Part shown: positions 1 to 64,000 of the stretch, one piece after another | Layout of the letters: every line of letters starts with the position of its first letter | Position numbering within the stretch: the stretch's first letter is position 1 | NCBI GenBank assembly: GCA_002687715.1 | Contig: NZBC01000204.1 | Coordinates: 1,135 to 65,134, forward strand | Source: Planctomycetota bacterium | GTDB lineage: Bacteria; Planctomycetota; GCA-002687715 | DNA: 64,000 nucleotides | Direction of reading: 5' to 3' | Position numbers and translations under genes: made by a program | Notes under the pieces: generated by a model | The model's input: only the letters and a program-made list of their open reading frames with translations | Told to the model about the DNA's origin: nothing | The model's database searches: none

Positions 1-274
1 TGTCTCTCTCCGACGTCGAGCGTTCCATCGTCGACTTGAAGAGGCAGTGCTCGACGAAGTGGGCGAGACCGGTGTGGTGGAGTTCCTCCTCCATTCGCGA
101 CCCGGTACCGATGTGGACGCCGATCTTGAAGTGACCCATCCCTTGGCCGCCGAAGTCCCAGATGCGGACGCCGCTGGACGTCATCATCGCGGCCGGATAG
201 GGAGTCGACTGCCCGTGCAGGAGCCCGGCCAGGGCGATCAGGGCAATCTCGACGAGGATCACGACGCGCAGCAT
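1..274 (-). CDS. M16-family (insulinase/pitrilysin-like) zinc peptidase, N-terminal fragment; continues beyond the left edge
   Basis: Own minus-strand translation from ATG at 274: MLRVVILVEIALIALAGLLHGQSTPYPAAMMTSSGVRIWDFGGQGMGHFKIGVHIGTGSRMEEELHHTGLAHFVEHCLFKSTMERS... It has a signal-like N-terminus and the inverted zinc motif HxxEH (HFVEH) followed by LFKST, as in M16 peptidases. Absent from the ORF track because it is open at the window edge. Confidence 0.7.
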   Translation of the reverse strand, partial: MLRVVILVEIALIALAGLLHGQSTPYPAAMMTSSGVRIWDFGGQGMGHFKIGVHIGTGSRMEEELHHTGLAHFVEHCLFKSTMERSTSERD

Positions 275-289
275 GGGTCGTCCAGGGTA

Positions 290-1504
290 TCACCCGTTGA
301 CCCCGAACAGTGCCAGGACCGCGGTCGCAAAACTCCCGGATGGAAGCTCGAACGCGAACAACCACGTCCCCGGCGCCTCCTTCTGCACAGTGGCACCGCC
401 GAGAGGTGCCACGAGTGCGCGGCGGGCGCCCACGAACGTGTTCTTGGGTAGGTGCCCGGCTTGGAGGTCCGGAGACCATCCCGCGGCAGCCAGGGCTTCC
501 GACTCGATGCGCGCGGCGTCACCGCTCGGGAGCAACATCTTTCGCCCCGGCAGTGGACCCGTGGCGGCGATCTCCAGCGTCGCCGCCCGCGGCTGCTCGG
601 CCTCGTAGTCCTCCACGGCGAAGCACGCCCCGTTCGCGAGCTTCATCGCGACGTCGCCCGGTACGAGCGCGCGACCGTCGCGCAGCCGTGCGTCGAGCAC
701 GCGGTTGAAGCACGCGGACTGCCACGCCGAGAGGAGGAAGTCCCGGGCCCGCCGAGGCAGGGTCGAGACGATCGCGGTCGGCTCGAGCCCGTCGAGAAGT
801 CCTTGGGCAACGTGCCGTTCCAGGTCCATCCCCGGAGGCAGGACCTTCAACGCTCCTCCCGGACGTCCCGCGGCCATCTCGGCTCGACCCGCCGCGACGC
901 GCTCCGCTTCACCGGCGACCGGCTCTGCGATTCGGGCCAGGAAGACCCCTGGATCCGCATCGACGAGAGCGGCCCCGAGGACGTGGTTGCGGCCGAACGT
1001 CCCGAATCGCTGGGCCCCGAACCCGTTCGGCGCCCCTGAAGTGGCGAACCGTCGCAGATGCCCGGCGACGTCCGCCTCCGGGGGATCTGCAGCTTCGCGG
1101 ACGCGAATGCGGAACCTGTTCCCGCGCAGGTGCCCCGTCCGCAACCGGTTGCGATGGGGGATCGCGTCCAGCACTTCCAGTCCCGCGATCGACAAGGCCC
1201 GCACCCGGTCGACGTCGGCCCGGGGCAGGCTGATCCACTGGCGAGTCACGGCGTGGCGGTCCTTGTACCCGGCCCACCCGGCCTGCCGGGTGGACACGCC
1301 GGCCGCCCGAGTCAGCCGCCTGACTGCCTCCGGTGTGGTGAGCCCACGCTTCTCGATCCACACGTAGAGGTGTTCGCCCTCCCCGCAAGGCAGATACTGC
1401 GGGATCTCCTCGACCTCGAAATCCTCCCGCTCCACCCGGATCCGACCACCCAGCCGCGGACCGGACCCCGCGGGCACGGGTGGCGACGTGGGATCGAAGG
1501 TCAT
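290..1504 (-). CDS. truD: tRNA pseudouridine synthase D
   Basis: Starts at an internal ATG (1504) of tracked ORF 290..2440: MTFDPTSPP...IRVEREDFEVEEIPQYLPCGEGEHLYVWIEKRGLTTPEAV...AGYKDRHAVTRQWISL (TruD catalytic-Asp block GxKDxxAxTxQ). The upstream 312 codons of the tracked ORF are antisense to nadK and look non-coding. Confidence 0.85.
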   Translation of the reverse strand: MTFDPTSPPVPAGSGPRLGGRIRVEREDFEVEEIPQYLPCGEGEHLYVWIEKRGLTTPEAVRRLTRAAGVSTRQAGWAGYKDRHAVTRQWISLPRADVDRVRALSIAGLEVLDAIPHRNRLRTGHLRGNRFRIRVREAADPPEADVAGHLRRFATSGAPNGFGAQRFGTFGRNHVLGAALVDADPGVFLARIAEPVAGEAERVAAGRAEMAAGRPGGALKVLPPGMDLERHVAQGLLDGLEPTAIVSTLPRRARDFLLSAWQSACFNRVLDARLRDGRALVPGDVAMKLANGACFAVEDYEAEQPRAATLEIAATGPLPGRKMLLPSGDAARIESEALAAAGWSPDLQAGHLPKNTFVGARRALVAPLGGATVQKEAPGTWLFAFELPSGSFATAVLALFGVNG

Positions 1505-1531
1505 GGGCGGAACTCTACGTACAATGCCAGG

Positions 1532-2260
1532 GTGCGGGTATCGATCATCGGAGACGACACGGCCAGCTTTCGCACGGAGGTGCAGGCGGCCGGCATGACC
1601 ATCGTGGACGACGCTCCCGACGTGATCATCGCGTATGGCGGCGACGGGACCTTCATCGGTGCGGAACGCTTCTTCCCCGGAGTCCCCAAGGTCGGGATTC
1701 GGCGGGAGGAGACCACCATCAAGTGCGGCGCGCACGACAACGCCGTCGTACTCGGACGCCTGGCGGCCGACGCGCTCGAAGAAACGAAGCTCATGAAGCT
1801 CCACGCCGAGTTCAATGACACGGAGATCACCGCGGTCAACGACGTGATCCTCCGCAACACGGACCCTCGCGCGGCGGTCCGGTTTTGCGTCGAGCTCAAC
1901 GGACGGAGGGTCACGGAGGAACTCATCGCGGACGGACTCGTCGTGTGTACGCCGTTCGGTTCGTCGGCGTACTTCCGTTCGATCACACGCACCGTGATCC
2001 GCACCGGCATCGGGGTCGCGTTCAACAACTGCACCGATCTCTTGAACCACCTCGTCGTCGGAGAGGACGAGATCCTGCGAGTCCGGCTCGCGCGGGGCCC
2101 TGCGACTCTCGCCGCCGACAACGATCCTGTTACTTTCGCCATCGACGACGGACAGACCGTTGACATCCGGCAAGCGGACGAGCCGTTCCGCGTGCTCGGC
2201 GTCGACACGCTGCGGTGCGCCGAGTGCCGATACGTCCACGCGCCCCGCCGCCGCTACTGA
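1532..2260 (+). CDS. nadK: NAD(+) kinase
   Basis: GTG at 1532, in frame with ORF 1058..2260: VRVSIIGDD...DVIIAYGGDGTFIGAER (GGDGT motif)...NDVILRN...DGLVVCTPFGSSAYFRS. Start codon inferred. Only 27 bp separate it from the divergent truD start. Confidence 0.8.
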   Translation: MRVSIIGDDTASFRTEVQAAGMTIVDDAPDVIIAYGGDGTFIGAERFFPGVPKVGIRREETTIKCGAHDNAVVLGRLAADALEETKLMKLHAEFNDTEITAVNDVILRNTDPRAAVRFCVELNGRRVTEELIADGLVVCTPFGSSAYFRSITRTVIRTGIGVAFNNCTDLLNHLVVGEDEILRVRLARGPATLAADNDPVTFAIDDGQTVDIRQADEPFRVLGVDTLRCAECRYVHAPRRRY

Positions 2261-2276
2261 CTCAACGGGGTTCCCC

Positions 2277-3851
2277 ATGCGCCGCCTCCTCGCCCTTGCG
2301 CCTCTGCTTCTGCTTGTTGCTTGCCGCGGCACCAGCGTCAAGCTGTTCGACAACACGATCATCGAGGGGCACCAGAAGCAGAAGGTGATCCGACCCGTCG
2401 TGTACGGCGCGGGGCTATCGCTCCGGTCGTGGAACCCCAACGGCGAGCACGGATGGTGCGAGGTGACGTCACTGATTCACGCCCGCCTGGTCACGTTCGA
2501 CCTCCGCGGCCGGCTGCAGTGTGACCTCGCCCGGACGTACGGGTTCGAGGACGACGGGCGCACTCTGCGCATCACCCTGGACGACGGCGTGTTCCACGAC
2601 GGCCGCCCCGTCACGGCAGACGACGTCGTCCGTACGCTGGACCTCGCACGCGCCGACCCAAAGTCGGAACCCGGACGCAACCTCGCCGCCGTCGAACGGG
2701 TGGAAGCCACGAGTGCGAAGGAGCTGCGCGTCGTTTGCAAGAAGCCGTTCCCCGAGCTACCCGAGGTCCTGACTGAGGTCGCGGTGCTGCCGGCGCACGT
2801 GGTCGGCAAGGACGCGAGCGCGTTGGAAGCGCTCCCCATCGGTGCGGGGCCGTTCCAGGTCGCGGACCAGGCAGGGCGTTCCTACACCCTCATTCCGCAC
2901 CCGCAATGGCACGGCGGACAGGTCCGTCCACCTGCCGTCATCGTCCGCGTGATCGAAGACGATCGCGAACGCGCGCACCTGCTCGCCCGCGGCCACGTCG
3001 ACCTCGCGTGCGTGAAGCCCGAGATGCTCACGCTGTTCGGAGACCGGTCCCGATTCCGCATCCACCGCGCGCGCACGGGCGTGATCCGCGCGATCCCCCT
3101 CGACGTCAAGGCCCCGGGGCTCGACGACCCGCGGGTCCGGCGCGCGCTCTCGGCGCTCGTCGATCGCGAGGCGCTCGTCGACACCGCGCTCGGCGGTCTC
3201 GGACGACCCGCGTACCAGCTCCTCGCCCCGGCGAGCCCGGGGTTCGACAGCGCACTCGATCAACCGGACCTCGACCCCGCCGCCGCCCGGAAGCTCCTCG
3301 ACGACGCCGGCTGGATCCGGGATGACGACGGCACCCGGCGGCGGAACGGCGCACCGCTCCGAGTCCGCCTCGTGGCGTGGCAGGGCGAGTCCTTTCGCCG
3401 GCAGGCGGGCGACCTGATCGTCGACGGCTGGCGCCGTGAGGGCATCGCCGCGGAAGTCATCCGGGTGGACCGCGACGGATACACCCGACTCGCCCGCGAT
3501 CTTCACGGCAACGCGGAAGGCTACGTCGGCGGGTGGGGTGCCCTCGCGATGCCCGTCTCCGTCCTCGCGAAGAAGTGCGCGACCGGAGGCGTCCAGAACC
3601 GGCTCGGTTTCTCGGACGCGACCGTCGATCGCACGCTCGCCGAGGCGGCGACGGCGGTGAGGATGGGCGAGCGCGTCGCCGGCGCCCGCACGGCGCAGCG
3701 CCGCATCCGCGAGCTCACCCCGTGGATCCCGCTCGTCTACGCCGACTACCTCTTCGTGGCCCGAGCGGAGGTCAAGGGCCTCGTCATCGACGTCGTGGAC
3801 TCATGGTACGAGTGGCCCCGCAATCTCTGGCGTATCCGCGTCGAGCAGTAG
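2277..3851 (+). CDS. ABC-transporter solute-binding lipoprotein, family 5 (peptide/nickel type), orphan
   Basis: ATG at 2277 in ORF 2160..3851: MRRLLALAPLLLLVAC (lipobox), then ...LVTFDLRGRLQCDLARTYGFEDDGRTLRITLDDGVFHDGRPVTADDVVRTL..., typical of the SBP_bac_5 N-lobe. No permease or ATPase gene is adjacent. Confidence 0.7.
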   Translation: MRRLLALAPLLLLVACRGTSVKLFDNTIIEGHQKQKVIRPVVYGAGLSLRSWNPNGEHGWCEVTSLIHARLVTFDLRGRLQCDLARTYGFEDDGRTLRITLDDGVFHDGRPVTADDVVRTLDLARADPKSEPGRNLAAVERVEATSAKELRVVCKKPFPELPEVLTEVAVLPAHVVGKDASALEALPIGAGPFQVADQAGRSYTLIPHPQWHGGQVRPPAVIVRVIEDDRERAHLLARGHVDLACVKPEMLTLFGDRSRFRIHRARTGVIRAIPLDVKAPGLDDPRVRRALSALVDREALVDTALGGLGRPAYQLLAPASPGFDSALDQPDLDPAAARKLLDDAGWIRDDDGTRRRNGAPLRVRLVAWQGESFRRQAGDLIVDGWRREGIAAEVIRVDRDGYTRLARDLHGNAEGYVGGWGALAMPVSVLAKKCATGGVQNRLGFSDATVDRTLAEAATAVRMGERVAGARTAQRRIRELTPWIPLVYADYLFVARAEVKGLVIDVVDSWYEWPRNLWRIRVEQ

Positions 3852-3860
3852 CGCGAAGCC

Positions 3861-3938
3861 GGGAGCGCCGACCTCCAGGTCCGCTCTGGGTCCGGATCCG
3901 GCTTCGCCGCCGGAGCGGACCTGGAGGTCCGCGCTCCC
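3861..3938. repeat. 26-bp inverted repeat (25/26 positions pair) between convergent genes; REP-like palindromic element and probable bidirectional terminator
   Basis: 3861..3886 GGGAGCGCCGACCTCCAGGTCCGCTC pairs with 3913..3938 GAGCGGACCTGGAGGTCCGCGCTCCC. Each arm is itself a small hairpin (GCGGACCT/AGGTCCGC). A related copy, GGGAGCGCGGACCTGGAGATCCGCGCTCCC, lies at 61721..61750. Confidence 0.75.
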
Positions 3939-3979
3939 CGGGGAAACGGAGATTGCTTCACTGGCTCCGGAGCTTCGCG

Positions 3980-6412
3980 CTAGGGCGCCGTCGGCTGACG
4001 TACCAGCCGCTGGATCGCCGAGACGAGCTCCTCCGCCTTGATCGGCTTGGAGACGTATTCGTCCATGCCGGCGGCGAGACACTCTTCGCGGTCGCCGGCC
4101 AGCGCGTTGGCGGTGAGGGCGATGATGGGCGTGTGGTTCTCCGTGCCCTTCTCGCGAGCGCGGATCGCACGGGTGGTTTCCGCGCCGCCCATGACCGGCA
4201 TCTGCATGTCCATCAAGACGACGTCGAACGCAGCCTCCGCTAGGATCTCCAACGCTTCGCGACCGTGGCTCGCAACCTCCACCTCGTAGCCCCGCTTCTT
4301 GAGCATGAGCACGGCCAGACGCTGGTTCACACAGTTGTCCTCGACGACGAGGATCCGGAACGCCATGGCGCCGTCTCCGGCGCATTCGCCATAGACGCCC
4401 GCCTTCCAACGGGTGCCCAGGACGCCCGCCATGGCATTGAACAGCTCGGACTGCTTGACGGGCTTCGAGACGTGGGCGTTGACCTCGATCGCGTGGACGC
4501 AGTCCGCCTGATCGAGCTTGCCCGCCTGGGTGACCATGATGACCGGGAGACCGCGGGTGGACTCGGACCCGCGCAGCTCTTCGAGGATCGCCACGCCATC
4601 CGGGGACGGCATGTCGAGATCGAGGATGGCGAGGCCGAACGGCCGATCGGTCGCCGCGGCATCGCGGATTGCTGCCAGCGCATCCGCTCCACTGGTGAAG
4701 GTCGTGGGTTCGATCTCCCACGATTCGAGCACCTCCGACAGTGCGGCGGCGCAATGCGGATTGTCGTCGGCGACGAGCACGCGCAGCTCCTTGAAATCGA
4801 CCTCGGTCGGAGCAATGTCGTCCTCGAGCGGCCCGTGATGGATCGGGAAGCTCGTGGTGAACTGGAAATCGCTGCCCCGCCCTGGATGACTCTCCACCCA
4901 GATGCGGCCGCCCATCATCCGTACGAGTTGCGCGGAGATGGCCAGCCCGAGACCGGTGCCGCCGAATCGTCGCGTCGTCGAACCGTCGGCTTGGGAGAAC
5001 GCCTGAAAGATGAGGGACTGCTTCTCGAGGGGGATGCCGATGCCGGTGTCCCGCACCGAGAAGTGGAGCACACACCGATTTGCCATCCCCGATTGCCGCG
5101 AAACGCTGACGACAACCTCCCCTTGCTCGGTGAACTTGATCGCGTTTCCGATGAGGTTCACGATGACCTGGCGCAGACGGCCGACGTCGCCCACGACCCG
5201 GTCTGGCACGCTCGGCGCGACCTTCCAGATAACCTCGAGGTCCTTGTCGTGCGCGGAGAAGGCGAGCGTTTTCACGGTGTCCGAGAGACTCTCTCGCAAC
5301 CCGAAGGGCGCCGGATCAAGCTCGAGCTTCCCGGCCTCGATCTTGGAGAAGTCGAGAATGTCGTTGAGCAGCGTCAGCAAGGACGCCGCCGACGAACGCG
5401 TGGTGGCGAGGAACTCCTCTTGCTCCTCGGACAGCTCGGTCTCGAGAGCGAGCTCCGTCATTCCGATGATGCCGTTGAGCGGAGTCCGGATCTCGTGGCT
5501 CATGTTGGCGAGGAACTCGGACTTGGCCTTCGTGCCCGCTTCCGCCCGCTCCTTCGCGGCCTTGAGGTTCGCGTTGACCTCTACGAGCTCGTAGGTGCGC
5601 CGCTCGACCTCTTCTTCAAGGTGATCCCGGTGGCGGGCGAAGTCGAGGTCGCGTTCGCGCAGCTGTTCGAGCATCTCATTGAAGCGCGCGATGAGCCGGC
5701 CCGTCTCGTCGTAGGCGGTTGATTCGGCCCGGTGGTTGTAGTTCTTGGTCCGGGCGACGTCGTCCATGACCGTCGCGAGGTGGGTGATGGGTCCGGAGAT
5801 CAACCCTCCCAGGCGTGCTGACAGCAGGAACGTGCCCAGAGTGAGGACGATCATGACGACGCCAACTACGAATAGCAGCTGGCTCGCCAGCGACCGCTCT
5901 CGACTCCGGTCTGCTTCGATGTAGAGCATGCCGACGACCGGGTCGGCGTCCGCGCCTTCCTCGTTCGTTTCGTTCTCGTCGCTCTCGTCATTCGTGGGTC
6001 GAAGAACCTCGCGCACGATGATCAGTCGATCGTCGGTGAACCGGCGACCTGTGGAGCCGAGCGAGTCCGGAAACTCCTTCGTGACATTCTCCCGGGCGTC
6101 GACCGCGAACGGAGAGAAGCGGCCCTCGACGTTCCGAAACAGGCAAACGCGACGTACGTGAGGCGCCGTCAGGAGCGGGTGGAGGTAGGTCCTGGCCTCG
6201 CTCGCGAACCCCATATCCAGCGCCAGGTCACACTGCTGTCCAACCGCATCGACCAGAGTCTCCAGGTCTCCCGCGACCGTGTCGCGGAGCGTCCGCGCAC
6301 TAGCGGAGTAGAGGACGATGCTGGCCGTCAGCAGAACGACGGTGCTCGTCGCCATCACGGCGAGCGTCATCTTCGTCTTGATGGACAGATTCCGAAGGAA
6401 GCGGCTCATCAC
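3980..6412 (-). CDS. Hybrid sensor histidine kinase (TM-sensor-HAMP-HisKA-HATPase-REC-REC)
   Basis: 810-aa ORF with an N-terminal TM segment and a HAMP-like segment ([19 protein letters not shown]...[12 protein letters not shown]). H-box [22 protein letters not shown]; G-box [10 protein letters not shown]. Two receiver domains (VLVADDNP...[11 protein letters not shown] and [11 protein letters not shown]...[12 protein letters not shown]). Its start overlaps the stop of the upstream gene by 4 nt. Confidence 0.9.
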
Positions 6413-7032
6413 TTCTTGTTCGCCAGCTTCAGCAGCTTGGTGCTGATCTTGAGGCCCCGACCCTGCGCACGCTTGCTATCGATCTGGAAGCGGACCTTCC
6501 GGCTTCGAAGGACGAAGTTGAACATCCCCCCGGCAGCGAGGAATCCCTTCTCCTCGCCTATCGTCAGGATGGGCTGCCGTCCCACGGACTTGAGCGCCGC
6601 ATCTCGTCTCGCGGCCTTCACTGTCCGGGGCACGAAGAGCACGTGGACTCCCTTCGCGTCCTGAGGGCGGGTGATCACCTTGATGGTGACGCGGTGCGAT
6701 CCGACCTTCTTGCCTGCGAGCTCCGCGCGACCCCCCTTGCCCAACGGATCCGTCTCGAGGATGCCGACGACGATGTTCTGTTTCGCCTTCAATGCCGCGG
6801 TCGGCCACGTGGTGAAGCGAATGAAACGCAGCATCATCGCGGCCTTCAATTCGTACTCCGGAACCTGCAGAGGTGAAGAGGGGCGCGTGCCGATCGAGCT
6901 CGTAGCGGCCGCCAGAGCGGACCCCGGCGCGGGATCCTGCGCGGAAGCGAAGGTCGCCACCGCGAAGAGCATCGCGATCCGGAGGGTGCCGCGGGCGGCC
7001 CTTCGGGAGGAGCTGTGGATCGGTCGCATCAT
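6409..7032 (-). CDS. YfiR-family / DUF4154 periplasmic protein
   Basis: Signal peptide ([16 protein letters not shown]) and the block [18 protein letters not shown], which resembles the DUF4154/YfiR signature (YxxKAAFLYNFxKFxxWP). It sits between a TonB-dependent receptor and a kinase, the usual context for this family. Confidence 0.65.
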
Positions 7033-7066
7033 CTGGATGGTGTCAACGCCCGTTGGCCCGGCGGCT

Positions 7067-9084
7067 CTAGAAGGTGAACTCCAGCGAGAGGTACGCGAGC
7101 CGTTCGATCTCTGCCGCAGGTCGGTTCAGCGTCGGTCCGTACTCGTCGTGACGGCCGTCCAGGATGTTCTGCACACCCGCGGTCACCTGCATCCACTCCG
7201 TCGCCTGCCACGCCACCTGGACGTCCCAGCGAAGGTACTCGGACACGCGTCGGTTCTGGATTTCGTCTACGAAGTAGATGACGGAGTTGAGCTGCAGCTC
7301 GTCGGTGACGTCCCAATACGAGCGAACGTTGAGCTGGTGGCGGGGATAGTCGTCTTCGGGGCTGCGCGCGGTCGGATCCGCGCTCTGACTGAGCGGGTCG
7401 ATGTCGGTTTCCGTGTACGAGTAGCTGCCGGCCAACCGCCAGTTGTCGGTCACGCGCCACTGAACCGCGAGCTCAGCGCCGTAGACCTGACCCCTCGCCT
7501 TGTTGTCGAACGTCGCCGGGATGAACACGATCGGCCCCATGGGTCCAATCGTGACCACGGGCGCGCCGACTTCCGCCGTCCGCAGATTGTCGTAGTGGTT
7601 ATAGAACAGGGCGAGGTCGAACGAGAGGTTGTCGTCGGGCCTCACTCGATACCCGACCTCGAATGCCGTCACGTCCTCGGACACGACCCCGTCGTCACCC
7701 GAGAACGTCACCAGGGACAGCGGTATCATCCCCATCGGCGGGATGGGCGTCAGGGTCACTCCGACGTCGTGGTCGACGCGGCCCGGGGTACGTGCGGCAC
7801 GCGACACCGCCGTCCACAGGGTGTGAGCCGGGTTCGGAGCCCAGAGGAGACGGACGTTCGGTTGGACCTCGAAGCCCGAGAAGTCGTTGTGCTCGAACTT
7901 CGAGCCAATGGTCAGGAAGAGCTCGTCTTCAGCGAGCGTGATCGTGTCCTGGATGAACGCGGACAACAGCTGGGTCTCCCGGCTCGAAGGCGTGAAGAAG
8001 ATGTCGAAGCTGTTGTCGTTGGAGTCCGCTGTGTATCGGTAGCCGACCCCCCAGATGAGCTCGTGATCCTCGCCCAGGTGGAACCGGTGTTGGAAGTCGA
8101 AGTCGAACGTATCGACGCTCTGCCCAAGCAGGTCCTGATGGCGCTCCGTGTGATCGAAGTAGAGCTGCAGGGTCAGATCCTGGTCGGTTGATATCGAATG
8201 GCTCCACCGACCTTGGAGGAACCACCCGGCATGCCCAACGGTCTGGTCTCTGGGGACGAGATAGGGTGGAGTCAAGACGACGAACTGGTTCAGCTCCTCG
8301 GCGTGGCCCTTGAAGTAGTTCCCCTTGAACATGAACTCGTCGTCAGACGACGGCCGCCAATCGACCCGGAAGCCGCCGCGCAACGCGTCCCAGTCGTCGG
8401 GGAAGTCCTCGCCGTTGCCGAACGCGCCACCGTCACGGTCGAACCACTTGCCCCACACCCGGAACCACGCATCGTCGGACAGCTCGTCGCCATAGCGGAA
8501 CGCCGCCCACGGGAGGTTGTCGTTCGTGCTGTAGCCGGTCTCGAAGAGGAACCCCTGCGTGTCCTCGGCGCTCTTGGTGATGATGTTGATGACGCCGTTC
8601 ACGGCGTTCGCGCCCCATAGCGTCGCGCCTGGTCCGCGAACGACCTCGATAAACGGTCGACGTCCTGGAGAATCAGATCCTGGTCGCTCCAGTAGGTGCC
8701 GGAGAAGAGCGGGTTGTAGATCGTGCGCCCGTCCATCAGGGTGAGCAACTTGTTGGCAAACTCGTCGCCGAACCCCCGGGCGGAGATGGACCATCGACTG
8801 CGGCTCAGACTGCCAACGTGCAGGCCCGGGACCACGCGCAGCGCATCAGCGACCGACTGCGCGCCGAGGCGCTGGATATCCTCGTCGGTGATGACGTAGA
8901 CCGCGGCCGCCGATCGCGACACCTTCTGCGCCTTCTTGGCCACGGAGGTCACCTCCATGTCCATCAGCGCTTCCAGCGACAGCTCATCCTCGTCGGGCTC
9001 TTCCTGCGTACCAGCGCCCTCCCCCGTGGGCTGGGCGATGACCGGGCAGGCGAAGGCCAGCAGCAGGACCACGAGGACCCTCAT
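7067..9084 (-). pseudogene. TonB-dependent outer-membrane receptor, interrupted by a frameshift near 8651..8655
   Basis: ORF 8599..9144 holds the signal peptide MRVLVVLLLAFACPVIAQ (ATG 9084) and the plug (AAVYVITDEDIQRLGAQSVADALRVVPGLHV...LMDGRTIYNPLFSGTYWSDQDLILQDVDR). ORF 7067..8794, in another frame, continues with FIEVVRGPGATLWGANAVNGVINIITK and ends with the C-terminal ...YLSLEFTF typical of TBDR barrels. Confidence 0.8.
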
Positions 9085-9424
9085 GATCCCGTTCCCGGCG
9101 CTGGCACGCGTAGCAGGCAACCCTGGCCGGTGGATGAAACCCATGGCCTTTCCCCCCTCGGCACGGTCGTCTCAATCACGCCCCGAAGCGACGACTGTGT
9201 CCCCGGCCCCCCTCCAGAGGCCGTCCCTCAGTTTCGCGCCCGTTTCGGCGCGTCCTTCACGAGGCAGGTCGGCCCAACATGAACCGACCACCCCGGGAAC
9301 TTTGTCGGCGCCCGCCGGTTCCGCGCCGGAGTCTTCGTCTCGCCTGGCTGCTCAACTGTCGACGCAGCCCGAGCCCGTGCCGCAAAGCGCGACGATGCGT
9401 GTCGAAAGGTCGTGGCCGCCGGCG

Positions 9425-9793
9425 CTACTCGGCGACGGTGCTCGCGAGGTGACCCTCCTTCTCCAGGAGGGCGGCGCCGTCGTCCTTCACGGGCCCCTTG
9501 GCCAGGACGTAGCCCTTGACGGGCTTTTGAGGGTTCTGTTGCTGCAGCACCCCGACCATCTTCAAGAACCCCTGCGCGTCCTTCGCGTTGAATCCGGTCT
9601 TCTTCGGCCACGGCAGCAACGCCCACGTCGCCGTGCGGGACCGCGCGACGACCAGAGTGTCCTTGCCCTTGCCGCCGATCTCCCCGGGCTCGATCTCCTT
9701 GATCTCGGTGAAGCGGGGCAGACGGATGGTCTCTTTCTCGAGGACGATGGGCGATCCCTTCTTCAGCCGACGGATCAGCCCCTCGCTGCTCAT
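9425..9793 (-). CDS. Hypothetical 122-aa protein (possible minimal Mrr/PD-(D/E)xK-like fold; weak)
   Basis: Internal ATG (9793) of ORF 9425..9961: MSSEGLIRRLKKGSPIVLEKETIRLPRFTEIKEIEPGEIGGKGKDTLVVARSRTATWALLPWPKKTGFNAKDAQGFLKMVGVLQQQNPQKPVKGYVLAKGPVKDDGAALLEKEGHL... High GC3. The layout D-hhhh...hhPWPKK...KGYVhAKG loosely recalls restriction-endonuclease-like cores. Confidence 0.5.
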   Translation of the reverse strand: MSSEGLIRRLKKGSPIVLEKETIRLPRFTEIKEIEPGEIGGKGKDTLVVARSRTATWALLPWPKKTGFNAKDAQGFLKMVGVLQQQNPQKPVKGYVLAKGPVKDDGAALLEKEGHLASTVAE

Positions 9794-10017
9794 CAATTCA
9801 CTCAACGCCAGTCCTCCGGACACGGCCGCGACGGATGTCTCCCACGGCCGCGGTGTCAGCACCGTGTGCAATAGGAGAGGGGCGCGCAATCCAGGGCTTC
9901 GGCCCTCCGGCCAACCCCTGGGAACAGATCCATGGTACGCGCACGGACGCCCCATCGTCAAGGTCCGGCGTTCCCCCGAATCAGCGCAACTACATCGTGA
10001 TCAGATGGTTACAGCAA

Positions 10018-11157
10018 TCATCCCTGCAGTGCTTGGTCAAGATCCTCCAGCAGATCCTGGACGTTCTCGATCCCGACGGACAGCCGGATGAGGGTGTCGC
10101 TGATACCGCGCTCGCGTCGTTGATCCTCTGGGACCGACGCGTGAGTCATGATCGCTGGGTGCTCGATGAGGGATTCGACGCCGCCCAGACTCTCGGCGAG
10201 CAGGAAGAACCGGGTGCTCGAACAGACGCGGCATGCGTCCTCCAACGATCCCTTGACCCGGAACGACACGATCCCGCCGAAACCGCTCGCCTGAGCCTTC
10301 TGGGCGGCGTGGCCGGCGTGGTCCTCGAGCCCAGGCCAGATCACGTCCTGCACCTTCGCGTGGTCGACGAGGAAGCCCGCGACTTCAGCCGCGTTGGCCT
10401 CGTGGGCGCGCATCCGGATGGGCAGCGTCTTCACCCCGCGCAACGTCAGCCAGGAATCGAACGGACCTGGCACCGCCCCTACTGCGTTCTGGCGGAAGAC
10501 GAGCCTCTCCGCGAGATCGTCGTTCGACGTGGCGATGATCCCTCCGACGACGTCGCTGTGTCCGCCAAGGTACTTGGTCGTCGAATGCACGACGAGGTCC
10601 GCCCCGAGCTCCAGCGGCCGCTGCAACGCGGGGCTCATGAATGTGTTGTCCACTGCGATCAAGAGCCCGCGGCTGTGCGCGAGATCGGCGAGCTTCTCGA
10701 GGTCGGAGACCACCAACAACGGGTTGGTCGGCGTCTCGACCCAGATCATCCGCGTCTCGGGACGGATCGCCGCTTCGACTGCGGCGAGGTCGGAGGTGTC
10801 GAGGAACGTGTACTCGAGTCCGAACTGGCGGAACACCTTGTCGAACACGCGGAAGGTGCCGCCGTACACGTCGTCGGTCGAGACGACGTGGTCGCCCGAC
10901 TCGAACAGCGTCATGACCGTGGAGATCGCGGCCATTCCAGACGCGAACGCGATCCCGTGCGTGCCCCCTTCTAGCGCCGCGACACAGGCCTGGAGCGCAT
11001 CACGCGTCGGATTGCTGGAGCGCGTGTACTCGTGGCCCAGGTGGCGGCCCGGCTCGGGCTGGGCGTACGTCGACGTCTGATAGATGGGCACGACGACGGC
11101 GCCCGTGAGCCGATCGGGCTCCTGTCCGGCGTGAATGGCTTGGGTCTCGAACCTCAT
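10018..11157 (-). CDS. Cys/Met-metabolism PLP-dependent enzyme (cystathionine gamma-synthase/gamma-lyase/beta-lyase family)
   Basis: MRFETQAIHAGQEPDRLTGAVVVPIYQTSTY...DHVVSTDDVYGGTFRVF...VVHSTTKYLGGHSDVVGG (PLP-lysine block)...LAESLGGVESLIEHPAIMTHAS. Full-length, 379 aa. Confidence 0.9.
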   Translation of the reverse strand: MRFETQAIHAGQEPDRLTGAVVVPIYQTSTYAQPEPGRHLGHEYTRSSNPTRDALQACVAALEGGTHGIAFASGMAAISTVMTLFESGDHVVSTDDVYGGTFRVFDKVFRQFGLEYTFLDTSDLAAVEAAIRPETRMIWVETPTNPLLVVSDLEKLADLAHSRGLLIAVDNTFMSPALQRPLELGADLVVHSTTKYLGGHSDVVGGIIATSNDDLAERLVFRQNAVGAVPGPFDSWLTLRGVKTLPIRMRAHEANAAEVAGFLVDHAKVQDVIWPGLEDHAGHAAQKAQASGFGGIVSFRVKGSLEDACRVCSSTRFFLLAESLGGVESLIEHPAIMTHASVPEDQRRERGISDTLIRLSVGIENVQDLLEDLDQALQG

Positions 11158-11960
11158 GGTGCCTGGGCTCCGGCGTCGGTCTGCAGGGACGAATCGAGTC
11201 CGATCGCTCGACGATAGCCGTCGAGCAGGAGCCGCCCCACGCGGAAATGCACATGGGGCTGATGATTGTCCTGGACCAATGACGTGCGATAGACCTCGAT
11301 CGCTTCTTCCGCCAACCCGAGCTTCTCAGCGCAGCGCGCGCGGATGTTCAGGACCTTGGGGCTCGTGGCGAGCCGACCCTGGATACCGCAGAGAAGCTCG
11401 CGAGCCTCGTCGAATCGTCGCTCCAGGTAGTGGAACCGGCCGAGGTACAGGCGTGGGAAGGTCAGCTTGGGTCGGATGGCATGCAACTCTTGCAGGCGCG
11501 GGACCAACGCCCGCGCCGTCTCGAGGGGGGTCGTGAGGCGGATGTGCAGCGCGTACGAGAGGATCTGGTTCAGCCGGACCCGCAGATCATCGGCCAGGGT
11601 ACCGCCGGCGGCGAGGTACGCCGTGTAGACCTCGAGCGCCTCGTCATCGGTGCGCTTCTCCTCGAGCGCAAGCCCCTTGATGTAGTCGGCGGCGTGCGGA
11701 CCCCGTCGTAGCCCGGCCTGAAACAGTGCGGGGAGACGCTTGGAGAACGCGGCCGGCTTGTTCGCCGCTTCAGTAGCGGAGCGGAGGACATCGGCGAGCG
11801 CCTGGATGAGCGCGAGGTGTTCACGGTCGCGAGCGTCGCCTTCGCCGAGGGCGTCCAGCCCCTTGCCGGCGACGGAGATCGCCTTGCGTGCCCTACCAGC
11901 CTCCAGGAACGCGCGCGCCTCTTCGAGCAACGCGCCCGCGCGGTCGCGGTTGCCGCTCAT
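11154..11960 (-). CDS. TPR-like helical-repeat protein
   Basis: 268-aa ORF, Ala/Leu-rich with repeated A..Y/L..G helical-pair patterns. Its stop overlaps the start of the downstream PLP enzyme by 4 nt and its start overlaps the upstream TPR gene by 4 nt. Confidence 0.6.
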   Translation of the reverse strand: MSGNRDRAGALLEEARAFLEAGRARKAISVAGKGLDALGEGDARDREHLALIQALADVLRSATEAANKPAAFSKRLPALFQAGLRRGPHAADYIKGLALEEKRTDDEALEVYTAYLAAGGTLADDLRVRLNQILSYALHIRLTTPLETARALVPRLQELHAIRPKLTFPRLYLGRFHYLERRFDEARELLCGIQGRLATSPKVLNIRARCAEKLGLAEEAIEVYRTSLVQDNHQPHVHFRVGRLLLDGYRRAIGLDSSLQTDAGAQAP

Positions 11961-13006
11961 GATGCGTTCCTCGGATCGGTCGGGGGCTTGACGTCGGCAA
12001 TGGGCAACTCTTCGGTGCGCGCGATCTGCTTCGCGCTGTCCGGGTCGTTTTCGTCCGTACCCGAGGGTTGCAGCATTTCGAGTTCGGACGCCGTGGCCTC
12101 GTCGGTCTCCTGGGGCATCGAAAGGACTTCGGTAGACGTCATGTGCAGCACGGTCAACAGCTCGGTGCGCGGCGCGTGACGCTTCGGTCGAGGCTCGTCG
12201 GGTGCGTCAGCCGTGGGATTGTCCAGGCGGTCGAGCATGCGATCGGCTTCTTCCATCAGGTCAGGGTCGACGCGGGCCTGGCCCAGGCACGTGCGGGCGT
12301 CCTCCGTCTCCCCCAGCAGCGCGTGAGCCTGAGCGCGCCGCAGCGCCACTTCGGACGTCGTCGGCCAGGTGAGATCGTCGAGCCGGCGCAGAGCTTGTCG
12401 AGCCTCGCCGAGTTCGACCAGAACGCACCCGAGCAGATAGTGCCAGGCATCGACCTGGTTGAGGGGGGTCCTGGCCTCCAGCACCTCGCGCGCCTCCTCG
12501 AGCCCGGCGCGGGCATGGTCGCCGGAGCTCTCGAACGCGAGATCCAGGAGGTGTCCCGCAAGGCGAAGGCGGTACGTCTCGCTAGGAGGTGCCAGCGCGA
12601 CGGCCTCCCGCAGGTCAGAGACGGCCTCCATTCGGTTGCCGATCCCGATCCGCGACTCGGCGCGGATGAAGTACGCACGATGGAAGGCAGCGGTCTCGGT
12701 GATGGCGGCGGTGGCAAACTGCTCGGCGTCCTGATGACGATCCAGACGCAGGAGCGCCAGCGCCATGAGGCAGGCGATCCGGGGGTGGGTCTCTCGCTGC
12801 AGGCTATTCTGCAACGGCGCGATGGCCGCGTCGGGGTCTCCGCGCAGAAGCCATGCCTCGCCCAGTAACGCCGAGTAGCGAGGGTTGCCCGGCGAAAGGC
12901 GGACGGACTGCTCGAGATGGCGGATCGCCTCCTCGAGGTCCTGTAGCGGGTCCAAACGATCCTCGGCCATGATGCGGGGCGTGCCTGAGAATATAGAGGG
13001 CCGCAC
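11957..13006 (-). CDS. TPR repeat protein
   Basis: 349-aa ORF with TPR-like repeats (...SPGNPRYSALLGEAWLLRGDPDAAIAPLQNSLQ...AFHRAYFIRAESRIGIGNRMEAVSDLREAVALAP...). GTG start at 13006; an alternative ATG lies at 12970. Confidence 0.65.
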   Translation of the reverse strand: MRPSIFSGTPRIMAEDRLDPLQDLEEAIRHLEQSVRLSPGNPRYSALLGEAWLLRGDPDAAIAPLQNSLQRETHPRIACLMALALLRLDRHQDAEQFATAAITETAAFHRAYFIRAESRIGIGNRMEAVSDLREAVALAPPSETYRLRLAGHLLDLAFESSGDHARAGLEEAREVLEARTPLNQVDAWHYLLGCVLVELGEARQALRRLDDLTWPTTSEVALRRAQAHALLGETEDARTCLGQARVDPDLMEEADRMLDRLDNPTADAPDEPRPKRHAPRTELLTVLHMTSTEVLSMPQETDEATASELEMLQPSGTDENDPDSAKQIARTEELPIADVKPPTDPRNAS

Positions 13007-13018
13007 CCGTTTCGACTG

Positions 13019-13055
13019 GAAAAAAGAATGACGGCGACCGGGAGGCCGCCGTCAT
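13019..13055 (-). terminator. Rho-independent terminator downstream of the metalloprotease gene
   Basis: The minus strand reads ATGACGGCG-(10-nt loop)-CGCCGTCAT (9-bp stem, 13028..13036 / 13047..13055), followed by TTCTTTTTTC (13019..13028). Confidence 0.6.
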
Positions 13056-13121
13056 CAGGGTCGTGCTTCTCCTCTCGGGGGAGGCGAGGCGTCTCTTCAA
13101 CGGTCGTTACGAGTCGTGCTG

Positions 13122-16100
13122 CTACGGCGTCACGGTCGCGGACAGGACGTTCGAGATCGTGAACGCACCGTTCACGCTGGAGACGAGAACACCCTGGAAG
13201 TGGATGGTCGCTCCGACGGCCGGCGGCACCAGGAAGCTGTACGAGACTTGACCCGAGGCCGGGATGATCGCACCCGGGGTCAGGAGGATGAATGCGGGAG
13301 CGGCCACGTTCAGGCTCATCGTGCCGAGACCGCCGTAGAAGCTCGGGGAGGTCGAAGCCCCCGCGCCCACCGCCACCAGGTCTCCGGGGCCACCGTTCAC
13401 GAGCAGACTGAAGGTGTTACCGACGGATGTCGATCCGGCCATGTCGAGGATCTGACTGGCGCCCTGGTTGGCAGCTTCCAGCCGCAGGTCATCGATGTTC
13501 CAACCGCCGAACTGGAGGCCGGCGTCCGAGATCAGCTGGAAGCGGATGCGAACGTTCGGCTGGTTGTCCGCGATCGCGGAGATGTTGACCGAGTGCTCCA
13601 CCCACGTGGTGTCGACGTGGTGCTGCGTGCCCGAGCCGACGGCGTTCTGCCACACCGGGATGTAGCTCGCGCCGTTGTTGTTCGACACGAGGATACGCGC
13701 CTGGTCGTAGAACCCGTCCTCCACGGTGAGCCAGCGTCGATAGACGAGCGTTACGCCCGTGCGACCGGTGCAGTTGATCGTGGAAGACGAGAGATGGTTG
13801 TTGACGCTCGCCGCGTAGTCACCATTCCAGTTTGACGCGGGCACGAGGTCGTTTCCGTAGGTGAGCAGACCCTCGAACGCGGTCGCCGGGTCCGACGCGT
13901 GGTTCGGGTTGCCATGCGGAATGTTGTGCCAGTCGTTCTGGGTTTGCACCTGTTGCGACGTCCATCCGCTGATGCCTTCGAAGCCCTGGGCGTAGAACGC
14001 CGACGACAACGCAGTGCGGAAGCGATGCGTGGCTGCGGGAGCGCCCGCCGGACTGGTGCCGGAGTTGCTGCCGGCGATCGCCGACAGGTAGTACTCGACG
14101 GTCGCGCCGCCGGCCTGGTTCGGAATGAAGCCGACCCACGTGCCACCGCTCTGGGTCATCGGCGCCGGCGTGAAGTTCGGCGCGCCGGCGCGCCAGAAGA
14201 GGGTCAGGTTCGACACGTTGGAACCCGTGATCGACGACGCGGTCGCCCGGATCTCGTAGGGCTGGAGCTGGTCAAGCGTGTCCACCAGCGGCTGGTGCCC
14301 GACCGTCACGAGCTGCAGCGGAAACGGAACCCCGTGCTGGATGGTGAAGCCCTGGTGGAACAACGACACGTTCGGAGTGCCGTTGGCGAGGTTGCCGTCG
14401 TTGTCATCGAGCAGCAGCATCTCCATCACCACGGCGATCTCGTCCTGCGGCGCGCCGGACAGTGACTGGAACAGGTACGAGTCCATCAGGTCCTTGCCCG
14501 CCTGGCCCATCGCGTTGTTGAACTGGACCCGGGTGTGCCAGTAGCTGCCGCCGATGACCAGTCCGCGCTGGTGGATCGCCGTGCCGCAGCTCGACGGGTA
14601 CTGGCAGCCGTTGTTCATGTTGCGTACTTGCGTGCCGATTCCGGAGAATCCGCTGCCGACGATGGACGTGTCCTCGGTGGCGCCGCCGACGCAGTCCGAG
14701 AGTCCCTCGCCCATGTAGCCGGGGACGCTGGAGCCCGCCGTGCTGTAGATGCGGGTCGAGATGCCGTGGCCGTACTCGTGCGACACGACAGAGGCCGACG
14801 TTCCCGTGTTGATGCAGCCGCCGGACTGGGCGTAGAAGTTGATCGAGTGCTGGGCCGGGCTGTAGAACGCGTTGCAGCTTCCCGTGGTCACGTTGGCTCT
14901 GGCGGTGATCGGGGTGTCCAGCAACGTCTGGGCGGGTGCGCGGTCCTTGAGTCGCGCGTGCGTCTTGTTCGCGAAGAACACCATGTCGCGCTCACCGATG
15001 GTGGAGTTGGCGAAGGTCACGTTGAACGTGCCCGTCCCGACGGTCGTCGAGATGGACGCGTTGGTGCCGCTCGAGTTGCTGCCGTTCACCCACGGACCGT
15101 CGAGTGTCGACGAGAGCGAGACCGTCGTGCCGCCGCCGTTGAACGAGTAGAACCCGGTCACGTCAGTGATGACATTGCTGCCGTTGACCGTGACGCGGAT
15201 GTCGGGGAAGTTCGTGTTCTGGGGAGACTGGTGCGGGAGGAGACCTTCGTGGGTCGTGCCCTGTACGAATCCCATGACGTTCGCGAACGCCGCGAGCGCC
15301 TCGAGCGCGCCCGCGCCACCGGTCGCTGGCCCACCGTGGTCGCAACCGGCACCGCAGCAACCACATTCGCGGATGTCGTTCCAGTACTCGACGATCGCGC
15401 CAGTCTGCACGTCGACGTAGATCATCCAGTCGGCGCGCGGCGCGTCCGATATGAGCTTGACGAGCCAGGTCGCCGTCGGGGCGAGTCCCGTGCGGTCGTC
15501 TTTCACGTACACGACGGGCTCGGCGCCCATGAAGGTCAGCTGGGTGTTGTTGGTCACGAACCCAAGGCGGGCGATATGCGTCTCGGCAAGGTTGCGCGCG
15601 GCCGCCATCGGCAACGTGGCGGCGGGCACCACGGACGTCGTGTCGACGAACCGACCGCCCCACATCACGAGGCGTCCCTGGTCGTCGATGCGCAGAGTCA
15701 GGCGTCCACCCCGAACCCGGAACGCACCGAAGCGCTGGATGAAGTGGACGTAGTAGAGACGTCCTCCCCGCATCACCGCCTGGAGCTCGTAGTCGATGGG
15801 ATTGACGCCGATCGCGTTCAGCAGGCCTTCCTTGAGGCCAAGGGCCACCACGGCGATCTGGTGCTGGTCGGCGCGGGCCTGGATGACCGGGATGCCGGGG
15901 CCGTACGCGGAGACGAGCTGACCGGTGCGGGAATCGAAGATGGCCTGCCAACCGGGGTGCTCGGATGCCCAGGCCTGCCACCCCTCGTGGGCGTCGGCCA
16001 ACATCTGTTGCTGCGGCCAATCGAGGGTGCGGGAGGCCGGATCAGGCACCTGGGGTCCAACGTGCTGGCCCCAGCCCCCGTGGGTTTCCTTGCCCTGGGC

Positions 16101-16160
16101 CGGAAGCGGCAGGGTGAGACACACGACGGCAAGCGTGGCGATTCCGAGAACACGGGTCAT
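13122..16160 (-). CDS. Secreted zinc metalloprotease, M36 (fungalysin)-like, with a large C-terminal jelly-roll/adhesion-type extension
   Basis: ATG at 16160 preceded by GAGAAGGAAA. Signal peptide MTRVLGIATLAVVCLTLPLPAQG. Zinc site VVSHEYGHGIS followed by GYMGEGLSDCVGG (compare M36 HEYTHG...GEGWSD). The C-terminal ~450 aa are rich in G/S/T/N beta-type sequence. The tracked ORF starts 6 codons earlier at a GTG. Confidence 0.7.
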   Translation of the reverse strand: MTRVLGIATLAVVCLTLPLPAQGKETHGGWGQHVGPQVPDPASRTLDWPQQQMLADAHEGWQAWASEHPGWQAIFDSRTGQLVSAYGPGIPVIQARADQHQIAVVALGLKEGLLNAIGVNPIDYELQAVMRGGRLYYVHFIQRFGAFRVRGGRLTLRIDDQGRLVMWGGRFVDTTSVVPAATLPMAAARNLAETHIARLGFVTNNTQLTFMGAEPVVYVKDDRTGLAPTATWLVKLISDAPRADWMIYVDVQTGAIVEYWNDIRECGCCGAGCDHGGPATGGAGALEALAAFANVMGFVQGTTHEGLLPHQSPQNTNFPDIRVTVNGSNVITDVTGFYSFNGGGTTVSLSSTLDGPWVNGSNSSGTNASISTTVGTGTFNVTFANSTIGERDMVFFANKTHARLKDRAPAQTLLDTPITARANVTTGSCNAFYSPAQHSINFYAQSGGCINTGTSASVVSHEYGHGISTRIYSTAGSSVPGYMGEGLSDCVGGATEDTSIVGSGFSGIGTQVRNMNNGCQYPSSCGTAIHQRGLVIGGSYWHTRVQFNNAMGQAGKDLMDSYLFQSLSGAPQDEIAVVMEMLLLDDNDGNLANGTPNVSLFHQGFTIQHGVPFPLQLVTVGHQPLVDTLDQLQPYEIRATASSITGSNVSNLTLFWRAGAPNFTPAPMTQSGGTWVGFIPNQAGGATVEYYLSAIAGSNSGTSPAGAPAATHRFRTALSSAFYAQGFEGISGWTSQQVQTQNDWHNIPHGNPNHASDPATAFEGLLTYGNDLVPASNWNGDYAASVNNHLSSSTINCTGRTGVTLVYRRWLTVEDGFYDQARILVSNNNGASYIPVWQNAVGSGTQHHVDTTWVEHSVNISAIADNQPNVRIRFQLISDAGLQFGGWNIDDLRLEAANQGASQILDMAGSTSVGNTFSLLVNGGPGDLVAVGAGASTSPSFYGGLGTMSLNVAAPAFILLTPGAIIPASGQVSYSFLVPPAVGATIHFQGVLVSSVNGAFTISNVLSATVTP

Positions 16161-16469
16161 CTGGGGTTTCCTTCTCACGCGGCGGGCGGGAAGCCCCGGT
16201 CCATCCGGAACCAGATGGGGGCCGCCCTCGGAGCAAATACGGGTAGCGACGACAAGCAGTCAGTGCCTCGCTCGAGCTTGGGGAGCAACCCGCGGGCCGG
16301 CGGGGTCTTTCCCCGGCCAGATCAGCATGAAACCACAACCGCCTGCTCCGCGGCTGGTTGGAGCGACGGGAACATCAGGATTGAGTGGTTTTCAGCGGGT
16401 CCCGCAGAGCGGACCTGTAAACGGGCTTTGACACCTGGCCTGAGGTCCTGACCTCCCTAACATGTTGGT

Positions 16470-17153
16470 GTGAGTGGTCGGGCAACAGGATGCTGGTGGT
16501 GCGTGGTCCTCTTGTGCGCCGGATGTTCGTCCGGGCCCGCGGACCTGGTCGAGCTCACCTCGCCAACCGAGGTGAGGATCGAGGGGTCGCCGCTCGGACC
16601 CCTTCAGGTTCGCCTCGACCACGACAGACGTCCCCCCAAGGAGCACGGGGTCCGTAACTACCCTGGTCGGTCCTATCTTGGGGGTAACGACCTCATGGAA
16701 CCGACAGATGTCTCTCTGCTCCGCATCCTCGTCCGGGATCTGGTCCTCGCGGGAGTCGCGAGCCGGGCTGGGCTCCTCCCGGTCGAAGACGGTTACGTCC
16801 TCGAAGTGACGGTCGAGCGGTTGGGAGCGTCCTTCAACAACGGGATCGAGACCCTCGTCGCGCCGGTGCTGCCGACCTCCGCGGTGGAGGCGGCGTGCTC
16901 GCTGAGCCTGGTGTTCAAGGACACCCTCGGGCGCGTGTTCCTGAGGCAGACGTTCGCGGCGGAGGAGAGCGCGGTGGCCGCCTTGCTCATCGGCCTGGAG
17001 TCCACCGCAGCGGACACGTTGGCGGAAGCCATCCGCCACGCGTGCGACGCCGCCTTCCCGGTGATCCATGGATCGGTAGCGGCGTTCTGGGAACGGCTCC
17101 GACGGAACGGGATCAGTCCTCCTCGAGAGAGACGTTCCAGTACTGCTCGCTGA
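16470..17153 (+). CDS. Hypothetical lipoprotein
   Basis: GTG start; MSGRATGCWWCVVLLCAGCSSG (lipobox LCAGC). High GC3. No recognisable family. Its 3' end overlaps the convergent HNH gene by 41 bp. Confidence 0.55.
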   Translation: MSGRATGCWWCVVLLCAGCSSGPADLVELTSPTEVRIEGSPLGPLQVRLDHDRRPPKEHGVRNYPGRSYLGGNDLMEPTDVSLLRILVRDLVLAGVASRAGLLPVEDGYVLEVTVERLGASFNNGIETLVAPVLPTSAVEAACSLSLVFKDTLGRVFLRQTFAAEESAVAALLIGLESTAADTLAEAIRHACDAAFPVIHGSVAAFWERLRRNGISPPRERRSSTAR

Positions 17154-17703
17154 CGAACTTCTCCCACGAGGCGCGACGACGCCCGACGTTCACCGTGAGG
17201 CAGGGCGACCACCGGGGCGCGGTCGCCGGGCGCAGCAAGGCAATGTTGGCTTCGGCCGGCAGGCGCGATCCCTTGCGGACGTTGCAAGGGATGCAGGCCA
17301 GGACGCAGTTCTCCCAGTTCGTCCGTCCGCCGCGGCTGCGCGGGATGACGTGGTCGATGCTGAGCTCGTGCGTCGGGAAGCGTCGGCCACAGAACTGACA
17401 GCAGTTTCCGTCGCGTCGGTAGAGATTGCGACGGCTGAACGGCACCTGACGCCGGGGCATGTGGTTGTGGCGGGTCAGGAGGATCACTTCGGGCACCGGG
17501 ATCTCCAGCCGAACGGTGCGGATGCACGGGTCGCCCGGCTCGACACGAAGATCCGACCACGAGTCGAGGTCGTGAGTCTGGTAGGTCTCGGGCTGGATCA
17601 CCCGCGCCACGCGTTTGTAGACGAGCGCCAACGCCGTGCGAACGGAGGTGGTCGAGATGGCCACCCACGAACGATTCAGAACCAGTGTCGGGCTGTTGAG
17701 CAT
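17113..17703 (-). CDS. HNH endonuclease family protein
   Basis: Internal ATG (17703) of ORF 17113..17832: MLNSPTLVLNRSWVAIS...RRNLYRRDGNCCQFCGRRFPTHELSIDHVIPRSRGGRTNWENCVLACIPCNVRKG. This is a CxxC...DHxxP...N...CxxCN HNH/zinc-finger core. Confidence 0.85.
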   Translation of the reverse strand: MLNSPTLVLNRSWVAISTTSVRTALALVYKRVARVIQPETYQTHDLDSWSDLRVEPGDPCIRTVRLEIPVPEVILLTRHNHMPRRQVPFSRRNLYRRDGNCCQFCGRRFPTHELSIDHVIPRSRGGRTNWENCVLACIPCNVRKGSRLPAEANIALLRPATAPRWSPCLTVNVGRRRASWEKFVSEQYWNVSLEED

Positions 17704-17998
17704 TGGAGGCACCCCGCGCGGCCGAGATTCGCCGGGACCGCGCGCCACGAGGATTATACGGTGCCGATGGACCGGTGCTCGGCCAGAAGCGTCTGTCCCC
17801 ATTCGGACACGGGTGTGCCCTGGCAGGGTCAAAAGGGCCGCGCCGCGAACCTCGCGACCCCGCGGGCCTTCAGGAACTCAACTGGCTCTCGGATCACCTC
17901 TTAGGGGAGGTCGCCGAATCACCAGGAAGACCGCGGCACGGGACTTGCCTTGTAGCCTCCTGCCTCATCCAAGGGACTCTTAGAAAGGGAGCCCAGTC

Positions 17999-18304
17999 AT
18001 GACCGAGAAACCGCAAACCCCCGACCGGAATCCGCTGACCCGCAGCCTCCTGGACCAGGACCTGGGGACGGAGAACCTCCTGACCCAGAGCCTCACCCAG
18101 AACCTGCTCACCCAGAACCTGCTCACCCAGAACCTGCTCACCCAGAACCTGTATTGCAGCGGGTGCCTCTGCACCCGGGCGTTCGTCGCCATGGACCGCG
18201 GCTACCAGTGCCCGGCGTGCCGCAAGGTCCTCCTCGTCACCGATCCGCCGATCACGCGGATCGACATCCGCCAGCTCGACCTTTCGCGCGCTCAGGCGAG
18301 TTGA
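17999..18304 (+). CDS. Small (101 aa) Zn-ribbon protein with an N-terminal (E/Q)(N/S)LLT pentapeptide tandem repeat
   Basis: ATG preceded by GAAAGGGAG. MTEKPQTPDRNPLTRSLLDQDLGTENLLTQSLTQNLLTQNLLTQNLLTQNLYCSGCLCTRAFVAMDRGYQCPACRKVLLV... (CxxC-N14-CxxC). GC3 is high throughout. Confidence 0.65.
   Translation: MTEKPQTPDRNPLTRSLLDQDLGTENLLTQSLTQNLLTQNLLTQNLLTQNLYCSGCLCTRAFVAMDRGYQCPACRKVLLVTDPPITRIDIRQLDLSRAQAS
18092..18151 (+). repeat. Four perfect tandem copies of a 15-bp unit (CTCACCCAGAACCTG) inside the Zn-ribbon gene
   Basis: Copies at 18092..18106, 18107..18121, 18122..18136 and 18137..18151, with degenerate copies upstream from about 18071. They encode the TQNLL repeats in frame. Confidence 0.95.
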
Positions 18305-18388
18305 CGAAACCTTGCGCGGTACGTGGCCTTGGGCCAGCGTCAGGGCTCGTATAATGTCGCTTCTTCTGCGCACGGAGGGTGACACCTG

Positions 18389-18838
18389 ATGCGGGGGTTC
18401 CAAGGCCTCGCGGCTGCTCTAATAGCCGCTGCGTTCTGCGGTTGTACCGAAATCGACAACCCGAGGACGCTCGCTCCAGGGGAGCCGGACGTCGCGGATA
18501 CTCGATCCCGGGAGCTCCAACGTTCCCAGTTCGATGACATCCCCACTCCGCCGGGGTTCCAATATGTGACCCGCGGAAACCGCTCTTTCTCTTTTTCTCG
18601 CGGTGGGGTCCGCGTCGGGCGGTTCATCTACTGGGGCCGGATGGATGTCGCGGAGGCCGCGGCCTTCTACCGACGTAACATGGGGATACGGGCCTACGAC
18701 TGGAACCTGGTGTCCGAGGACGCGAGCGTCGCGCAGGCGACGTTCCGTTACCGGAAGGGCCAGCAAGACTGCACCGTGACGATCACCCGAGAGACAGAGG
18801 CCACGTACGTCAGAATCGACGTGAACGGGCCTTCCTGA
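18389..18838 (+). CDS. Hypothetical lipoprotein
   Basis: MRGFQGLAAALIAAAFCGC (lipobox), 149 aa, GGAGGG Shine-Dalgarno sequence upstream. It lies 8 bp upstream of the next gene. Confidence 0.6.
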   Translation: MRGFQGLAAALIAAAFCGCTEIDNPRTLAPGEPDVADTRSRELQRSQFDDIPTPPGFQYVTRGNRSFSFSRGGVRVGRFIYWGRMDVAEAAAFYRRNMGIRAYDWNLVSEDASVAQATFRYRKGQQDCTVTITRETEATYVRIDVNGPS

Positions 18839-18846
18839 GAACCACC

Positions 18847-20175
18847 ATGGCCACCAAGACCAAGGCTTCGAAAGCCGGCAAGCCAAAGAACGTCGAAGAC
18901 AAGCCCGTCATCGGGGAATCCGGCTTCGACAAGTGGATGGACGACGTCCGGGACAACCCGGTCAAGTGGATGGTCAAAGTCGTGATCCTCGTGGCCGTCG
19001 TCTGCGGCGGCTTCTTCGCTTGGAACTACTTCACGGAGAAGAGCGAACAAGATCGTCAAGATCAGTGGGACAAGATCACGAGGACCTTCGACGCCAGCAC
19101 CTCGGTCGAGCGCTACGCCGTGTTGACCGAGGTGGTGATCCCGGACGACGCGGACATCGCTCCCTACTACTGGTTCCTGCGGTCCAAGACGGCGTATGAC
19201 GCGGCCTTCGAATCGGAGAAGATCGACGACAAGATCGCATTCCTGAAGAGCTGCAACGACGACTGCGCCACGCTCATAAACAACTACAAGACCAGTGCTT
19301 GGGTCTCTTTGCCATGGAAGAGCTCCCGCGGCCGACCGGAGCCCGCCCCGTCCCTCGCCCGGCGCATCCAGAAGCAAGCCCAGGCTCAGTACGACTGGCT
19401 CGTGAAGCACCGGACCGCCGCCCCGCCCGAGCTCACGCACGACAAGAGCGTCCTGGCCACGCTGAACCTGAAGGACGTCGAGGACAAGAACGCGAAGACG
19501 TACACGTTGAAGATCCGGGTCTACTCCGCGGCGGCGCCCTATGCGGTGGACAATTTCCTGGAAGTCATCCGGCGCGGATGGTGGAAGGGCAAGCACGTCT
19601 ACGGCGCCCAGGAAGACGATCCCAACACCACCTCCGTCGATGCCGTGCTCCTCGGATCGGCGTTCTCCAAGCTCGCAGATCGGTCCGACGTCCATGGCAC
19701 GGAGGACGACTGGGTCGGCTGGACCCTGCCCATCGAGAACAGCAGCCTCACCGCGAAAAGCGGCATGGTCGCGTTCGACCTGCGGCGGGAGGCCAACGCC
19801 ATCGCCGGCGGTGCCCCCGCCAAGCTGGTGATCTACACCAGCGACGACGTCCTCAACTCCACCGACCGCATCATCTTCGGTGAGGTCGAGGACAGTTCCG
19901 AGGCGATGGACTGGCTCAAGAACATCGGCTTCGACAACCTGAAGACCGTCAACACGGGTGCTCCAGGGACCAACGTCCACCCACTGAAGCTGAAGATCGG
20001 CATCGCTGACATCACAGTGGAAGGAGCGCCGGACAGCCCGCCCGCCACGCCGCTGCCCCACACCTGGACCGATCCCAAGGACCCGGACCCGCTCCCCAAG
20101 AAGGACGACGAAGGAGAGGGCAAGGAGGACGGCGCCAAGAAGGAGGGCGGCGCCGAGAAGGACAAAGAGAAGTAA
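18847..20175 (+). CDS. Membrane-anchored cyclophilin-like (PPIase-fold) protein, catalytic motifs degenerate
   Basis: N-terminal TM anchor (WMVKVVILVAVVCGGFFAW). The central part, ...YTLKIRVYSAAAPYAVDNFLEVIRRGWWKGKHVY...SGMVAFDL...RIIFGEVEDSSEAMDWLKNI, follows the cyclophilin layout (AP.TV.NF..L...G.Y.G..FHR ... G.hAMA ... hFG.V..GMDVh..I) but lacks FHR and the Q-G-G blocks. Lys/Glu-rich tail. Confidence 0.5.
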   Translation: MATKTKASKAGKPKNVEDKPVIGESGFDKWMDDVRDNPVKWMVKVVILVAVVCGGFFAWNYFTEKSEQDRQDQWDKITRTFDASTSVERYAVLTEVVIPDDADIAPYYWFLRSKTAYDAAFESEKIDDKIAFLKSCNDDCATLINNYKTSAWVSLPWKSSRGRPEPAPSLARRIQKQAQAQYDWLVKHRTAAPPELTHDKSVLATLNLKDVEDKNAKTYTLKIRVYSAAAPYAVDNFLEVIRRGWWKGKHVYGAQEDDPNTTSVDAVLLGSAFSKLADRSDVHGTEDDWVGWTLPIENSSLTAKSGMVAFDLRREANAIAGGAPAKLVIYTSDDVLNSTDRIIFGEVEDSSEAMDWLKNIGFDNLKTVNTGAPGTNVHPLKLKIGIADITVEGAPDSPPATPLPHTWTDPKDPDPLPKKDDEGEGKEDGAKKEGGAEKDKEK

Positions 20176-20179
20176 AGCC

Positions 20180-21112
20180 CTATACTGTCAGGGTTTCTGA
20201 CTCATCCTCGTCCGGGCCCGCGAACCGCGGGGCCTCCCCTCGCAAGCGCCGCACCAGCCGATCAAGTTCCCGCGCCGTGTGGTAGTGAATGACCACCCGG
20301 CCGCGCTGGAGCGACCCCGGCAGCGACACCTTGGTTCCCAAGAGCTGCTGCAGCTCCTTCTCGAGCGAAGCCTGGTTCGGGTCCATCGGGGCGGTTGGGG
20401 ACGCTCGCTTCTTTGCCGAAGGCGAAGAGGCCGTGCGAGCCAACTCCTCGACCTCCCGGACGCTGATGTTCTCATCCTCAATCTGCTTCGCGATCTGCTC
20501 CTGGCGTCTCGAGTCCTTCACGCTGAGGAGGGCCCGGGCCGCCCCCATCGAGACCGTTCCACGTGAAACACGTTCTTGGATGGACTGCGGCAGATCGAGG
20601 AGCCGCAAGAGGTTGGCGACCGCCGGCCGACTCATTCCGACCGCTTTGCCGACTTCCTCCTGGGTCAGGGAGAAGTCATCGGCCAGGTGCTTGAAGGCTG
20701 TCGCAAGCTCGAGCGGACCGAGGTTCTGGCGCTGGATGTTCTCGACCAGGGCCCACTCCAGCATGCACTGGTCGTTCGCCTCGATGACCACGGCTTCGAT
20801 TTCTTTCCAGCCCAGTTCCCGGCTGGCCCTCCACCGCCGCTCTCCTGCCACCAGCTCGAAGCCGGTGTCGTTCTTCCGCACCACAATGGGCTGCATGAGT
20901 CCGTGTTGACGGAGCGACTGGATGAGCTCATTCAGTGCGTCCACGTCGAACTCGCGGCGCGGCTGGAACGGGTTCGGGACGATCTCGTCGGTGGCGACGG
21001 CCTGGACGCGGTGGCCTGTCTTGTTGATCAGGTCCATACTGAGGTCCCGCCCGCGAGCGGCCGAGATCAGGCTCTCCAGGCTCCTCCCCAGCCGCTTGCG
21101 ATTATCCGCCAT
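20180..21112 (-). CDS. parB: Chromosome-partitioning protein ParB
   Basis: MADNRKRLGRSLESLIS...IVPNPFQPRREFDVDALNELIQSLRQHGLMQPIVVRK...FELVAGERRWRASRELGW (GERRxRA box)...HTH LTQEEVGKAVGMSRPAVANLLRLL. Confidence 0.95.
   Translation of the reverse strand: MADNRKRLGRSLESLISAARGRDLSMDLINKTGHRVQAVATDEIVPNPFQPRREFDVDALNELIQSLRQHGLMQPIVVRKNDTGFELVAGERRWRASRELGWKEIEAVVIEANDQCMLEWALVENIQRQNLGPLELATAFKHLADDFSLTQEEVGKAVGMSRPAVANLLRLLDLPQSIQERVSRGTVSMGAARALLSVKDSRRQEQIAKQIEDENISVREVEELARTASSPSAKKRASPTAPMDPNQASLEKELQQLLGTKVSLPGSLQRGRVVIHYHTARELDRLVRRLRGEAPRFAGPDEDESETLTV
20555..20570. other. parS-like site (14/16 match to TGTTTCACGTGAAACA) inside parB
   Basis: CGTTCCACGTGAAACA at 20555..20570. Confidence 0.5.
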
Positions 21113-21764
21113 CTTGCATCACCTCCATCGCCAATTCGACATAACATCTTGCAATGCGGCCGGTTGGGGCCGTATCGACTGCGCACCCCGGGGGCATGGA
21201 CTCCGCCGTAGGCACCGTGAACGGAAACACCTCGACCGGGAACGAGCGCTCCACCTGGAGCAGGAACCTCTCGAATCCTTCCAGCTCCCGGTCAGCCCGC
21301 GTCACCAGAAGCCCCAGGACCTTCAGGTTTGCGTTCCCCTCACCCAGGATGGAGGTCAGCGTCGCCATGTCCTCGGCCAACCGCGTCAGACTATCCCGTC
21401 CCGGGGACAGTAGGAACACGATCTCGTCCGTCATCATCAGCAACGGGTCGACGGACTTCTCGGTGGCGGGAAGATCCAGCAAGAGGAAGTCCGGCGTTTC
21501 CCGCCACGTCTCACAGGAGGATGCGACATCAGCAGGGCTGAATCCCGCGGGTGGAAGCGCCAGCTCGAGCCGCTCCCGGACTCTCAGTGGTCCTTCCGAG
21601 GCCTCCGCGGCCTGACCCAGCTGGACCGCAGCAGGCCACTGGTCGTCGAAATGGACCAGAAGCGTGTCGTTGCCCGCACGCCCGAGTAAGACACCCAGGT
21701 TGACAGCCGCGGTGGTTCGGCCCACCTTGGACTGCCGCCCGAAGAACGCGATGACTCGACCCAT
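21102..21764 (-). CDS. ParA/Soj-fold protein with a degenerate deviant Walker A
   Basis: Internal ATG (21764) of ORF 21102..21872: MGRVIAFFGRQSKVGRTTAAVNLGVLLGRAGNDTLLVHFDDQ...DFLLLDLPAT...LKVLGLLVTRADRE... This is colinear with ParA (IAIANQKGGVGKTTTAINLA...LLIDLDPQ...ILIDCPPS...GILLTMYD), but KGGVGKT is replaced by QSKVGRT. It overlaps the parB start by 11 bp. Confidence 0.75.
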   Translation of the reverse strand: MGRVIAFFGRQSKVGRTTAAVNLGVLLGRAGNDTLLVHFDDQWPAAVQLGQAAEASEGPLRVRERLELALPPAGFSPADVASSCETWRETPDFLLLDLPATEKSVDPLLMMTDEIVFLLSPGRDSLTRLAEDMATLTSILGEGNANLKVLGLLVTRADRELEGFERFLLQVERSFPVEVFPFTVPTAESMPPGCAVDTAPTGRIARCYVELAMEVMQDGG

Positions 21765-21789
21765 GAACCCCCGCCGCCGATCTTCACTT

Positions 21790-21805
21790 TGTTCCACGTG
21801 GAACG
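21790..21805. other. parS-like perfect 14-bp palindrome in the parA-like/membrane-protein divergent spacer
   Basis: TGTTCCACGTGGAACG at 21790..21805 (13/16 to the parS consensus). The core GTTCCACGTGGAAC is a perfect palindrome. Confidence 0.5.
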
Positions 21806-21827
21806 CTGGCGACGTTACGCCAAGCCG

Positions 21828-22604
21828 ATGAGCCCTGTCCACCTCCAAGCTCTCGCCCGCGAAGGTTTCCATAGTCTCTGGCGGACGCGAGGTGGCCTCT
21901 ATCTCGTGCTGGGCGGAGTGCTTCTCTCCATCATCGCCCTGGCGGCACCGCTTCCGTTCCGTGAGACAGGGCGATTCTCACTGTCCGCTTTCGCACTCGT
22001 GGACCAGCTCCTCGTCGCCCTTCTTCTCGCCTCGCACATCCTCTCGACCCGACCCCCGGCTCCTCCCGCCTGGTGGCCCGTCGAACCCCTGACGGCGCTC
22101 ACCGTCCGGGGATTCGGCATGGTCGGCGGATTGGCCGTCGCGATGGGAGCCCTGGTTCTGCTTCAGATCATCCTTGCATGGGGGTTCGGAGACCTCCACG
22201 CCGCAGTGCCCCTGCAGGAGGAGCCCGTGAACCTCGCGGGCTCCTATCTCGACCTGTGGATCGGCCTCCTGCTCTACGGCAGCATCCTCGTCGCCTGGTC
22301 CCAGACCCTGCGGACGTTTCTCGGCGGCGCGTTGGCGCTGCTTGCGCTCCTGGCCCTGGTGTTCACGGCCTTCCTCCTGCCCCGCCTGGCGCAGGAGCAC
22401 GCCGCGATCCAGCCCCTGGTCGCGATGATCCCGGACCTGTCCAACTTCGCTCCGGTGGAGACGCTCTCCGGTGAGGGAGCCTCCGGCCGGCATGTGATGT
22501 ACCTCTTCGCCCATCTCGGGGCGGTGTGGGCCTTGGGCGCCACCGCGTTGACAATTCGTCACGGACGTGGTGCGAACGTTGAATTCGGCGGACAAGGCCC
22601 ATAG
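21828..22604 (+). CDS. Multi-pass inner-membrane protein, function unknown
   Basis: ATG at 21828 within ORF 21789..22604. About six hydrophobic helices (LYLVLGGVLLSIIALAA, LVDQLLVALLLASHIL, MVGGLAVAMGALVLLQIILAW, LDLWIGLLLYGSILVAW, LALLALLALVFTAFLL, YLFAHLGAVWALGATAL). Confidence 0.6.
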   Translation: MSPVHLQALAREGFHSLWRTRGGLYLVLGGVLLSIIALAAPLPFRETGRFSLSAFALVDQLLVALLLASHILSTRPPAPPAWWPVEPLTALTVRGFGMVGGLAVAMGALVLLQIILAWGFGDLHAAVPLQEEPVNLAGSYLDLWIGLLLYGSILVAWSQTLRTFLGGALALLALLALVFTAFLLPRLAQEHAAIQPLVAMIPDLSNFAPVETLSGEGASGRHVMYLFAHLGAVWALGATALTIRHGRGANVEFGGQGP

Positions 22605-22676
22605 AATCCTCGAATCTGGCGTCGAGCCTGGGGAGACGAGACGTCTCCTAACTTCAGCCATAGCAAGGGGTTTGGG

Positions 22677-23402
22677 TTGCGCTACGGCATCCTGGGAGAC
22701 ATCCACGGCAATCTCGAGGCGCTCAACGTCGCCGTCGAGACTCTGGAGCACCGAGGGGTGGATCGCTTCCTCCAGATGGGCGACCTCGTCGGCTACGGGG
22801 CCGACCCGGCTCCCTGCATCGCGCGGATCATCGAGCTCCAGGCCACCGTCGTCGCGGGCAACCACGACTGGGCGGTGATCGGCAAACTCGACACGTCCTT
22901 CTTCAACGTCTACGCCCGCGAAGCCGTCGAGTGGACACGGTCACATCTCTCCCGCGAGGACCGTCGCTTCCTTGAGGAGCTCCCCCTCGTCGAAGAGGTC
23001 GACGATCAGGTCACCCTCGTCCACGCGACCCTCGATCAGCCCGAGGTCTTCGATTACATCCAGACCTACTACGACGCGCACCGGTCGTTGAAGGCGTTGC
23101 GCACGCTGGTGTGCTTCATGGGGCACTCGCATGTTCCGATGGCGTTCCTGCAAAAGGACACCATCGTCCACTCCAACTCCGAGCACTTCGCGCTCAACGA
23201 TGTCGAGCACGCGCTGATCAACGTCGGGAGCGTGGGACAACCGCGCGACGAGAACCCGAAGACCGCCTTCGCGATCTACGACACCGACACGCACGAGTAC
23301 ACCCTCTTCCGCGAGGAGTATGACTCGGAGATGACAGGCGACAAGATCCGCAAAGCGGGCTTGCCACCAATCCTCGGCGAGCGTCTTCTCTACGGTCGTT
23401 GA
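22677..23402 (+). CDS. Metallophosphoesterase (calcineurin-like fold), canonical motifs intact
   Basis: TTG start; (M)RYGILGDIHGNLEAL (DxH), MGDLVGYG (GD), VAGNHD (GNHD), VHATL, FMGHSHVP (GHxH). Confidence 0.8.
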   Translation: MRYGILGDIHGNLEALNVAVETLEHRGVDRFLQMGDLVGYGADPAPCIARIIELQATVVAGNHDWAVIGKLDTSFFNVYAREAVEWTRSHLSREDRRFLEELPLVEEVDDQVTLVHATLDQPEVFDYIQTYYDAHRSLKALRTLVCFMGHSHVPMAFLQKDTIVHSNSEHFALNDVEHALINVGSVGQPRDENPKTAFAIYDTDTHEYTLFREEYDSEMTGDKIRKAGLPPILGERLLYGR

Positions 23403-23427
23403 CCAAACGACCGTGTGCTTCGCGGGA

Positions 23428-23910
23428 TTAGAGCTCCGGCTCGAGCGGCACGATCTCCGCGCGCACCGAGTGTCCCTCGATCTCCAGCAACCCGACCGTT
23501 CGCGGGTTCTTCACGCGACGGCGTCCGCCGGTGCCCGGGTTGAGAAAGAGGCGGTTCTCCACCCGGTTGTTGAACGACTCTCCGTTGCCACCAAAGAGCA
23601 CCACCTGCGGATCGAGTTCTTCGATCTCTTTCTTCGTGGTCCGCGCCAGGTTCATCGGATCGCCGACACGGTAATTCATGTAGACGCCGACATCGAACCA
23701 CTTGCGGAACAGCGTGCGTTCGAACGGGTACTCGGAAGAGTTGTCTCCGTTCCCGAGCACGCCCGTGATCGGCGCGATCTGCGACAGCTCGTCCAGCAAC
23801 GACGGGTCACCGATGTTCCCGCAGTGCAGGATGTAATCGACCCCGTCAAAAATAGACATAACGGGAGTGGGCAGGACGCCCGCCGTGTCGCTAATGACTC
23901 CGATCCACAT
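23428..23910 (-). CDS. YfcE/MJ0936-like phosphoesterase-fold protein with most metal-ligand histidines replaced
   Basis: MWIGVISDTAG (DxH becomes DTA), LHCGNIGD, VLGNGDN, YMNY in place of HGH, LFGGNGES in place of GHTH, NPGTGG retained. It lies 30 bp downstream of the HPr-fusion gene on the same strand. Confidence 0.65.
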   Translation of the reverse strand: MWIGVISDTAGVLPTPVMSIFDGVDYILHCGNIGDPSLLDELSQIAPITGVLGNGDNSSEYPFERTLFRKWFDVGVYMNYRVGDPMNLARTTKKEIEELDPQVVLFGGNGESFNNRVENRLFLNPGTGGRRRVKNPRTVGLLEIEGHSVRAEIVPLEPEL

Positions 23911-23939
23911 GGAAGCCCCTTTCCCTGGGGGAGCCCGCG

Positions 23940-25313
23940 TCAGCGGGCGAGGTAGGCGAGTTCCTTCGGCAGAGGGGTGTCCGTCTCGCCCAGTCCGGTT
24001 TCGAAGAGCAGCTTCAGGTCGGCAAGCGGAGTGCCGTCACCGTCGAACACCACCTCGCGCACCTTGGGGTTTGCTCCAACGGCCATGAGCACCTGAAGGA
24101 TCGAACCGGCGTAGCACGTGGTTTCGCCGACCTTGATGCGCACCGGCGTACCGTAGTGATTGACGATGCGGGTGATCAGCGACACCGGTCGCGCGTGCAG
24201 GCTGATCCCATCCGGGATCATGCACGCGACCTCCGTCTGCAGCGTGTAACGCTGCACGAGCGCCTCCGCCTGAGGCACCATCTCGCTCATGTACACATGC
24301 AGCCAGTGCAAGCTGTAGTTCAGGATCCGATCGAGCACCATCTCCTTGTCTACGAGATCGGAGACGCGGTTCTTCGCGAGCTCACAGCGGACGTCGTTCT
24401 CGTGTCGCTCGTAGAAGTGAACGAGTTCGATCATCACCTCGAGGATGTGGAGGCTGGCAACGACGTAGGTGCGGAAGCGGGGCAGGTCCGGATCCTGGCT
24501 CTCGATTGACGTGCCTTGGATGTACGTGTCGTATCGCGACAACGTGTTGTGGATGCGCGTCGTGAAAAAGCGCACCTGCTGCTCGTCGCTCACCTCGAGG
24601 ACGAACGTGCGCATCGATTCCAGGTCGGTCCACTTGGTGAGACGACTCTCGCGGTCGAGGATCTCCTTGTGCGCGAGGAACTTCGACGCGATCTCCGCGA
24701 TCCAGCGTTCCTTCTCAGGCACCGAGTCCTCGTCGAGGTCCTGCGGCAAGGCGAGGTTGTCGTCGCGGCTCCGGGTCATCGGCGGCCCCGGATGGAACCG
24801 GAGCGATTCTCCGAGCAGGCGGCCCGCTTCACTGAACACCTCCTCCTGGAGGTTGGCGAGCGACCACTTCACGAACTCGAGAGTCCGCCTCACCTCATCG
24901 CGGAATTGCTGCGCGTGAACACCAGCGGGCTCGGGCAGCTCATGGCCGAGCCGGACCTCGAGGTGGGCCAGGTGACGCCCCATCTTGGCGAACCCCCGCA
25001 CGCACGCCGTGTACTCGGCCAATGCGGCATAGGTGCGGTTCAGACGGGCGCCGTGGTCGTCCAGGAAGGTGCTGAAGTCCTGGGCGAGCTGCAGGATCCC
25101 CGAGAACGCGCGCCGCGCTCTGTCCCCGCCCTCGACCGTCCGCTCGGTGAGCGCCTTGACGGCCATGAAGGGCTCGAGGTGCCGTTTCAGCTGAGGAATG
25201 AAATCCTGGGCGCTGAAGCTCACCTGGACCATGGGAGTGGAGGTGTTGCTACCGACTTCCTGCAACGTGGTATTCCTGCGCAAGGTTGCCGCACCCGATC
25301 CTCTCCCGGGCAT
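23940..25313 (-). CDS. Protein of unknown function (~355 aa helical N-terminal region) fused to a C-terminal HPr (PTS phosphocarrier) domain
   Basis: The last ~90 aa, EVACMIPDGISLHARPVSLITRIVNHYGTPVRIKVGETTCYAGSILQVLMAVGANPKVREVVFDGDGTPLADLKLLFETGLGE, align with HPr. The active-site His lies in GxxLHARP (His codon 24195..24197) and the Ser46-equivalent in AGSILQVL. Start uncertain (ATG 25313 or 25232). Confidence 0.7.
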   Translation of the reverse strand: MPGRGSGAATLRRNTTLQEVGSNTSTPMVQVSFSAQDFIPQLKRHLEPFMAVKALTERTVEGGDRARRAFSGILQLAQDFSTFLDDHGARLNRTYAALAEYTACVRGFAKMGRHLAHLEVRLGHELPEPAGVHAQQFRDEVRRTLEFVKWSLANLQEEVFSEAGRLLGESLRFHPGPPMTRSRDDNLALPQDLDEDSVPEKERWIAEIASKFLAHKEILDRESRLTKWTDLESMRTFVLEVSDEQQVRFFTTRIHNTLSRYDTYIQGTSIESQDPDLPRFRTYVVASLHILEVMIELVHFYERHENDVRCELAKNRVSDLVDKEMVLDRILNYSLHWLHVYMSEMVPQAEALVQRYTLQTEVACMIPDGISLHARPVSLITRIVNHYGTPVRIKVGETTCYAGSILQVLMAVGANPKVREVVFDGDGTPLADLKLLFETGLGETDTPLPKELAYLAR

Positions 25314-25565
25314 GGCGACGAACCGGACTCAAGGGAGGGCTACGAGACCCTTGGCCCAGACACTTCCAAGCCGCACTATAGCTCGGCCAGAGGTCCGTAG
25401 CAATAACCAAGTGCCGGCCACATAAGGACTAAAGACTCACAAGCCTCGGACACACAAAGGCTTCTGGTCGTTCCCCGGACGACGGGGGCCCCCGGGAGGA
25501 GAGGCGACGGCGGGTCTCCCGTCTTCCGTTGAAGAAGGAACGAGCCCGCGGCAACCCAGTCCCCC

Positions 25566-26717
25566 ATGAGCGTCACGCATATCAGGATCCTGGCGGTCAT
25601 TGCAGTCCTCCTGGACCTCGTCGCGGCCGCGACCGTGGCTTGGTTGCAGGATGTCCATGTGGATCCCGTAGCGCTGGGCGTGCTCCTCCTCTCCCTCGTG
25701 CTCTATCGTCACCACGAGGTGATGCGGTGGCGCCGGGTCTCGGTCGTCGTGGTCGCGGGGATCCTGTCGGCCGGACTCGCGGGAGGGGTCCTGGTGGGGC
25801 TCCAAGCCTCCGGCCTGACCGTGGATTGGAGCTGGTGGAGCCTCCTCGTGGCGCCGTGGCCCGGGCTCGGTCTGGCCTGGCTCTCCGGGCGGGTAGCCAG
25901 GCGTCCATTGCGAGTGGTGGGTCGAGGACGAGAAGCGGCCTGGCTGCGTGCGGCGCTACGGAAGACGCCGGGCTGCCCGTGGAAAGAGGCCGGGGACCCG
26001 GCTGGTCCGGAACCCCGGGTTCCCGTGGCCGGCCTTCCCGGCTCGGTTCCCCACGACCTCGCCGCCGCCGCGTCCACCCCAGGAGGACCGATCCCGCTTC
26101 ACCGGGAGGGACCCGCAGAGGGTATGGGGGCCGCCGTCAAACGATCGTTCGACCTCGCGTTCGTGATCGTCGGGATGCCGCTGTTCCTCCCGCTGACCCT
26201 GATCCTGGGCATGCTCGTTCGGCTCGCCGGGGGCGGACCCGCCTTCTACACCCAGGAGCGGATCACCCGCGGAGGCCGCTCCTTCCGAATCCACAAGATC
26301 CGGTCCATGGGGGTGGACGCCGAATCTCGTGGGCAACCGGTGTGGCCGGAAGAGAATGACCCTCGTATCACCGGACTCGGCCGCACGTTACGGCGGTTCT
26401 GGCTCGACGAGCTGCCCCAGTTCTTCGACGTGTTGCGCGGCGACTTGTCCGTCGTCGGACCGCGGCCTGAGCGGCCCTTCTTCGTTCAAGAATTCACGCG
26501 CTCCTTGCCGAACTATCCCCTGCGTCACCAGGTCATGGCGGGGATCACAGGGTTGGCTCAGGTCTCGGGTTACGTCGGCAACACGTCTCTCGAACACCGA
26601 CTTCACCTGGACCTTCGATACGCCCGGCGTTGGAGCCCGCTTCTCGACCTGAAGATCCTCGTGGGAACCGTATTGAGTGCGTTGCGACAGCCTCCGATCA
26701 AGGCGCAGGAGAGCTGA
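25566..26717 (+). CDS. Polyprenyl-phosphate sugar-phosphate transferase (bacterial sugar transferase, WbaP/WcaJ-type C-terminal domain)
   Basis: N-terminal TM helices, then [55 protein letters not shown]...[40 protein letters not shown]. Confidence 0.85.
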
Positions 26718-27553
26718 ATCGAGGGCACACCTGGACGGGGGGCACTCCCATCGCGGCTGAAGCGACCGTCAGCATCTATCTGAAGGAGATCAACTCCGTC
26801 GACCTGCTCAACGCCGAGCAGGAGAAGGAGCTGTCCCGCCGTGTACTCTCCGGCGACCACGAAGCCCGTGAGGCCATGATCCGCGCGAACTTGCGGCTGG
26901 TCGTGAGCATCGCCAAGAACTACGTGAATCGCGGTCTCGGGTTCATGGACCTCATCGAGGAGGGCAACATGGGCCTCCTCAAGGCGGTCGAGAAGTTCGA
27001 TCCCGACGCGGGGTGTCGGTTCTCCACCTACGCGACCTGGTGGATCAAGCAGTCCATCCGCCGCTCTCTCATCAACAGTGTGAAGACCGTCCGCATCCCC
27101 TCCTACATGGTCGAGCTCATCGGCCGGCTGCGGACGGCGCAAATGACCCTGACCGACCGGCTCGGCCGTACCCCGACCGTGGAGGAGCTGGCCCACGCTC
27201 TCGAGCTCCCGGAAGAGAACGTCACGGCCATCAAGCGCGCCATCGCCACCAACCGAAGCATGTCGCAGCCGATCCCGATCGACTGCAACGACGGGTCCAG
27301 TGACCTGGTCTCCGACGACCGGACCCCCGGTCCGGACCAGATCATCCTCGAGCAGAACCAGATCGAGAAACTCCGCGACCTCCTCGAGGACATGGGGGAT
27401 CGGGAGGCGTTGATCCTCAAGCTCCGCTACGGGCTCGGGGGGGCCGCTCCCATGACGCTGAAGGAGATCGGTCAGAAGGTCGACCTGACGCGGGAGCGCG
27501 TCCGCCAGATCGAGCAGCGCGCCTTGCTGGGCCTCAACCGAATCCTCTCCTGA
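26630..27553 (+). CDS. RNA polymerase sigma factor, RpoD/sigma-70 family (regions 1.2-4, no region 1.1)
   Basis: [23 protein letters not shown] (region 1.2), [58 protein letters not shown] (region 2), [11 protein letters not shown] (region 3), [24 protein letters not shown] (region 4.2). The only in-frame start upstream of region 1.2 is TTG 26630, which overlaps the preceding gene by 88 bp, so the start is uncertain. Confidence 0.85.
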
Positions 27554-27958
27554 GGCCTCGGCCGTTTTCCCCACACCGGCGTTCGGATCCTGCCGGCCCG
27601 CCGCCCACCGACGGTGGTCGTCCGCAACGGGCCCCGACTCCTCGGAGCAACCAAGCGGTGGGAAGTCACCTCGCACTCAGGTGATAGGCGCTCTTCGCTC
27701 TCGGGAGAAAACCGGGCCGACATCCGTCTGAGGCCCCTCTGCCTGTGGGGAACGCGGGCAGATATCCGCGGATTCCGGACAGGTTTTTCAGGGCCCGGCC
27801 CCTCCGCGTCAGGTTCACCTGGGGCTTGCGAGACCGATCGGAATCAGGTCGGTGACGCCGTCTTCCACAATGATGATGAGGCGTATGACGACGAAGGAGA
27901 TCTCTTCTCTAGAAGATAGGGATCCTTCAGAGACGCTTGCTACGCTGGCCCACTTCCC

Positions 27959-29122
27959 ATGAGCGTGCCGCCCAAGAGCTTGTACGTGCACATTCCGTTC
28001 TGTGAGCGGAAATGCCACTACTGCGCGTTCAACTCTTACGCGGGAGCGCCAGATGCGACCATCGATCGCTACGTCGAGACCTTGCTTCTGGAGCTCGGGA
28101 CGCTCGGATCGGATCTGGCGCTCGAGACCATCTACGTCGGTGGCGGGACTCCGACTGCTCTGACGGGAAGCCAACTCGATCGGCTCCTCGGAGCGATCGA
28201 CGTCGCCCGGTCGGGACCGGAACCCGAGTGGACCGTCGAGATGAACCCGGGAACGGCTGATCGGGATCGCCTGGCCGCCCTGCTCAGCTCCGGTGTGAAC
28301 CGCATCAGCATGGGAGTGCAGAGCCTCGATCCGGTGAGACTGAAGAGACTCGGTCGAATCCACACCCCCGAAGACGTCACGACGACCGTGTCAACGCTCC
28401 ACGACGCCGGATTCGGGAACGTGAACCTGGACCTGATCTACGGTCAGCCCGACCAGTCGCTCTCCCAGTGGTTGGACGATGTCTCGGCCATCATCGCGCT
28501 CGAGCCGGAGCACCTGAGTCTGTACGCGCAGCAGTACGAGGAAGGGACCGTCTACACCCGCGCTCGCGACCTCGGGAAGCTTGGCGAGTGTGCCGATGAG
28601 GTCGTTCTCGAGATGTTCCACGCCGCACGGGATCGGCTGTCCGAGGCGGGGTACGAGCTCTACGAGATCTCCAACTTCGCGCGGCCTGGTCGGCAGTCGC
28701 GCCACAACTTGAACTACTGGCGCAATGAGCCCTACTACGGGATCGGTGCGGGTGCATATGCGTGCGTCGACGACGAACGTCGCCTCAACGAACCCGACCC
28801 GACCCGCTACGTGGATCGCATCGCGGACGAAGGCCACGCGGTGGTGGAGCGCGAGTCGCTTGGATCGGTGGAGACCTACGTCGAGACGTTGGCTTCCGGC
28901 TTGCGAACGAAAGAAGGTGTCGACCTCGACGGACTGCGCGCGCGCACGGGGTTCGATCCGCGTCAGCTCCACGGCGAGCATCTGGACCGACTCGCGACGG
29001 AAGGCCTCGCGGCCGTACACGACGGACATCTCACCTTGACGTTGGCTGGTCTCTGGATTCTCGACACCGTGATGGAACCGTTCCTTGACGGACTCCCACG
29101 TGACACCGCGGCCTGCGCATGA
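27959..29122 (+). CDS. hemW: Radical-SAM heme chaperone HemW (HemN-like, oxygen-independent coproporphyrinogen oxidase family)
   Basis: LYVHIPFCERKCHYCAFNSY (CxxxCxxC radical-SAM cluster), GGGTPT, ...NLDLIYGQPDQS...NFARPGRQSRHNLNYW. Confidence 0.85.
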   Translation: MSVPPKSLYVHIPFCERKCHYCAFNSYAGAPDATIDRYVETLLLELGTLGSDLALETIYVGGGTPTALTGSQLDRLLGAIDVARSGPEPEWTVEMNPGTADRDRLAALLSSGVNRISMGVQSLDPVRLKRLGRIHTPEDVTTTVSTLHDAGFGNVNLDLIYGQPDQSLSQWLDDVSAIIALEPEHLSLYAQQYEEGTVYTRARDLGKLGECADEVVLEMFHAARDRLSEAGYELYEISNFARPGRQSRHNLNYWRNEPYYGIGAGAYACVDDERRLNEPDPTRYVDRIADEGHAVVERESLGSVETYVETLASGLRTKEGVDLDGLRARTGFDPRQLHGEHLDRLATEGLAAVHDGHLTLTLAGLWILDTVMEPFLDGLPRDTAACA

Positions 29123-29700
29123 TCCTCCTTCTTGACAACTACGATTCGTTCACGTGGAACCTCGCACACTTGCTTGCTTGTGACGGCGAGCCGGTCGAGG
29201 TTCATCGTTGCGATCGCATCACCGTGTCCGATGTGATAGCGAAGCACCCACGTCGCATAGTCATCTCGCCGGGGCCGGGTCGGCCGACAGATCGTGGAAT
29301 CTCCATTGAACTCGTGCGGCGAGTCTCCGATCGCATCCCGACACTCGGTGTCTGTCTTGGACATCAGTCCATCGTCACCGCATTTGGTGGACGCATCGTG
29401 CGTGGTCCGGAACCCGTTCACGGCATGGCGCGTCCCGTGCACCACGACGGGGCGGGCGTGTTCGCCGGGCTACTCGATCCTATCGTCGCGATGCGATATC
29501 ACTCGCTGGTCGTTGATCGCGCGTCTTTGCCCGACGCGTTCGTCGTCTCGGCGTGGCTCGACGACGGAACGATCATGGGTGTCCGGCATCGGACCCGGCC
29601 GTTGGTCGGTATCCAGTTTCATCCCGAGTCGTTCCTGACCCCATCCGGACCGGTATTGGTGCGGAACTTCCTCGAACCGGTCGAGGTAGGTGTCTCATGA
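29119..29700 (+). CDS. Glutamine amidotransferase of anthranilate/aminodeoxychorismate synthase (TrpG/PabA)
   Basis: MILLLDNYDSFTWNLAHLL...IVISPGPGRP...IPTLGVCLGHQSI (catalytic Cys)...GIQFHPES. Its ATG overlaps the hemW stop (ATGA). Confidence 0.9.
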   Translation: MILLLDNYDSFTWNLAHLLACDGEPVEVHRCDRITVSDVIAKHPRRIVISPGPGRPTDRGISIELVRRVSDRIPTLGVCLGHQSIVTAFGGRIVRGPEPVHGMARPVHHDGAGVFAGLLDPIVAMRYHSLVVDRASLPDAFVVSAWLDDGTIMGVRHRTRPLVGIQFHPESFLTPSGPVLVRNFLEPVEVGVS

Positions 29701-30617
29701 CATTCGGTGATCGTGTGATCGCACGGTGTCGCGAGGTCGGAGCTCCGATTTGTCTCGGCATGGACCCGCGGCCGTCGTTGCTGCCGGAGGCGATCGTCAC
29801 CGCAGCCCACGACACGGTTGCCGATCCGGATGACGAGGTTCTCGTCGTCTCGGGTGCATTTCGTCTCTTCGCCGAACGAGTGATCGATCTGACCGGCGAC
29901 GACATCGCCGCGTTCAAACCACAGGCAGCGTTCTTCGAGGCCTATCTCACGGCCGGATTCGCGGCGTTCGAGAGCGTGTGCCGGACCGCGATGAATCGCG
30001 GCGTTCTCGTGGTCGCGGACGTGAAGCGCGGCGACATCGGGACGACCGCCGCCGCGTACGCCCAGGCCTACCTGGGGCCGTGCGGTGCGTCGTCACCGCT
30101 GGCCGATGCCGTGACCGTCAACGCTTATCTTGGCAGCGATGGTGTGCGCCCGTTCCTCGACGTGGCGGTACCGACCGATCGCGGGATCTTCGTTCTCGTC
30201 AAGACGAGCAACCCTTCGTCGGGAGAGCTGCAGGACATTGCAACCGGGACCGGTACGGTCGCGGAACGGATGGCGGGTCTGGTCAATGAATGGAATCAAC
30301 CCCACGGCACATCCGGCTACGGATCCGTCGGTGCGGTGGTCGGTGCGACGTACCCCGAACATCTGAAGCACCTGCGAGCGGCGTTGCCGGGTTCGATCCT
30401 GTTGCTCCCCGGGTACGGCGCACAAGGCGCCGGAGCAGATGACGTTGCGGCGGGCTTCGACGCCAACGGGAACGGTGCGCTCGTCGCCGCGAGTCGATCA
30501 CTGACGTTCCCGTGGTCGAAGGAGGGCCCGGCGCCCGCCGACTGGGAAGACCGAATCGTCGAGGCCGTGGCGGCGATGAAGGCGGATCTGGCGCGGGTCT
30601 TCGCCGCGGGGGCGTGA
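29697..30617 (+). CDS. pyrF: Orotidine-5'-phosphate decarboxylase, type 2
   Basis: ATG at 29697 (overlaps the upstream stop) in ORF 29553..30617: ICLGMDPRP...AAFKPQAAFFEAY...VVADVKRGDIGTTAAAYA...VTVNAYLGSDG...FVLVKTSNPSSGELQD. Confidence 0.85.
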   Translation: MTFGDRVIARCREVGAPICLGMDPRPSLLPEAIVTAAHDTVADPDDEVLVVSGAFRLFAERVIDLTGDDIAAFKPQAAFFEAYLTAGFAAFESVCRTAMNRGVLVVADVKRGDIGTTAAAYAQAYLGPCGASSPLADAVTVNAYLGSDGVRPFLDVAVPTDRGIFVLVKTSNPSSGELQDIATGTGTVAERMAGLVNEWNQPHGTSGYGSVGAVVGATYPEHLKHLRAALPGSILLLPGYGAQGAGADDVAAGFDANGNGALVAASRSLTFPWSKEGPAPADWEDRIVEAVAAMKADLARVFAAGA

Positions 30618-30623
30618 TCGAAC

Positions 30624-31358
30624 ATGTCGAGCGAGGCGCCCTGGTTCGAGGTAGCGTTCGGGGAGCTGTACCCGGTCCTCTACGCACACCGCGACGATGC
30701 GTCGGCGGCGGGGGAGACCGAGTTCACGGTTCGGACGCTCGACCTCGAGCCAGGCGACCGGGTCCTCGACCTCGGCTGTGGCGGCGGACGTCACCTGCGT
30801 GGACTGAGCGCCGCCGGGATCACCGCAGTCGGCATGGACCTCTCGAAGGCGCTCCTCGATGACAACGCAGCCCGTGGGGGAGAACGCCTCGTGCGCGCTG
30901 ACATGCGCCGCCTTCCCTTCGGGCCGGGAACACTTGACGCCGTCGTGTCGTTCTTCACTTCGTTCGGTTACTTCGCCTCCGATCACGAGGATCGTCTCGT
31001 GCTCCGCGAAGTCGCCCGGGTCGTACGCCCAGGGGGCCGGTATCTGCTCGACTATCTCGACGCCCGCGAGGTCGGGGCGAACGTCGTCCCCCGGTCGGAA
31101 AAGACGGTCGGCGGCTACCAGATCGTCGAAGCCCGCCGCATCGAGGACGGACGCGTGAAGAAGCAAGTCTGGATTCGACGGACAAGTGACGGCGAGGAAG
31201 CCGTGGCGTACGAGGAATCAGTCCGGCTCTACTCACCGGCCGAACTCGAGGCGATGATCGACGCAGTTGGATTCGACGTTCGCAAGAGGTTCGGTGCGCT
31301 CGATGGACGCGCCCTCGGAGAAGGTGGCCGCTGCGTGATCGCGGCCGTACGGCGATGA
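30624..31358 (+). CDS. Class I SAM-dependent methyltransferase
   Basis: Motif I VLDLGCGGGRH; post-I GMDLS; ...LDAVVSFFTSFGYF...RVVRPGGRYLL. Confidence 0.8.
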   Translation: MSSEAPWFEVAFGELYPVLYAHRDDASAAGETEFTVRTLDLEPGDRVLDLGCGGGRHLRGLSAAGITAVGMDLSKALLDDNAARGGERLVRADMRRLPFGPGTLDAVVSFFTSFGYFASDHEDRLVLREVARVVRPGGRYLLDYLDAREVGANVVPRSEKTVGGYQIVEARRIEDGRVKKQVWIRRTSDGEEAVAYEESVRLYSPAELEAMIDAVGFDVRKRFGALDGRALGEGGRCVIAAVRR

Positions 31359-32965
31359 AGATCGAGTCCGTCAACCCGCCCCGGAGTCCGTCATTCGACG
31401 CGGTGCTGCGCGACGACCCCGCATCTCGTCCGACCGATCGGTTTCCGTATGCACCAGACCTCGATGGACTCGCTGAGGCGGCGCGGTTCGCGTCCCGCAC
31501 ACGTTTCCCGCGCGGGCGCGTCGTGGATCTTCTTGCCCGCTACAACACCAAGGTCGAGAATCACGCCGGCGCCACTCTCGCAGAGCGCCTGAGGGACCCC
31601 CAGAGCCTGGTGATCGCCACCGGGCAGCAGCCCGGTCTCTTTGGTGGACCGATGATGGTGTTCGCGAAGATCGCAGGCGCCGTCACGTTGTCTCGTCAGC
31701 TGGAGGATCGCCTCGGCGTCCCCGTCGTACCCTTGTTCTGGAATCACTCCGAAGATCACGACCTCGAAGAGGTGAACCGGTTCGCGTGGCGCGACGGAGC
31801 CAGCATCACGCGCGGCAAGGTCCCGATCGAGGACCGCGGCGCGTCTCTCGACGAGATCCACATCGACGGCGCGGTCATCGCAGCCGCGCAGGAGATGCTG
31901 GAGGCGACCGGGGTGCGACCACCGTGCAAAGAGCTCTACTTGCCGCGCGCCGAGGAGAGCTACGCGACCTGGACCTCGCGCGTCGTGGGTGCCGTCCTCG
32001 CGGATCTGCCGGTCGTGCATCTCGAACCGTATGCCATTCGCTCGACGCTGGGTCCGCTGTTCTCGGAGTGGATCACTGCGTGGAAGCCCCTGGACGAAGC
32101 AGTGCGGGCAGGCATCACTGCCGTGGCGGCCGCGGGGATGGCGCCCCAGGTCGTCCCGGACGCGCCTGGCCATCTCTTCCTCCGAGATGAGGGTGGGCGG
32201 CGAAAGAAGCTGCGTCGCATCGATGATCGCTGGCAGTGGAATGGCGCGGAGGGTCTTCCTGACGACGCGGACGCATGGTTGCAGAATCGCGCAACCGGGT
32301 CGCCGGAGAGCTTCTCCTGCACGGCGCTCGTGCGTCCGCTCGCCCAGCAGGCGATCCTGCCGGTCGTCGCGCAGGTGAACGGACCGGCGGAGGTCGCATA
32401 CTTCGCGCAGCTCCCGGAGGTGTTCGAAGCCGCGGGACTCCCGCTGCCGGCCGTGATGCCGCGTCCTTCGCTGACCGTTCTCGGGACGAAGGAGGCGCAG
32501 GCCGCGAACCGCTTCGGACTCTCGACGATCGACCTCGTGCGCGCGCCCGACACCTGGTCGTCGCCGGACCCCACCGACGAAGGCGCACGCCCGGATCAGA
32601 GACGGTTCCGGCACGTCCTGGCGACGCTCTCCGAGTGGGAGCAGGAGCTCGCCGATACCGCCCCGGACGAGGGCGTCCGACGGTCGGTAGCGGGATGGGC
32701 AAAGAAGGTCGGTGACGCGACACGGCGGCTCGAGAAATCGTTTGAGAAGGCGTCGGAACAGCAGTCGGGGGCCGGGCGCGCAGTGCGGCACCGGCTGGCC
32801 GAGTGGGTCCACCCCATGGGCAGACCCCAGGAGCGGATTCTCGGTCCACTCGCGATTGCGCGGGGACAGGATCCCGCTTTGTCGGGGGACATCCTGGCGC
32901 GCATCGACCCGTTGGATTTCCGGCATCACGTCGTCACACTGGAGCACGGGGACTTCCAATCATGA
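31355..32965 (+). CDS. bshC: Bacillithiol biosynthesis cysteine-adding enzyme BshC
   Basis: 536 aa. VIATGQQPGLFGGPMMVFAKIAGAVTLSRQLEDRLGVPVVPLFWNHSEDHDLEEVN matches the BshC signature (GQQxGLxGGPxYxxxK...PVFWxxxEDHDxxE). Its start overlaps the upstream stop by 4 nt. Confidence 0.8.
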   Translation: MKIESVNPPRSPSFDAVLRDDPASRPTDRFPYAPDLDGLAEAARFASRTRFPRGRVVDLLARYNTKVENHAGATLAERLRDPQSLVIATGQQPGLFGGPMMVFAKIAGAVTLSRQLEDRLGVPVVPLFWNHSEDHDLEEVNRFAWRDGASITRGKVPIEDRGASLDEIHIDGAVIAAAQEMLEATGVRPPCKELYLPRAEESYATWTSRVVGAVLADLPVVHLEPYAIRSTLGPLFSEWITAWKPLDEAVRAGITAVAAAGMAPQVVPDAPGHLFLRDEGGRRKKLRRIDDRWQWNGAEGLPDDADAWLQNRATGSPESFSCTALVRPLAQQAILPVVAQVNGPAEVAYFAQLPEVFEAAGLPLPAVMPRPSLTVLGTKEAQAANRFGLSTIDLVRAPDTWSSPDPTDEGARPDQRRFRHVLATLSEWEQELADTAPDEGVRRSVAGWAKKVGDATRRLEKSFEKASEQQSGAGRAVRHRLAEWVHPMGRPQERILGPLAIARGQDPALSGDILARIDPLDFRHHVVTLEHGDFQS

Positions 32966-33702
32966 CGGTCGATGTACTTGCATTCGGCGCGCACCCGGAC
33001 GACGTCGAGCTCTCGGTCGGCGGAACGCTGCTCGCGCTGCAGGAGCTGGGCCATACCGTGGGCATCGTCGACATGACGCGGGGGGAGATGGGGACGCGGG
33101 GCTCGCCCGAGATCCGCGCAAGAGAAGCGCAGGAGGCGGCGCGCCGACTTGGCGTCGAGGTTCGCCAGAACCTCGGTCTTCCGGATGGTCGCGTGGCACT
33201 CGATGAGACGTCGCGCGAAGAGACCATTCGCGTCATCCGCGCGCAGCGCCCGCGACTCGTGCTCGCTCCGTTGCAAAGCGACCTGCACCCGGATCACGAA
33301 TGGACGGGTCGGGTCGTGCGGGAAGCAGCGTTCCTGGCCGGGCTGGGCAAGTGGGAGACGGGGCAGAATCCGCACCGTCCGCGCACGGTGCTCCACTACT
33401 TCTCCCACACGCTGCGAGAGCCAGATCTCGTCATCGACATCACGCCTCATTTCAGTCAGAAGAAGGAAGCGTGCCTTGCCTACCAGAGCCAGTTCCACGA
33501 TCCGGAATCGAGGAAGCCTGCGACGTACATCGCGGGCGAGAAGTTCTGGGACTGGTGGGAAGCGCGCGCGCGCCATTTCGGGCATCGGGTCGGCGTGACC
33601 TTCGGTGAGGCCTTCGTCCACGAGGGACCGCTTCCCGTGAAAGACCCGGTCCGTCTCTTCGACGAGTTCGGGTACTACCCTCAAGAGGATGACAACGCGT
33701 GA
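32962..33702 (+). CDS. bshB: LmbE/PIG-L family deacetylase, bacillithiol BshB1-type
   Basis: ATG at 32962 (ATGA overlap with bshC): MTVDVLAFGAHPDDVELSVGGTLLAL...GIVDMTRGEMGTRGS...HPDH (zinc-binding AHPDDxE / HPDH motifs). Confidence 0.8.
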   Translation: MTVDVLAFGAHPDDVELSVGGTLLALQELGHTVGIVDMTRGEMGTRGSPEIRAREAQEAARRLGVEVRQNLGLPDGRVALDETSREETIRVIRAQRPRLVLAPLQSDLHPDHEWTGRVVREAAFLAGLGKWETGQNPHRPRTVLHYFSHTLREPDLVIDITPHFSQKKEACLAYQSQFHDPESRKPATYIAGEKFWDWWEARARHFGHRVGVTFGEAFVHEGPLPVKDPVRLFDEFGYYPQEDDNA

Positions 33703-34847
33703 GCGAGAGCTGCGATCTGCGCATCGGCATCATCTGCTACCCGACGTACGGCGGCTCCGGCGCCGTCGCGGTCGACCTCGCGGCGGCGCTTGCGAACCGT
33801 GGCCACGAGGTGCACGTGATCTCGTACGCGAGCCCGTTCCGCATGGAAACGAGCGGCAAGCTCCTCTTCCACGAGGTCGCGGTCCCCGAATACCCGCTCT
33901 TCCGATATCCACCCTACGCGATGGCACTCGCGAGCAAGCTCGCGGAGGTCACGGCGCACCACGAGCTGCAGGTGCTTCACGCCCACTATGCGATTCCGCA
34001 CAGCATGGCGGCGTTCGTCGCGCGTGAGATCCACGGCGACGAACGCATCGGCGTCTTGACGACGTTGCACGGCACGGACATCACTCTCGTGGGCTCGGAT
34101 CCGTCGTACCGGCCTTCGACGGCCTACGCGCTCCGACGATCCGACGCCATCACCGCCGTCTCGGAGTACCTCAAGGACGAGACGCTGCGCACTATCTGTG
34201 ACTCGTGCGTGATCGGCGTCGTGCCGAACTTCGTGGACACGGTCCGATACGCGCCTCGCGAGCGCATGGAGCTACGCACGCACTACGCAAAGGACGACGA
34301 ACCACTCCTCATGCACATGTCGAACTTCCGCCCGGTGAAGCGGGTCCTGGATGTCGTGCGTGTGTTCCATCGTGTCTACCAGGACATGCCCGCGCGGCTG
34401 GTGATGGTGGGCGACGGTCCCGAACGCCCCGCCGCGGAGCGTCTCGTGCGCGAGCTCGAGCTGCATCACCGGGTGACGTTCACGGGAGCGATGCCTGATG
34501 CGTCGCGGTTGCTGTCACAGGCCGACGCGTTCCTGCTCCCGTCGGACGGCGAGTCGTTCGGTCTTGCAGCTCTGGAGGCCCTGTCGTGCGGGGTCCCGGT
34601 GGTGGGCGCGCGAGCCGGTGGACTGCCCGAGGTCGTCATCGACGGTGAGAGTGGCATCCTCGAGAGCGTGGGTGACTGCGAGGCGATGGGGTCGCGTCTC
34701 TCCGAGATTCTCGGCAATGTCGCGACCCGTGAATCATATCGTCAACGCGCCCGCCGGCGCGTCGAGGAGCACTTTCGAACGGACCGGGTCGCGCCGCGCT
34801 ACGAAGATGTCTATCGCTCCATCCTCGAACGGCGGGCGCATCGATGA
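33699..34847 (+). CDS. bshA: GT4 glycosyltransferase, N-acetyl-alpha-D-glucosaminyl L-malate synthase BshA-type
   Basis: GTG overlapping the bshB stop. LRIGIICYPTYGGSGAVAVDLAAALANRGHEVHVISYASPFR resembles the BshA N-terminus ([35 protein letters not shown]). C-terminal E(x7)E region: LLPSDGESFGLAALEALSCGVPVV. Confidence 0.8.
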   Translation: MSESCDLRIGIICYPTYGGSGAVAVDLAAALANRGHEVHVISYASPFRMETSGKLLFHEVAVPEYPLFRYPPYAMALASKLAEVTAHHELQVLHAHYAIPHSMAAFVAREIHGDERIGVLTTLHGTDITLVGSDPSYRPSTAYALRRSDAITAVSEYLKDETLRTICDSCVIGVVPNFVDTVRYAPRERMELRTHYAKDDEPLLMHMSNFRPVKRVLDVVRVFHRVYQDMPARLVMVGDGPERPAAERLVRELELHHRVTFTGAMPDASRLLSQADAFLLPSDGESFGLAALEALSCGVPVVGARAGGLPEVVIDGESGILESVGDCEAMGSRLSEILGNVATRESYRQRARRRVEEHFRTDRVAPRYEDVYRSILERRAHR

Positions 34848-34884
34848 ACCGCGCTCGCCTCCCGCGGGTGGTTGGCGGGTAGGT

Positions 34885-35550
34885 TCAGGAGCAGGGCCGC
34901 TCGGCGAGCCGCGCGAGGAACCGCCGGGCTGAGTCGCCGACGCCGTCCTCGCTCGTCTCCATCTGGTACTTGCGCGCCACCGAGTCGAGCATCTGCCCCG
35001 ACGCCTCGCGGAACGCCTCGAAGACGCCGCCGCCTTCCTTCGCGGAACTCTCGTAGGTCGGCACCCCGCGGAAATTCAACTTCGCGTCGAGATCCTCGAC
35101 GGAGGAGAGTTCGGGGAGGTCGCGCTTGTTGTACTGGAGCACGAGCGGGATGGTGTTCACGTCGAGGCCGTTGGCGGTGAGGTTCTCGCCGAGGTTCAAG
35201 ATGCTCTCGACGTTCTCGTCGATGCGATCGGCTTGCGAGTCCGCGACGAACACCACGCAGTCGGCGCCCATGAGGACGTACTTGCGCGTGAGGTTGTATT
35301 TCACCTGACCCGGCACGGTGAAGCCCTGGATCTTGATCTTGTAGCCACCGACCATGCCGAGGTCGATCGGCAAGAAATCGAAGAACAGCGTCCGCTCCTC
35401 GTCGGTCTTCAGCGAGATCAGCTTCACTCGCTTGTTCGGATCCAGGATGTCGTGGACACACTTGAGACTCGTGGTCTTCCCGCCCAGGCCCGGTCCGTAG
35501 TAGACGACCTTGGTGGTGATGGTCTTGTCGCGCGTGTTGACGATGCTCAT
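34885..35550 (-). CDS. mglA: Ras-like small GTPase MglA (polarity/gliding-motility GTPase family)
   Basis: Internal ATG (35550): MSIVNTRDKTITTKVVYYGPGLGGKTTSL (P-loop), ERTLFFDFLP (switch 1), IQGFTVPGQVKY (the MglA-specific TVPGQ in place of DxxGQ), LQYNKRD (NKxD). 221 aa, about 25 aa longer at the C-terminus than the ~195-aa length I recall for Myxococcus MglA. No mglB is adjacent. Confidence 0.85.
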   Translation of the reverse strand: MSIVNTRDKTITTKVVYYGPGLGGKTTSLKCVHDILDPNKRVKLISLKTDEERTLFFDFLPIDLGMVGGYKIKIQGFTVPGQVKYNLTRKYVLMGADCVVFVADSQADRIDENVESILNLGENLTANGLDVNTIPLVLQYNKRDLPELSSVEDLDAKLNFRGVPTYESSAKEGGGVFEAFREASGQMLDSVARKYQMETSEDGVGDSARRFLARLAERPCS

Positions 35551-35666
35551 GGGGTGCCTGATGTGGTCGGATTCTGCTTCCGGTACCCGGTTTGGGCGCG
35601 GCAATTCGGACTTCCCTCGAAGTCACTCTCGGCCATGAACGGGGTTGCGCTTTAAACTGGGCATGA

Positions 35667-36845
35667 ATGCGCATCTACTTGGATCACAACGCGACCACGC
35701 CGATGGACCCGCGCGTGCTCGAGGCGATGCAGCCGTGGTTCCTTGGGCACCATGGCAACCCGAGCAGCCTGCACGCGGAGGGACGTGAAGCCCGCCGGGC
35801 GGTCGAGGAGGCGCGCGAGTCCGTCGCGGCACTTCTCGGGCAGGATCCTCGCACGATCCTGTTCACGAGCGGGGCGACCGAAGCGAATAACACCGCGCTG
35901 CGGGGGCTGCTCGCCGCCGGCGCGGATTCGGATGCGGGCCCGGCGCATCTCGCGGTGTCGGCGGTGGAACATCCGTCGGTTCTCACCTGCGCTGAAGCGC
36001 TGCAGCGGGAGGGAGTTCGGGTGACTCACCTCACCGTCGATGAGGACGGGCGCGTTCATCTCGAGGCGGTTGATGCCGCCCTCGCCGATGGTGCGCGGGT
36101 GGTGGCGGTCATGGCCGCGAACAACGAGGTCGGGACGCTGCAGCCGTGGTCCGAGATCGCGGATCGTTGTCGCGCGGCGGGAGCCGCCCTCCACGTCGAT
36201 GCCGTGCAGATGATCGGCAAGCACCCGTTGGCCGTGCCGGACCCCGGCGCGGGCACGCTGAGTCTCTCCGCGCACAAATTCGGCGGACCCAAGGGTGCGG
36301 GTGCGCTGTGGATCCGTGAGGAAACCCGCCTCACGCCGCTCCTCTTCGGGGGCGGCCAGGAGCGCTTGCGGCGAGGAGGAACGGAGAACGTCGTGGGCCT
36401 CATCGGCCTCGGCGCCGCGGCACGGCTCGCCGCCGGGGAGACGGCGAGCCGGCGGCGCCGACTCACGGCGCTCGAAAACGCCTTCCTCGGCGCGATCCGC
36501 GAACGCATCCCGGACGTCGTCCTGCACGGTCCGTCCGGCGCGACGGAAGGGGGGCGTCTCGCCGGGACCCTCTGTTTGCGCGTCCCCGGGGTACCCGGCG
36601 AGCCCCTCCTGATGGGGCTGGACCTCCAGGGCGTGGCGATCAGTCTCGGATCGGCGTGTAGCAGTGGCGCCGTCGAACCCTCCCACGTCCTCCACGCGAT
36701 GGAGATCAACAAGGTGGATAACCTGGAGAGCTTCCGCGTGTCGCTGGGTTGGGAGCAGGACGAGGCGACCGTGCTACGAGCGGCACGGATCATCGCCGAC
36801 GTGGCCGATCGCAACCGCAAGCCGCCAGACGGTTTGGGGCGCTGA
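35667..36845 (+). CDS. Cysteine desulfurase (NifS/IscS class)
   Basis: MRIYLDHNATTPMDPRVLEAM...GNPSSLHAEGREAR...FTSGATEANN...SLSAHKFGGPKGAGAL (PLP-Lys)...SLGSACSSG (catalytic Cys loop). Confidence 0.9.
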   Translation: MRIYLDHNATTPMDPRVLEAMQPWFLGHHGNPSSLHAEGREARRAVEEARESVAALLGQDPRTILFTSGATEANNTALRGLLAAGADSDAGPAHLAVSAVEHPSVLTCAEALQREGVRVTHLTVDEDGRVHLEAVDAALADGARVVAVMAANNEVGTLQPWSEIADRCRAAGAALHVDAVQMIGKHPLAVPDPGAGTLSLSAHKFGGPKGAGALWIREETRLTPLLFGGGQERLRRGGTENVVGLIGLGAAARLAAGETASRRRRLTALENAFLGAIRERIPDVVLHGPSGATEGGRLAGTLCLRVPGVPGEPLLMGLDLQGVAISLGSACSSGAVEPSHVLHAMEINKVDNLESFRVSLGWEQDEATVLRAARIIADVADRNRKPPDGLGR

Positions 36846-37265
36846 CCCCCGCGGACCCGGCCACGGAGACGCCCTGCGCGGAGCCGTAACCGGTGACAGT
36901 CACGGTGGTTACCGCGCCATCGGGTGGTGATCGGAACCGCGCGACCCGACCTCGATGGGCGTCTCCGGGGGTCGAAATGAAAAAACAGAAAGCGTGCCAG
37001 AACGCCGCTATGAGATTCCCTTGACTTCCCCAAGTCCAAGCCCGAGACTGACTAAGTCTCATTCTTGAGAACCTTCTCCAGCCCGTCTTGAAAAGGTCTT
37101 CAGGAATCCGGTGGACGCCGAGTGCAGGCGCGGCCAGAATTCGCATCTCTCGGGTGTCGGTCAGGTCGGTCACCAAGGCTTGCCGTCGTCCGCCACGCAC
37201 ACAGGTAAACAACTCAACAGGTGTGACTTAGAGCGCTCGCCCTTGGCGAGACATGGGAGCTCTGC

Positions 37266-38735
37266 ATGTCACGAGAACACGCTGCCGGCAATGTCTGGCA
37301 AGGGGTGCTGACACGCATCCGCAGTTGCGTCTCGGAACAACAATTCGACACGTGGTTCCGCTCTGTGGAACCCGCAAGCTGCTCCGAAGACGTTTTGGAG
37401 CTGACGGTCCCCAACACCTTCTCCCGGGAATGGCTCCGGAAGAAGTATGCGGACATCATCCTCGGCGCTGCGGCGTCCGCCAACGGCGGTCGTCGTCCAA
37501 CGCTCAGGATCACGGTTCGCGAGGGTGAGGAGCCCGATGCTGGCGCCGTCGCCGTCGCGACGGCCGCCGAACCGTCGAGCCACCCTTCGGGAGACGAGGG
37601 CGACTCCGCGTCGGCGCGGAATCCCGCCATCCTGATCGAGAGCGTGCTGCCGGCCCGGCCGCACGCGAGGGCTTCTTCCACGCCTGCGACCGAGCGGACC
37701 GGCGGTGCGTGGCTGAACGCCGACTACCGCTTCGACTCGTTCGTCGTGGGCTCGGGGAACCGCCTCGCGTACGCGGCGGCCATGGCCGTCGTCGACAAGG
37801 AGCAACGGATCTACAACCCGCTTTTCGTTCACGGCGGAGTGGGGCTCGGCAAGAGTCATCTGCTGCAGGCGATCTGCCAGGCGTGGAAGACGCGCCGACC
37901 GGACCAGCGGGTCATGTATGTGCCATGCGAGCAGTTCATCAATCACTTCATCGCCGCGGTCGATGGGGGGAACCTGGACCGTTTCCGTCGCCGGTACCGC
38001 GACGCCGACATCCTCGTGATGGACGACGTGCAGTTCCTCGCGGGCAAGGAGCGGACGCAGGAAGAGTTCTTCCACACGTTCAACCATCTCCATCAGCGGC
38101 AGAAGCAGATCGTGCTCTCGGCCGAGGTCCCGCCGCGAGGCATCGCCGGCCTTTCCGAGCGTCTGATGAGCCGGTTCCGCTGGGGCATGGTCTGCGAGCT
38201 CGAACAGCCCGGTTTCGAAACCCGGCTCGACCTCGTGCGCCAGCGCGGCGAGCATCTCGGACAGCAGCTGCCCGACGACGTCGCAGCGTTCATCGCCGAG
38301 AACGTCCGGTCTCACATCCGAGAGTTGGAGGGTGCGGTGACCCGGGTCGTCGGGCACGCCCATCTCTCCGGCCAGAACGTGGATCTCGCGCTGGCTCGGG
38401 AGGCCCTGAAGGATCTGGTCGTCGAGCGACGACGCCGGGTCACGATCGACCACATCGCCCAGGCCGTCACCCGCCAATACGGGGTCAAGCTCGCTGAGCT
38501 GCAGAGCAAGAAACGGACGCAGGTCATCGCGCTGCCGCGCCAGATCTGCATGTTCCTTGCGCGCCGCCTCACCGGGCATTCCCTCGAGGAAGTCGGTGGG
38601 TTCTTTGGCGGCCGGGACCACTCGACCGTGCTCTATGGCGTCGAGCGGATTCGGAAGAAAGCGAAGGACGATGCGGCGCTCCGCGAATCCGTCGAGCAGC
38701 TTGCTGCTCAGGCCCTCACGATCGCCGGATCGTAG
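37266..38735 (+). CDS. dnaA: Chromosomal replication initiator DnaA
   Basis: Domain I (WQGVLTRIRSCVSEQQFDTWFRSVEP). AAA+ module: YRFDSFVVGSGNRLAYAAA...NPLFVHGGVGLGKSHLLQAI (Walker A)...LVMDDVQFL (Walker B). Domain IV: KKRTQVIALPRQICMFLARRLTGHSLEEVGGFFGGRDHSTVLYG. Confidence 0.97.
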   Translation: MSREHAAGNVWQGVLTRIRSCVSEQQFDTWFRSVEPASCSEDVLELTVPNTFSREWLRKKYADIILGAAASANGGRRPTLRITVREGEEPDAGAVAVATAAEPSSHPSGDEGDSASARNPAILIESVLPARPHARASSTPATERTGGAWLNADYRFDSFVVGSGNRLAYAAAMAVVDKEQRIYNPLFVHGGVGLGKSHLLQAICQAWKTRRPDQRVMYVPCEQFINHFIAAVDGGNLDRFRRRYRDADILVMDDVQFLAGKERTQEEFFHTFNHLHQRQKQIVLSAEVPPRGIAGLSERLMSRFRWGMVCELEQPGFETRLDLVRQRGEHLGQQLPDDVAAFIAENVRSHIRELEGAVTRVVGHAHLSGQNVDLALAREALKDLVVERRRRVTIDHIAQAVTRQYGVKLAELQSKKRTQVIALPRQICMFLARRLTGHSLEEVGGFFGGRDHSTVLYGVERIRKKAKDDAALRESVEQLAAQALTIAGS

Positions 38736-38977
38736 GTCGTCGTCGGACAGGGGGACGGAGGGTCAGTCAGGTGCATCGCGAGCCCCGATCTCGAGCTGCA
38801 TCTTTCACCCCCACGACATCTTCGATGGGTCGCCGAACCCACCTCCCAGATGTCGCGGCGCAAACCCGTGCTCGCGATCGTGGCTCAGGCCCTCCCGACC
38901 TACCGGAACGTCATTTGCACGGCTATAATACGGGCCTCTGGCCTGAGCTCTGAGCCGGCCACAGGGGAGGTGTGCGA

Positions 38978-40077
38978 ATGAAGTTCCGAGGGAAACGCCA
39001 GACCCTTCTGGAGGCCTTCACGATTGTGGGGTCTGTGGTGGCGCCACGTTCCATCAAGCCCATCCTCCAGAACCTGAGGTTGGTGGTTGATCCGGGGGGC
39101 GCCACGCTGCTCGCGACCGACCTCGAGGTCGCGATTCGCTACCGCGTGGAGCTCGAGGAGGTGGAGGAGAGCGGCGACGTCCTGCTACCGGTGCAGCGGC
39201 TGCTCGGCATCTTCCGCGAGGCCGACGGCGAGGACGTGTCCTTCGTGTCCGACGACCGCGCACTGAAGATCGCCTGCGGCAACGGGGTGTTCAAGGTCCT
39301 CTGCGAGGACCCCGAGGAGTTCCCCCAGATCCCCGAATTCAAGGAAGACAAGGCGTTCGTCCTCGACCGGGAGCCGTTCCGCCTCCTCATCCGCAAGACG
39401 ACCTTCGCCACGGCTCGCGAGAAGACGCGCTATGCGTTCAATGGCGTGAGGTTCGAGGTCGAGGGCGACGTTGCCCGCATGGTTGCGACCGACGGCAAGC
39501 GCATGGCCGTGAAGACCGTGGGAATCGACAACCCGTCCGACATCTCCGCCGGGCACATCATCCCCACCAAAGGGCTGCAGACGTTCGACCGCGTGCTCTC
39601 CGACGAAGACCCGAAGGTGCGCATCAACCTGGAGGAACGCCAGGTCATGGTGCGTGCCGGCAACGCCGAGGTCTCGTCACGACTCGTCGAGGGCGCGTTC
39701 CCCCGCTACGACGCCGTCATTCCCAAGGAGACCGTGCTCACCGCCGAATTCCAGCGCGAAGACCTGCTGTCGGCGCTGAGGCAGGCGGCGATCCTCACCA
39801 ACGACGAGAGCCGCTCTGTGCGCATGTCGTTCACCGAGGACAGCCTCGTGCTGACATCGCGGGCGATGGACGTCGGTGAAGCGCGGGTCGAACTCACGAC
39901 CGAGGTGAACGGCGAATCGCCGGACGTCGCATTCAATCCAGACTTCCTCGTCGAGGGCATCAAGGTCATGGACGCCGAGAGGCTCAAGATCTCGATCTCC
40001 GGCAAGGACACCCCGGCCCGTATCGACGGCGAGGAGAACTTCGTCTATGTGGTCATGCCGGTGACGCTGCGGTCCGG

Positions 40078-40081
<4 letters not shown>
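38978..40081 (+). CDS. dnaN: DNA polymerase III beta sliding clamp
   Basis: ATG at 38978 preceded by GGGGAGG: [38 protein letters not shown]...ATDLEVAIRY...ATDGKRMAV...FNPDFLVEGIKVM. The tracked ORF begins 2 codons earlier at a GTG. Confidence 0.95.
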
Positions 40082-42905
<2,824 letters not shown>

Positions 42906-43382
42906 TCCTCACCTGCCCCACTGGATCGTTGTTTTTCGCCCCCCCGGCGCGGGTTTTCGGCCCGGTGAAGAAAGGGGATCCGCTGCGGAGTGCGCAATCC
43001 GGGTCCATCCATGCCGTCGATCGGGGGGTTTCCCAACACAACCCCTGCAAACGTGAGAGATGCAGAACCTGTCTCCGCCGTCATCTTTGTTTTGCGGCTT
43101 GCAGCGTCCGGTCGAAAACCGCAACACCCGACATCGCAAGGGTTTTCGGGCTCATACCGTCGAGCCGGGCCGATAGGGGAGCTGTTCGTGGCGTAGCGCG
43201 GTCCGCAGCTCACCTCATGAGTATCTGGCCCGCGTCCGTCTGAGAGTGCGAGCGGGAGAGACATTGGCGCGTCTTTCCCATTCGAGACGGCCGCGGGCGG
43301 GAGAGGCGACTCGATGGAGTGGCCAGACCCAGGGGTGGTTCAAGAACGTCGGCGGGTCACCCGCCGAGGGGGGGTTGCAACG

Positions 43383-44912
43383 ATGTCAGATACGGCGACG
43401 AGTGTCGATCTGGAGTTCCTCAGGAACGCGGACAACCTTCCTGCATTGCCCGCAGTGGCACTCGAGGTCATTCGCCTCACGCAGCAGGAAGAGGTTGACC
43501 TGGAGGAAATCGGCGAGACCGTGGGGCGCGATCCTGCGCTGGCCGCACGACTGGTCAAGCTCTCCAACTCTCCGCTCTTCGGGCGGGCCCAAGAGGTCAC
43601 CAGCATCAACCAGGCGCTGATGGTCCTCGGCCTCAAGGCCGTCAAGATGGCGGCGATCTCGTGCTCGATGGGCGTGGCGATGTCCAGTCCGGACCTGGGC
43701 TACGGTCGCGACGAGGACTATCGGAGCTACTGGCGGCGCTCCGTCACGGCGGCGGTTGCGTCGAAGCAGCTCCTCTCCGACAAGAACCGTCAGCTCGCCG
43801 ACGAGGGGTTCCTCTGCGGCTTGCTGATGGACGTCGGCTTCCCCACGCTGCTGCGTTCCGGTCACGAGCCCTATCGTCAGGTCATGTCCGCGGTGGACTC
43901 CGGCCACGCAGATCCCATTGCAGAGCGAGAGGCTCTCGATGGTGCGGCACACTCCGATGTCAGCGCGCACGTCCTGCGGAGCTGGGACCTGCCCGAGGTG
44001 CTTACGGTGCCCATCTCGTGGCACCACGACCCCGACGGTCTCGAGGAGGACGTTCCCGAGGACGCCCGCATCCTGGCGAAGGTCCTCAATTTCGCCCACG
44101 ACATCGCGACCATCGTCTCTTCCGAAGACAGCCGTGGCACGGCCTTGAAGCTGGCGCGGAAGAAGGCAGAGGACTGGTACGACCTCGTCGGCCAGGAATT
44201 CGACGAGTTCCTCAAGGGTCTCACCGAGAACGTCCACGGGCTGGCGAACCTCATGGACGTCGACGTCGGCAGTCCGGAGGAGATGGCCAAGATGATGATG
44301 CAGGCCCAGGAGGACATGCTCGTCATGGCCGTGGGCGCGAACCAGGAGCTGGAGCGCACCCAGGACAGGCTGAAGCAGCTCGCGGAGAAGGCGGAGACGG
44401 ATGCGTTGACCAGGATCCGCAACCGCGCCGCCTACGACGACTTGGTCGCGGAGCACTGGAGGCTTCGCACCGAAGAGGGCGACGAGACGTCCATCGGTCT
44501 CATCATGGTCGACGTGGACAAGTTCAAGGTGTTCAACGATACCTTCGGCCACCAGGCCGGCGACGAGGTCCTGAAGCACGTCGCGGAGGCGTTGTCCACT
44601 AGTTGCCGGACCGGTCTGGGTGATGTCGTCTGCCGCTACGGCGGCGAGGAGTTCGTCACCATCGTTCCCGGCGTGACGGTGGACGAGCTCGGCGGGGTCG
44701 CCGAGCGTTTGCGCCGTGCAGTCGAAGACTTGACCGTGGCCACGGATCGGGGAATCCTGAAGGTCACGGCGTCGTTCGGTGCGGCGCACGTCGCGCGCAT
44801 CCACGCCGGGGTCACGAGCTCCGAGGTGCTCGAGCTTGCTGACCAGAACCTGTACGCGGCTAAGGACTCAGGCCGCAATCGGTGTGTCGTGTCGGCATTC
44901 CCGCAGGACTGA
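43383..44912 (+). CDS. HDOD domain - GGDEF diguanylate cyclase
   Basis: ATG at 43383 in ORF 43314..44912. HDOD: LPALPAVALEVIRLTQQEEVDLEEIGETVGRDPALAARLVKLSNSPLFG...INQALMVLG. GGDEF: DALTRIRNRAAYDD...MVDVDKFKVFNDTFGHQAGDEVLKHVA...CRYGGEEFV (GGEEF active site). Confidence 0.9.
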   Translation: MSDTATSVDLEFLRNADNLPALPAVALEVIRLTQQEEVDLEEIGETVGRDPALAARLVKLSNSPLFGRAQEVTSINQALMVLGLKAVKMAAISCSMGVAMSSPDLGYGRDEDYRSYWRRSVTAAVASKQLLSDKNRQLADEGFLCGLLMDVGFPTLLRSGHEPYRQVMSAVDSGHADPIAEREALDGAAHSDVSAHVLRSWDLPEVLTVPISWHHDPDGLEEDVPEDARILAKVLNFAHDIATIVSSEDSRGTALKLARKKAEDWYDLVGQEFDEFLKGLTENVHGLANLMDVDVGSPEEMAKMMMQAQEDMLVMAVGANQELERTQDRLKQLAEKAETDALTRIRNRAAYDDLVAEHWRLRTEEGDETSIGLIMVDVDKFKVFNDTFGHQAGDEVLKHVAEALSTSCRTGLGDVVCRYGGEEFVTIVPGVTVDELGGVAERLRRAVEDLTVATDRGILKVTASFGAAHVARIHAGVTSSEVLELADQNLYAAKDSGRNRCVVSAFPQD

Positions 44913-44942
44913 TCGGCGCCTGGCCCGAGCGGCCGCCGATCA
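44910..44942. terminator. 9-bp-stem hairpin spanning the stop codons of two convergent genes
   Basis: TGATCGGCG (44910..44918) pairs with CGCCGATCA (44934..44942). No U-tract, so terminator function is only a guess. Confidence 0.3.
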
Positions 44943-45482
44943 CGACGGCTCGCGACCCTCTTCATCCGACCCGAAGTAGTCGGGGTCCGCGTACACCGTC
45001 GTGTCGTCGGTGGTCGGGGCCGGTTCCGATTCGGCTGATGAAGCTGCGGAGGGCTGCGACGACTCTTCGGGCGCCCCAGCGTCGGGTTGAGGATCTCCTC
45101 CCCACTCCGGCCCGGGCTCGCGGGAGGGATCGTCGTCGTACACCTCTTCCTTCTCCGCTTCCTCGTCCTCGTGGTTCCACGGATCCTCTTCGAGGTCACT
45201 CTCGGACGGGTCATACGAGTCGAGGTCTTCGGGAGAATCGATCAGGTCTCGCGTCCCCTCGTCTGACTGCTGAAGCTCGGCATCGATCGCATCGTCGGCT
45301 TCGCGATCGATGTTCGTGAGCTCGTCCTGGACTCCGCGCAGGCCCTTCTTGAACTCCATCAGCCCGCGGCCCAGTGACCGGCCGACCTCTGGCAGACGGG
45401 ATCCGAAGATGAGGAGCCCGACGACCAGGATGATCATCATCTCCTGGAGACCGATCGGGCCGAGGAACGCGAGGAATGACAT
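44940..45482 (-). CDS. tatA: Twin-arginine translocase TatA/E-family protein with a ~125-aa acidic C-terminal tail
   Basis: ATG at 45482: MSFLAFLGPIGLQEMMIILVVGLLIFGSRLPEVGRSLGRGLMEFKKGL (TatA TM helix plus amphipathic helix; FG hinge), followed by a D/E/P/S-rich low-complexity tail. Confidence 0.85.
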   Translation of the reverse strand: MSFLAFLGPIGLQEMMIILVVGLLIFGSRLPEVGRSLGRGLMEFKKGLRGVQDELTNIDREADDAIDAELQQSDEGTRDLIDSPEDLDSYDPSESDLEEDPWNHEDEEAEKEEVYDDDPSREPGPEWGGDPQPDAGAPEESSQPSAASSAESEPAPTTDDTTVYADPDYFGSDEEGREPS

Positions 45483-45541
45483 GGGCAACCATTGTACGGG
45501 GGCAGCCGAGGACCCCCAACCGGGTACAGTGGACCTTCGAC

Positions 45542-47557
45542 ATGTCGAGACGACAGGCGATGGCGGGTCTTGCGATGGCCGCCCTGCTGGTGGCGGCGTT
45601 CTGGACCATCGTCCGGCCCGATCGGGACGAGCCGCCGGGGGGATCTGGTGCTTCGCTGTCCGGCGTCAATGCGGCTGGAGACGCCTCGGGCCTCACGAGT
45701 TCGGAAGATGTGCGGACCCGCCGGTACAAGGAGCCGGAACTCGGGCCCACGGTCGGTCCGTCCCGGGCGGGCCCGCCCGTGGCGGTGCGTTTTCGCGTCG
45801 TCGACGGCGACATGCCGGTCCTCGATGCGAGCGGCTACCTCCTCGTTGCTCCGCGCGAGCGCCTGTCGGCGAGCCAGCGCGTCCCCATCGTCGACGGTCG
45901 TTCGGTCGTCCCCGTGACCCTGCATCCGGGGTTCTGGGCGATGGGTGTCTACCTCGCCGGGTGCGCGCCGCAGTCTCAGTTGCGGTTCCCGGTGATCGCG
46001 AAGCGCGGCGCCGAACAGGTGATCGACGTCCCGCGGCCGGGCGGCGGGGTCACGATCACCGGCGTTGCGACGGATTCGAACGGCGCCCCCGTTCCGGCCG
46101 ACTACCTGCTCCTGGTCGAGGTCGCGGCCCGGTTCACCGAATCGAACCCGAATCACCCGGATCAGTCCTTCCGCAACGGGTTCATCCGCACGTCGGCGGG
46201 GGGACGGTTCCACTACGCCTTCGCCGGCGCGGCGAGCGACGTGCGGGCCGGGGTCGCGCGCGACGTCGATCGCGAGCACGAATTGTGGGCGTCGTTCCCC
46301 AAGCCGTTCCACCGTGCGGTGCTCGCCGAAGGCACGACCTGGGATCTCGGAACCGTTGCCGTCACCGATCCGCCGTTGCTCTTCGAGGCGGTCTTGTCGG
46401 CGGAACCGCCGAAGGACCTGACCGACTTGTTCTGGGTCGGGGAGGACAAGGTGTCAGGCGAGCGACTCACCACGGTGAACGTGCAGTGGGCGCTGCGTCC
46501 GGCGGGCGCGGAACGGTTCGTCGACCTCGGTCCATGGGGCCACTACACGTGGAACGGGGCGCCGGGCGCGCGCGTCCGCATCCTGGGAGAGATGCCGGGA
46601 AGTACGGCGTTCGACGCCGCGGCGAAGGCCCACGATTGGGCATGGAGGTCGCCGGAGGTGCTCGCGCCGGGAGCCCGGGGCGTGCGGGTGCATCTCGTTC
46701 GGACGTGCGCCGTGAAGGGCGTGGTCGTGATGCCGGGGAGACGCAACCGGGCGGCGGTGAAGGTGCGACTGCTTCAGGCGGGCCGGCCGCGGTACGTCCT
46801 CGAGAAGCTCCGCTATGGCGGCGAATTCTGGTTCCCGACCGTGGTGCCAGGCCTTTACACAGTCGAGGTCGTTGCGCCGCTGTGTCCCCCGTGGCGCAAG
46901 GAGGACGTGGTGATCGCGCCGCGCGACGGTGCGCGCAATGTCGACCTGGGCACGATCACGGTCGGCGCGGCGTGGACGTCGGCGGAAGTGTTGCTGCGCG
47001 ACGGCCGTGGCAGTCCGCTGCCGGCGCCGGTCGCGGCGGTGAGCGACGGACGCCGTGGAACGGCGACGTTCGACGGGGAAGCGGATGGGAAGGTGAAGGT
47101 GTCATGGCCGACAAGGTCCGCGGGTCCGGTGGAGATCTGGCTCTGGTCGGAGGGCTGGGTGCCACAGCGTTTCACCCCGAAGGACCTGCCCTCGGTCCTG
47201 ACGCTCGACCGCGGCACGTTTCTCTCCATTGACCCAGGCTTCGACCCGAGCGACCTGGCCTTCCCCGGGCCGCTCACGGTGCGGCTCGCCGCGACCTCGA
47301 AGACCCGGGTGGCGCGTTCGCGCCTGCCGACGCAACGGAGCGACATCACCTCGGCGCTCGACCTGGCGATGGGGCCGTTCCCGCCGGGATCCTGCCGGCT
47401 CGCGCTCGAGATCTCGGCGCGGCTGCCCTCCGGCAAGCGGCTCGCCCGCAGCTTCCCGGTCGGAGAGGTTGCGATCCTGGCTGGCGAGGATGAGGTGGAG
47501 TTCGCTATCCCGGCGGACGTGGTCAAGCAGCTGCGCGCCGCGGTTTCACGACGTTGA
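45542..47557 (+). CDS. Signal-anchored/secreted protein with several carboxypeptidase-regulatory-like (Ig/prealbumin-type) beta domains; function unknown
   Basis: ATG at 45542 in ORF 45476..47557: MSRRQAMAGLAMAALLVAAFWTIV. Recurrent segments of type VRFRVVDGD..PVLDASGYLL, GGVTITGVATDSNGAPVPADYLLLV, CAVKGVVVMPG, LYTVEVVAP. Confidence 0.5.
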   Translation: MSRRQAMAGLAMAALLVAAFWTIVRPDRDEPPGGSGASLSGVNAAGDASGLTSSEDVRTRRYKEPELGPTVGPSRAGPPVAVRFRVVDGDMPVLDASGYLLVAPRERLSASQRVPIVDGRSVVPVTLHPGFWAMGVYLAGCAPQSQLRFPVIAKRGAEQVIDVPRPGGGVTITGVATDSNGAPVPADYLLLVEVAARFTESNPNHPDQSFRNGFIRTSAGGRFHYAFAGAASDVRAGVARDVDREHELWASFPKPFHRAVLAEGTTWDLGTVAVTDPPLLFEAVLSAEPPKDLTDLFWVGEDKVSGERLTTVNVQWALRPAGAERFVDLGPWGHYTWNGAPGARVRILGEMPGSTAFDAAAKAHDWAWRSPEVLAPGARGVRVHLVRTCAVKGVVVMPGRRNRAAVKVRLLQAGRPRYVLEKLRYGGEFWFPTVVPGLYTVEVVAPLCPPWRKEDVVIAPRDGARNVDLGTITVGAAWTSAEVLLRDGRGSPLPAPVAAVSDGRRGTATFDGEADGKVKVSWPTRSAGPVEIWLWSEGWVPQRFTPKDLPSVLTLDRGTFLSIDPGFDPSDLAFPGPLTVRLAATSKTRVARSRLPTQRSDITSALDLAMGPFPPGSCRLALEISARLPSGKRLARSFPVGEVAILAGEDEVEFAIPADVVKQLRAAVSRR

Positions 47558-47582
47558 CGCCCGTCGCTACAATCCGCGAACG

Positions 47583-49460
47583 ATGCAGCGTCGCACGGCA
47601 ACGATCATCTTCCTGCTGACGATCGCGGCGACGTTCCTGTGCTGGGGACGTTCGCTCGACGTGCCGTTCATCCTCGACGACCTGACCTATGTCGCGGTCG
47701 TGCATCCGAACGGGGAGTTCTCGGGGGAGGGGTTGCGACGACTCGTGTGGCCGGACGACCCGGCCTACGACTTCAACCATCACCTCCGGCCGCTCGGGTA
47801 CCTGTCGGTGGCGGCGAACGACCGGGTCGGCGGGACCTCTCCACGTTCGATTCGGGCGGGTGCGCTGTTGCTCCACGCCGTCTGCGCGTGGTGGGTGGCG
47901 CTGATCGTGTTGCGACTCGGAGGGCGTCCCGTTCCCGCGGGGTTGGCGGCGCTCCTCGTCTCGGTGCATCCGGGGGCGTTTGAGACGTTGATCTGGGTGG
48001 CCCACCGGTTCACGTTGCAGGCTGGACTCCTCCTGGCGGTCGCGATGTTCCTGACCATCGGGTCGGCGCGCCGTGGGCGGTGGCCGGTCGTCGCCGGCGT
48101 GGTGGCAGTGACGGCGCTGTTGTCGAAGGACTCGATGTTGGCGTTCGGGTGGTCGCTTCCGGTGGTGGCGTTCGCCGCGGCACGGGAGGGGTCACGCGTG
48201 AGTCAGGCGGTGCGAACCGCCGTCGTGATCGGGATTGGTGTCGCGGCCGATCTGGTGCTGCGTCGCACGATTACCGGCGCGTGGCTCCCGACTCTCGAGC
48301 AAGGCGTCTCGATGGCGGACACGGTGGAGGGCGGCGGCCTCCTCTCCGGCGCGCCGCACTTCTGGCGTTCGTTCGCGGCGCCGTTCGTTCTGCGTGAAGA
48401 GGACCCCGCATGGTGGAGCGTGCTCGCCGACGTCCGGATGGCGGGGTTCGTCCTGCTCGCGGCGCTGGCGGTCGGCGGGGCGGTGCAACGTGGGGCCGCG
48501 GGCGCTCGGGTCGGATTGGCGTGGTGCGCGGCGCTGATCGTCCTGGCGGTGCCGGTCATGGACGTGGGGGAGGGGCTCGCGGCATCGCGACGGTTCTACG
48601 TATTGGCGGCAGGGACGCTCGTGTTCTTCGGAGCCGCGGCTCCGCCCCGGCTCGGCGCCGCGCTGATGCTGATCGTGCTCGGGTGTGACGTCGCGGGCGC
48701 GATCAAGAACCAGGAGGTGTACGGAGACGTCGGGCGCATCATCGACTACGCGGTGACGTCGGCCGAAGGGCACATCACCGACGGAAAGAACGTCGTGGTC
48801 ACCGGCCTCCCCGCTCACTGGCGCGGGACGCCGGTGTTCGGCCGCGGGTTCCAACACTTCGGGTTCCGGTTTCGTCCGCCGCTGCGTGATACGCCGGCAT
48901 CCGTCCAGGCGGTCCCGGCGGGGGAAGCGTTGCGGGCGCTCGCGATCCAGCCTGAGCCGACGTGCGTGCTGCGGTTCGAGGTCCGGCCTCCGTCGAGCAG
49001 CGACGACGAGTTCCGCCACCCATCCGACCGCATCGTCCTGGCCGAGGCGCGGCGCTTCCCGTCTCTGACCGAAGCTGCGCAAGCCTCCGGCATCACGCTG
49101 GTCCTCCCGACCCGCGGCACCCGGTGGCCGGCGGGCAGCAACGGTCGCATGCTATTCAAAGCAGACCCTCCCATCGAAGACGACGATGTCCTGCTCGTCA
49201 CGATGCAGGCGGACGGCCGGCGTGCCGCGTGGATGCTCGGCCTCCACGATCCGGGCGTGAGCGTCGGCCCCGATGGCACGATCGCGATCACCCTCTCCGC
49301 CGCGCGCTCTCGTCTCCCGTCCGGTGACCTCGCCGTCCTCGTGGCGTTTGCCTCGGGCGACGGTACCCCTGCCTCGGTGCGCATCGACGTCCTGCCCCCC
49401 GCCTCATCCCCGGTCCCGGGCCGCGGCTCGGGGTCGATCCCGTTTCAACTCGGGGGGTAG
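47583..49460 (+). CDS. GT-C-fold membrane glycosyltransferase-like protein (PMT/ArnT-like, DD motif in first loop)
   Basis: ATG at 47583 in ORF 47229..49460: MQRRTATIIFLLTIAATFLCWGRSLDVPFILDDLTYV, then about 10 further hydrophobic helices and a ~230-aa soluble C-terminal region. Confidence 0.5.
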   Translation: MQRRTATIIFLLTIAATFLCWGRSLDVPFILDDLTYVAVVHPNGEFSGEGLRRLVWPDDPAYDFNHHLRPLGYLSVAANDRVGGTSPRSIRAGALLLHAVCAWWVALIVLRLGGRPVPAGLAALLVSVHPGAFETLIWVAHRFTLQAGLLLAVAMFLTIGSARRGRWPVVAGVVAVTALLSKDSMLAFGWSLPVVAFAAAREGSRVSQAVRTAVVIGIGVAADLVLRRTITGAWLPTLEQGVSMADTVEGGGLLSGAPHFWRSFAAPFVLREEDPAWWSVLADVRMAGFVLLAALAVGGAVQRGAAGARVGLAWCAALIVLAVPVMDVGEGLAASRRFYVLAAGTLVFFGAAAPPRLGAALMLIVLGCDVAGAIKNQEVYGDVGRIIDYAVTSAEGHITDGKNVVVTGLPAHWRGTPVFGRGFQHFGFRFRPPLRDTPASVQAVPAGEALRALAIQPEPTCVLRFEVRPPSSSDDEFRHPSDRIVLAEARRFPSLTEAAQASGITLVLPTRGTRWPAGSNGRMLFKADPPIEDDDVLLVTMQADGRRAAWMLGLHDPGVSVGPDGTIAITLSAARSRLPSGDLAVLVAFASGDGTPASVRIDVLPPASSPVPGRGSGSIPFQLGG

Positions 49461-49499
49461 CGGAGCCGGGAAGTCACCTGCTCTGATGGGAGCGTTCTT

Positions 49500-49985
49500 C
49501 TACCCGCGCGCTGCGTTCAACAACCGTTCGATCACCCGTGCGTTGTGCAGCCCTTCGTCCGGCGCCAACAGGGGGGCGTTGCCTGAGCGGATCGCGCGCG
49601 CCAGGTCTTCGATCTCCAGCTGGAACGTATCGACGGGTCCGCACGTGAACGTCTCGGTGCCGCGATCCGTTCCCAGAATCACGTGCGTCGCGTTCTCGGG
49701 GAAGGTCAGGAATGCTCCGGGCACGCGAATGACCCCATCTGTCCCGCCCACCAACGCGCGGTGCCGCAATTCGGAATCGAACCCGCACGACACGATGCCG
49801 AACCGGCCGTCACCGTAATCGAGCACTCCGTGCAGGCTCATGTCGACGCCGGTCCGCTCGTGAAACGCCGCCCGCGCCGTCACGTCACGCGGCTCGTTGC
49901 CGAGGAGCATCCGGCACCAGTTCGTACTGCTGCGAACGTTCTTGCCGACGTTCGCCAGCGGGTGATCACCCGACCCGCTCCAGAA
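49500..49985 (-). pseudogene. Remnant of a Gfo/Idh/MocA-family oxidoreductase (C-terminal domain only; Rossmann domain missing)
   Basis: ORF 49500..49910 plus in-frame upstream codons read ...WSGSGDHPLANVGKNVRSSTNWCRMLLGNEPRDVTARAAFHERTGVDMSLHGVLDYGDGRFGIVSCGF..., matching the GGGAL.D.G.H..D..RWLLG.EP..V block and the alpha/beta C-domain. The frame is closed by a stop at 50025..50027, and the space upstream is occupied by fadA. Confidence 0.6.
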
Positions 49986-51159
49986 TCCCCGCCGCTCCCA
50001 TTCCCGTTCCGATGCACATCGTGATCATGCCGTAGCGCTGGTTGCGGCGATTCAGGGCGTGGACGACCGTTGCGGTGCGGATGGCGCCGGTCGCCCCGAG
50101 GGGGTGGCCGAGGGCGATCGCGCTGCCGAGGGGGTTGGTGCGTTGGGGGTCGAGGTCGAGGTCGCGGATGACGGCGAGGGTCTGGGCGGCGAAGGCCTCG
50201 TTGAGTTCGATGTGGTCGAGCTGATTCTGGGAGATCCCGGCTCGGGCGCAGGCGGTGGGGATGGCGGCGATGGGGCCGATGCCCATGATCTCGGGCGGGA
50301 CTCCGGCGACGGCGAAGCTGCAGAAGCGGGCGAGGGGCGTGAGGGCGAGGGCTTCCATCATCGAGCCGCTCATGAGGACGATGGCGGCGGCGCCGTCGCT
50401 GGTCTGCGACGCGTTGCCGGCCGTGACGCTGCCCTTGCGGGCGAAGACGGGGCGCAGGCGGGCGAGGGCTTCCATCGACGTGTCCTGACGCGGGCCTTCG
50501 TCCGCCTTCACTGAGATCGTTGCGACGTCGACGGATTCGGCGTCCGCGGACGGGCGACGGCGGATCACCGGAACCGGGAGGATCTCGTCAGCGAACTCGT
50601 TACCGGCTTGCGCGACGCAGGCGCGGCGGTGGCTCTCGAGCGCCCAGGCGTCCTGATCTTCCCGGGAGACGTCGTACTTCTGTGCGACCTTCTCCGCCGT
50701 GATCCCCATGCCGTACGCGATGCCGATGTTCTCGTCGTCGAAGATGGTCGGGTTGAGCTCGGGCCGGTAGCCCATCATGGGGACCATGCTCATGCTCTCG
50801 GCGCCAGCGGCGATCATGACGTCGGCTTCGCCGAGCCGGATGCGGTCGGCCGCCCAGGCGACGGCCTGCAGACCCGACGCGCAGAATCGGTTCACAGTCA
50901 CGCCTGGGACGCTCTCGGGGAGCCCGGCGAGCAGGAGCGCGATGCGCGCGACGTTCATGCCCTGCGCACCCTCGGGCATCGCGCAGCCGACGATGACGTC
51001 GCCGATCAGCTCGGGATCGAGCCCCGGACATTTCGCGACCGCGCCCTTGATGCAGTGAGCGAGCAGGTCGTCCGGACGGGTGCTCGCGAACGCACCGCGG
51101 TGTGCCTTGCCGACGGGAGTCCGGACGGCGGAGACGATGAAGGCGTCATGGGTCGTCAT
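49966..51159 (-). CDS. fadA: Acetyl-CoA C-acyltransferase (3-ketoacyl-CoA thiolase)
   Basis: MTTHDAFIVSAVRTPVGKAHRGAF...VNRFCASGLQAV (active-site Cys)...NEAFAAQ...NPLGSAIALGHPLGATG...MCIGTGMGAA. Confidence 0.95.
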   Translation of the reverse strand: MTTHDAFIVSAVRTPVGKAHRGAFASTRPDDLLAHCIKGAVAKCPGLDPELIGDVIVGCAMPEGAQGMNVARIALLLAGLPESVPGVTVNRFCASGLQAVAWAADRIRLGEADVMIAAGAESMSMVPMMGYRPELNPTIFDDENIGIAYGMGITAEKVAQKYDVSREDQDAWALESHRRACVAQAGNEFADEILPVPVIRRRPSADAESVDVATISVKADEGPRQDTSMEALARLRPVFARKGSVTAGNASQTSDGAAAIVLMSGSMMEALALTPLARFCSFAVAGVPPEIMGIGPIAAIPTACARAGISQNQLDHIELNEAFAAQTLAVIRDLDLDPQRTNPLGSAIALGHPLGATGAIRTATVVHALNRRNQRYGMITMCIGTGMGAAGILERVG

Positions 51160-51162
51160 CGA

Positions 51163-53526
51163 TCAGTTCCTCAGCGGCTTGCCGGTCTCGAGCATGTGAG
51201 CGATGCGTGCCCGGGTCTTGTCGGTACCACAGAGCTCGACGAACGCGCGGCGCTCCAGGTTCAGGACCCAGTCCTCAGTCACTTCCGTTCCCGCGTCGAC
51301 GTCGCCGCCGCAGAGGATCTTCGCGATCTTGGTCGCGATGAAGGCGTCGTGATCGGACACCCACCCGCCCGCGTGCATGTTGACGACCACGCCCTCGAGG
51401 TTCGCCGCACCGGTCCGCCCGCAGACTTTGATCGGCTTGCGGATCGGCGGGCGCCACGACGCGGCCAGCGCGAGCGCTTCTGCCTTCGCGGCCGTGAGCA
51501 GCTCCTGGCTGTTCATGACGATCGTGTCGGTGTCGCGCAGGAGCCCCATCCCGATGGCGTCTTCGCCGCTCGCGGACACGACCGCCTTGGCCACGAATTC
51601 GAACGCCCGTTGGATGAACGGCCACGGGTCCCCGTCCGGCGCCGCCGCCGCCGCACGCCGTGCGAGCTCACGCAACCCACCGCCTGCGGGAAGGACTCCG
51701 ACGCCGATCTCCACGAGCCCGAGGTACGACTCCGCCGAGCACACCGTGCGAACGGCGTGCATCGCGAACTCGCAACCGCCTCCGAGCGCCATCCCGTCTA
51801 CTGCCGCGACCACCGGCACCTCGGACTGCGAGAACCGGGTCGATGCGCGCTGGAACTTGCGCACGATGGCGTCTACGGCATCGAGATCGCCGCTGTCGAT
51901 GATGGCCGACACCTGCTGGAGGTTGGCGCCGGCGGAGAACGGCGGCTTGTCCTGCCAGATCACGACGGCCGAGCATTCCGTTTCCGCGACGTCGAGCGCC
52001 GCCTCGATCCCGTCGAGGACGTCGTCCCCGATGACGTGCAGCTTCGACTTGAACGAGAGAACGCCCACGTCGTCGCCGTCGCGCCACAGGCGGACCGCAT
52101 CCGTCTCGTGCAGCGTTTCACCCGGTGAGTCGTCGACGACTTCGCCCACGACCGATTCCGTGAACGCCTGCTTCTTGTAGACGCCCAGCGTCGAGCGCGG
52201 GACGAGCTGGTTCGTATCCGCGTCCCACGATCCGTAGGGAGTGTGGACCGACTCACGTTCTGCAACCCACGGGGGCAGCGGCCGGCTGGCCATGGTGCGA
52301 CCGTCGGCGATCTCCTCCGCGATCCAGCTCGCGACATGACCCCAGCCCGCTTCCTGCCACAGCTCGAACGGCCCTTTCTTCCAACCGAACCCCCAGCGGA
52401 GGCCGAAGTCGAGGTCGCGGGCCGAGTACGCGATGTCCGCGAGGTGGACGGCCGCGTAGTGCCAGACGTCCCGGTGGATGCACCACAGGAACTCGGCCTG
52501 CGGGTGATCCGACGCCCGGAGTTGTTTCAGCCGCTCGTTGGCGTCGCCCACGCCGAGGATCTCCTGGACCTCAGGCGCGGCCTCGAACGTGGCGAGGCGG
52601 TAGCCGCCCTCGCCGTCCATGACGTGGATCTTGCCGCCGACCTTCTTGTAGATGCCGGTCCCGACCTTGGCGCCAACGAACCCCTGGTCGAGGAGCCCTT
52701 TCAGCCATGCGGGGACGAGGTAGTGCTTGTGCCACGGATCGTCGGGCAGCAGCCGGGACGAGCCTTCGATGACGTGGGCAAGGGTGTCGAGCCCGACGAC
52801 GTCAGCAGTCCGGCACGTCGCGCTCTTCGGACGTCCGATCGCGGGGCCGGTGATTGCGTCGACGACGTCGAAGGGGATGCCGAGTCGCGCCGCCTGATGG
52901 AACGAGGACAGCATCGAGAAAACCCCGATGCGGTTGGCGACGAAGTTGGGCGTGTCCTTCGCCCGCAGGACCCCTTTGCCGAGCCGGGAGACCAGGAACG
53001 CCTCGAGGTCGTCGAGCAGCGACTCGTCGGTCTCCGGGCCGGCGATGAGCTCGACCAGGTGCATGTAGCGCGGCGGGTTGAAGAAATGGACGCCACAGAA
53101 CCGCGGTTTGACGGTGTCCGGCAGCGACTCTTCGAGGACCGACAGCGAGATGCCGGACGTGTTCGTCGCCAGCACCGCGCCCTCTTTCAGGTGCGGCGTG
53201 ATCTTCCGGTAGAGGTCGTGCTTGATGTCCGGACGTTCGGCGACCGCCTCGATCACGAGATCGCAGTCGGAGAGCCGCGGGAGCCCCGTCTCGTAGTTCG
53301 CCGTTTCGATCAGCCTGGCGCGCGCTGGGGTCGCGAGTGGCGGCGGCTTCATCTTGGCCAACCCCTTGATCGCCTTCTTGACGTGAGCATCCGGGTCCTT
53401 CCCCTCGGCCGGAAGCTCGAAGAGGACGCAAGGGACTTCGGCGTTCACGAGATGCGCGGCGATCTGCGCGCCCATGACGCCGGCTCCCAGCACGGCGGCG
53501 CGGCGAACTCGCATGGTGTCGCTCAT
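51163..53526 (-). CDS. Bifunctional 3-hydroxyacyl-CoA dehydrogenase (N-terminal) / enoyl-CoA hydratase (C-terminal), FadN-type
   Basis: RRAAVLGAGVMGAQIAAHL (NAD Rossmann)...GVHFFNPPRYMHLVELI...; the C-terminal crotonase fold reads FSAGANLQQ...VPVVAAVDGMALGGGCEFAMH. Confidence 0.9.
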   Translation of the reverse strand: MSDTMRVRRAAVLGAGVMGAQIAAHLVNAEVPCVLFELPAEGKDPDAHVKKAIKGLAKMKPPPLATPARARLIETANYETGLPRLSDCDLVIEAVAERPDIKHDLYRKITPHLKEGAVLATNTSGISLSVLEESLPDTVKPRFCGVHFFNPPRYMHLVELIAGPETDESLLDDLEAFLVSRLGKGVLRAKDTPNFVANRIGVFSMLSSFHQAARLGIPFDVVDAITGPAIGRPKSATCRTADVVGLDTLAHVIEGSSRLLPDDPWHKHYLVPAWLKGLLDQGFVGAKVGTGIYKKVGGKIHVMDGEGGYRLATFEAAPEVQEILGVGDANERLKQLRASDHPQAEFLWCIHRDVWHYAAVHLADIAYSARDLDFGLRWGFGWKKGPFELWQEAGWGHVASWIAEEIADGRTMASRPLPPWVAERESVHTPYGSWDADTNQLVPRSTLGVYKKQAFTESVVGEVVDDSPGETLHETDAVRLWRDGDDVGVLSFKSKLHVIGDDVLDGIEAALDVAETECSAVVIWQDKPPFSAGANLQQVSAIIDSGDLDAVDAIVRKFQRASTRFSQSEVPVVAAVDGMALGGGCEFAMHAVRTVCSAESYLGLVEIGVGVLPAGGGLRELARRAAAAAPDGDPWPFIQRAFEFVAKAVVSASGEDAIGMGLLRDTDTIVMNSQELLTAAKAEALALAASWRPPIRKPIKVCGRTGAANLEGVVVNMHAGGWVSDHDAFIATKIAKILCGGDVDAGTEVTEDWVLNLERRAFVELCGTDKTRARIAHMLETGKPLRN

Positions 53527-53542
53527 AGCGTCCAGGTCCTCT

Positions 53543-55390
53543 TCACGAATCGTTCACGGCGCACGATGCGTACATGCGCTCGATCTCGTCGACGTAGAAC
53601 TCGGCGATTCGCTCGCGCTTCGGCTTGAGCGTGGGCGTGAGCAGTCCGGACTCTACCGTCCAGGGCGTTGGAACGGCGGTCACCCGGCGGACCCTGGCGT
53701 GACCGGTGAACCCGGACAGGTGTCTCGAAATGCGTTGGAGTATGAACGCTTCGCTGGTTTCGTCCCCGCTTGCCGGGCTGGCGGGCAGGCCGTGTCCGCG
53801 CGTCTGGCGTTCCCACGCATCCGGCTCGATGAACACGAGCGCGGCCAGAAACGGCCGTCCCTCGCCGACGATGAGGATCTGCTCGAACAGCGGGTCTCGC
53901 ATGATCGACGCCTCGAGGTCGTCGGGAGGCACCTTCGTACCCGTGGCGAGCACGATGATCTCCTTCTTGCGACCGGTGATGGTCACGAACCCGTCGTCGA
54001 TGCGCGCGAGATCGCCGGTGTGGAGCCAGCCGTCCGCGTCGATGACGCGGGCGGTCGCCTCCGGATCGCGCCAGTAACCGAGCATCACGCTGGTGCTTCG
54101 CACGCAGAGCTCGCCGTCGTCGGCGATGCGGATCTCCGACCCGGTCAAGGGTTGGCCGACCGTCTCGGGCCGGTTGTCTTCGCGTCCGTTCATCGTGACG
54201 CCAGGGCTGCATTCGGTCAGCCCGTATGCGTGTGAGACCTCGATGCCGAGCGCGATGATCACCCGCGCGACGTCGAACCTCAGTGCCGCACCCCCGCACA
54301 GGGCTCCCTCGATGCGTCCGCCGAGTCGCGCCCGCATCGGCTTGCCGACGAGGCGGTCGAGCAACGGACCCCACACGTGCGCAGGCCGCCACGACCCGCG
54401 GCCCTGGACGCGGAGGAACCGGCTCCATCCCACGTCGACCGCGCGGTGGAAGAGGCGTTCTCGCCAGGCGGGGCCGTCGGCGAGCCTGGCGCGGATCTTC
54501 CCATGCACGCGCTCGAAGATACGGGGGACGGTGATGAGCACGGTCGGCCGCACTTCCCGCAGATCCTCCGGCAGATCGGGTACTGATCGTGCGAAGGCGA
54601 CGGTCGCCCCAGCCATCATCGGCGCGTAGTACCCGCACGTTCTCTCCAGCGCGTGGCACATCGGCAGGAACGACAGCAGGACGTCGTCGCGGCGCAACGG
54701 GAGCCGCCGCATTCCGAGCTCACAGTTGTCGAGGATGTTCCGGTGACTGAGCATGACGCCCTTGGGGCATCCCGTCGTCCCCGACGTGTAGACGATGGTG
54801 GCCAGCTCGTCGGGGTCGGCTGCGTGCGGGTCTCCCGCGTCGTGGGCGTCGGTGTCCGCGAGCCACGACCTGGTCGACCGCGCGCCCGCGCCGGGGTCCG
54901 AGTCCTCCGCAACCAGCACGGCCTCGAGCCGTGGCATCGACGCCGCGTGCGGACGCAGGTCGTCCCACATGGCGCCGTCCTCGAGCAGCAGCACGCGTGC
55001 TTCCGCATGATTCACGATCCACGCGACGTTCTCGGGCCGGTCGCTGACGTACAGCGGGACGACGACGCATCCCAGCGACAGCGCCGCTTGCTCGAAGAAC
55101 ACCCAGTGCACCCGGCTCTCGCAGCGAAGGGCGACGTGGTCACCGACCGTCAATCCGAGCCGGCGGAGCGCGCCGCGCCAGCGATCGACCTCGGAGAGGA
55201 TCGACGCCCACGTCGACTCGCGCCAGACGCCGCCCTGGCGTTCCAGGTACGCGACGTTGTCGGGCGTTGCCGCGGCGCGCGCGCGGAGCAGTCCATGCAG
55301 CGATCGCGCCTCGGCGGCGTCGATCAACCACCTGGCCGCCGGCGGCGCGGCGTCGCGAATCAGGCGAGCTTCTGTGCCACCTTCTTCCAC
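53543..55390 (-). CDS. fadD: Long-chain-fatty-acid--CoA ligase (AMP-forming)
   Basis: ATIVYTSGTTGCPKGVMLSHRN (AMP-binding signature)...GYGLTE-like YGLTECSPG...WLHTGDLARIDDGFVTITGRKKE. The GTG start overlaps the fadE stop by 31 bp, so the start is uncertain. Confidence 0.9.
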   Translation of the reverse strand: MEEGGTEARLIRDAAPPAARWLIDAAEARSLHGLLRARAAATPDNVAYLERQGGVWRESTWASILSEVDRWRGALRRLGLTVGDHVALRCESRVHWVFFEQAALSLGCVVVPLYVSDRPENVAWIVNHAEARVLLLEDGAMWDDLRPHAASMPRLEAVLVAEDSDPGAGARSTRSWLADTDAHDAGDPHAADPDELATIVYTSGTTGCPKGVMLSHRNILDNCELGMRRLPLRRDDVLLSFLPMCHALERTCGYYAPMMAGATVAFARSVPDLPEDLREVRPTVLITVPRIFERVHGKIRARLADGPAWRERLFHRAVDVGWSRFLRVQGRGSWRPAHVWGPLLDRLVGKPMRARLGGRIEGALCGGAALRFDVARVIIALGIEVSHAYGLTECSPGVTMNGREDNRPETVGQPLTGSEIRIADDGELCVRSTSVMLGYWRDPEATARVIDADGWLHTGDLARIDDGFVTITGRKKEIIVLATGTKVPPDDLEASIMRDPLFEQILIVGEGRPFLAALVFIEPDAWERQTRGHGLPASPASGDETSEAFILQRISRHLSGFTGHARVRRVTAVPTPWTVESGLLTPTLKPKRERIAEFYVDEIERMYASCAVNDS

Positions 55391-57825
55391 GGACGCCCTC
55401 CTGGAGTGAAGTCCTCGGGGCCGAAGTCGTCGACGGCGATCGCGAACGCGCTCGCCTGGCGTGCGGTGGCGACCAGCGCCGCGTCATCAGCGGTGATCAC
55501 ACCAGCGGTCACGGCACGGCCGACCAGGTCCGCCGCGGGGGCCGCGTCGAGGGACTTCGCGCGAACCGCGTCCTTGATGCGCCGCTCGATCGGCTCTGCG
55601 GCGACCACGGCGCGGAGCGCATGCTCGAGGCGTCCGGTCGGATCCTCCGGGTCGGTGTTGACGTACATGCCGCACGCGAGCCGATCGCGCTGCGGGCCGG
55701 GGTCGAGCAGCATCGATGCGATGCGATGGCCGGCGCGATCGCTCGGCGGACGCCAGCGCGCGCCGAAGGGGAACACCACCCGCCGGAGCAGCCATGCGAG
55801 GGGCTTCACGGGGAGGTTGTTGAGCAGACCCTCGAGCGACGCCTGGGCCGTGAACAGGCTGCGCCGCAGGTTCCACGATACGAGCGGCAGATCCTCGGCC
55901 GGACGCCCATCGTTCTCGAACCGGCGCAGGACACAGCTCGCGAGGTACATCTCGGAGAGGATGTCGGCGAAGCGGCCGGAGAGCTTCTCCTTGCGCTTGA
56001 AGGCGCCGCCGAGGACGACGAGACACGCGTCGGCGACGGTGGCGAAGTTGGCGCTCGTGCGGGTGAGCTGCCCGTACCAGTGGCGCACTCGCCGGTCGGC
56101 CTTCGCCGGTGCGCCCGCGAACCGGCCGCCGGTGAGGTTGTGCCAGAACGCGCGCGCGACGTTGGAGATCAGGAACCGGACGTGGCCACCCACTGCCCGG
56201 TCGAACGCGACGAGGTCGTTCGCCTGCGCGGATTCCATCTCGCGGAGGAGCCACGGGTGGCAACGCATCGCGCCCTGGCCGAAGACGATCAGGGTCCGCG
56301 TGAGGATGTTCGCGCCCTCGACGGTGATGCTGACCGGGACCGACTGGTAGGCGCTGGCGAGATAGTTGCTCGGACCCTCGCAGATGCCACGCCCGCCGTG
56401 GATGTCCATGGCATCGTTGACGGCGTTGCGCATACGTTCGGTGGCCTGGTACTTGAACAAGGCTGAGATGACCGACGGCTTCTCGCCTGCGTCGACGGCA
56501 GCGGCGGTGATGCCTCGCGCGGCTTCCAGCAGATAGGTGTCCCCAGCGATCCGTGCGAGCGGCTCCTCGATGCCCTCGAAACGGCCGATCGGCACCTTGA
56601 ACTGCCGGCGCACCCGCGCGTACGCACCCGTGTTGCGGGCGCAGAACTTGGTGGCGGCGGTGCTCGACGCTGGTAGCGAGATCGAGCGACCGGCGGAGAG
56701 GCAGTCCATGAGCATGCGCCAACCCTGGCCGACGCGATCCTGCCCGCCGATGATCCAGTCGAGCGGGATGAACACGTCGTTGCCCCGGACCGGACCGGTC
56801 ATCATCGATTGCTTGAGCGCGTCGTGACGGGGTCCGACATTGACGCCAGCGTGGTCGGCGGGAACGAGTGCGACGGTGATCCCGAGGTCCTCCTGGTCGC
56901 CGAGCAGCCCGTCGGGGTCGCGGACCTTGAACGCGAGGCCGATCAGGGTCGCGATTGGTGCGAGAGTGATGTAACGCTTGTCGAAGGTCACCCGCATGCC
57001 GAGGACTTCGGCTCCCTCGTGCATGCCGTGGCATACGACGCCGGTATCGGGCATCGCCGCGGCGTCTGAACCCGCGGCGGGCGACGTCAGCGCGAAGCAC
57101 GGGATCTCCTCACCGCGTGCCAACCGCGGTAGCCAGTGGTCCTTCTGCGCGTCGGTCCCGTAGTGCAGCAGCAGCTCGGCGGGGCCGAGGGAGTTGGGGA
57201 CCATGACGCTGATCGCGCCCGTGGTCGATCGGGTGGCGATCTTCTGAACGACGCATGAGTGCGCCTGCGCGGAGAACCCGAGGCCGCCGTACGACTCGGG
57301 GATGATCATGCCGAGGAAGCCCCCGGAACGAAGGGACTCCCAGATGTCCTGCGGGAGATCGCGGTGCTCCTTGGAGGCCCTCCACTCGTCGAGGTGGCTG
57401 CAAAGCTCCTCGGTCGGACCGTCGAGAAACGCCTGCTCCTCGTCGGACAGCTTCGGGGCGCCAGCGGCGAGGAAGCGGTCGAAGCACGGCTTCCCCGAGA
57501 AGAGGTCGGCGTCGAACCACACCGTGCCCGCCTCCAACGCCTCACGCTCGGTGCTGGACATCGGTGGCAGGGCCTTGCGCGTCATGCGGAGCATCGGCGC
57601 GGTCACGAGGGCGCGACGTACCGGCGGGATCGCGAGCAGCGCGGGGATCAACCAGCCGCACCAGAGGATGATGAGCGTCAGCTCGGCGCCCCAGTTCACC
57701 GACGTCGCGGTTGCGAGCGCTGCGCCCGAGACGAGCACCCACAGCCACAGCGGCGCCTGGCGCGCGGCCAGGACCCAGGCGACGACGAGCGCACTGACTA
57801 TGATCGCTGCGATCTCCATGATCAT
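55360..57825 (-). CDS. fadE: Large membrane-associated acyl-CoA dehydrogenase, FadE-type
   Basis: ATG at 57825 preceded by GGAGGAGAGG: MIMEIAAIIVSALVVAWVLAARQAPLWLWVLVSGAALA (N-terminal TM helices), then the ACAD fold (...GFLGMIIPESYGGLGFS...ALTSPAAGSDAA...EGANILTRTLIVFGQGAMRCHP...). 821 aa, about the length I recall for E. coli FadE. Confidence 0.9.
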   Translation of the reverse strand: MIMEIAAIIVSALVVAWVLAARQAPLWLWVLVSGAALATATSVNWGAELTLIILWCGWLIPALLAIPPVRRALVTAPMLRMTRKALPPMSSTEREALEAGTVWFDADLFSGKPCFDRFLAAGAPKLSDEEQAFLDGPTEELCSHLDEWRASKEHRDLPQDIWESLRSGGFLGMIIPESYGGLGFSAQAHSCVVQKIATRSTTGAISVMVPNSLGPAELLLHYGTDAQKDHWLPRLARGEEIPCFALTSPAAGSDAAAMPDTGVVCHGMHEGAEVLGMRVTFDKRYITLAPIATLIGLAFKVRDPDGLLGDQEDLGITVALVPADHAGVNVGPRHDALKQSMMTGPVRGNDVFIPLDWIIGGQDRVGQGWRMLMDCLSAGRSISLPASSTAATKFCARNTGAYARVRRQFKVPIGRFEGIEEPLARIAGDTYLLEAARGITAAAVDAGEKPSVISALFKYQATERMRNAVNDAMDIHGGRGICEGPSNYLASAYQSVPVSITVEGANILTRTLIVFGQGAMRCHPWLLREMESAQANDLVAFDRAVGGHVRFLISNVARAFWHNLTGGRFAGAPAKADRRVRHWYGQLTRTSANFATVADACLVVLGGAFKRKEKLSGRFADILSEMYLASCVLRRFENDGRPAEDLPLVSWNLRRSLFTAQASLEGLLNNLPVKPLAWLLRRVVFPFGARWRPPSDRAGHRIASMLLDPGPQRDRLACGMYVNTDPEDPTGRLEHALRAVVAAEPIERRIKDAVRAKSLDAAPAADLVGRAVTAGVITADDAALVATARQASAFAIAVDDFGPEDFTPGGRPWKKVAQKLA

Positions 57826-57841
57826 CCTCTCCTCCGTCGAG

Positions 57842-58507
57842 TCAGGCTCCGCTGCTCGCGGGCGTTCTTGCGGCGACGCCCTTCGGCAGAGGCGCGCGCA
57901 ATCCGGCTGCGATGAACGGCACCAGGCGCCGCGCAGCCTCTTCCGGTACGGACACGTCGGGCGACGGACATGTTGCGATGAGTGACATCGCATCTGGACC
58001 CGCCATCGTGTAGCTCAGCGAGCCCTGCAAGAAGTGGAGCCGCCACACCAGCTCCTCCGCGGGGACGTCGGGCAGCACCTGGCGCACCGCGGTTGTGAAC
58101 CGTTCGAGGACCTCAGCGTACTGCTCCTGCACGCACGCCTGGATCGACTCGGTCGGGTCGGTGTACGACCGCGCTAGGACGCGCACGAAGCGCGCGCCAC
58201 CCTGCTCCTCGTCCGTGCTCAGCTCGAGCGCGGGGGCGATGAACGCATCGAGGATGCTCTCGACCGACGTGTTGCCACCCGCTTCGGTGGCGGCGAGCTG
58301 CTCGAGCCGCATCCGGTTCAGAGGTTGCAGCCGTCGGGCCAGGACGGCCCGGATGAGCCCGTCCTTCGAGCCGTAGTGGTAGTTCACCGCCGCGAGATTC
58401 ACGCCGGCGCGGGCGGTGATGTTCCGCATGCTCGCGGAGAACCCCACCTCCGCGAACAACTCCTCTGCGGCTTGGAGGATCGCTTCCTTTGTCCGGTCGG
58501 TCGCCAT
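57842..58507 (-). CDS. TetR-family transcriptional regulator (likely repressor of the downstream fad operon)
   Basis: MATDRTKEAILQAAEELFAEVGFSASMRNITARAGVNLAAVNYHYGSKDGL (TetR HTH). AGGAGG lies 8 nt upstream of the ATG. It is the first gene of the co-directional fad cluster. Confidence 0.9.
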   Translation of the reverse strand: MATDRTKEAILQAAEELFAEVGFSASMRNITARAGVNLAAVNYHYGSKDGLIRAVLARRLQPLNRMRLEQLAATEAGGNTSVESILDAFIAPALELSTDEEQGGARFVRVLARSYTDPTESIQACVQEQYAEVLERFTTAVRQVLPDVPAEELVWRLHFLQGSLSYTMAGPDAMSLIATCPSPDVSVPEEAARRLVPFIAAGLRAPLPKGVAARTPASSGA

Positions 58508-58527
58508 GGTCCAAGCCTCCTATCGGT

Positions 58528-58553
58528 CAATCGTACGTTTCAATCGTACGTTT
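58528..58553. promoter_or_regulatory. Two perfect tandem copies of a 13-bp unit, CAATCGTACGTTT, each pseudo-palindromic around CGTACG; candidate TetR operator
   Basis: Copies at 58528..58540 and 58541..58553, 21 bp upstream of the TetR start codon in the TetR/DUF962 divergent spacer, followed by an A9 tract. Confidence 0.55.
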
Positions 58554-58639
58554 GACAAAAAAAAGGCCGATCGGGCGTGGTAGACCGGGATCCGAAGGGG
58601 GCGCGGCCCGGATTCCGACGCTCCGAGGCGAGAATCCTC

Positions 58640-59140
58640 ATGAGCCAGCCCGTCTCGCATCGACTCACCCCCTGGTTCGCCGACTACGGTGCGCACCATA
58701 CGACCCGGGGTAACCGGCGGAGCCACCTCATCGGTATCCCCGTCCTGATGGTCGCGATCCTCGGCCTCCTGGCCCGGCTCGAGGTGACCGCGGGTGCGGA
58801 TTTCGCGACCCGACTCGATGCCGGTCGCCTCCTCTGGATCGTGGCGACGGTCTGGTACCTCTGGCTCGACTGGCGGCTTGGCCTTCCCTTCGTCCTCTTT
58901 GGCGCCGGCTGCTACCTCGGCGGGTGGTGGCTTCCGGTCCCCGCCCTGATCACGATGTTCGTCTTGGGCTGGATCATTCAGTACCTCGGCCACGCGATCT
59001 GGGAAAAGCGCGCGCCGGCATTCCATCAGAACCTGGCCCACCTGCTCATCGGTCCGCTGTGGGTGTTTGCCGAGGTGCTCGGGAGGGCGGAGGTCGAAAC
59101 CAGTCAGCCGCGCAACGCCGACGCCGCCAGCGACGGGTAG
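58640..59140 (+). CDS. DUF962 (Mpo1/YGL010w-like) membrane protein
   Basis: ATG at 58640 in ORF 58577..59140: MSQPVSHRLTPWFADYGAHHTTRGNRRSHLIGIPVLMVAILGLL...GWIIQYLGHAIWEKRAPAFHQNLAHLLIGPLWVF, the layout characteristic of DUF962 (H..H.N...H.hGhP ... GH..hE...PA). Confidence 0.65.
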   Translation: MSQPVSHRLTPWFADYGAHHTTRGNRRSHLIGIPVLMVAILGLLARLEVTAGADFATRLDAGRLLWIVATVWYLWLDWRLGLPFVLFGAGCYLGGWWLPVPALITMFVLGWIIQYLGHAIWEKRAPAFHQNLAHLLIGPLWVFAEVLGRAEVETSQPRNADAASDG

Positions 59141-60789
59141 CGCCACCACCGGGGTCGGGCTTCGAATGCGAGGGCCTTCTTCGCGAGGGCGTCGAGGTTC
59201 TGGTGGTCGGCGAACCAGGGCGGCGTCGGGGTGATGCGGAACGGCGCGTGGGCGACGGATCGCTCGGGATGGTCGAGCATCAGCGCGTTGTGGACGACGC
59301 CGATACCGGAGCCGATGTCGTCGAGGCGGTGACCCGGGAACGCACCCCAGCTGGTGGCTCCCAGGGCGAACACGATGCCGGGCCACACGTTGATGCCGAT
59401 GGCTCCGTAGCGGAGGTCGGAGAGGCGTGTCGCGAGGTGGTCGCGGATGGCGCGTTCGGTGCGGGGGTCGATGAGCAGCGCGCACGACAACGTGCCGGCG
59501 ACGTCTTGGTTCACGAACGGAATGGCGGCGTCCATGAACTTCGCAGGATCCGCGCCGTGGGGAGAGTCGAGGGCGACTACGCCGAGAAGTCCGCAGAATG
59601 CTTCTTCGCAGAGCAGCAGCTCAGCGGGATCGGGTGCGACGTCGTCGATGAGGGTCCACGGTACGTTGCCATCGGCTCCCGGCGTCAGCGATTGCGCGGC
59701 CGGATACTGCTCGCGGAACCGCTCGTAGCGCGCTCTCGAGCCAGGGTAGTAGGCGCGTCGCTCGGGCGTCCGGGCGAGCGCCGTGCGGACGGCGTCGACG
59801 AACGCGGCGCGTTGCGGCCACTCGCGAGCGACGACGAGGAGCTGGGCTGCGTTGCAGTTGAAGCTCGCGTTGTGAGTGATCATCGACGCAACGTGCCGGG
59901 CCTGAAACGCGATCTCGTGCGGGGTCCAGCGTCCAGGCACGACGATGACGGGGGTGACCGCACCGAGCTCCGAGGTGACGGGCTTGGTCAGCACGGGGTC
60001 CAGCAATGCCCTGCGTCGCGTCCGCTCATCCGGCGTCGCGCCCCAGACGATGCGATCGTGAGTCGCGGCCGATCCGGTCAAGTGCACCGTGTCGATCGCG
60101 GGGTTCGCGCACAACGCAGCGCCGACCGGGCCCTCGCCGTCGACGAACGCGAGGAACCCTGGCTCGATGAGGGGTGCGAACGCCGTCTCGAAGAACGGTC
60201 GCAGGTACGCGTTCACCGGGTTCATCTTCACGATGCACACCCGACCTTCGATGGCGAGTTGACCCAGCGCGTCGAGCGGAGGGATGGAGGAGACGTTGCC
60301 AGCGCCGAGAACGAGCGCGACCTCGCCGCCGCCCTGTTCCGGGGCGTGATAGATCCGTCCCTGGGTGGGCTCCGCACCCGGTGACAGCCACACGTCGGCG
60401 GTGAGCCCCGGGTACGTGAGTCGGTCGAGCATCGTCAGCGGGAACACGCGTACGCGTGCCCGCCGGCCGGGCGCGTTCGTCACCGGGCCGAGCCGAGGCC
60501 TCCCACCGGCTCGGAGGGACTCAGCGAGCAAGCGCAGATAGCGCGCGGTCACGAGCGGTCCGGACAATCGTTCCTCACCCGCGCCCACGGATCCCGGCGC
60601 GTGTCCCTTCGCTTCCGATGCGGCGGCAACCCACGCGTTCGCGATGCCGAGCACGCCGTCGATGCAACGGGTCATCAGCGATCCACGCTCTCTCGCGCCG
60701 ATCCGGGTCCACGCCTCCTTCTTCCCGGTGACGCGGGCGAGCGCCGCGGTCGGCAGTGACGCGTTGTTCGTCCCGGGGGAGGGTGCCAT
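59104..60789 (-). CDS. Aldehyde dehydrogenase superfamily protein
   Basis: ...VALVLGAGNVSSIPPLDAL...VCIVKMNPVN...VHLTGSAATHDRIVWG...TSELGAVTPVIVVPG (catalytic Glu block)...ASFNCNAAQLLVV (Cys block). Start inferred at ATG 60789; the tracked ORF starts at 60864. Confidence 0.7.
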   Translation of the reverse strand: MAPSPGTNNASLPTAALARVTGKKEAWTRIGARERGSLMTRCIDGVLGIANAWVAAASEAKGHAPGSVGAGEERLSGPLVTARYLRLLAESLRAGGRPRLGPVTNAPGRRARVRVFPLTMLDRLTYPGLTADVWLSPGAEPTQGRIYHAPEQGGGEVALVLGAGNVSSIPPLDALGQLAIEGRVCIVKMNPVNAYLRPFFETAFAPLIEPGFLAFVDGEGPVGAALCANPAIDTVHLTGSAATHDRIVWGATPDERTRRRALLDPVLTKPVTSELGAVTPVIVVPGRWTPHEIAFQARHVASMITHNASFNCNAAQLLVVAREWPQRAAFVDAVRTALARTPERRAYYPGSRARYERFREQYPAAQSLTPGADGNVPWTLIDDVAPDPAELLLCEEAFCGLLGVVALDSPHGADPAKFMDAAIPFVNQDVAGTLSCALLIDPRTERAIRDHLATRLSDLRYGAIGINVWPGIVFALGATSWGAFPGHRLDDIGSGIGVVHNALMLDHPERSVAHAPFRITPTPPWFADHQNLDALAKKALAFEARPRWWRYPSLAASALRG

Positions 60790-60888
60790 GCCCGCCACCC
60801 TATCAACCCCCGCTCTCTCGAGATCCCCGTCGCCATTGCGGCGTTCTTCCAAACCGGGTTCCATGATGCTCCAGCAAAAGGAGTCCGC

Positions 60889-61713
60889 ATGTTCCGGTTC
60901 ACTCTCCTGGTCGTCCTCGCCGTCGTCGTCTCGCTCGTGTCGGGTTGCGCCGTGATGGCGCCCGTGGAGAAGAACACGGAGACAATCGAGCGGAGCGTTG
61001 CCGGCATCTCCGCGAACACCGAAGCCGTACGCCGCACGTCACAAGTGATGGCGGAGCTCGGCCCTGCGCTGGAGAAGACCGCGGCACTGCGGGCGCCGAT
61101 GACCCGCCTGTCCGAACTCGAGGTGCCGTTGACGCGGGTGGCCGCGCTCGAGACGCCGTTGCGACTGGTTGCCTCGCTCGGCCCGCCCATGGAGGCCCTC
61201 GCCGACCTCGCTCCGCCGATGAAGGGTCTCGCGACCCTGCAGGGACCGATGACCGCCGTCGCGATGCTGAAGGACCCGATGACCGCCGTCGCCGCACTCG
61301 ATGGTCCCATGCGCGCCGTCGCGACCCTCGGCCCGGTGCTCGCTCGCGTCGCCGACCTCAAGACTTCCATGGACACTCTGGCCGGCTTGGACGCGAGCAT
61401 GGCCACGATGGCGAAGCTGGAGTCCCCGATGAAGGACGTCGCCGCGCTCCGCCCCGCCATGGAGAACGTCGCCAATCTGCGCGACGCCATGGCCGACCTC
61501 GCAACGCTCAAGGGCGCGCTGCGCGACGTCGCCGAGCTCCAGGCGTCGATGGATCGCGTGGCCGAGCTGAAGGGACCGATGGAGCGAGTCGCCGACGCGG
61601 CTCCCGCGATCAACCCGATCCTGCTCGCCGGGCTGCTGTTCGTCGGCCTGGCGGCCGCGATCGCGGTTGGCGTCGCGGTGGGTCTGCGCTTTGGGAGGGT
61701 GGCAGTTAGATAG
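60889..61713 (+). CDS. Lipoprotein with C-terminal TM helix, composed of 18 consecutive decapeptide repeats L-x-x-[PAS]-[ML]-x-x-[VL]-A-x
   Basis: MFRFTLLVVLAVVVSLVSGC (lipobox). Residues 57..236 read LGPALEKTAA LRAPMTRLSE LEVPLTRVAA LETPLRLVAS LGPPMEALAD LAPPMKGLAT LQGPMTAVAM LKDPMTAVAA LDGPMRAVAT LGPVLARVAD LKTSMDTLAG LDASMATMAK LESPMKDVAA LRPAMENVAN LRDAMADLAT LKGALRDVAE LQASMDRVAE LKGPMERVAD. C-terminal TM helix ILLAGLLFVGLAAAIAVGVAVGL. High GC3 in this frame. Confidence 0.75.
   Translation: MFRFTLLVVLAVVVSLVSGCAVMAPVEKNTETIERSVAGISANTEAVRRTSQVMAELGPALEKTAALRAPMTRLSELEVPLTRVAALETPLRLVASLGPPMEALADLAPPMKGLATLQGPMTAVAMLKDPMTAVAALDGPMRAVATLGPVLARVADLKTSMDTLAGLDASMATMAKLESPMKDVAALRPAMENVANLRDAMADLATLKGALRDVAELQASMDRVAELKGPMERVADAAPAINPILLAGLLFVGLAAAIAVGVAVGLRFGRVAVR
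61057..61596 (+). repeat. 18 x 30-bp imperfect in-frame tandem repeat (coding)
   Basis: Strict 10-residue periodicity: Leu at residues 57, 67, ... 227 and Met/Leu at 61, 71, ... 231 (13 Met, 5 Leu). Confidence 0.9.
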
Positions 61714-61720
61714 AGATGGC

Positions 61721-61750
61721 GGGAGCGCGGACCTGGAGATCCGCGCTCCC
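61721..61750. repeat. REP-like palindrome / bidirectional terminator between convergent genes
   Basis: GGGAGCGCGGA-CCTGGAGA-TCCGCGCTCCC: an 11-bp perfect stem. It shares GCGGACCTGGAG(G/A)TCCGCGCTCCC with the element at 3913..3938. Confidence 0.7.
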
Positions 61751-61760
61751 GAAGAGAGGC

Positions 61761-62222
61761 CTAGTAGCGGCTGAAGGCGGCGCGGCGGTAGCCGGCGATC
61801 GCCACGCTATCCCCGTTCAGGCTGTTGATGGCTGCAAGCAGGTTATTGCGAGCGGAGGCGTAGGTGGCGCGATAGCGGGTGCTGCCATGCATGCGCCACC
61901 AGTTCACGAGGGCGCTGAACGCGGCCTTGTGGGCCCCGATGCTGTTGTTGGTGGTCTGGGTGAGGCGGTTGAGGAAGCGAACGTAGCGACCTCGAGCGTT
62001 GCGGCGGACTAGTGGGTTGGTGCTCGCCATTCCCGCATTCCAGGCGGCGGCTTCACCAGCGAGGGCGCCCTGATTCGCGATGTTGGCGTTGTTCGCGGCG
62101 ACCGCTCGGCTCAGCAGACCCTGATAGCGGCGCCAGGCAGCGGAGCTCTGAGCGCTCGCGACGTCGGAAAAAGAGAAGAACGAAACGGTCAGGACGAGGG
62201 CGGTCGTGATGATGCGGCTCAT
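61761..62222 (-). CDS. Small secreted Ala/Asn-rich helical protein, function unknown
   Basis: Internal ATG (62222), AAAGGA upstream: MSRIITTALVLTVSFFSFSDVASAQ (signal peptide), then SSAAWRRYQGLLSRAVAANNANIANQGALAGEAAAWNAG...; 153 aa. Confidence 0.6.
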   Translation of the reverse strand: MSRIITTALVLTVSFFSFSDVASAQSSAAWRRYQGLLSRAVAANNANIANQGALAGEAAAWNAGMASTNPLVRRNARGRYVRFLNRLTQTTNNSIGAHKAAFSALVNWWRMHGSTRYRATYASARNNLLAAINSLNGDSVAIAGYRRAAFSRY

Positions 62223-62382
62223 GGTTAGTCCTTTCGTCAAAGAGGCTTGGGGGCCGCGGCCGTCCGCTCCATCTGGCCCCATTGCCACCCCGGGAGATCC
62301 CCGCCGGGAGCCGCGAGCGGTCAAAAAACCCCGAGGATCGCTACGATGCTCCGAAGGTAGACTCCGGGAACGAGATAGGACG

Positions 62383-62982
62383 ATGTCGCCTCCAGCCGAA
62401 GACGCGTTTTCAGGCCTGGTTGCCGGTCTTCGGGACGGCGATGAGGAGGCGGCGGCTGCGTTCTACGGGCGGTACGGCCCCCTGCTGGAGCGTCTTGCCG
62501 ACAAGAACCTCGAATCGGGAATCCGGCGGCGGGTCGGCGGCGACGAGGTGGCCCACTCGGCGTGCCGGACGTTTCTCCGTCGCATCCGCATCGGTGAGTT
62601 CTCCCTCGATGGTCGCGACGACCTCTGGAACCTGCTCTGCGCGATCACCGTTGCGAAGGTCCGCAAGAAGGTCCGCTTCCATCGCGCGCAGAAGCGCGGC
62701 GTCGGGCGCGAGATCCGTGGCACGACGGACGACGATGCGCCTTCGCCGGACGCGGTTCTACCGACCGAGGCTCTCGGCCCCGCCGATGCTGCGGAGATCG
62801 CGGACGCGGTACAGCATCTCCTCGACGGATTGAACGATGAGGAACGGCAGCTCGTCTGCTTGAAGCTCGAGCAGCGGACGGACGAGGGGGTCGCCGACGC
62901 GATCGGGTGTAGCGAGCGCACCGTTCGCAGGCTTCGCCAGCGGATCCAGGAACGCTGGCGGTCGCTCATCCCGGATGCGTGA
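62383..62982 (+). CDS. ECF-type RNA polymerase sigma factor (kinase-associated type)
   Basis: ATG at 62383 in ORF 62206..62982: sigma-2-like FYGRYGPLLERLADKNL...DEVAHSACRTFLRRIRIGEF...DLWNLLCAITVAKV; sigma-4 LNDEERQLVCLKLEQRTDEGVADAIGCSERTVRRLRQRI. Its stop overlaps the kinase start (TGATG). Confidence 0.8.
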   Translation: MSPPAEDAFSGLVAGLRDGDEEAAAAFYGRYGPLLERLADKNLESGIRRRVGGDEVAHSACRTFLRRIRIGEFSLDGRDDLWNLLCAITVAKVRKKVRFHRAQKRGVGREIRGTTDDDAPSPDAVLPTEALGPADAAEIADAVQHLLDGLNDEERQLVCLKLEQRTDEGVADAIGCSERTVRRLRQRIQERWRSLIPDA

Positions 62983-64000
62983 TGGCAGCTGTCGACGAAT
63001 CGGCGCGTCAGCGATTCGAAACCGCCCGTCGAGCCGGTGACGACGAGGACCTCGAGGCGTTCCTTCCCGCCGTAGGGGACCCTCGTCGTCTGGCGACGCT
63101 GGTCGAGCTGCTGTGCATCGAACGTGAATTCCAGTGGAAGGAGCATGCCCAGGACGGCGCCGCGCCCCCGCCGCCTCTCGACGCTCTCCTCGAGCGCTTC
63201 CCCGCTCTCGGTGACGACGATCGGTCCACGGTCGTGGATGAGGAGGCAGGGCTCGTGGACCGCTTCGGCGGTGGCGACGATGCGACGCGGTGCGAACGCG
63301 CCTCATCCCACGCCGCGGACTCCGCACGAACCCAGGTCCTCGGCGAGTCAGGCTCCGCCGGCTGGACGTTCGCCGACCGCGTCGGCGCGGTCCCGGCCGT
63401 GAACCCAGGATCGCAGATCGGGCGCTACGAGGTCCGGTCCTTGCTCGGACGCGGCGGCTTTGCGCAGGTGTGGCGAGCGTACGACCCGAAGCTGAAGCGC
63501 GAGATCGCGCTCAAGCTGACCCGGGCTGATCTCGCCGACTGTTCCGAGCAGACGGAGCGCGTCCGCCGCGAGGCGCAAAGCGCCGCGCGACTGCAGCACC
63601 CGGCCATCGTCCCGGTGTACGAAGTCGGCGAGCACGGCGGCTGTCCGTACATCGTGAGCGGGCTCCTCCCCGGGCCTGACCTCGCGGCGGCGTTGCGCAA
63701 AGGGCGGCCTGATCCAGATCGCGCCGTCCGCATGGTCCTCCGCCTCGCGCACGCGGTCGAGTACGCGCATCAGTGCGGTATCGTCCATCGCGACATCAAG
63801 CCCGCGAACATCCTCCTCGACGACGACGAAGAGCCGGTGCTGACCGACTTCGGCCTCGCGCACCAGGATGACGCCGAAGTCAGCATGACGCAGGAGGGCG
63901 ATCTCCTGGGCACGCCGGGCTACATGTCCCCCGAGCAGGCGCGCGGCGAGAAGGACGTCGATGCCCGCAGCGACGTCTACGCCCTCGGAGTTGTTCTCTA
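62982..64000 (+). CDS. Ser/Thr protein kinase (Hanks type), partial; runs off the right edge
   Basis: Own translation from ATG 62982: MAAVDESARQRFETARRAGDDEDLEAFLPAVGDPRRLATLVELLCIEREFQWKE... then IGRYEVRSLLGRGGFAQVWRAYDPKLKREIALK (GxGxxG...AxK), IVHRDIKPANILL, LTDFGLA, GTPGYMSPEQ. Absent from the ORF track because it is open-ended. Confidence 0.9.
   Translation, partial: MAAVDESARQRFETARRAGDDEDLEAFLPAVGDPRRLATLVELLCIEREFQWKEHAQDGAAPPPPLDALLERFPALGDDDRSTVVDEEAGLVDRFGGGDDATRCERASSHAADSARTQVLGESGSAGWTFADRVGAVPAVNPGSQIGRYEVRSLLGRGGFAQVWRAYDPKLKREIALKLTRADLADCSEQTERVRREAQSAARLQHPAIVPVYEVGEHGGCPYIVSGLLPGPDLAAALRKGRPDPDRAVRMVLRLAHAVEYAHQCGIVHRDIKPANILLDDDEEPVLTDFGLAHQDDAEVSMTQEGDLLGTPGYMSPEQARGEKDVDARSDVYALGVVL

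Follow-up and report, generated by a model that had tools for sequence, protein, structure and literature searches.

A predicted lipoprotein built around 18 consecutive decapeptides, from an undescribed family of bacterial envelope proteins

Introduction

What does a bacterium build from a protein whose sequence repeats every 10 residues, 18 times without a break, between a predicted lipid anchor and a predicted transmembrane (TM) helix? This question is raised by one gene in the 64,000-nucleotide stretch of DNA analysed here (the window). The first-pass annotation had taken the repeats for a solenoid or an array of stacked short helices and had suggested that their methionines could bind Cu(I)/Ag(I) or scavenge oxidants. 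Here we re-examine the coding frame, the anchors, the repeat array, the relatives and the gene neighbourhood, and weigh the readings of the protein against one another.

Results

The forward frame is the gene

We compared the two overlapping frames at the locus (Table 1). The GC content by codon position was 0.72/0.49/0.88 in the + frame of 60889..61713, a coding-type pattern, and 0.51/0.73/0.83 in the antisense ORF 60675..61613, an atypical one. The + frame was open in 17/17 family loci, and lower-GC homologues carried stops in all antisense frames, with 6, 4 and 12 stops in one locus (L022, 54% GC). The Tara Oceans public gene call on an identical scaffold is the same 274-aa ORF, and the antisense ORF is left uncalled there. 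A Shine-Dalgarno sequence and coding-type GC in the forward frame, the stops in every antisense frame of lower-GC homologues and the agreeing Tara call together identify 60889..61713 (+) as a real gene. The first-pass annotation had read the gene on this strand; codon-position GC, the Shine-Dalgarno sequence, the homologue stops and the public call rule out the antisense 312-aa ORF as the true gene. A look-up of the 274-aa protein and of the start variants tried, on both strands, returned no exact entry in the protein collection, a null that is uninformative because the identical Tara scaffold bears the gene call. The decapeptide array is the only one in the window, and no tRNAs or Rfam families were detected there.

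Table 1. Features of the locus and its neighbours, in positions of the window
Feature	Position	Strand	Remarks
Target gene	60889..61713	+	ORF of 274 aa (ORF list, translation)
Shine-Dalgarno AAGGAG	60878..60883	+	5-nt spacer before ATG; direct sequence reading
Antisense 312-aa ORF	60675..61613	-	High-GC by-product, non-gene
Signal peptide and lipobox L-V-S-G-C, ending at Cys20	60889..60948	+	Cys20 is the predicted acylated mature N-terminus
Linker and polar-core heptads, residues 21-56	60949..61056	+	8-residue linker in heptad register, then four heptads
18 decapeptides L-x-x-P-[M/L]-x-x-[V/L]-A-x, residues 57-236	61057..61596	+	Unbroken register; core M/L, V/L, L, spacing 3-3-4
Short degenerate repeat and junction AAPAINP, residues 237-243	61597..61617	+	Precedes the TM helix
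Single hydrophobic TM helix, residues 244-266 (predicted)	61618..61686	+	Hydropathy scan; AlphaFold2 helix 243-273, pLDDT ~95
Basic tail RFGRVAVR, residues 267-274, and stop	61687..61713	+	Predicted cytoplasmic, positive-inside
153-aa secreted orphan	61761..62222	-	Convergent neighbour, context only
ECF sigma factor PF07638	62383..62982	+	Stop overlaps Ser/Thr kinase start at 62979; context only

Two predicted anchors and a polar-core head

In the signal peptide, MFRFTLLVVLAVVVSLVSGC, a basic n-region and a hydrophobic core precede V-S-G-C, which fits the lipobox pattern [LVI][ASTVI][GAS]C. The lipobox Cys is conserved in at least 90% of the sequences in family alignment A1 and is invariant in A3. 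The protein is plausibly a lipoprotein of the Lgt/LspA substrate type and, with the hydrophobic helix at its other end, plausibly tethered at both ends; Cys20 and residues 244-266 bear out the lipobox and the single TM helix annotated earlier. The TM helix is conserved across the family, reading W-G-x-V-T-F-x-A-V-R-L-A in one subfamily, and is preceded in relatives by a conserved [N/H/R]-P. Cytoplasmic tails of 30-60 residues extend past it in P0003, P0011, P0017 and P0034. The candidate rod region of the target protein lacks a flexible linker at either end.

Between the lipid anchor and the repeats, the heptads of the target protein have N29-T, S36, N43-T and T50 at position d and I33, I40, V47 and M54 at position a, with a hydrophobic period of 3.44. 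This arrangement matches polar-core N@d heptads, in which d is Asn/Ser, e is Thr and a is aliphatic. The family head follows C-x8-([N/S][T/S]xx[I/V]xx)x4, and the motif begins exactly 8 residues past the Cys in most members (d = N 50% / S 46%; e = T 67%; a = I/V 77%). Searched against the PDB, the family profile gave marginal matches to the SadA trimeric-adhesin fragments 2wpq/2wpr (E 0.018-0.07) and, over the wider set of 2wpq/2wpr/2wps (SadA), 2xzr (EibD) and 2wq0 (a GCN4 N@d variant), marginal ones at E 0.018-0.56. In trimeric autotransporter stalks, no polar-core motif is commoner than N@d followed by T@e (PMC13580157).

An unbroken decapeptide array with a 3.33-residue period

We recounted the 18 units that the first-pass annotation had called perfectly phased over residues 57..236 and found zero phase slips. 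Position 1 was Leu in 18/18 units, position 5 was Met in 13 and Leu in 5, position 8 was Val/Leu in 16 (Thr and Met in 1 each), and position 9 was Ala in 17 and Ser in 1. At position 4 there were 10 Pro, 4 Ala, 3 Ser and 1 Val, so that the Pro/Ala/Ser rule given for this position held in 17/18 units and failed for the Val. Residue identity at lag 10 was 0.42, against a mean of 0.15 for the best lag in 5000 shuffles, which never rose above 0.21. Fourier analysis of the hydrophobicity of the decads gave a peak at 3.34 residues with a power of 219 (shuffle maximum, 130). A hydrophobic periodicity of 3.33 residues with 3-3-4 spacing of the core positions (M/L5, V/L8, L1) is the pattern of a decad coiled coil.

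The repeats are old: pairs of units were on average 54% identical in DNA and 38% in protein, and TRF recognised stretches of only 2-3 copies in the repeat DNA. With units merely 54% identical in DNA, a recent DNA-level tandem expansion or phase variation is ruled out. The family logo, drawn from 1142 units, gave L1 in 84%, P4 in 42%, L/M at position 5 in 92%, V/L8 in 83% and A9 in 67%, and the number of decads per protein ranged from 5 to 18.

Structure prediction favours a long kinked helix

AlphaFold2 predicted the target protein as all-alpha (pLDDT 81); the predicted helix is continuous, with a single irregular residue at position 1 of each repeat, three positions ahead of the Pro. The homologue P0002 was predicted as a single unbroken kinked helix over residues 5-186 (pLDDT ~90), followed by the TM helix. 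The pTM of the monomer models was low (0.30-0.33). In the target model the chain folds back at residues 115-121 and 174-180, where pLDDT is 49-60 and the repeat phase is intact. A fold search with the model returned 0 matches in the PDB and 0 in BFVD, which is uninformative because such a result is expected for any long helix.

Two earlier proposals found no support in these results. The solenoid or stacked short helices preferred over a coiled coil gave way to a long Pro-kinked helix in the models. The argument that a Pro in every 10 residues speaks against a plain coiled coil is at odds with the period of 10/3, which is the stammer or decad pattern, and with the N@d head, which is typical of trimeric coiled coils. 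The ectodomain contains no F, W, Y or H, with 27 acidic and 23 basic residues; being free of aromatics and having a narrow L/M/V/A stripe, it suits a coiled-coil core better than a membrane-surface helix. The middle of the protein is probably a ~30 nm helical rod of 18 decads. Hartmann et al. regard 10/3 as the lower limit for coiled coils; the decads that they saw were all isolated, and each required a 3-10 segment (PMC4786415). A coiled coil of 18 decads with a Pro in each would be unprecedented, and it might fail to form.

The relatives define an undescribed family

No Pfam or NCBIfam model reached threshold for the target protein or for 46 relatives. DUF948 (PF06103) scored 19 bits over residues 7-56, against a gathering score of 37.2, and matched 10/46 relatives weakly, in no case reaching threshold. 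The idea of pentapeptide repeats was dropped, its sole PDB match being at chance level (2j8k, E 2.8). The first-pass annotation had recognised no described repeat family, and the Pfam, NCBIfam and PDB sequence searches, all below threshold, concur. Our literature search found neither decapeptide-repeat lipoproteins nor continuous decad coiled coils. By these sequence comparisons, the protein belongs to an undescribed and uncharacterised family of bacterial envelope proteins.

With phmmer, 141 clusters (50% identity) were matched at E<1e-3 and 42 at E<1e-10. No close relative was found in GTDB genomes with the target protein as query, and the related loci were obtained through a search with the TM motif of the subfamily. 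The family occurs in Acidobacteriota, Gemmatimonadota and Myxococcota. Its short members all have the lipobox, the head, the decads and the TM helix in common.

Ectodomain length ranges from ~99 to 234 residues (median 175), a spread that fits one fixed periplasmic width poorly and counts against a tether model. Asp or Glu stands at +2, after the lipobox Cys, in several members. In E. coli, Asp/Glu at this position leads to inner-membrane retention, and under that rule, which may differ in these phyla, such residues count against an outer-membrane lipid anchor.

Peroxide-related genes recur near relatives

The neighbours that had been annotated, a secreted protein and an ECF sigma/Ser-Thr kinase pair, are indeed present, but the sigma/kinase adjacency is not conserved in relatives and was unseen in every other family context examined. 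Small neighbours from six contexts showed no likeness to the 153-aa protein or across lineages, and a conserved partner protein was rejected. Fur-AhpC-AhpD genes lie upstream of the family gene in two Polyangia-type loci, and Vicinamibacterales operons with the family gene contain haem peroxidase, di-haem peroxidase-like, OYE and GMC genes. Peroxide-related neighbours recur in these two lineages; none is present in the window. Genes of lipid metabolism, together with peroxide genes, were seen near the family gene in several loci.

Discussion

A candidate rod between two membranes

We favour, tentatively and short of calling it probable, a fibrous envelope protein that would form a parallel, probably trimeric decad rod, with its lipid in the outer membrane and its TM helix in the inner membrane, and act as a tether or spacer. 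After export, the lipobox would be cleaved and Cys20 acylated, and the C-terminal helix (residues 244-266) would be retained in the cytoplasmic membrane with the basic tail on the cytoplasmic side. One long alpha-helix would be formed by the ~217 residues in between, and identical chains, most likely three and parallel, would assemble into a coiled-coil rod. The four Asn/Ser-d heptads may serve as a polar-core head that nucleates the rod and sets its register at the lipid anchor. In the 18 consecutive decads after this head, with a core of M/L, V/L and L, a spacing of 3-3-4 and a period of 3.33, the G/D/S-Pro segment of each repeat could absorb the overwinding strain of the 10/3 periodicity. 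By arithmetic at 1.33-1.5 Å per residue, a parallel rod would hold its anchors ~29-32 nm apart. In the simplest arrangement, the lipid would sit in the outer membrane and the helix in the inner one, and the protein would be a rigid tether or spacer between the two. Met at 13/18 'a' layers might, speculatively, make the core sensitive to oxidation.

Both anchors could instead lie in the cytoplasmic membrane, which we consider unlikely, though it is the strongest alternative. The array would then be a hairpin, a three-helix bundle or a layer on the periplasmic face, serving as a membrane-proximal scaffold or docking platform for the periplasmic enzymes whose genes adjoin it in some lineages. The three antiparallel segments of the target model are consistent with such a bundle, yet their fold-back points have low confidence and lie in ordinary repeats rather than at phase breaks, and P0002 is predicted as one ~180-residue helix without a break. 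The Asp or Glu at +2 in several members would suit inner-membrane lipids, and a broad range of ectodomain lengths is easier to accommodate with no fixed gap to bridge. Docked enzymes would fit the Vicinamibacterales operons, in which the start of the family gene overlaps the stop of a TAT-signal GMC oxidoreductase gene or the family gene precedes a haem peroxidase gene by 13 bp. Against this, the N@d head beside the lipid suggests an oligomer of chains in parallel and in register, and an aromatic-free, net-acidic ectodomain is a poor fit to an anionic membrane surface.

Roles for the methionine array

A second alternative concerns function and is compatible with the rod: the spaced methionines would act as a sacrificial sink or sensor for periplasmic peroxides or hypohalous acids, their oxidation loosening the helical assembly. 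We rate this role as quite unlikely. In its favour, 13/18 position-5 codons are ATG in a gene of 68-70% GC, and the mature ectodomain holds 17 Met. The Met-rich members (71-73% Met at position 5) include P0003, of the culturable Polyangium aurulentum, and P0017; their genes follow Fur, AhpC and AhpD in the same orientation, and the two belong to separate clusters at 50% identity. The Vicinamibacterales loci, with haem peroxidase, RoxA-like or di-haem peroxidase-like cytochromes, OYE and GMC oxidoreductase, point the same way, whereas the contexts of P0060, P0147, P0009, P0013 and P0041 have no redox theme and the window has no peroxide genes beside the target. Synteny confined to one order may reflect common descent. 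Across the family, position 5 is Leu in 52% and Met in 40%, and about a dozen members (e.g. P0007, P0013, P0021, P0041) have no Met there at all, which shows that family-wide the residue serves as a core hydrophobe. Thus the oxidant role raised in the first-pass annotation gains some support from peroxide neighbours elsewhere, and its Cu(I)/Ag(I) role loses ground to the Leu/Met ratio and the absence of His. That all parts hold together, namely a continuous 10/3 decad coiled coil made possible by Pro/Gly hinges, a trimeric strut or ruler between inner and outer membrane, and a Met core unzipped by oxidation, appears improbable as a whole.

Two further readings fare worse. In the first, which we judge highly improbable, the C-terminal hydrophobic segment would be a cleaved exosortase, rhombosortase or MYXO-CTERM sorting signal and the mature protein a surface fibre. 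The phyla of the family are rich in PEP-CTERM-type systems, and the tripartite end (conserved [N/H/R]-P, hydrophobic stretch, basic residues) resembles such signals; but no NCBIfam CTERM-sorting model matched the target protein or P0003 at E<=1, the tails of 30-60 residues past the helix in several relatives are unlike sorting signals, and the helix shows the conservation that a functional TM segment would have. In the second, the least probable of all, the array would bind Cu(I)/Ag(I), for example through Met3 layers of a trimer, and buffer periplasmic metal: Met triads are Cu(I) ligands in other proteins and the sole support is that Met recurs so regularly in the core, while metal binding is argued against because Met and Leu interchange freely at this position, the ectodomain has 0 His and 0 Cys besides the lipidated Cys20, Met residues within a chain are spaced 10 residues apart, no cop, cus or sil genes occur in any context examined, no Pfam or NCBIfam metal-binding family matched, and the closely spaced Met/His motifs, family matches and gene context of CusF-, SilE/PcoE- or CopC-type proteins were not found.

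What a decad rod would mean

An unbroken run of 18 Pro-bearing decads would test the lower bound of 10/3 for coiled coils (PMC4786415) and would reveal how nature repeatedly relieves the strain at this limit. Phage fibres with repeat regions that still await modelling carry the same sequence pattern. A rod of about periplasmic length, anchored by a lipid and a TM helix with no linker, would be a new coupling of the two diderm membranes. If the preferred reading is true, the protein would couple inner and outer membrane directly, as a tether or ruler built on a 10/3 periodicity so far seen as isolated stammers only, and the range of 5-18 decads would offer a natural length series for membrane coupling. 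The recurrent peroxide-related neighbours provide a testable physiological lead; if the oxidation reading is true, oxidation would unzip a Met-lined core, which in Met-rich members such as the target would thereby signal or buffer oxidative stress in the periplasm. The hosts belong to poorly studied groups, namely Acidobacteriota, Gemmatimonadota, Myxococcota and the marine, possibly planctomycete, lineage of the window.

Comparison with known systems

The 11/22-mer repeats of apoA-I are tandem Pro-punctuated amphipathic helices whose Met residues are reported to reduce lipid hydroperoxides. The target protein shares the tandem short helical repeats and the Pro at the repeat boundary, but its period is 10 (3.33 per turn) rather than 11 (3.67), its hydrophobic stripe is narrow and without aromatics, and its ectodomain is more acidic than basic; no apoA-I-type sequence match was found.

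Lpp/OprI (NF040598, PF11839) is close as a concept, that of a rigid, distance-setting tether in the envelope. Like the target protein as we read it, it has an N-terminal lipobox, a coiled coil that begins a few residues past the acylated Cys, and a small, aromatic-poor fibrous ectodomain. The match of NF040598 to the target was 15.2 bits (E 0.023) over residues 5-54 only, below the cutoff of 43 bits. Lpp consists of 58 aa of heptads with a C-terminal Lys linked to peptidoglycan, whereas the target is four times longer, is built of decads and has, where Lpp has the attachment Lys, a TM helix followed by a cytoplasmic tail. We know of no Lpp homologue in the phyla of the family.

Long unbroken 10-residue arrays also occur in the coliphage N4 gp66 appendage (9lc0/9yf4/9yf5) and in the Peptidase_S74 tail fibres of PF25296, the Pfam 'Decapeptide repeat region', which share the pattern hydrophobic-x-x-hydrophobic-A-x-hydrophobic-x-x-polar. 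The gp66 fibres are trimers (PMC13434306), and the decapeptide region of gp66 is mostly unmodelled, with only ~residues 1-80 built. The family profile matched the gp66 decapeptide array at E 3e-7, a value inflated by the repeats, and phmmer matched tail-fibre proteins at E 1e-15 to 1e-4. PF25296 did not match the target repeat region at E<=10, and even the tail-fibre protein P0120 scored only 26.9 against the gathering score of 45. An hhalign comparison of family alignment A1 with the tail-fibre decapeptide protein P0102 gave a probability of 18%. The phage units are rich in V/T/I/S/N and lack Pro and Met, and the proteins have no lipobox and no TM helix. Homology to the phage fibres was rejected on the hhalign value and the missing PF25296 match, leaving a likeness of pattern only.

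The stalks of trimeric autotransporter adhesins resemble the head region. Their [N/S]-T-x-x-[I/V]-x-x heptads fit the N@d/T@e motif (PMC13580157), and the family profile matches 2wpq, 2wpr, 2wps and 2xzr. The YadA-type beta-barrel anchor and head domain are absent from the target protein, Pfam YadA_stalk is unmatched, and no Pfam anchor, stalk or head model of these adhesins matched the target or 46 relatives. The adhesins are at the cell surface, whereas the target protein is predicted to be periplasmic. In the OMP100 stalk, a decad is likewise placed after N@d layers (PMC4786415); the adhesin stalks set single decads amid heptads, and the target protein strings 18 of them together, with Pro.

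Repeat array and coding strand

The ORF listing and direct translation gave a 274-aa ORF at 60889..61713 on the forward strand. Written in rows of ten from residue 57, it formed 18 units with no slip: Leu occupied position 1 in all 18, Ala position 9 in 17 and Val or Leu position 8 in 16, with Met (13) or Leu (5) at position 5 and Pro (10), Ala (4), Ser (3) or Val (1) at position 4. The fraction of residues identical at lag 10 was 0.42, compared with a mean of 0.15 and a maximum of at most 0.21 for the best lag of any kind in shuffled sequences (n = 5000). These results confirm the 18 in-phase decapeptides of the first-pass annotation, whose interpretation was partly supported. Units were 54% identical at the DNA level and 38% at the protein level, and TRF found only short stretches of 2-3 copies. 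The array must therefore be ancient and maintained by protein-level selection, not a product of recent slippage.

An AAGGAG motif lay 5 nt upstream of the ATG. GC by codon position was 0.72/0.49/0.88, the usual high-GC coding signature, versus 0.51/0.73/0.83 in the 312-aa antisense ORF. The homologous forward frame was open in 17/17 family loci, and the lower-GC loci L022, L011, L012 and L007 had stops in all three antisense frames (6, 4 and 12 in L022, at 54% GC). The last ~18.6 kb of the window (45400..64000) was 100% identical to TARA_SAMEA2620043_METAG-scaffold_863, whose public gene call is the same 274-aa ORF. The forward frame, preferred from the outset over the antisense ORF, is the gene.

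An undescribed family

A word-indexed search retrieved only three relatives, and exhaustive phmmer over 1.8 billion cluster representatives yielded 141 matches at E<1e-3, of which 42 passed E<1e-10. Matches of 100-330 aa shared one architecture, in the order lipobox Cys, conserved polar head, variable decapeptide number, one C-terminal TM helix and basic tail. The genome matches of one subfamily were to Acidobacteriota (Vicinamibacterales) and Gemmatimonadaceae MAGs, and member P0003 came from Polyangium aurulentum. Pfam and NCBIfam gave zero models at cutoff for the window protein or any of 46 relatives, in line with the earlier remark that the repeat was not recognised as a described family; below cutoff, Spectrin_Anc-1, DUF7310, DUF948 and NPV_P10 appeared as weak coiled-coil-like noise. 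The searchable literature described neither the family nor continuous decad coiled coils. Judged by these comparisons, the window protein belongs to a real but undescribed family, and we class it as a putative envelope lipoprotein of the fibrous coiled-coil kind.

A position matrix iterated over the family (1142 units) gave a decad logo with Leu at position 1 (84%), Pro at 4 (42%; Ser 21%, Ala 14%), Leu (52%) or Met (40%) at 5, Val (53%) or Leu (30%) at 8 and Ala at 9 (67%). Core positions 5, 8 and 1 follow a 3-3-4 spacing, and the hydrophobicity spectrum of residues 57-236 peaked at 3.34 residues. Members carried about 5 to 18 repeats, with about 99 to 234 residues (median 175) from Cys to TM helix; the window protein alone had 18/18 units in phase, and its array and ectodomain were among the longest.

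Heptad head, predicted structure and proposed assembly

The head motif ([N/S][T/S]xx[I/V]xx), present 3-5 times, started exactly eight residues past the Cys in most members, with Asn (50%) or Ser (46%) at d, Thr (67%) at e and Ile/Val (77%) at a. In the window protein, N29, S36, N43 and T50 occupied d and I33, I40, V47 and M54 occupied a, and V22 and V26 extended the register back to the lipid anchor; the head hydrophobicity spectrum peaked at 3.44 residues. According to Lupas and co-workers (PMC13580157), N@d/T@e is the commonest polar core in trimeric autotransporter stalks; at the sequence level the family head motif is that motif, which by analogy is characteristic of parallel trimers. A profile of ten members matched SadA fragments 2wpq/2wpr/2wps, EibD 2xzr and GCN4 N@d variants 2wq0 marginally (E 0.018-0.56).

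AlphaFold2 with the 46-sequence alignment predicted an all-alpha window protein (pLDDT 81, pTM 0.33), in which DSSP interrupted the helix for a single residue in every Pro-containing repeat, at position 1, three residues ahead of the Pro. The model folded back at 115-121 and 174-180, where confidence was 49-60 and the repeat phase unbroken, and the relative P0002 was predicted as a single kinked helix (5-186, pLDDT about 90) without interruption, followed by the TM helix; the fold-backs are therefore read as monomer artefacts. The models favour a long, regularly kinked helix rather than the solenoid or stacked short helices first suggested, and Foldseek of the model against PDB and BFVD gave zero matches.

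It is implausible that a helix of 180-220 residues whose L/M/V/A stripe is narrow exists as a free monomer or lies on a membrane surface. With an ectodomain free of aromatic residues and His and carrying 27 acidic versus 23 basic residues, it looks like a coiled-coil strand. Beyond sequence anatomy and predicted helicity, all that we propose for this protein we infer; a trimeric rod is a tentative model that could well be wrong. Hartmann et al. (PMC4786415) placed the lower limit of coiled-coil periodicity at 10/3 = 3.33 and found single decads absorbed by a short 3-10 segment, so 18 consecutive decads would be exceptional. The G/D/S-Pro segment of each unit (positions 2-4) may act as a recurring strain-relief element. 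We consider it unlikely that the protein is a true 10/3 coiled coil, redox-sensitive in its core and working as a ruler between inner and outer membranes.

Predicted topology and possible envelope role

The lipobox, together with a stop-transfer helix and positive-inside tail, would make the whole array periplasmic, with a tether at either end, and the register reaches within a few residues of each anchor in the window protein. The lipobox and TM helix behind the double tethering proposed earlier were found, and the location is predicted from them. Across the family, a conserved [N/H/R]-P preceded the conserved TM helix (W-G-x-V-T-F-x-A-V-R-L-A in one subfamily) and basic residues, with cytoplasmic tails of 30-60 residues in some members. 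At 1.33-1.5 A per residue, a parallel rod would separate the anchors by a computed 29-32 nm in the window protein and 23-26 nm at the family median length. Such separations lie within reported E. coli inner-to-outer membrane distances. The most economical model would be a rigid tether or spacer between inner and outer membranes, conceptually like Lpp; the wide spread of lengths across the family and the Asp or Glu at the predicted +2 position of some members count against it. In its main rival, the rod or hairpin would stay within the inner membrane instead of bridging two membranes.

Gene context, methionine and redox

Upstream of the window gene lay a TetR-controlled beta-oxidation operon, an Mpo1-like gene and an ALDH-like gene, and downstream a secreted orphan and an ECF sigma/Ser-Thr kinase pair, the downstream neighbours being those the first-pass annotation had named.

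Features flanking the decapeptide-repeat gene
Feature	Position	Strand	Remarks
TetR-family regulator, then complete beta-oxidation set	49966..58507	-	
Thiolase	49966..51159	-	
3-Hydroxyacyl-CoA dehydrogenase/enoyl-CoA hydratase fusion	51163..53526	-	
Acyl-CoA synthetase	53543..55390	-	
FadE-type acyl-CoA dehydrogenase	55360..57993	-	
Mpo1-like 2-hydroxy-fatty-acid dioxygenase homologue	58577..59140	+	adjoins beta-oxidation set
ALDH-like ORF, 586 aa	59104..60864	-	weak Pfam Aldedh match, 28.6 bits
Secreted protein, 153 aa	61761..62222	-	no family match; divergent from sigma/kinase pair
ECF sigma factor	62383..62982	+	PF07638; stop overlaps Ser/Thr kinase start

The sigma factor was of PF07638/'plancto1' type, below threshold, and the kinase (full length in the Tara scaffold, L026) had 1474 aa with WD40 beta-propellers. 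FadE had its best named relative in a Planctomycetes MAG (63% identity) and occurred on 8 contigs. Together with the Tara scaffold match, this places the source among uncultured marine bacteria. The called start of the ALDH-like ORF was 24 bp from the window gene's ATG, the two being on opposite strands; unless the ALDH-like ORF really begins further in, both promoters would overlap coding sequence.

Core position 5 was Leu or Met in 92% of family units. About a dozen members, among them P0007, P0013, P0021 and P0041, had 0% Met there, and its share reached 70-88% in the window protein, P0004, P0008, P0003, P0017, P0034 and a few others. The fold therefore does not depend on Met, and this apparent dispensability argues against a family-wide metal site. 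The window ectodomain held no His and no Cys other than the lipidated Cys20, and no metal genes occurred near the family gene, further weakening the suggested Cu(I)/Ag(I) binding by the Met array.

A lineage-specific redox role is a secondary possibility. The window gene retained 13 ATG codons at position 5 despite its 68-70% GC. The order in P. aurulentum was Fur, AhpC, AhpD-like (CMD), family gene and 92-aa gene, and a metagenomic relative belonging to another 50%-identity cluster had the same five-gene order. Vicinamibacterales operons paired the family gene with a TAT-signal GMC oxidoreductase (stop/start overlap) and a di-haem peroxidase-like lipoprotein; in other Vicinamibacterales loci its partners were an animal-type haem peroxidase and an OYE flavoprotein, with RoxA-like cytochromes alongside. 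The theme was absent from the contexts of P0060/P0147, P0009, P0013 and P0041 and from the window itself. Gene context is a partial redox signal, and the oxidant link first suggested finds some support in the P. aurulentum-type and Vicinamibacterales loci.

In Vicinamibacterales MAGs (loci L002-L010 and L015), a recurrent cluster paired a flavin oxidoreductase of OYE type with one or two RoxA-like/di-haem cytochrome c peroxidase-like proteins. Its third component varied between an animal-type haem peroxidase, a GMC oxidoreductase with a TAT signal, and lipases of Tle1-like and patatin-like type (in L009, on either side of the family gene). The cluster appears to be an uncharacterised periplasmic system for oxidation or lipid modification. 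In P0014 (632 aa), a family member continues into a second protein, which carries a signal peptide of its own and ends in Phe. This part is homologous to the 376-aa gene directly downstream of the family gene at L009:8718-9848; it may be an outer-membrane protein and, in some Vicinamibacterales, a conserved neighbour.

Comparison with known systems

The decad pattern also occurs in phage fibres. Long unbroken arrays were seen in tail-fibre-like proteins with Peptidase_S74 chaperone domains (P0022, P0067, P0069, P0100, P0102, P0119 and P0120), many Peptidase_S74 tail-fibre proteins showing the pattern, and in the trimeric coliphage N4 gp66 appendage (PDB 9lc0/9yf4/9yf5; PMC13434306). Examples were V-T-T-V-A-G-I-S-x-[D/N] and L-D-x-L-x-x-I/L-x-x-N, with the family's 3-3-4 hydrophobic spacing. 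These repeat regions appear structurally unmodelled, the modelled part of gp66 covering residues about 1-80 only (PMC13434306). The family profile matched gp66 at E 3e-7, a value inflated by repeats, and hhalign of the family against a phage decapeptide array gave 18%. One Peptidase_S74 protein matched Pfam PF25296 'Decapeptide' below threshold, and the window protein did not match that model. Homology is unsupported: the sequence pattern is common to both, and ancestry is not demonstrable. The window protein is a member of neither Lpp (score far below the model cutoff, lacking the C-terminal Lys) nor the autotransporter stalks (far below cutoff, lacking the beta-barrel anchor), and these two are the systems that it would resemble most in its working.
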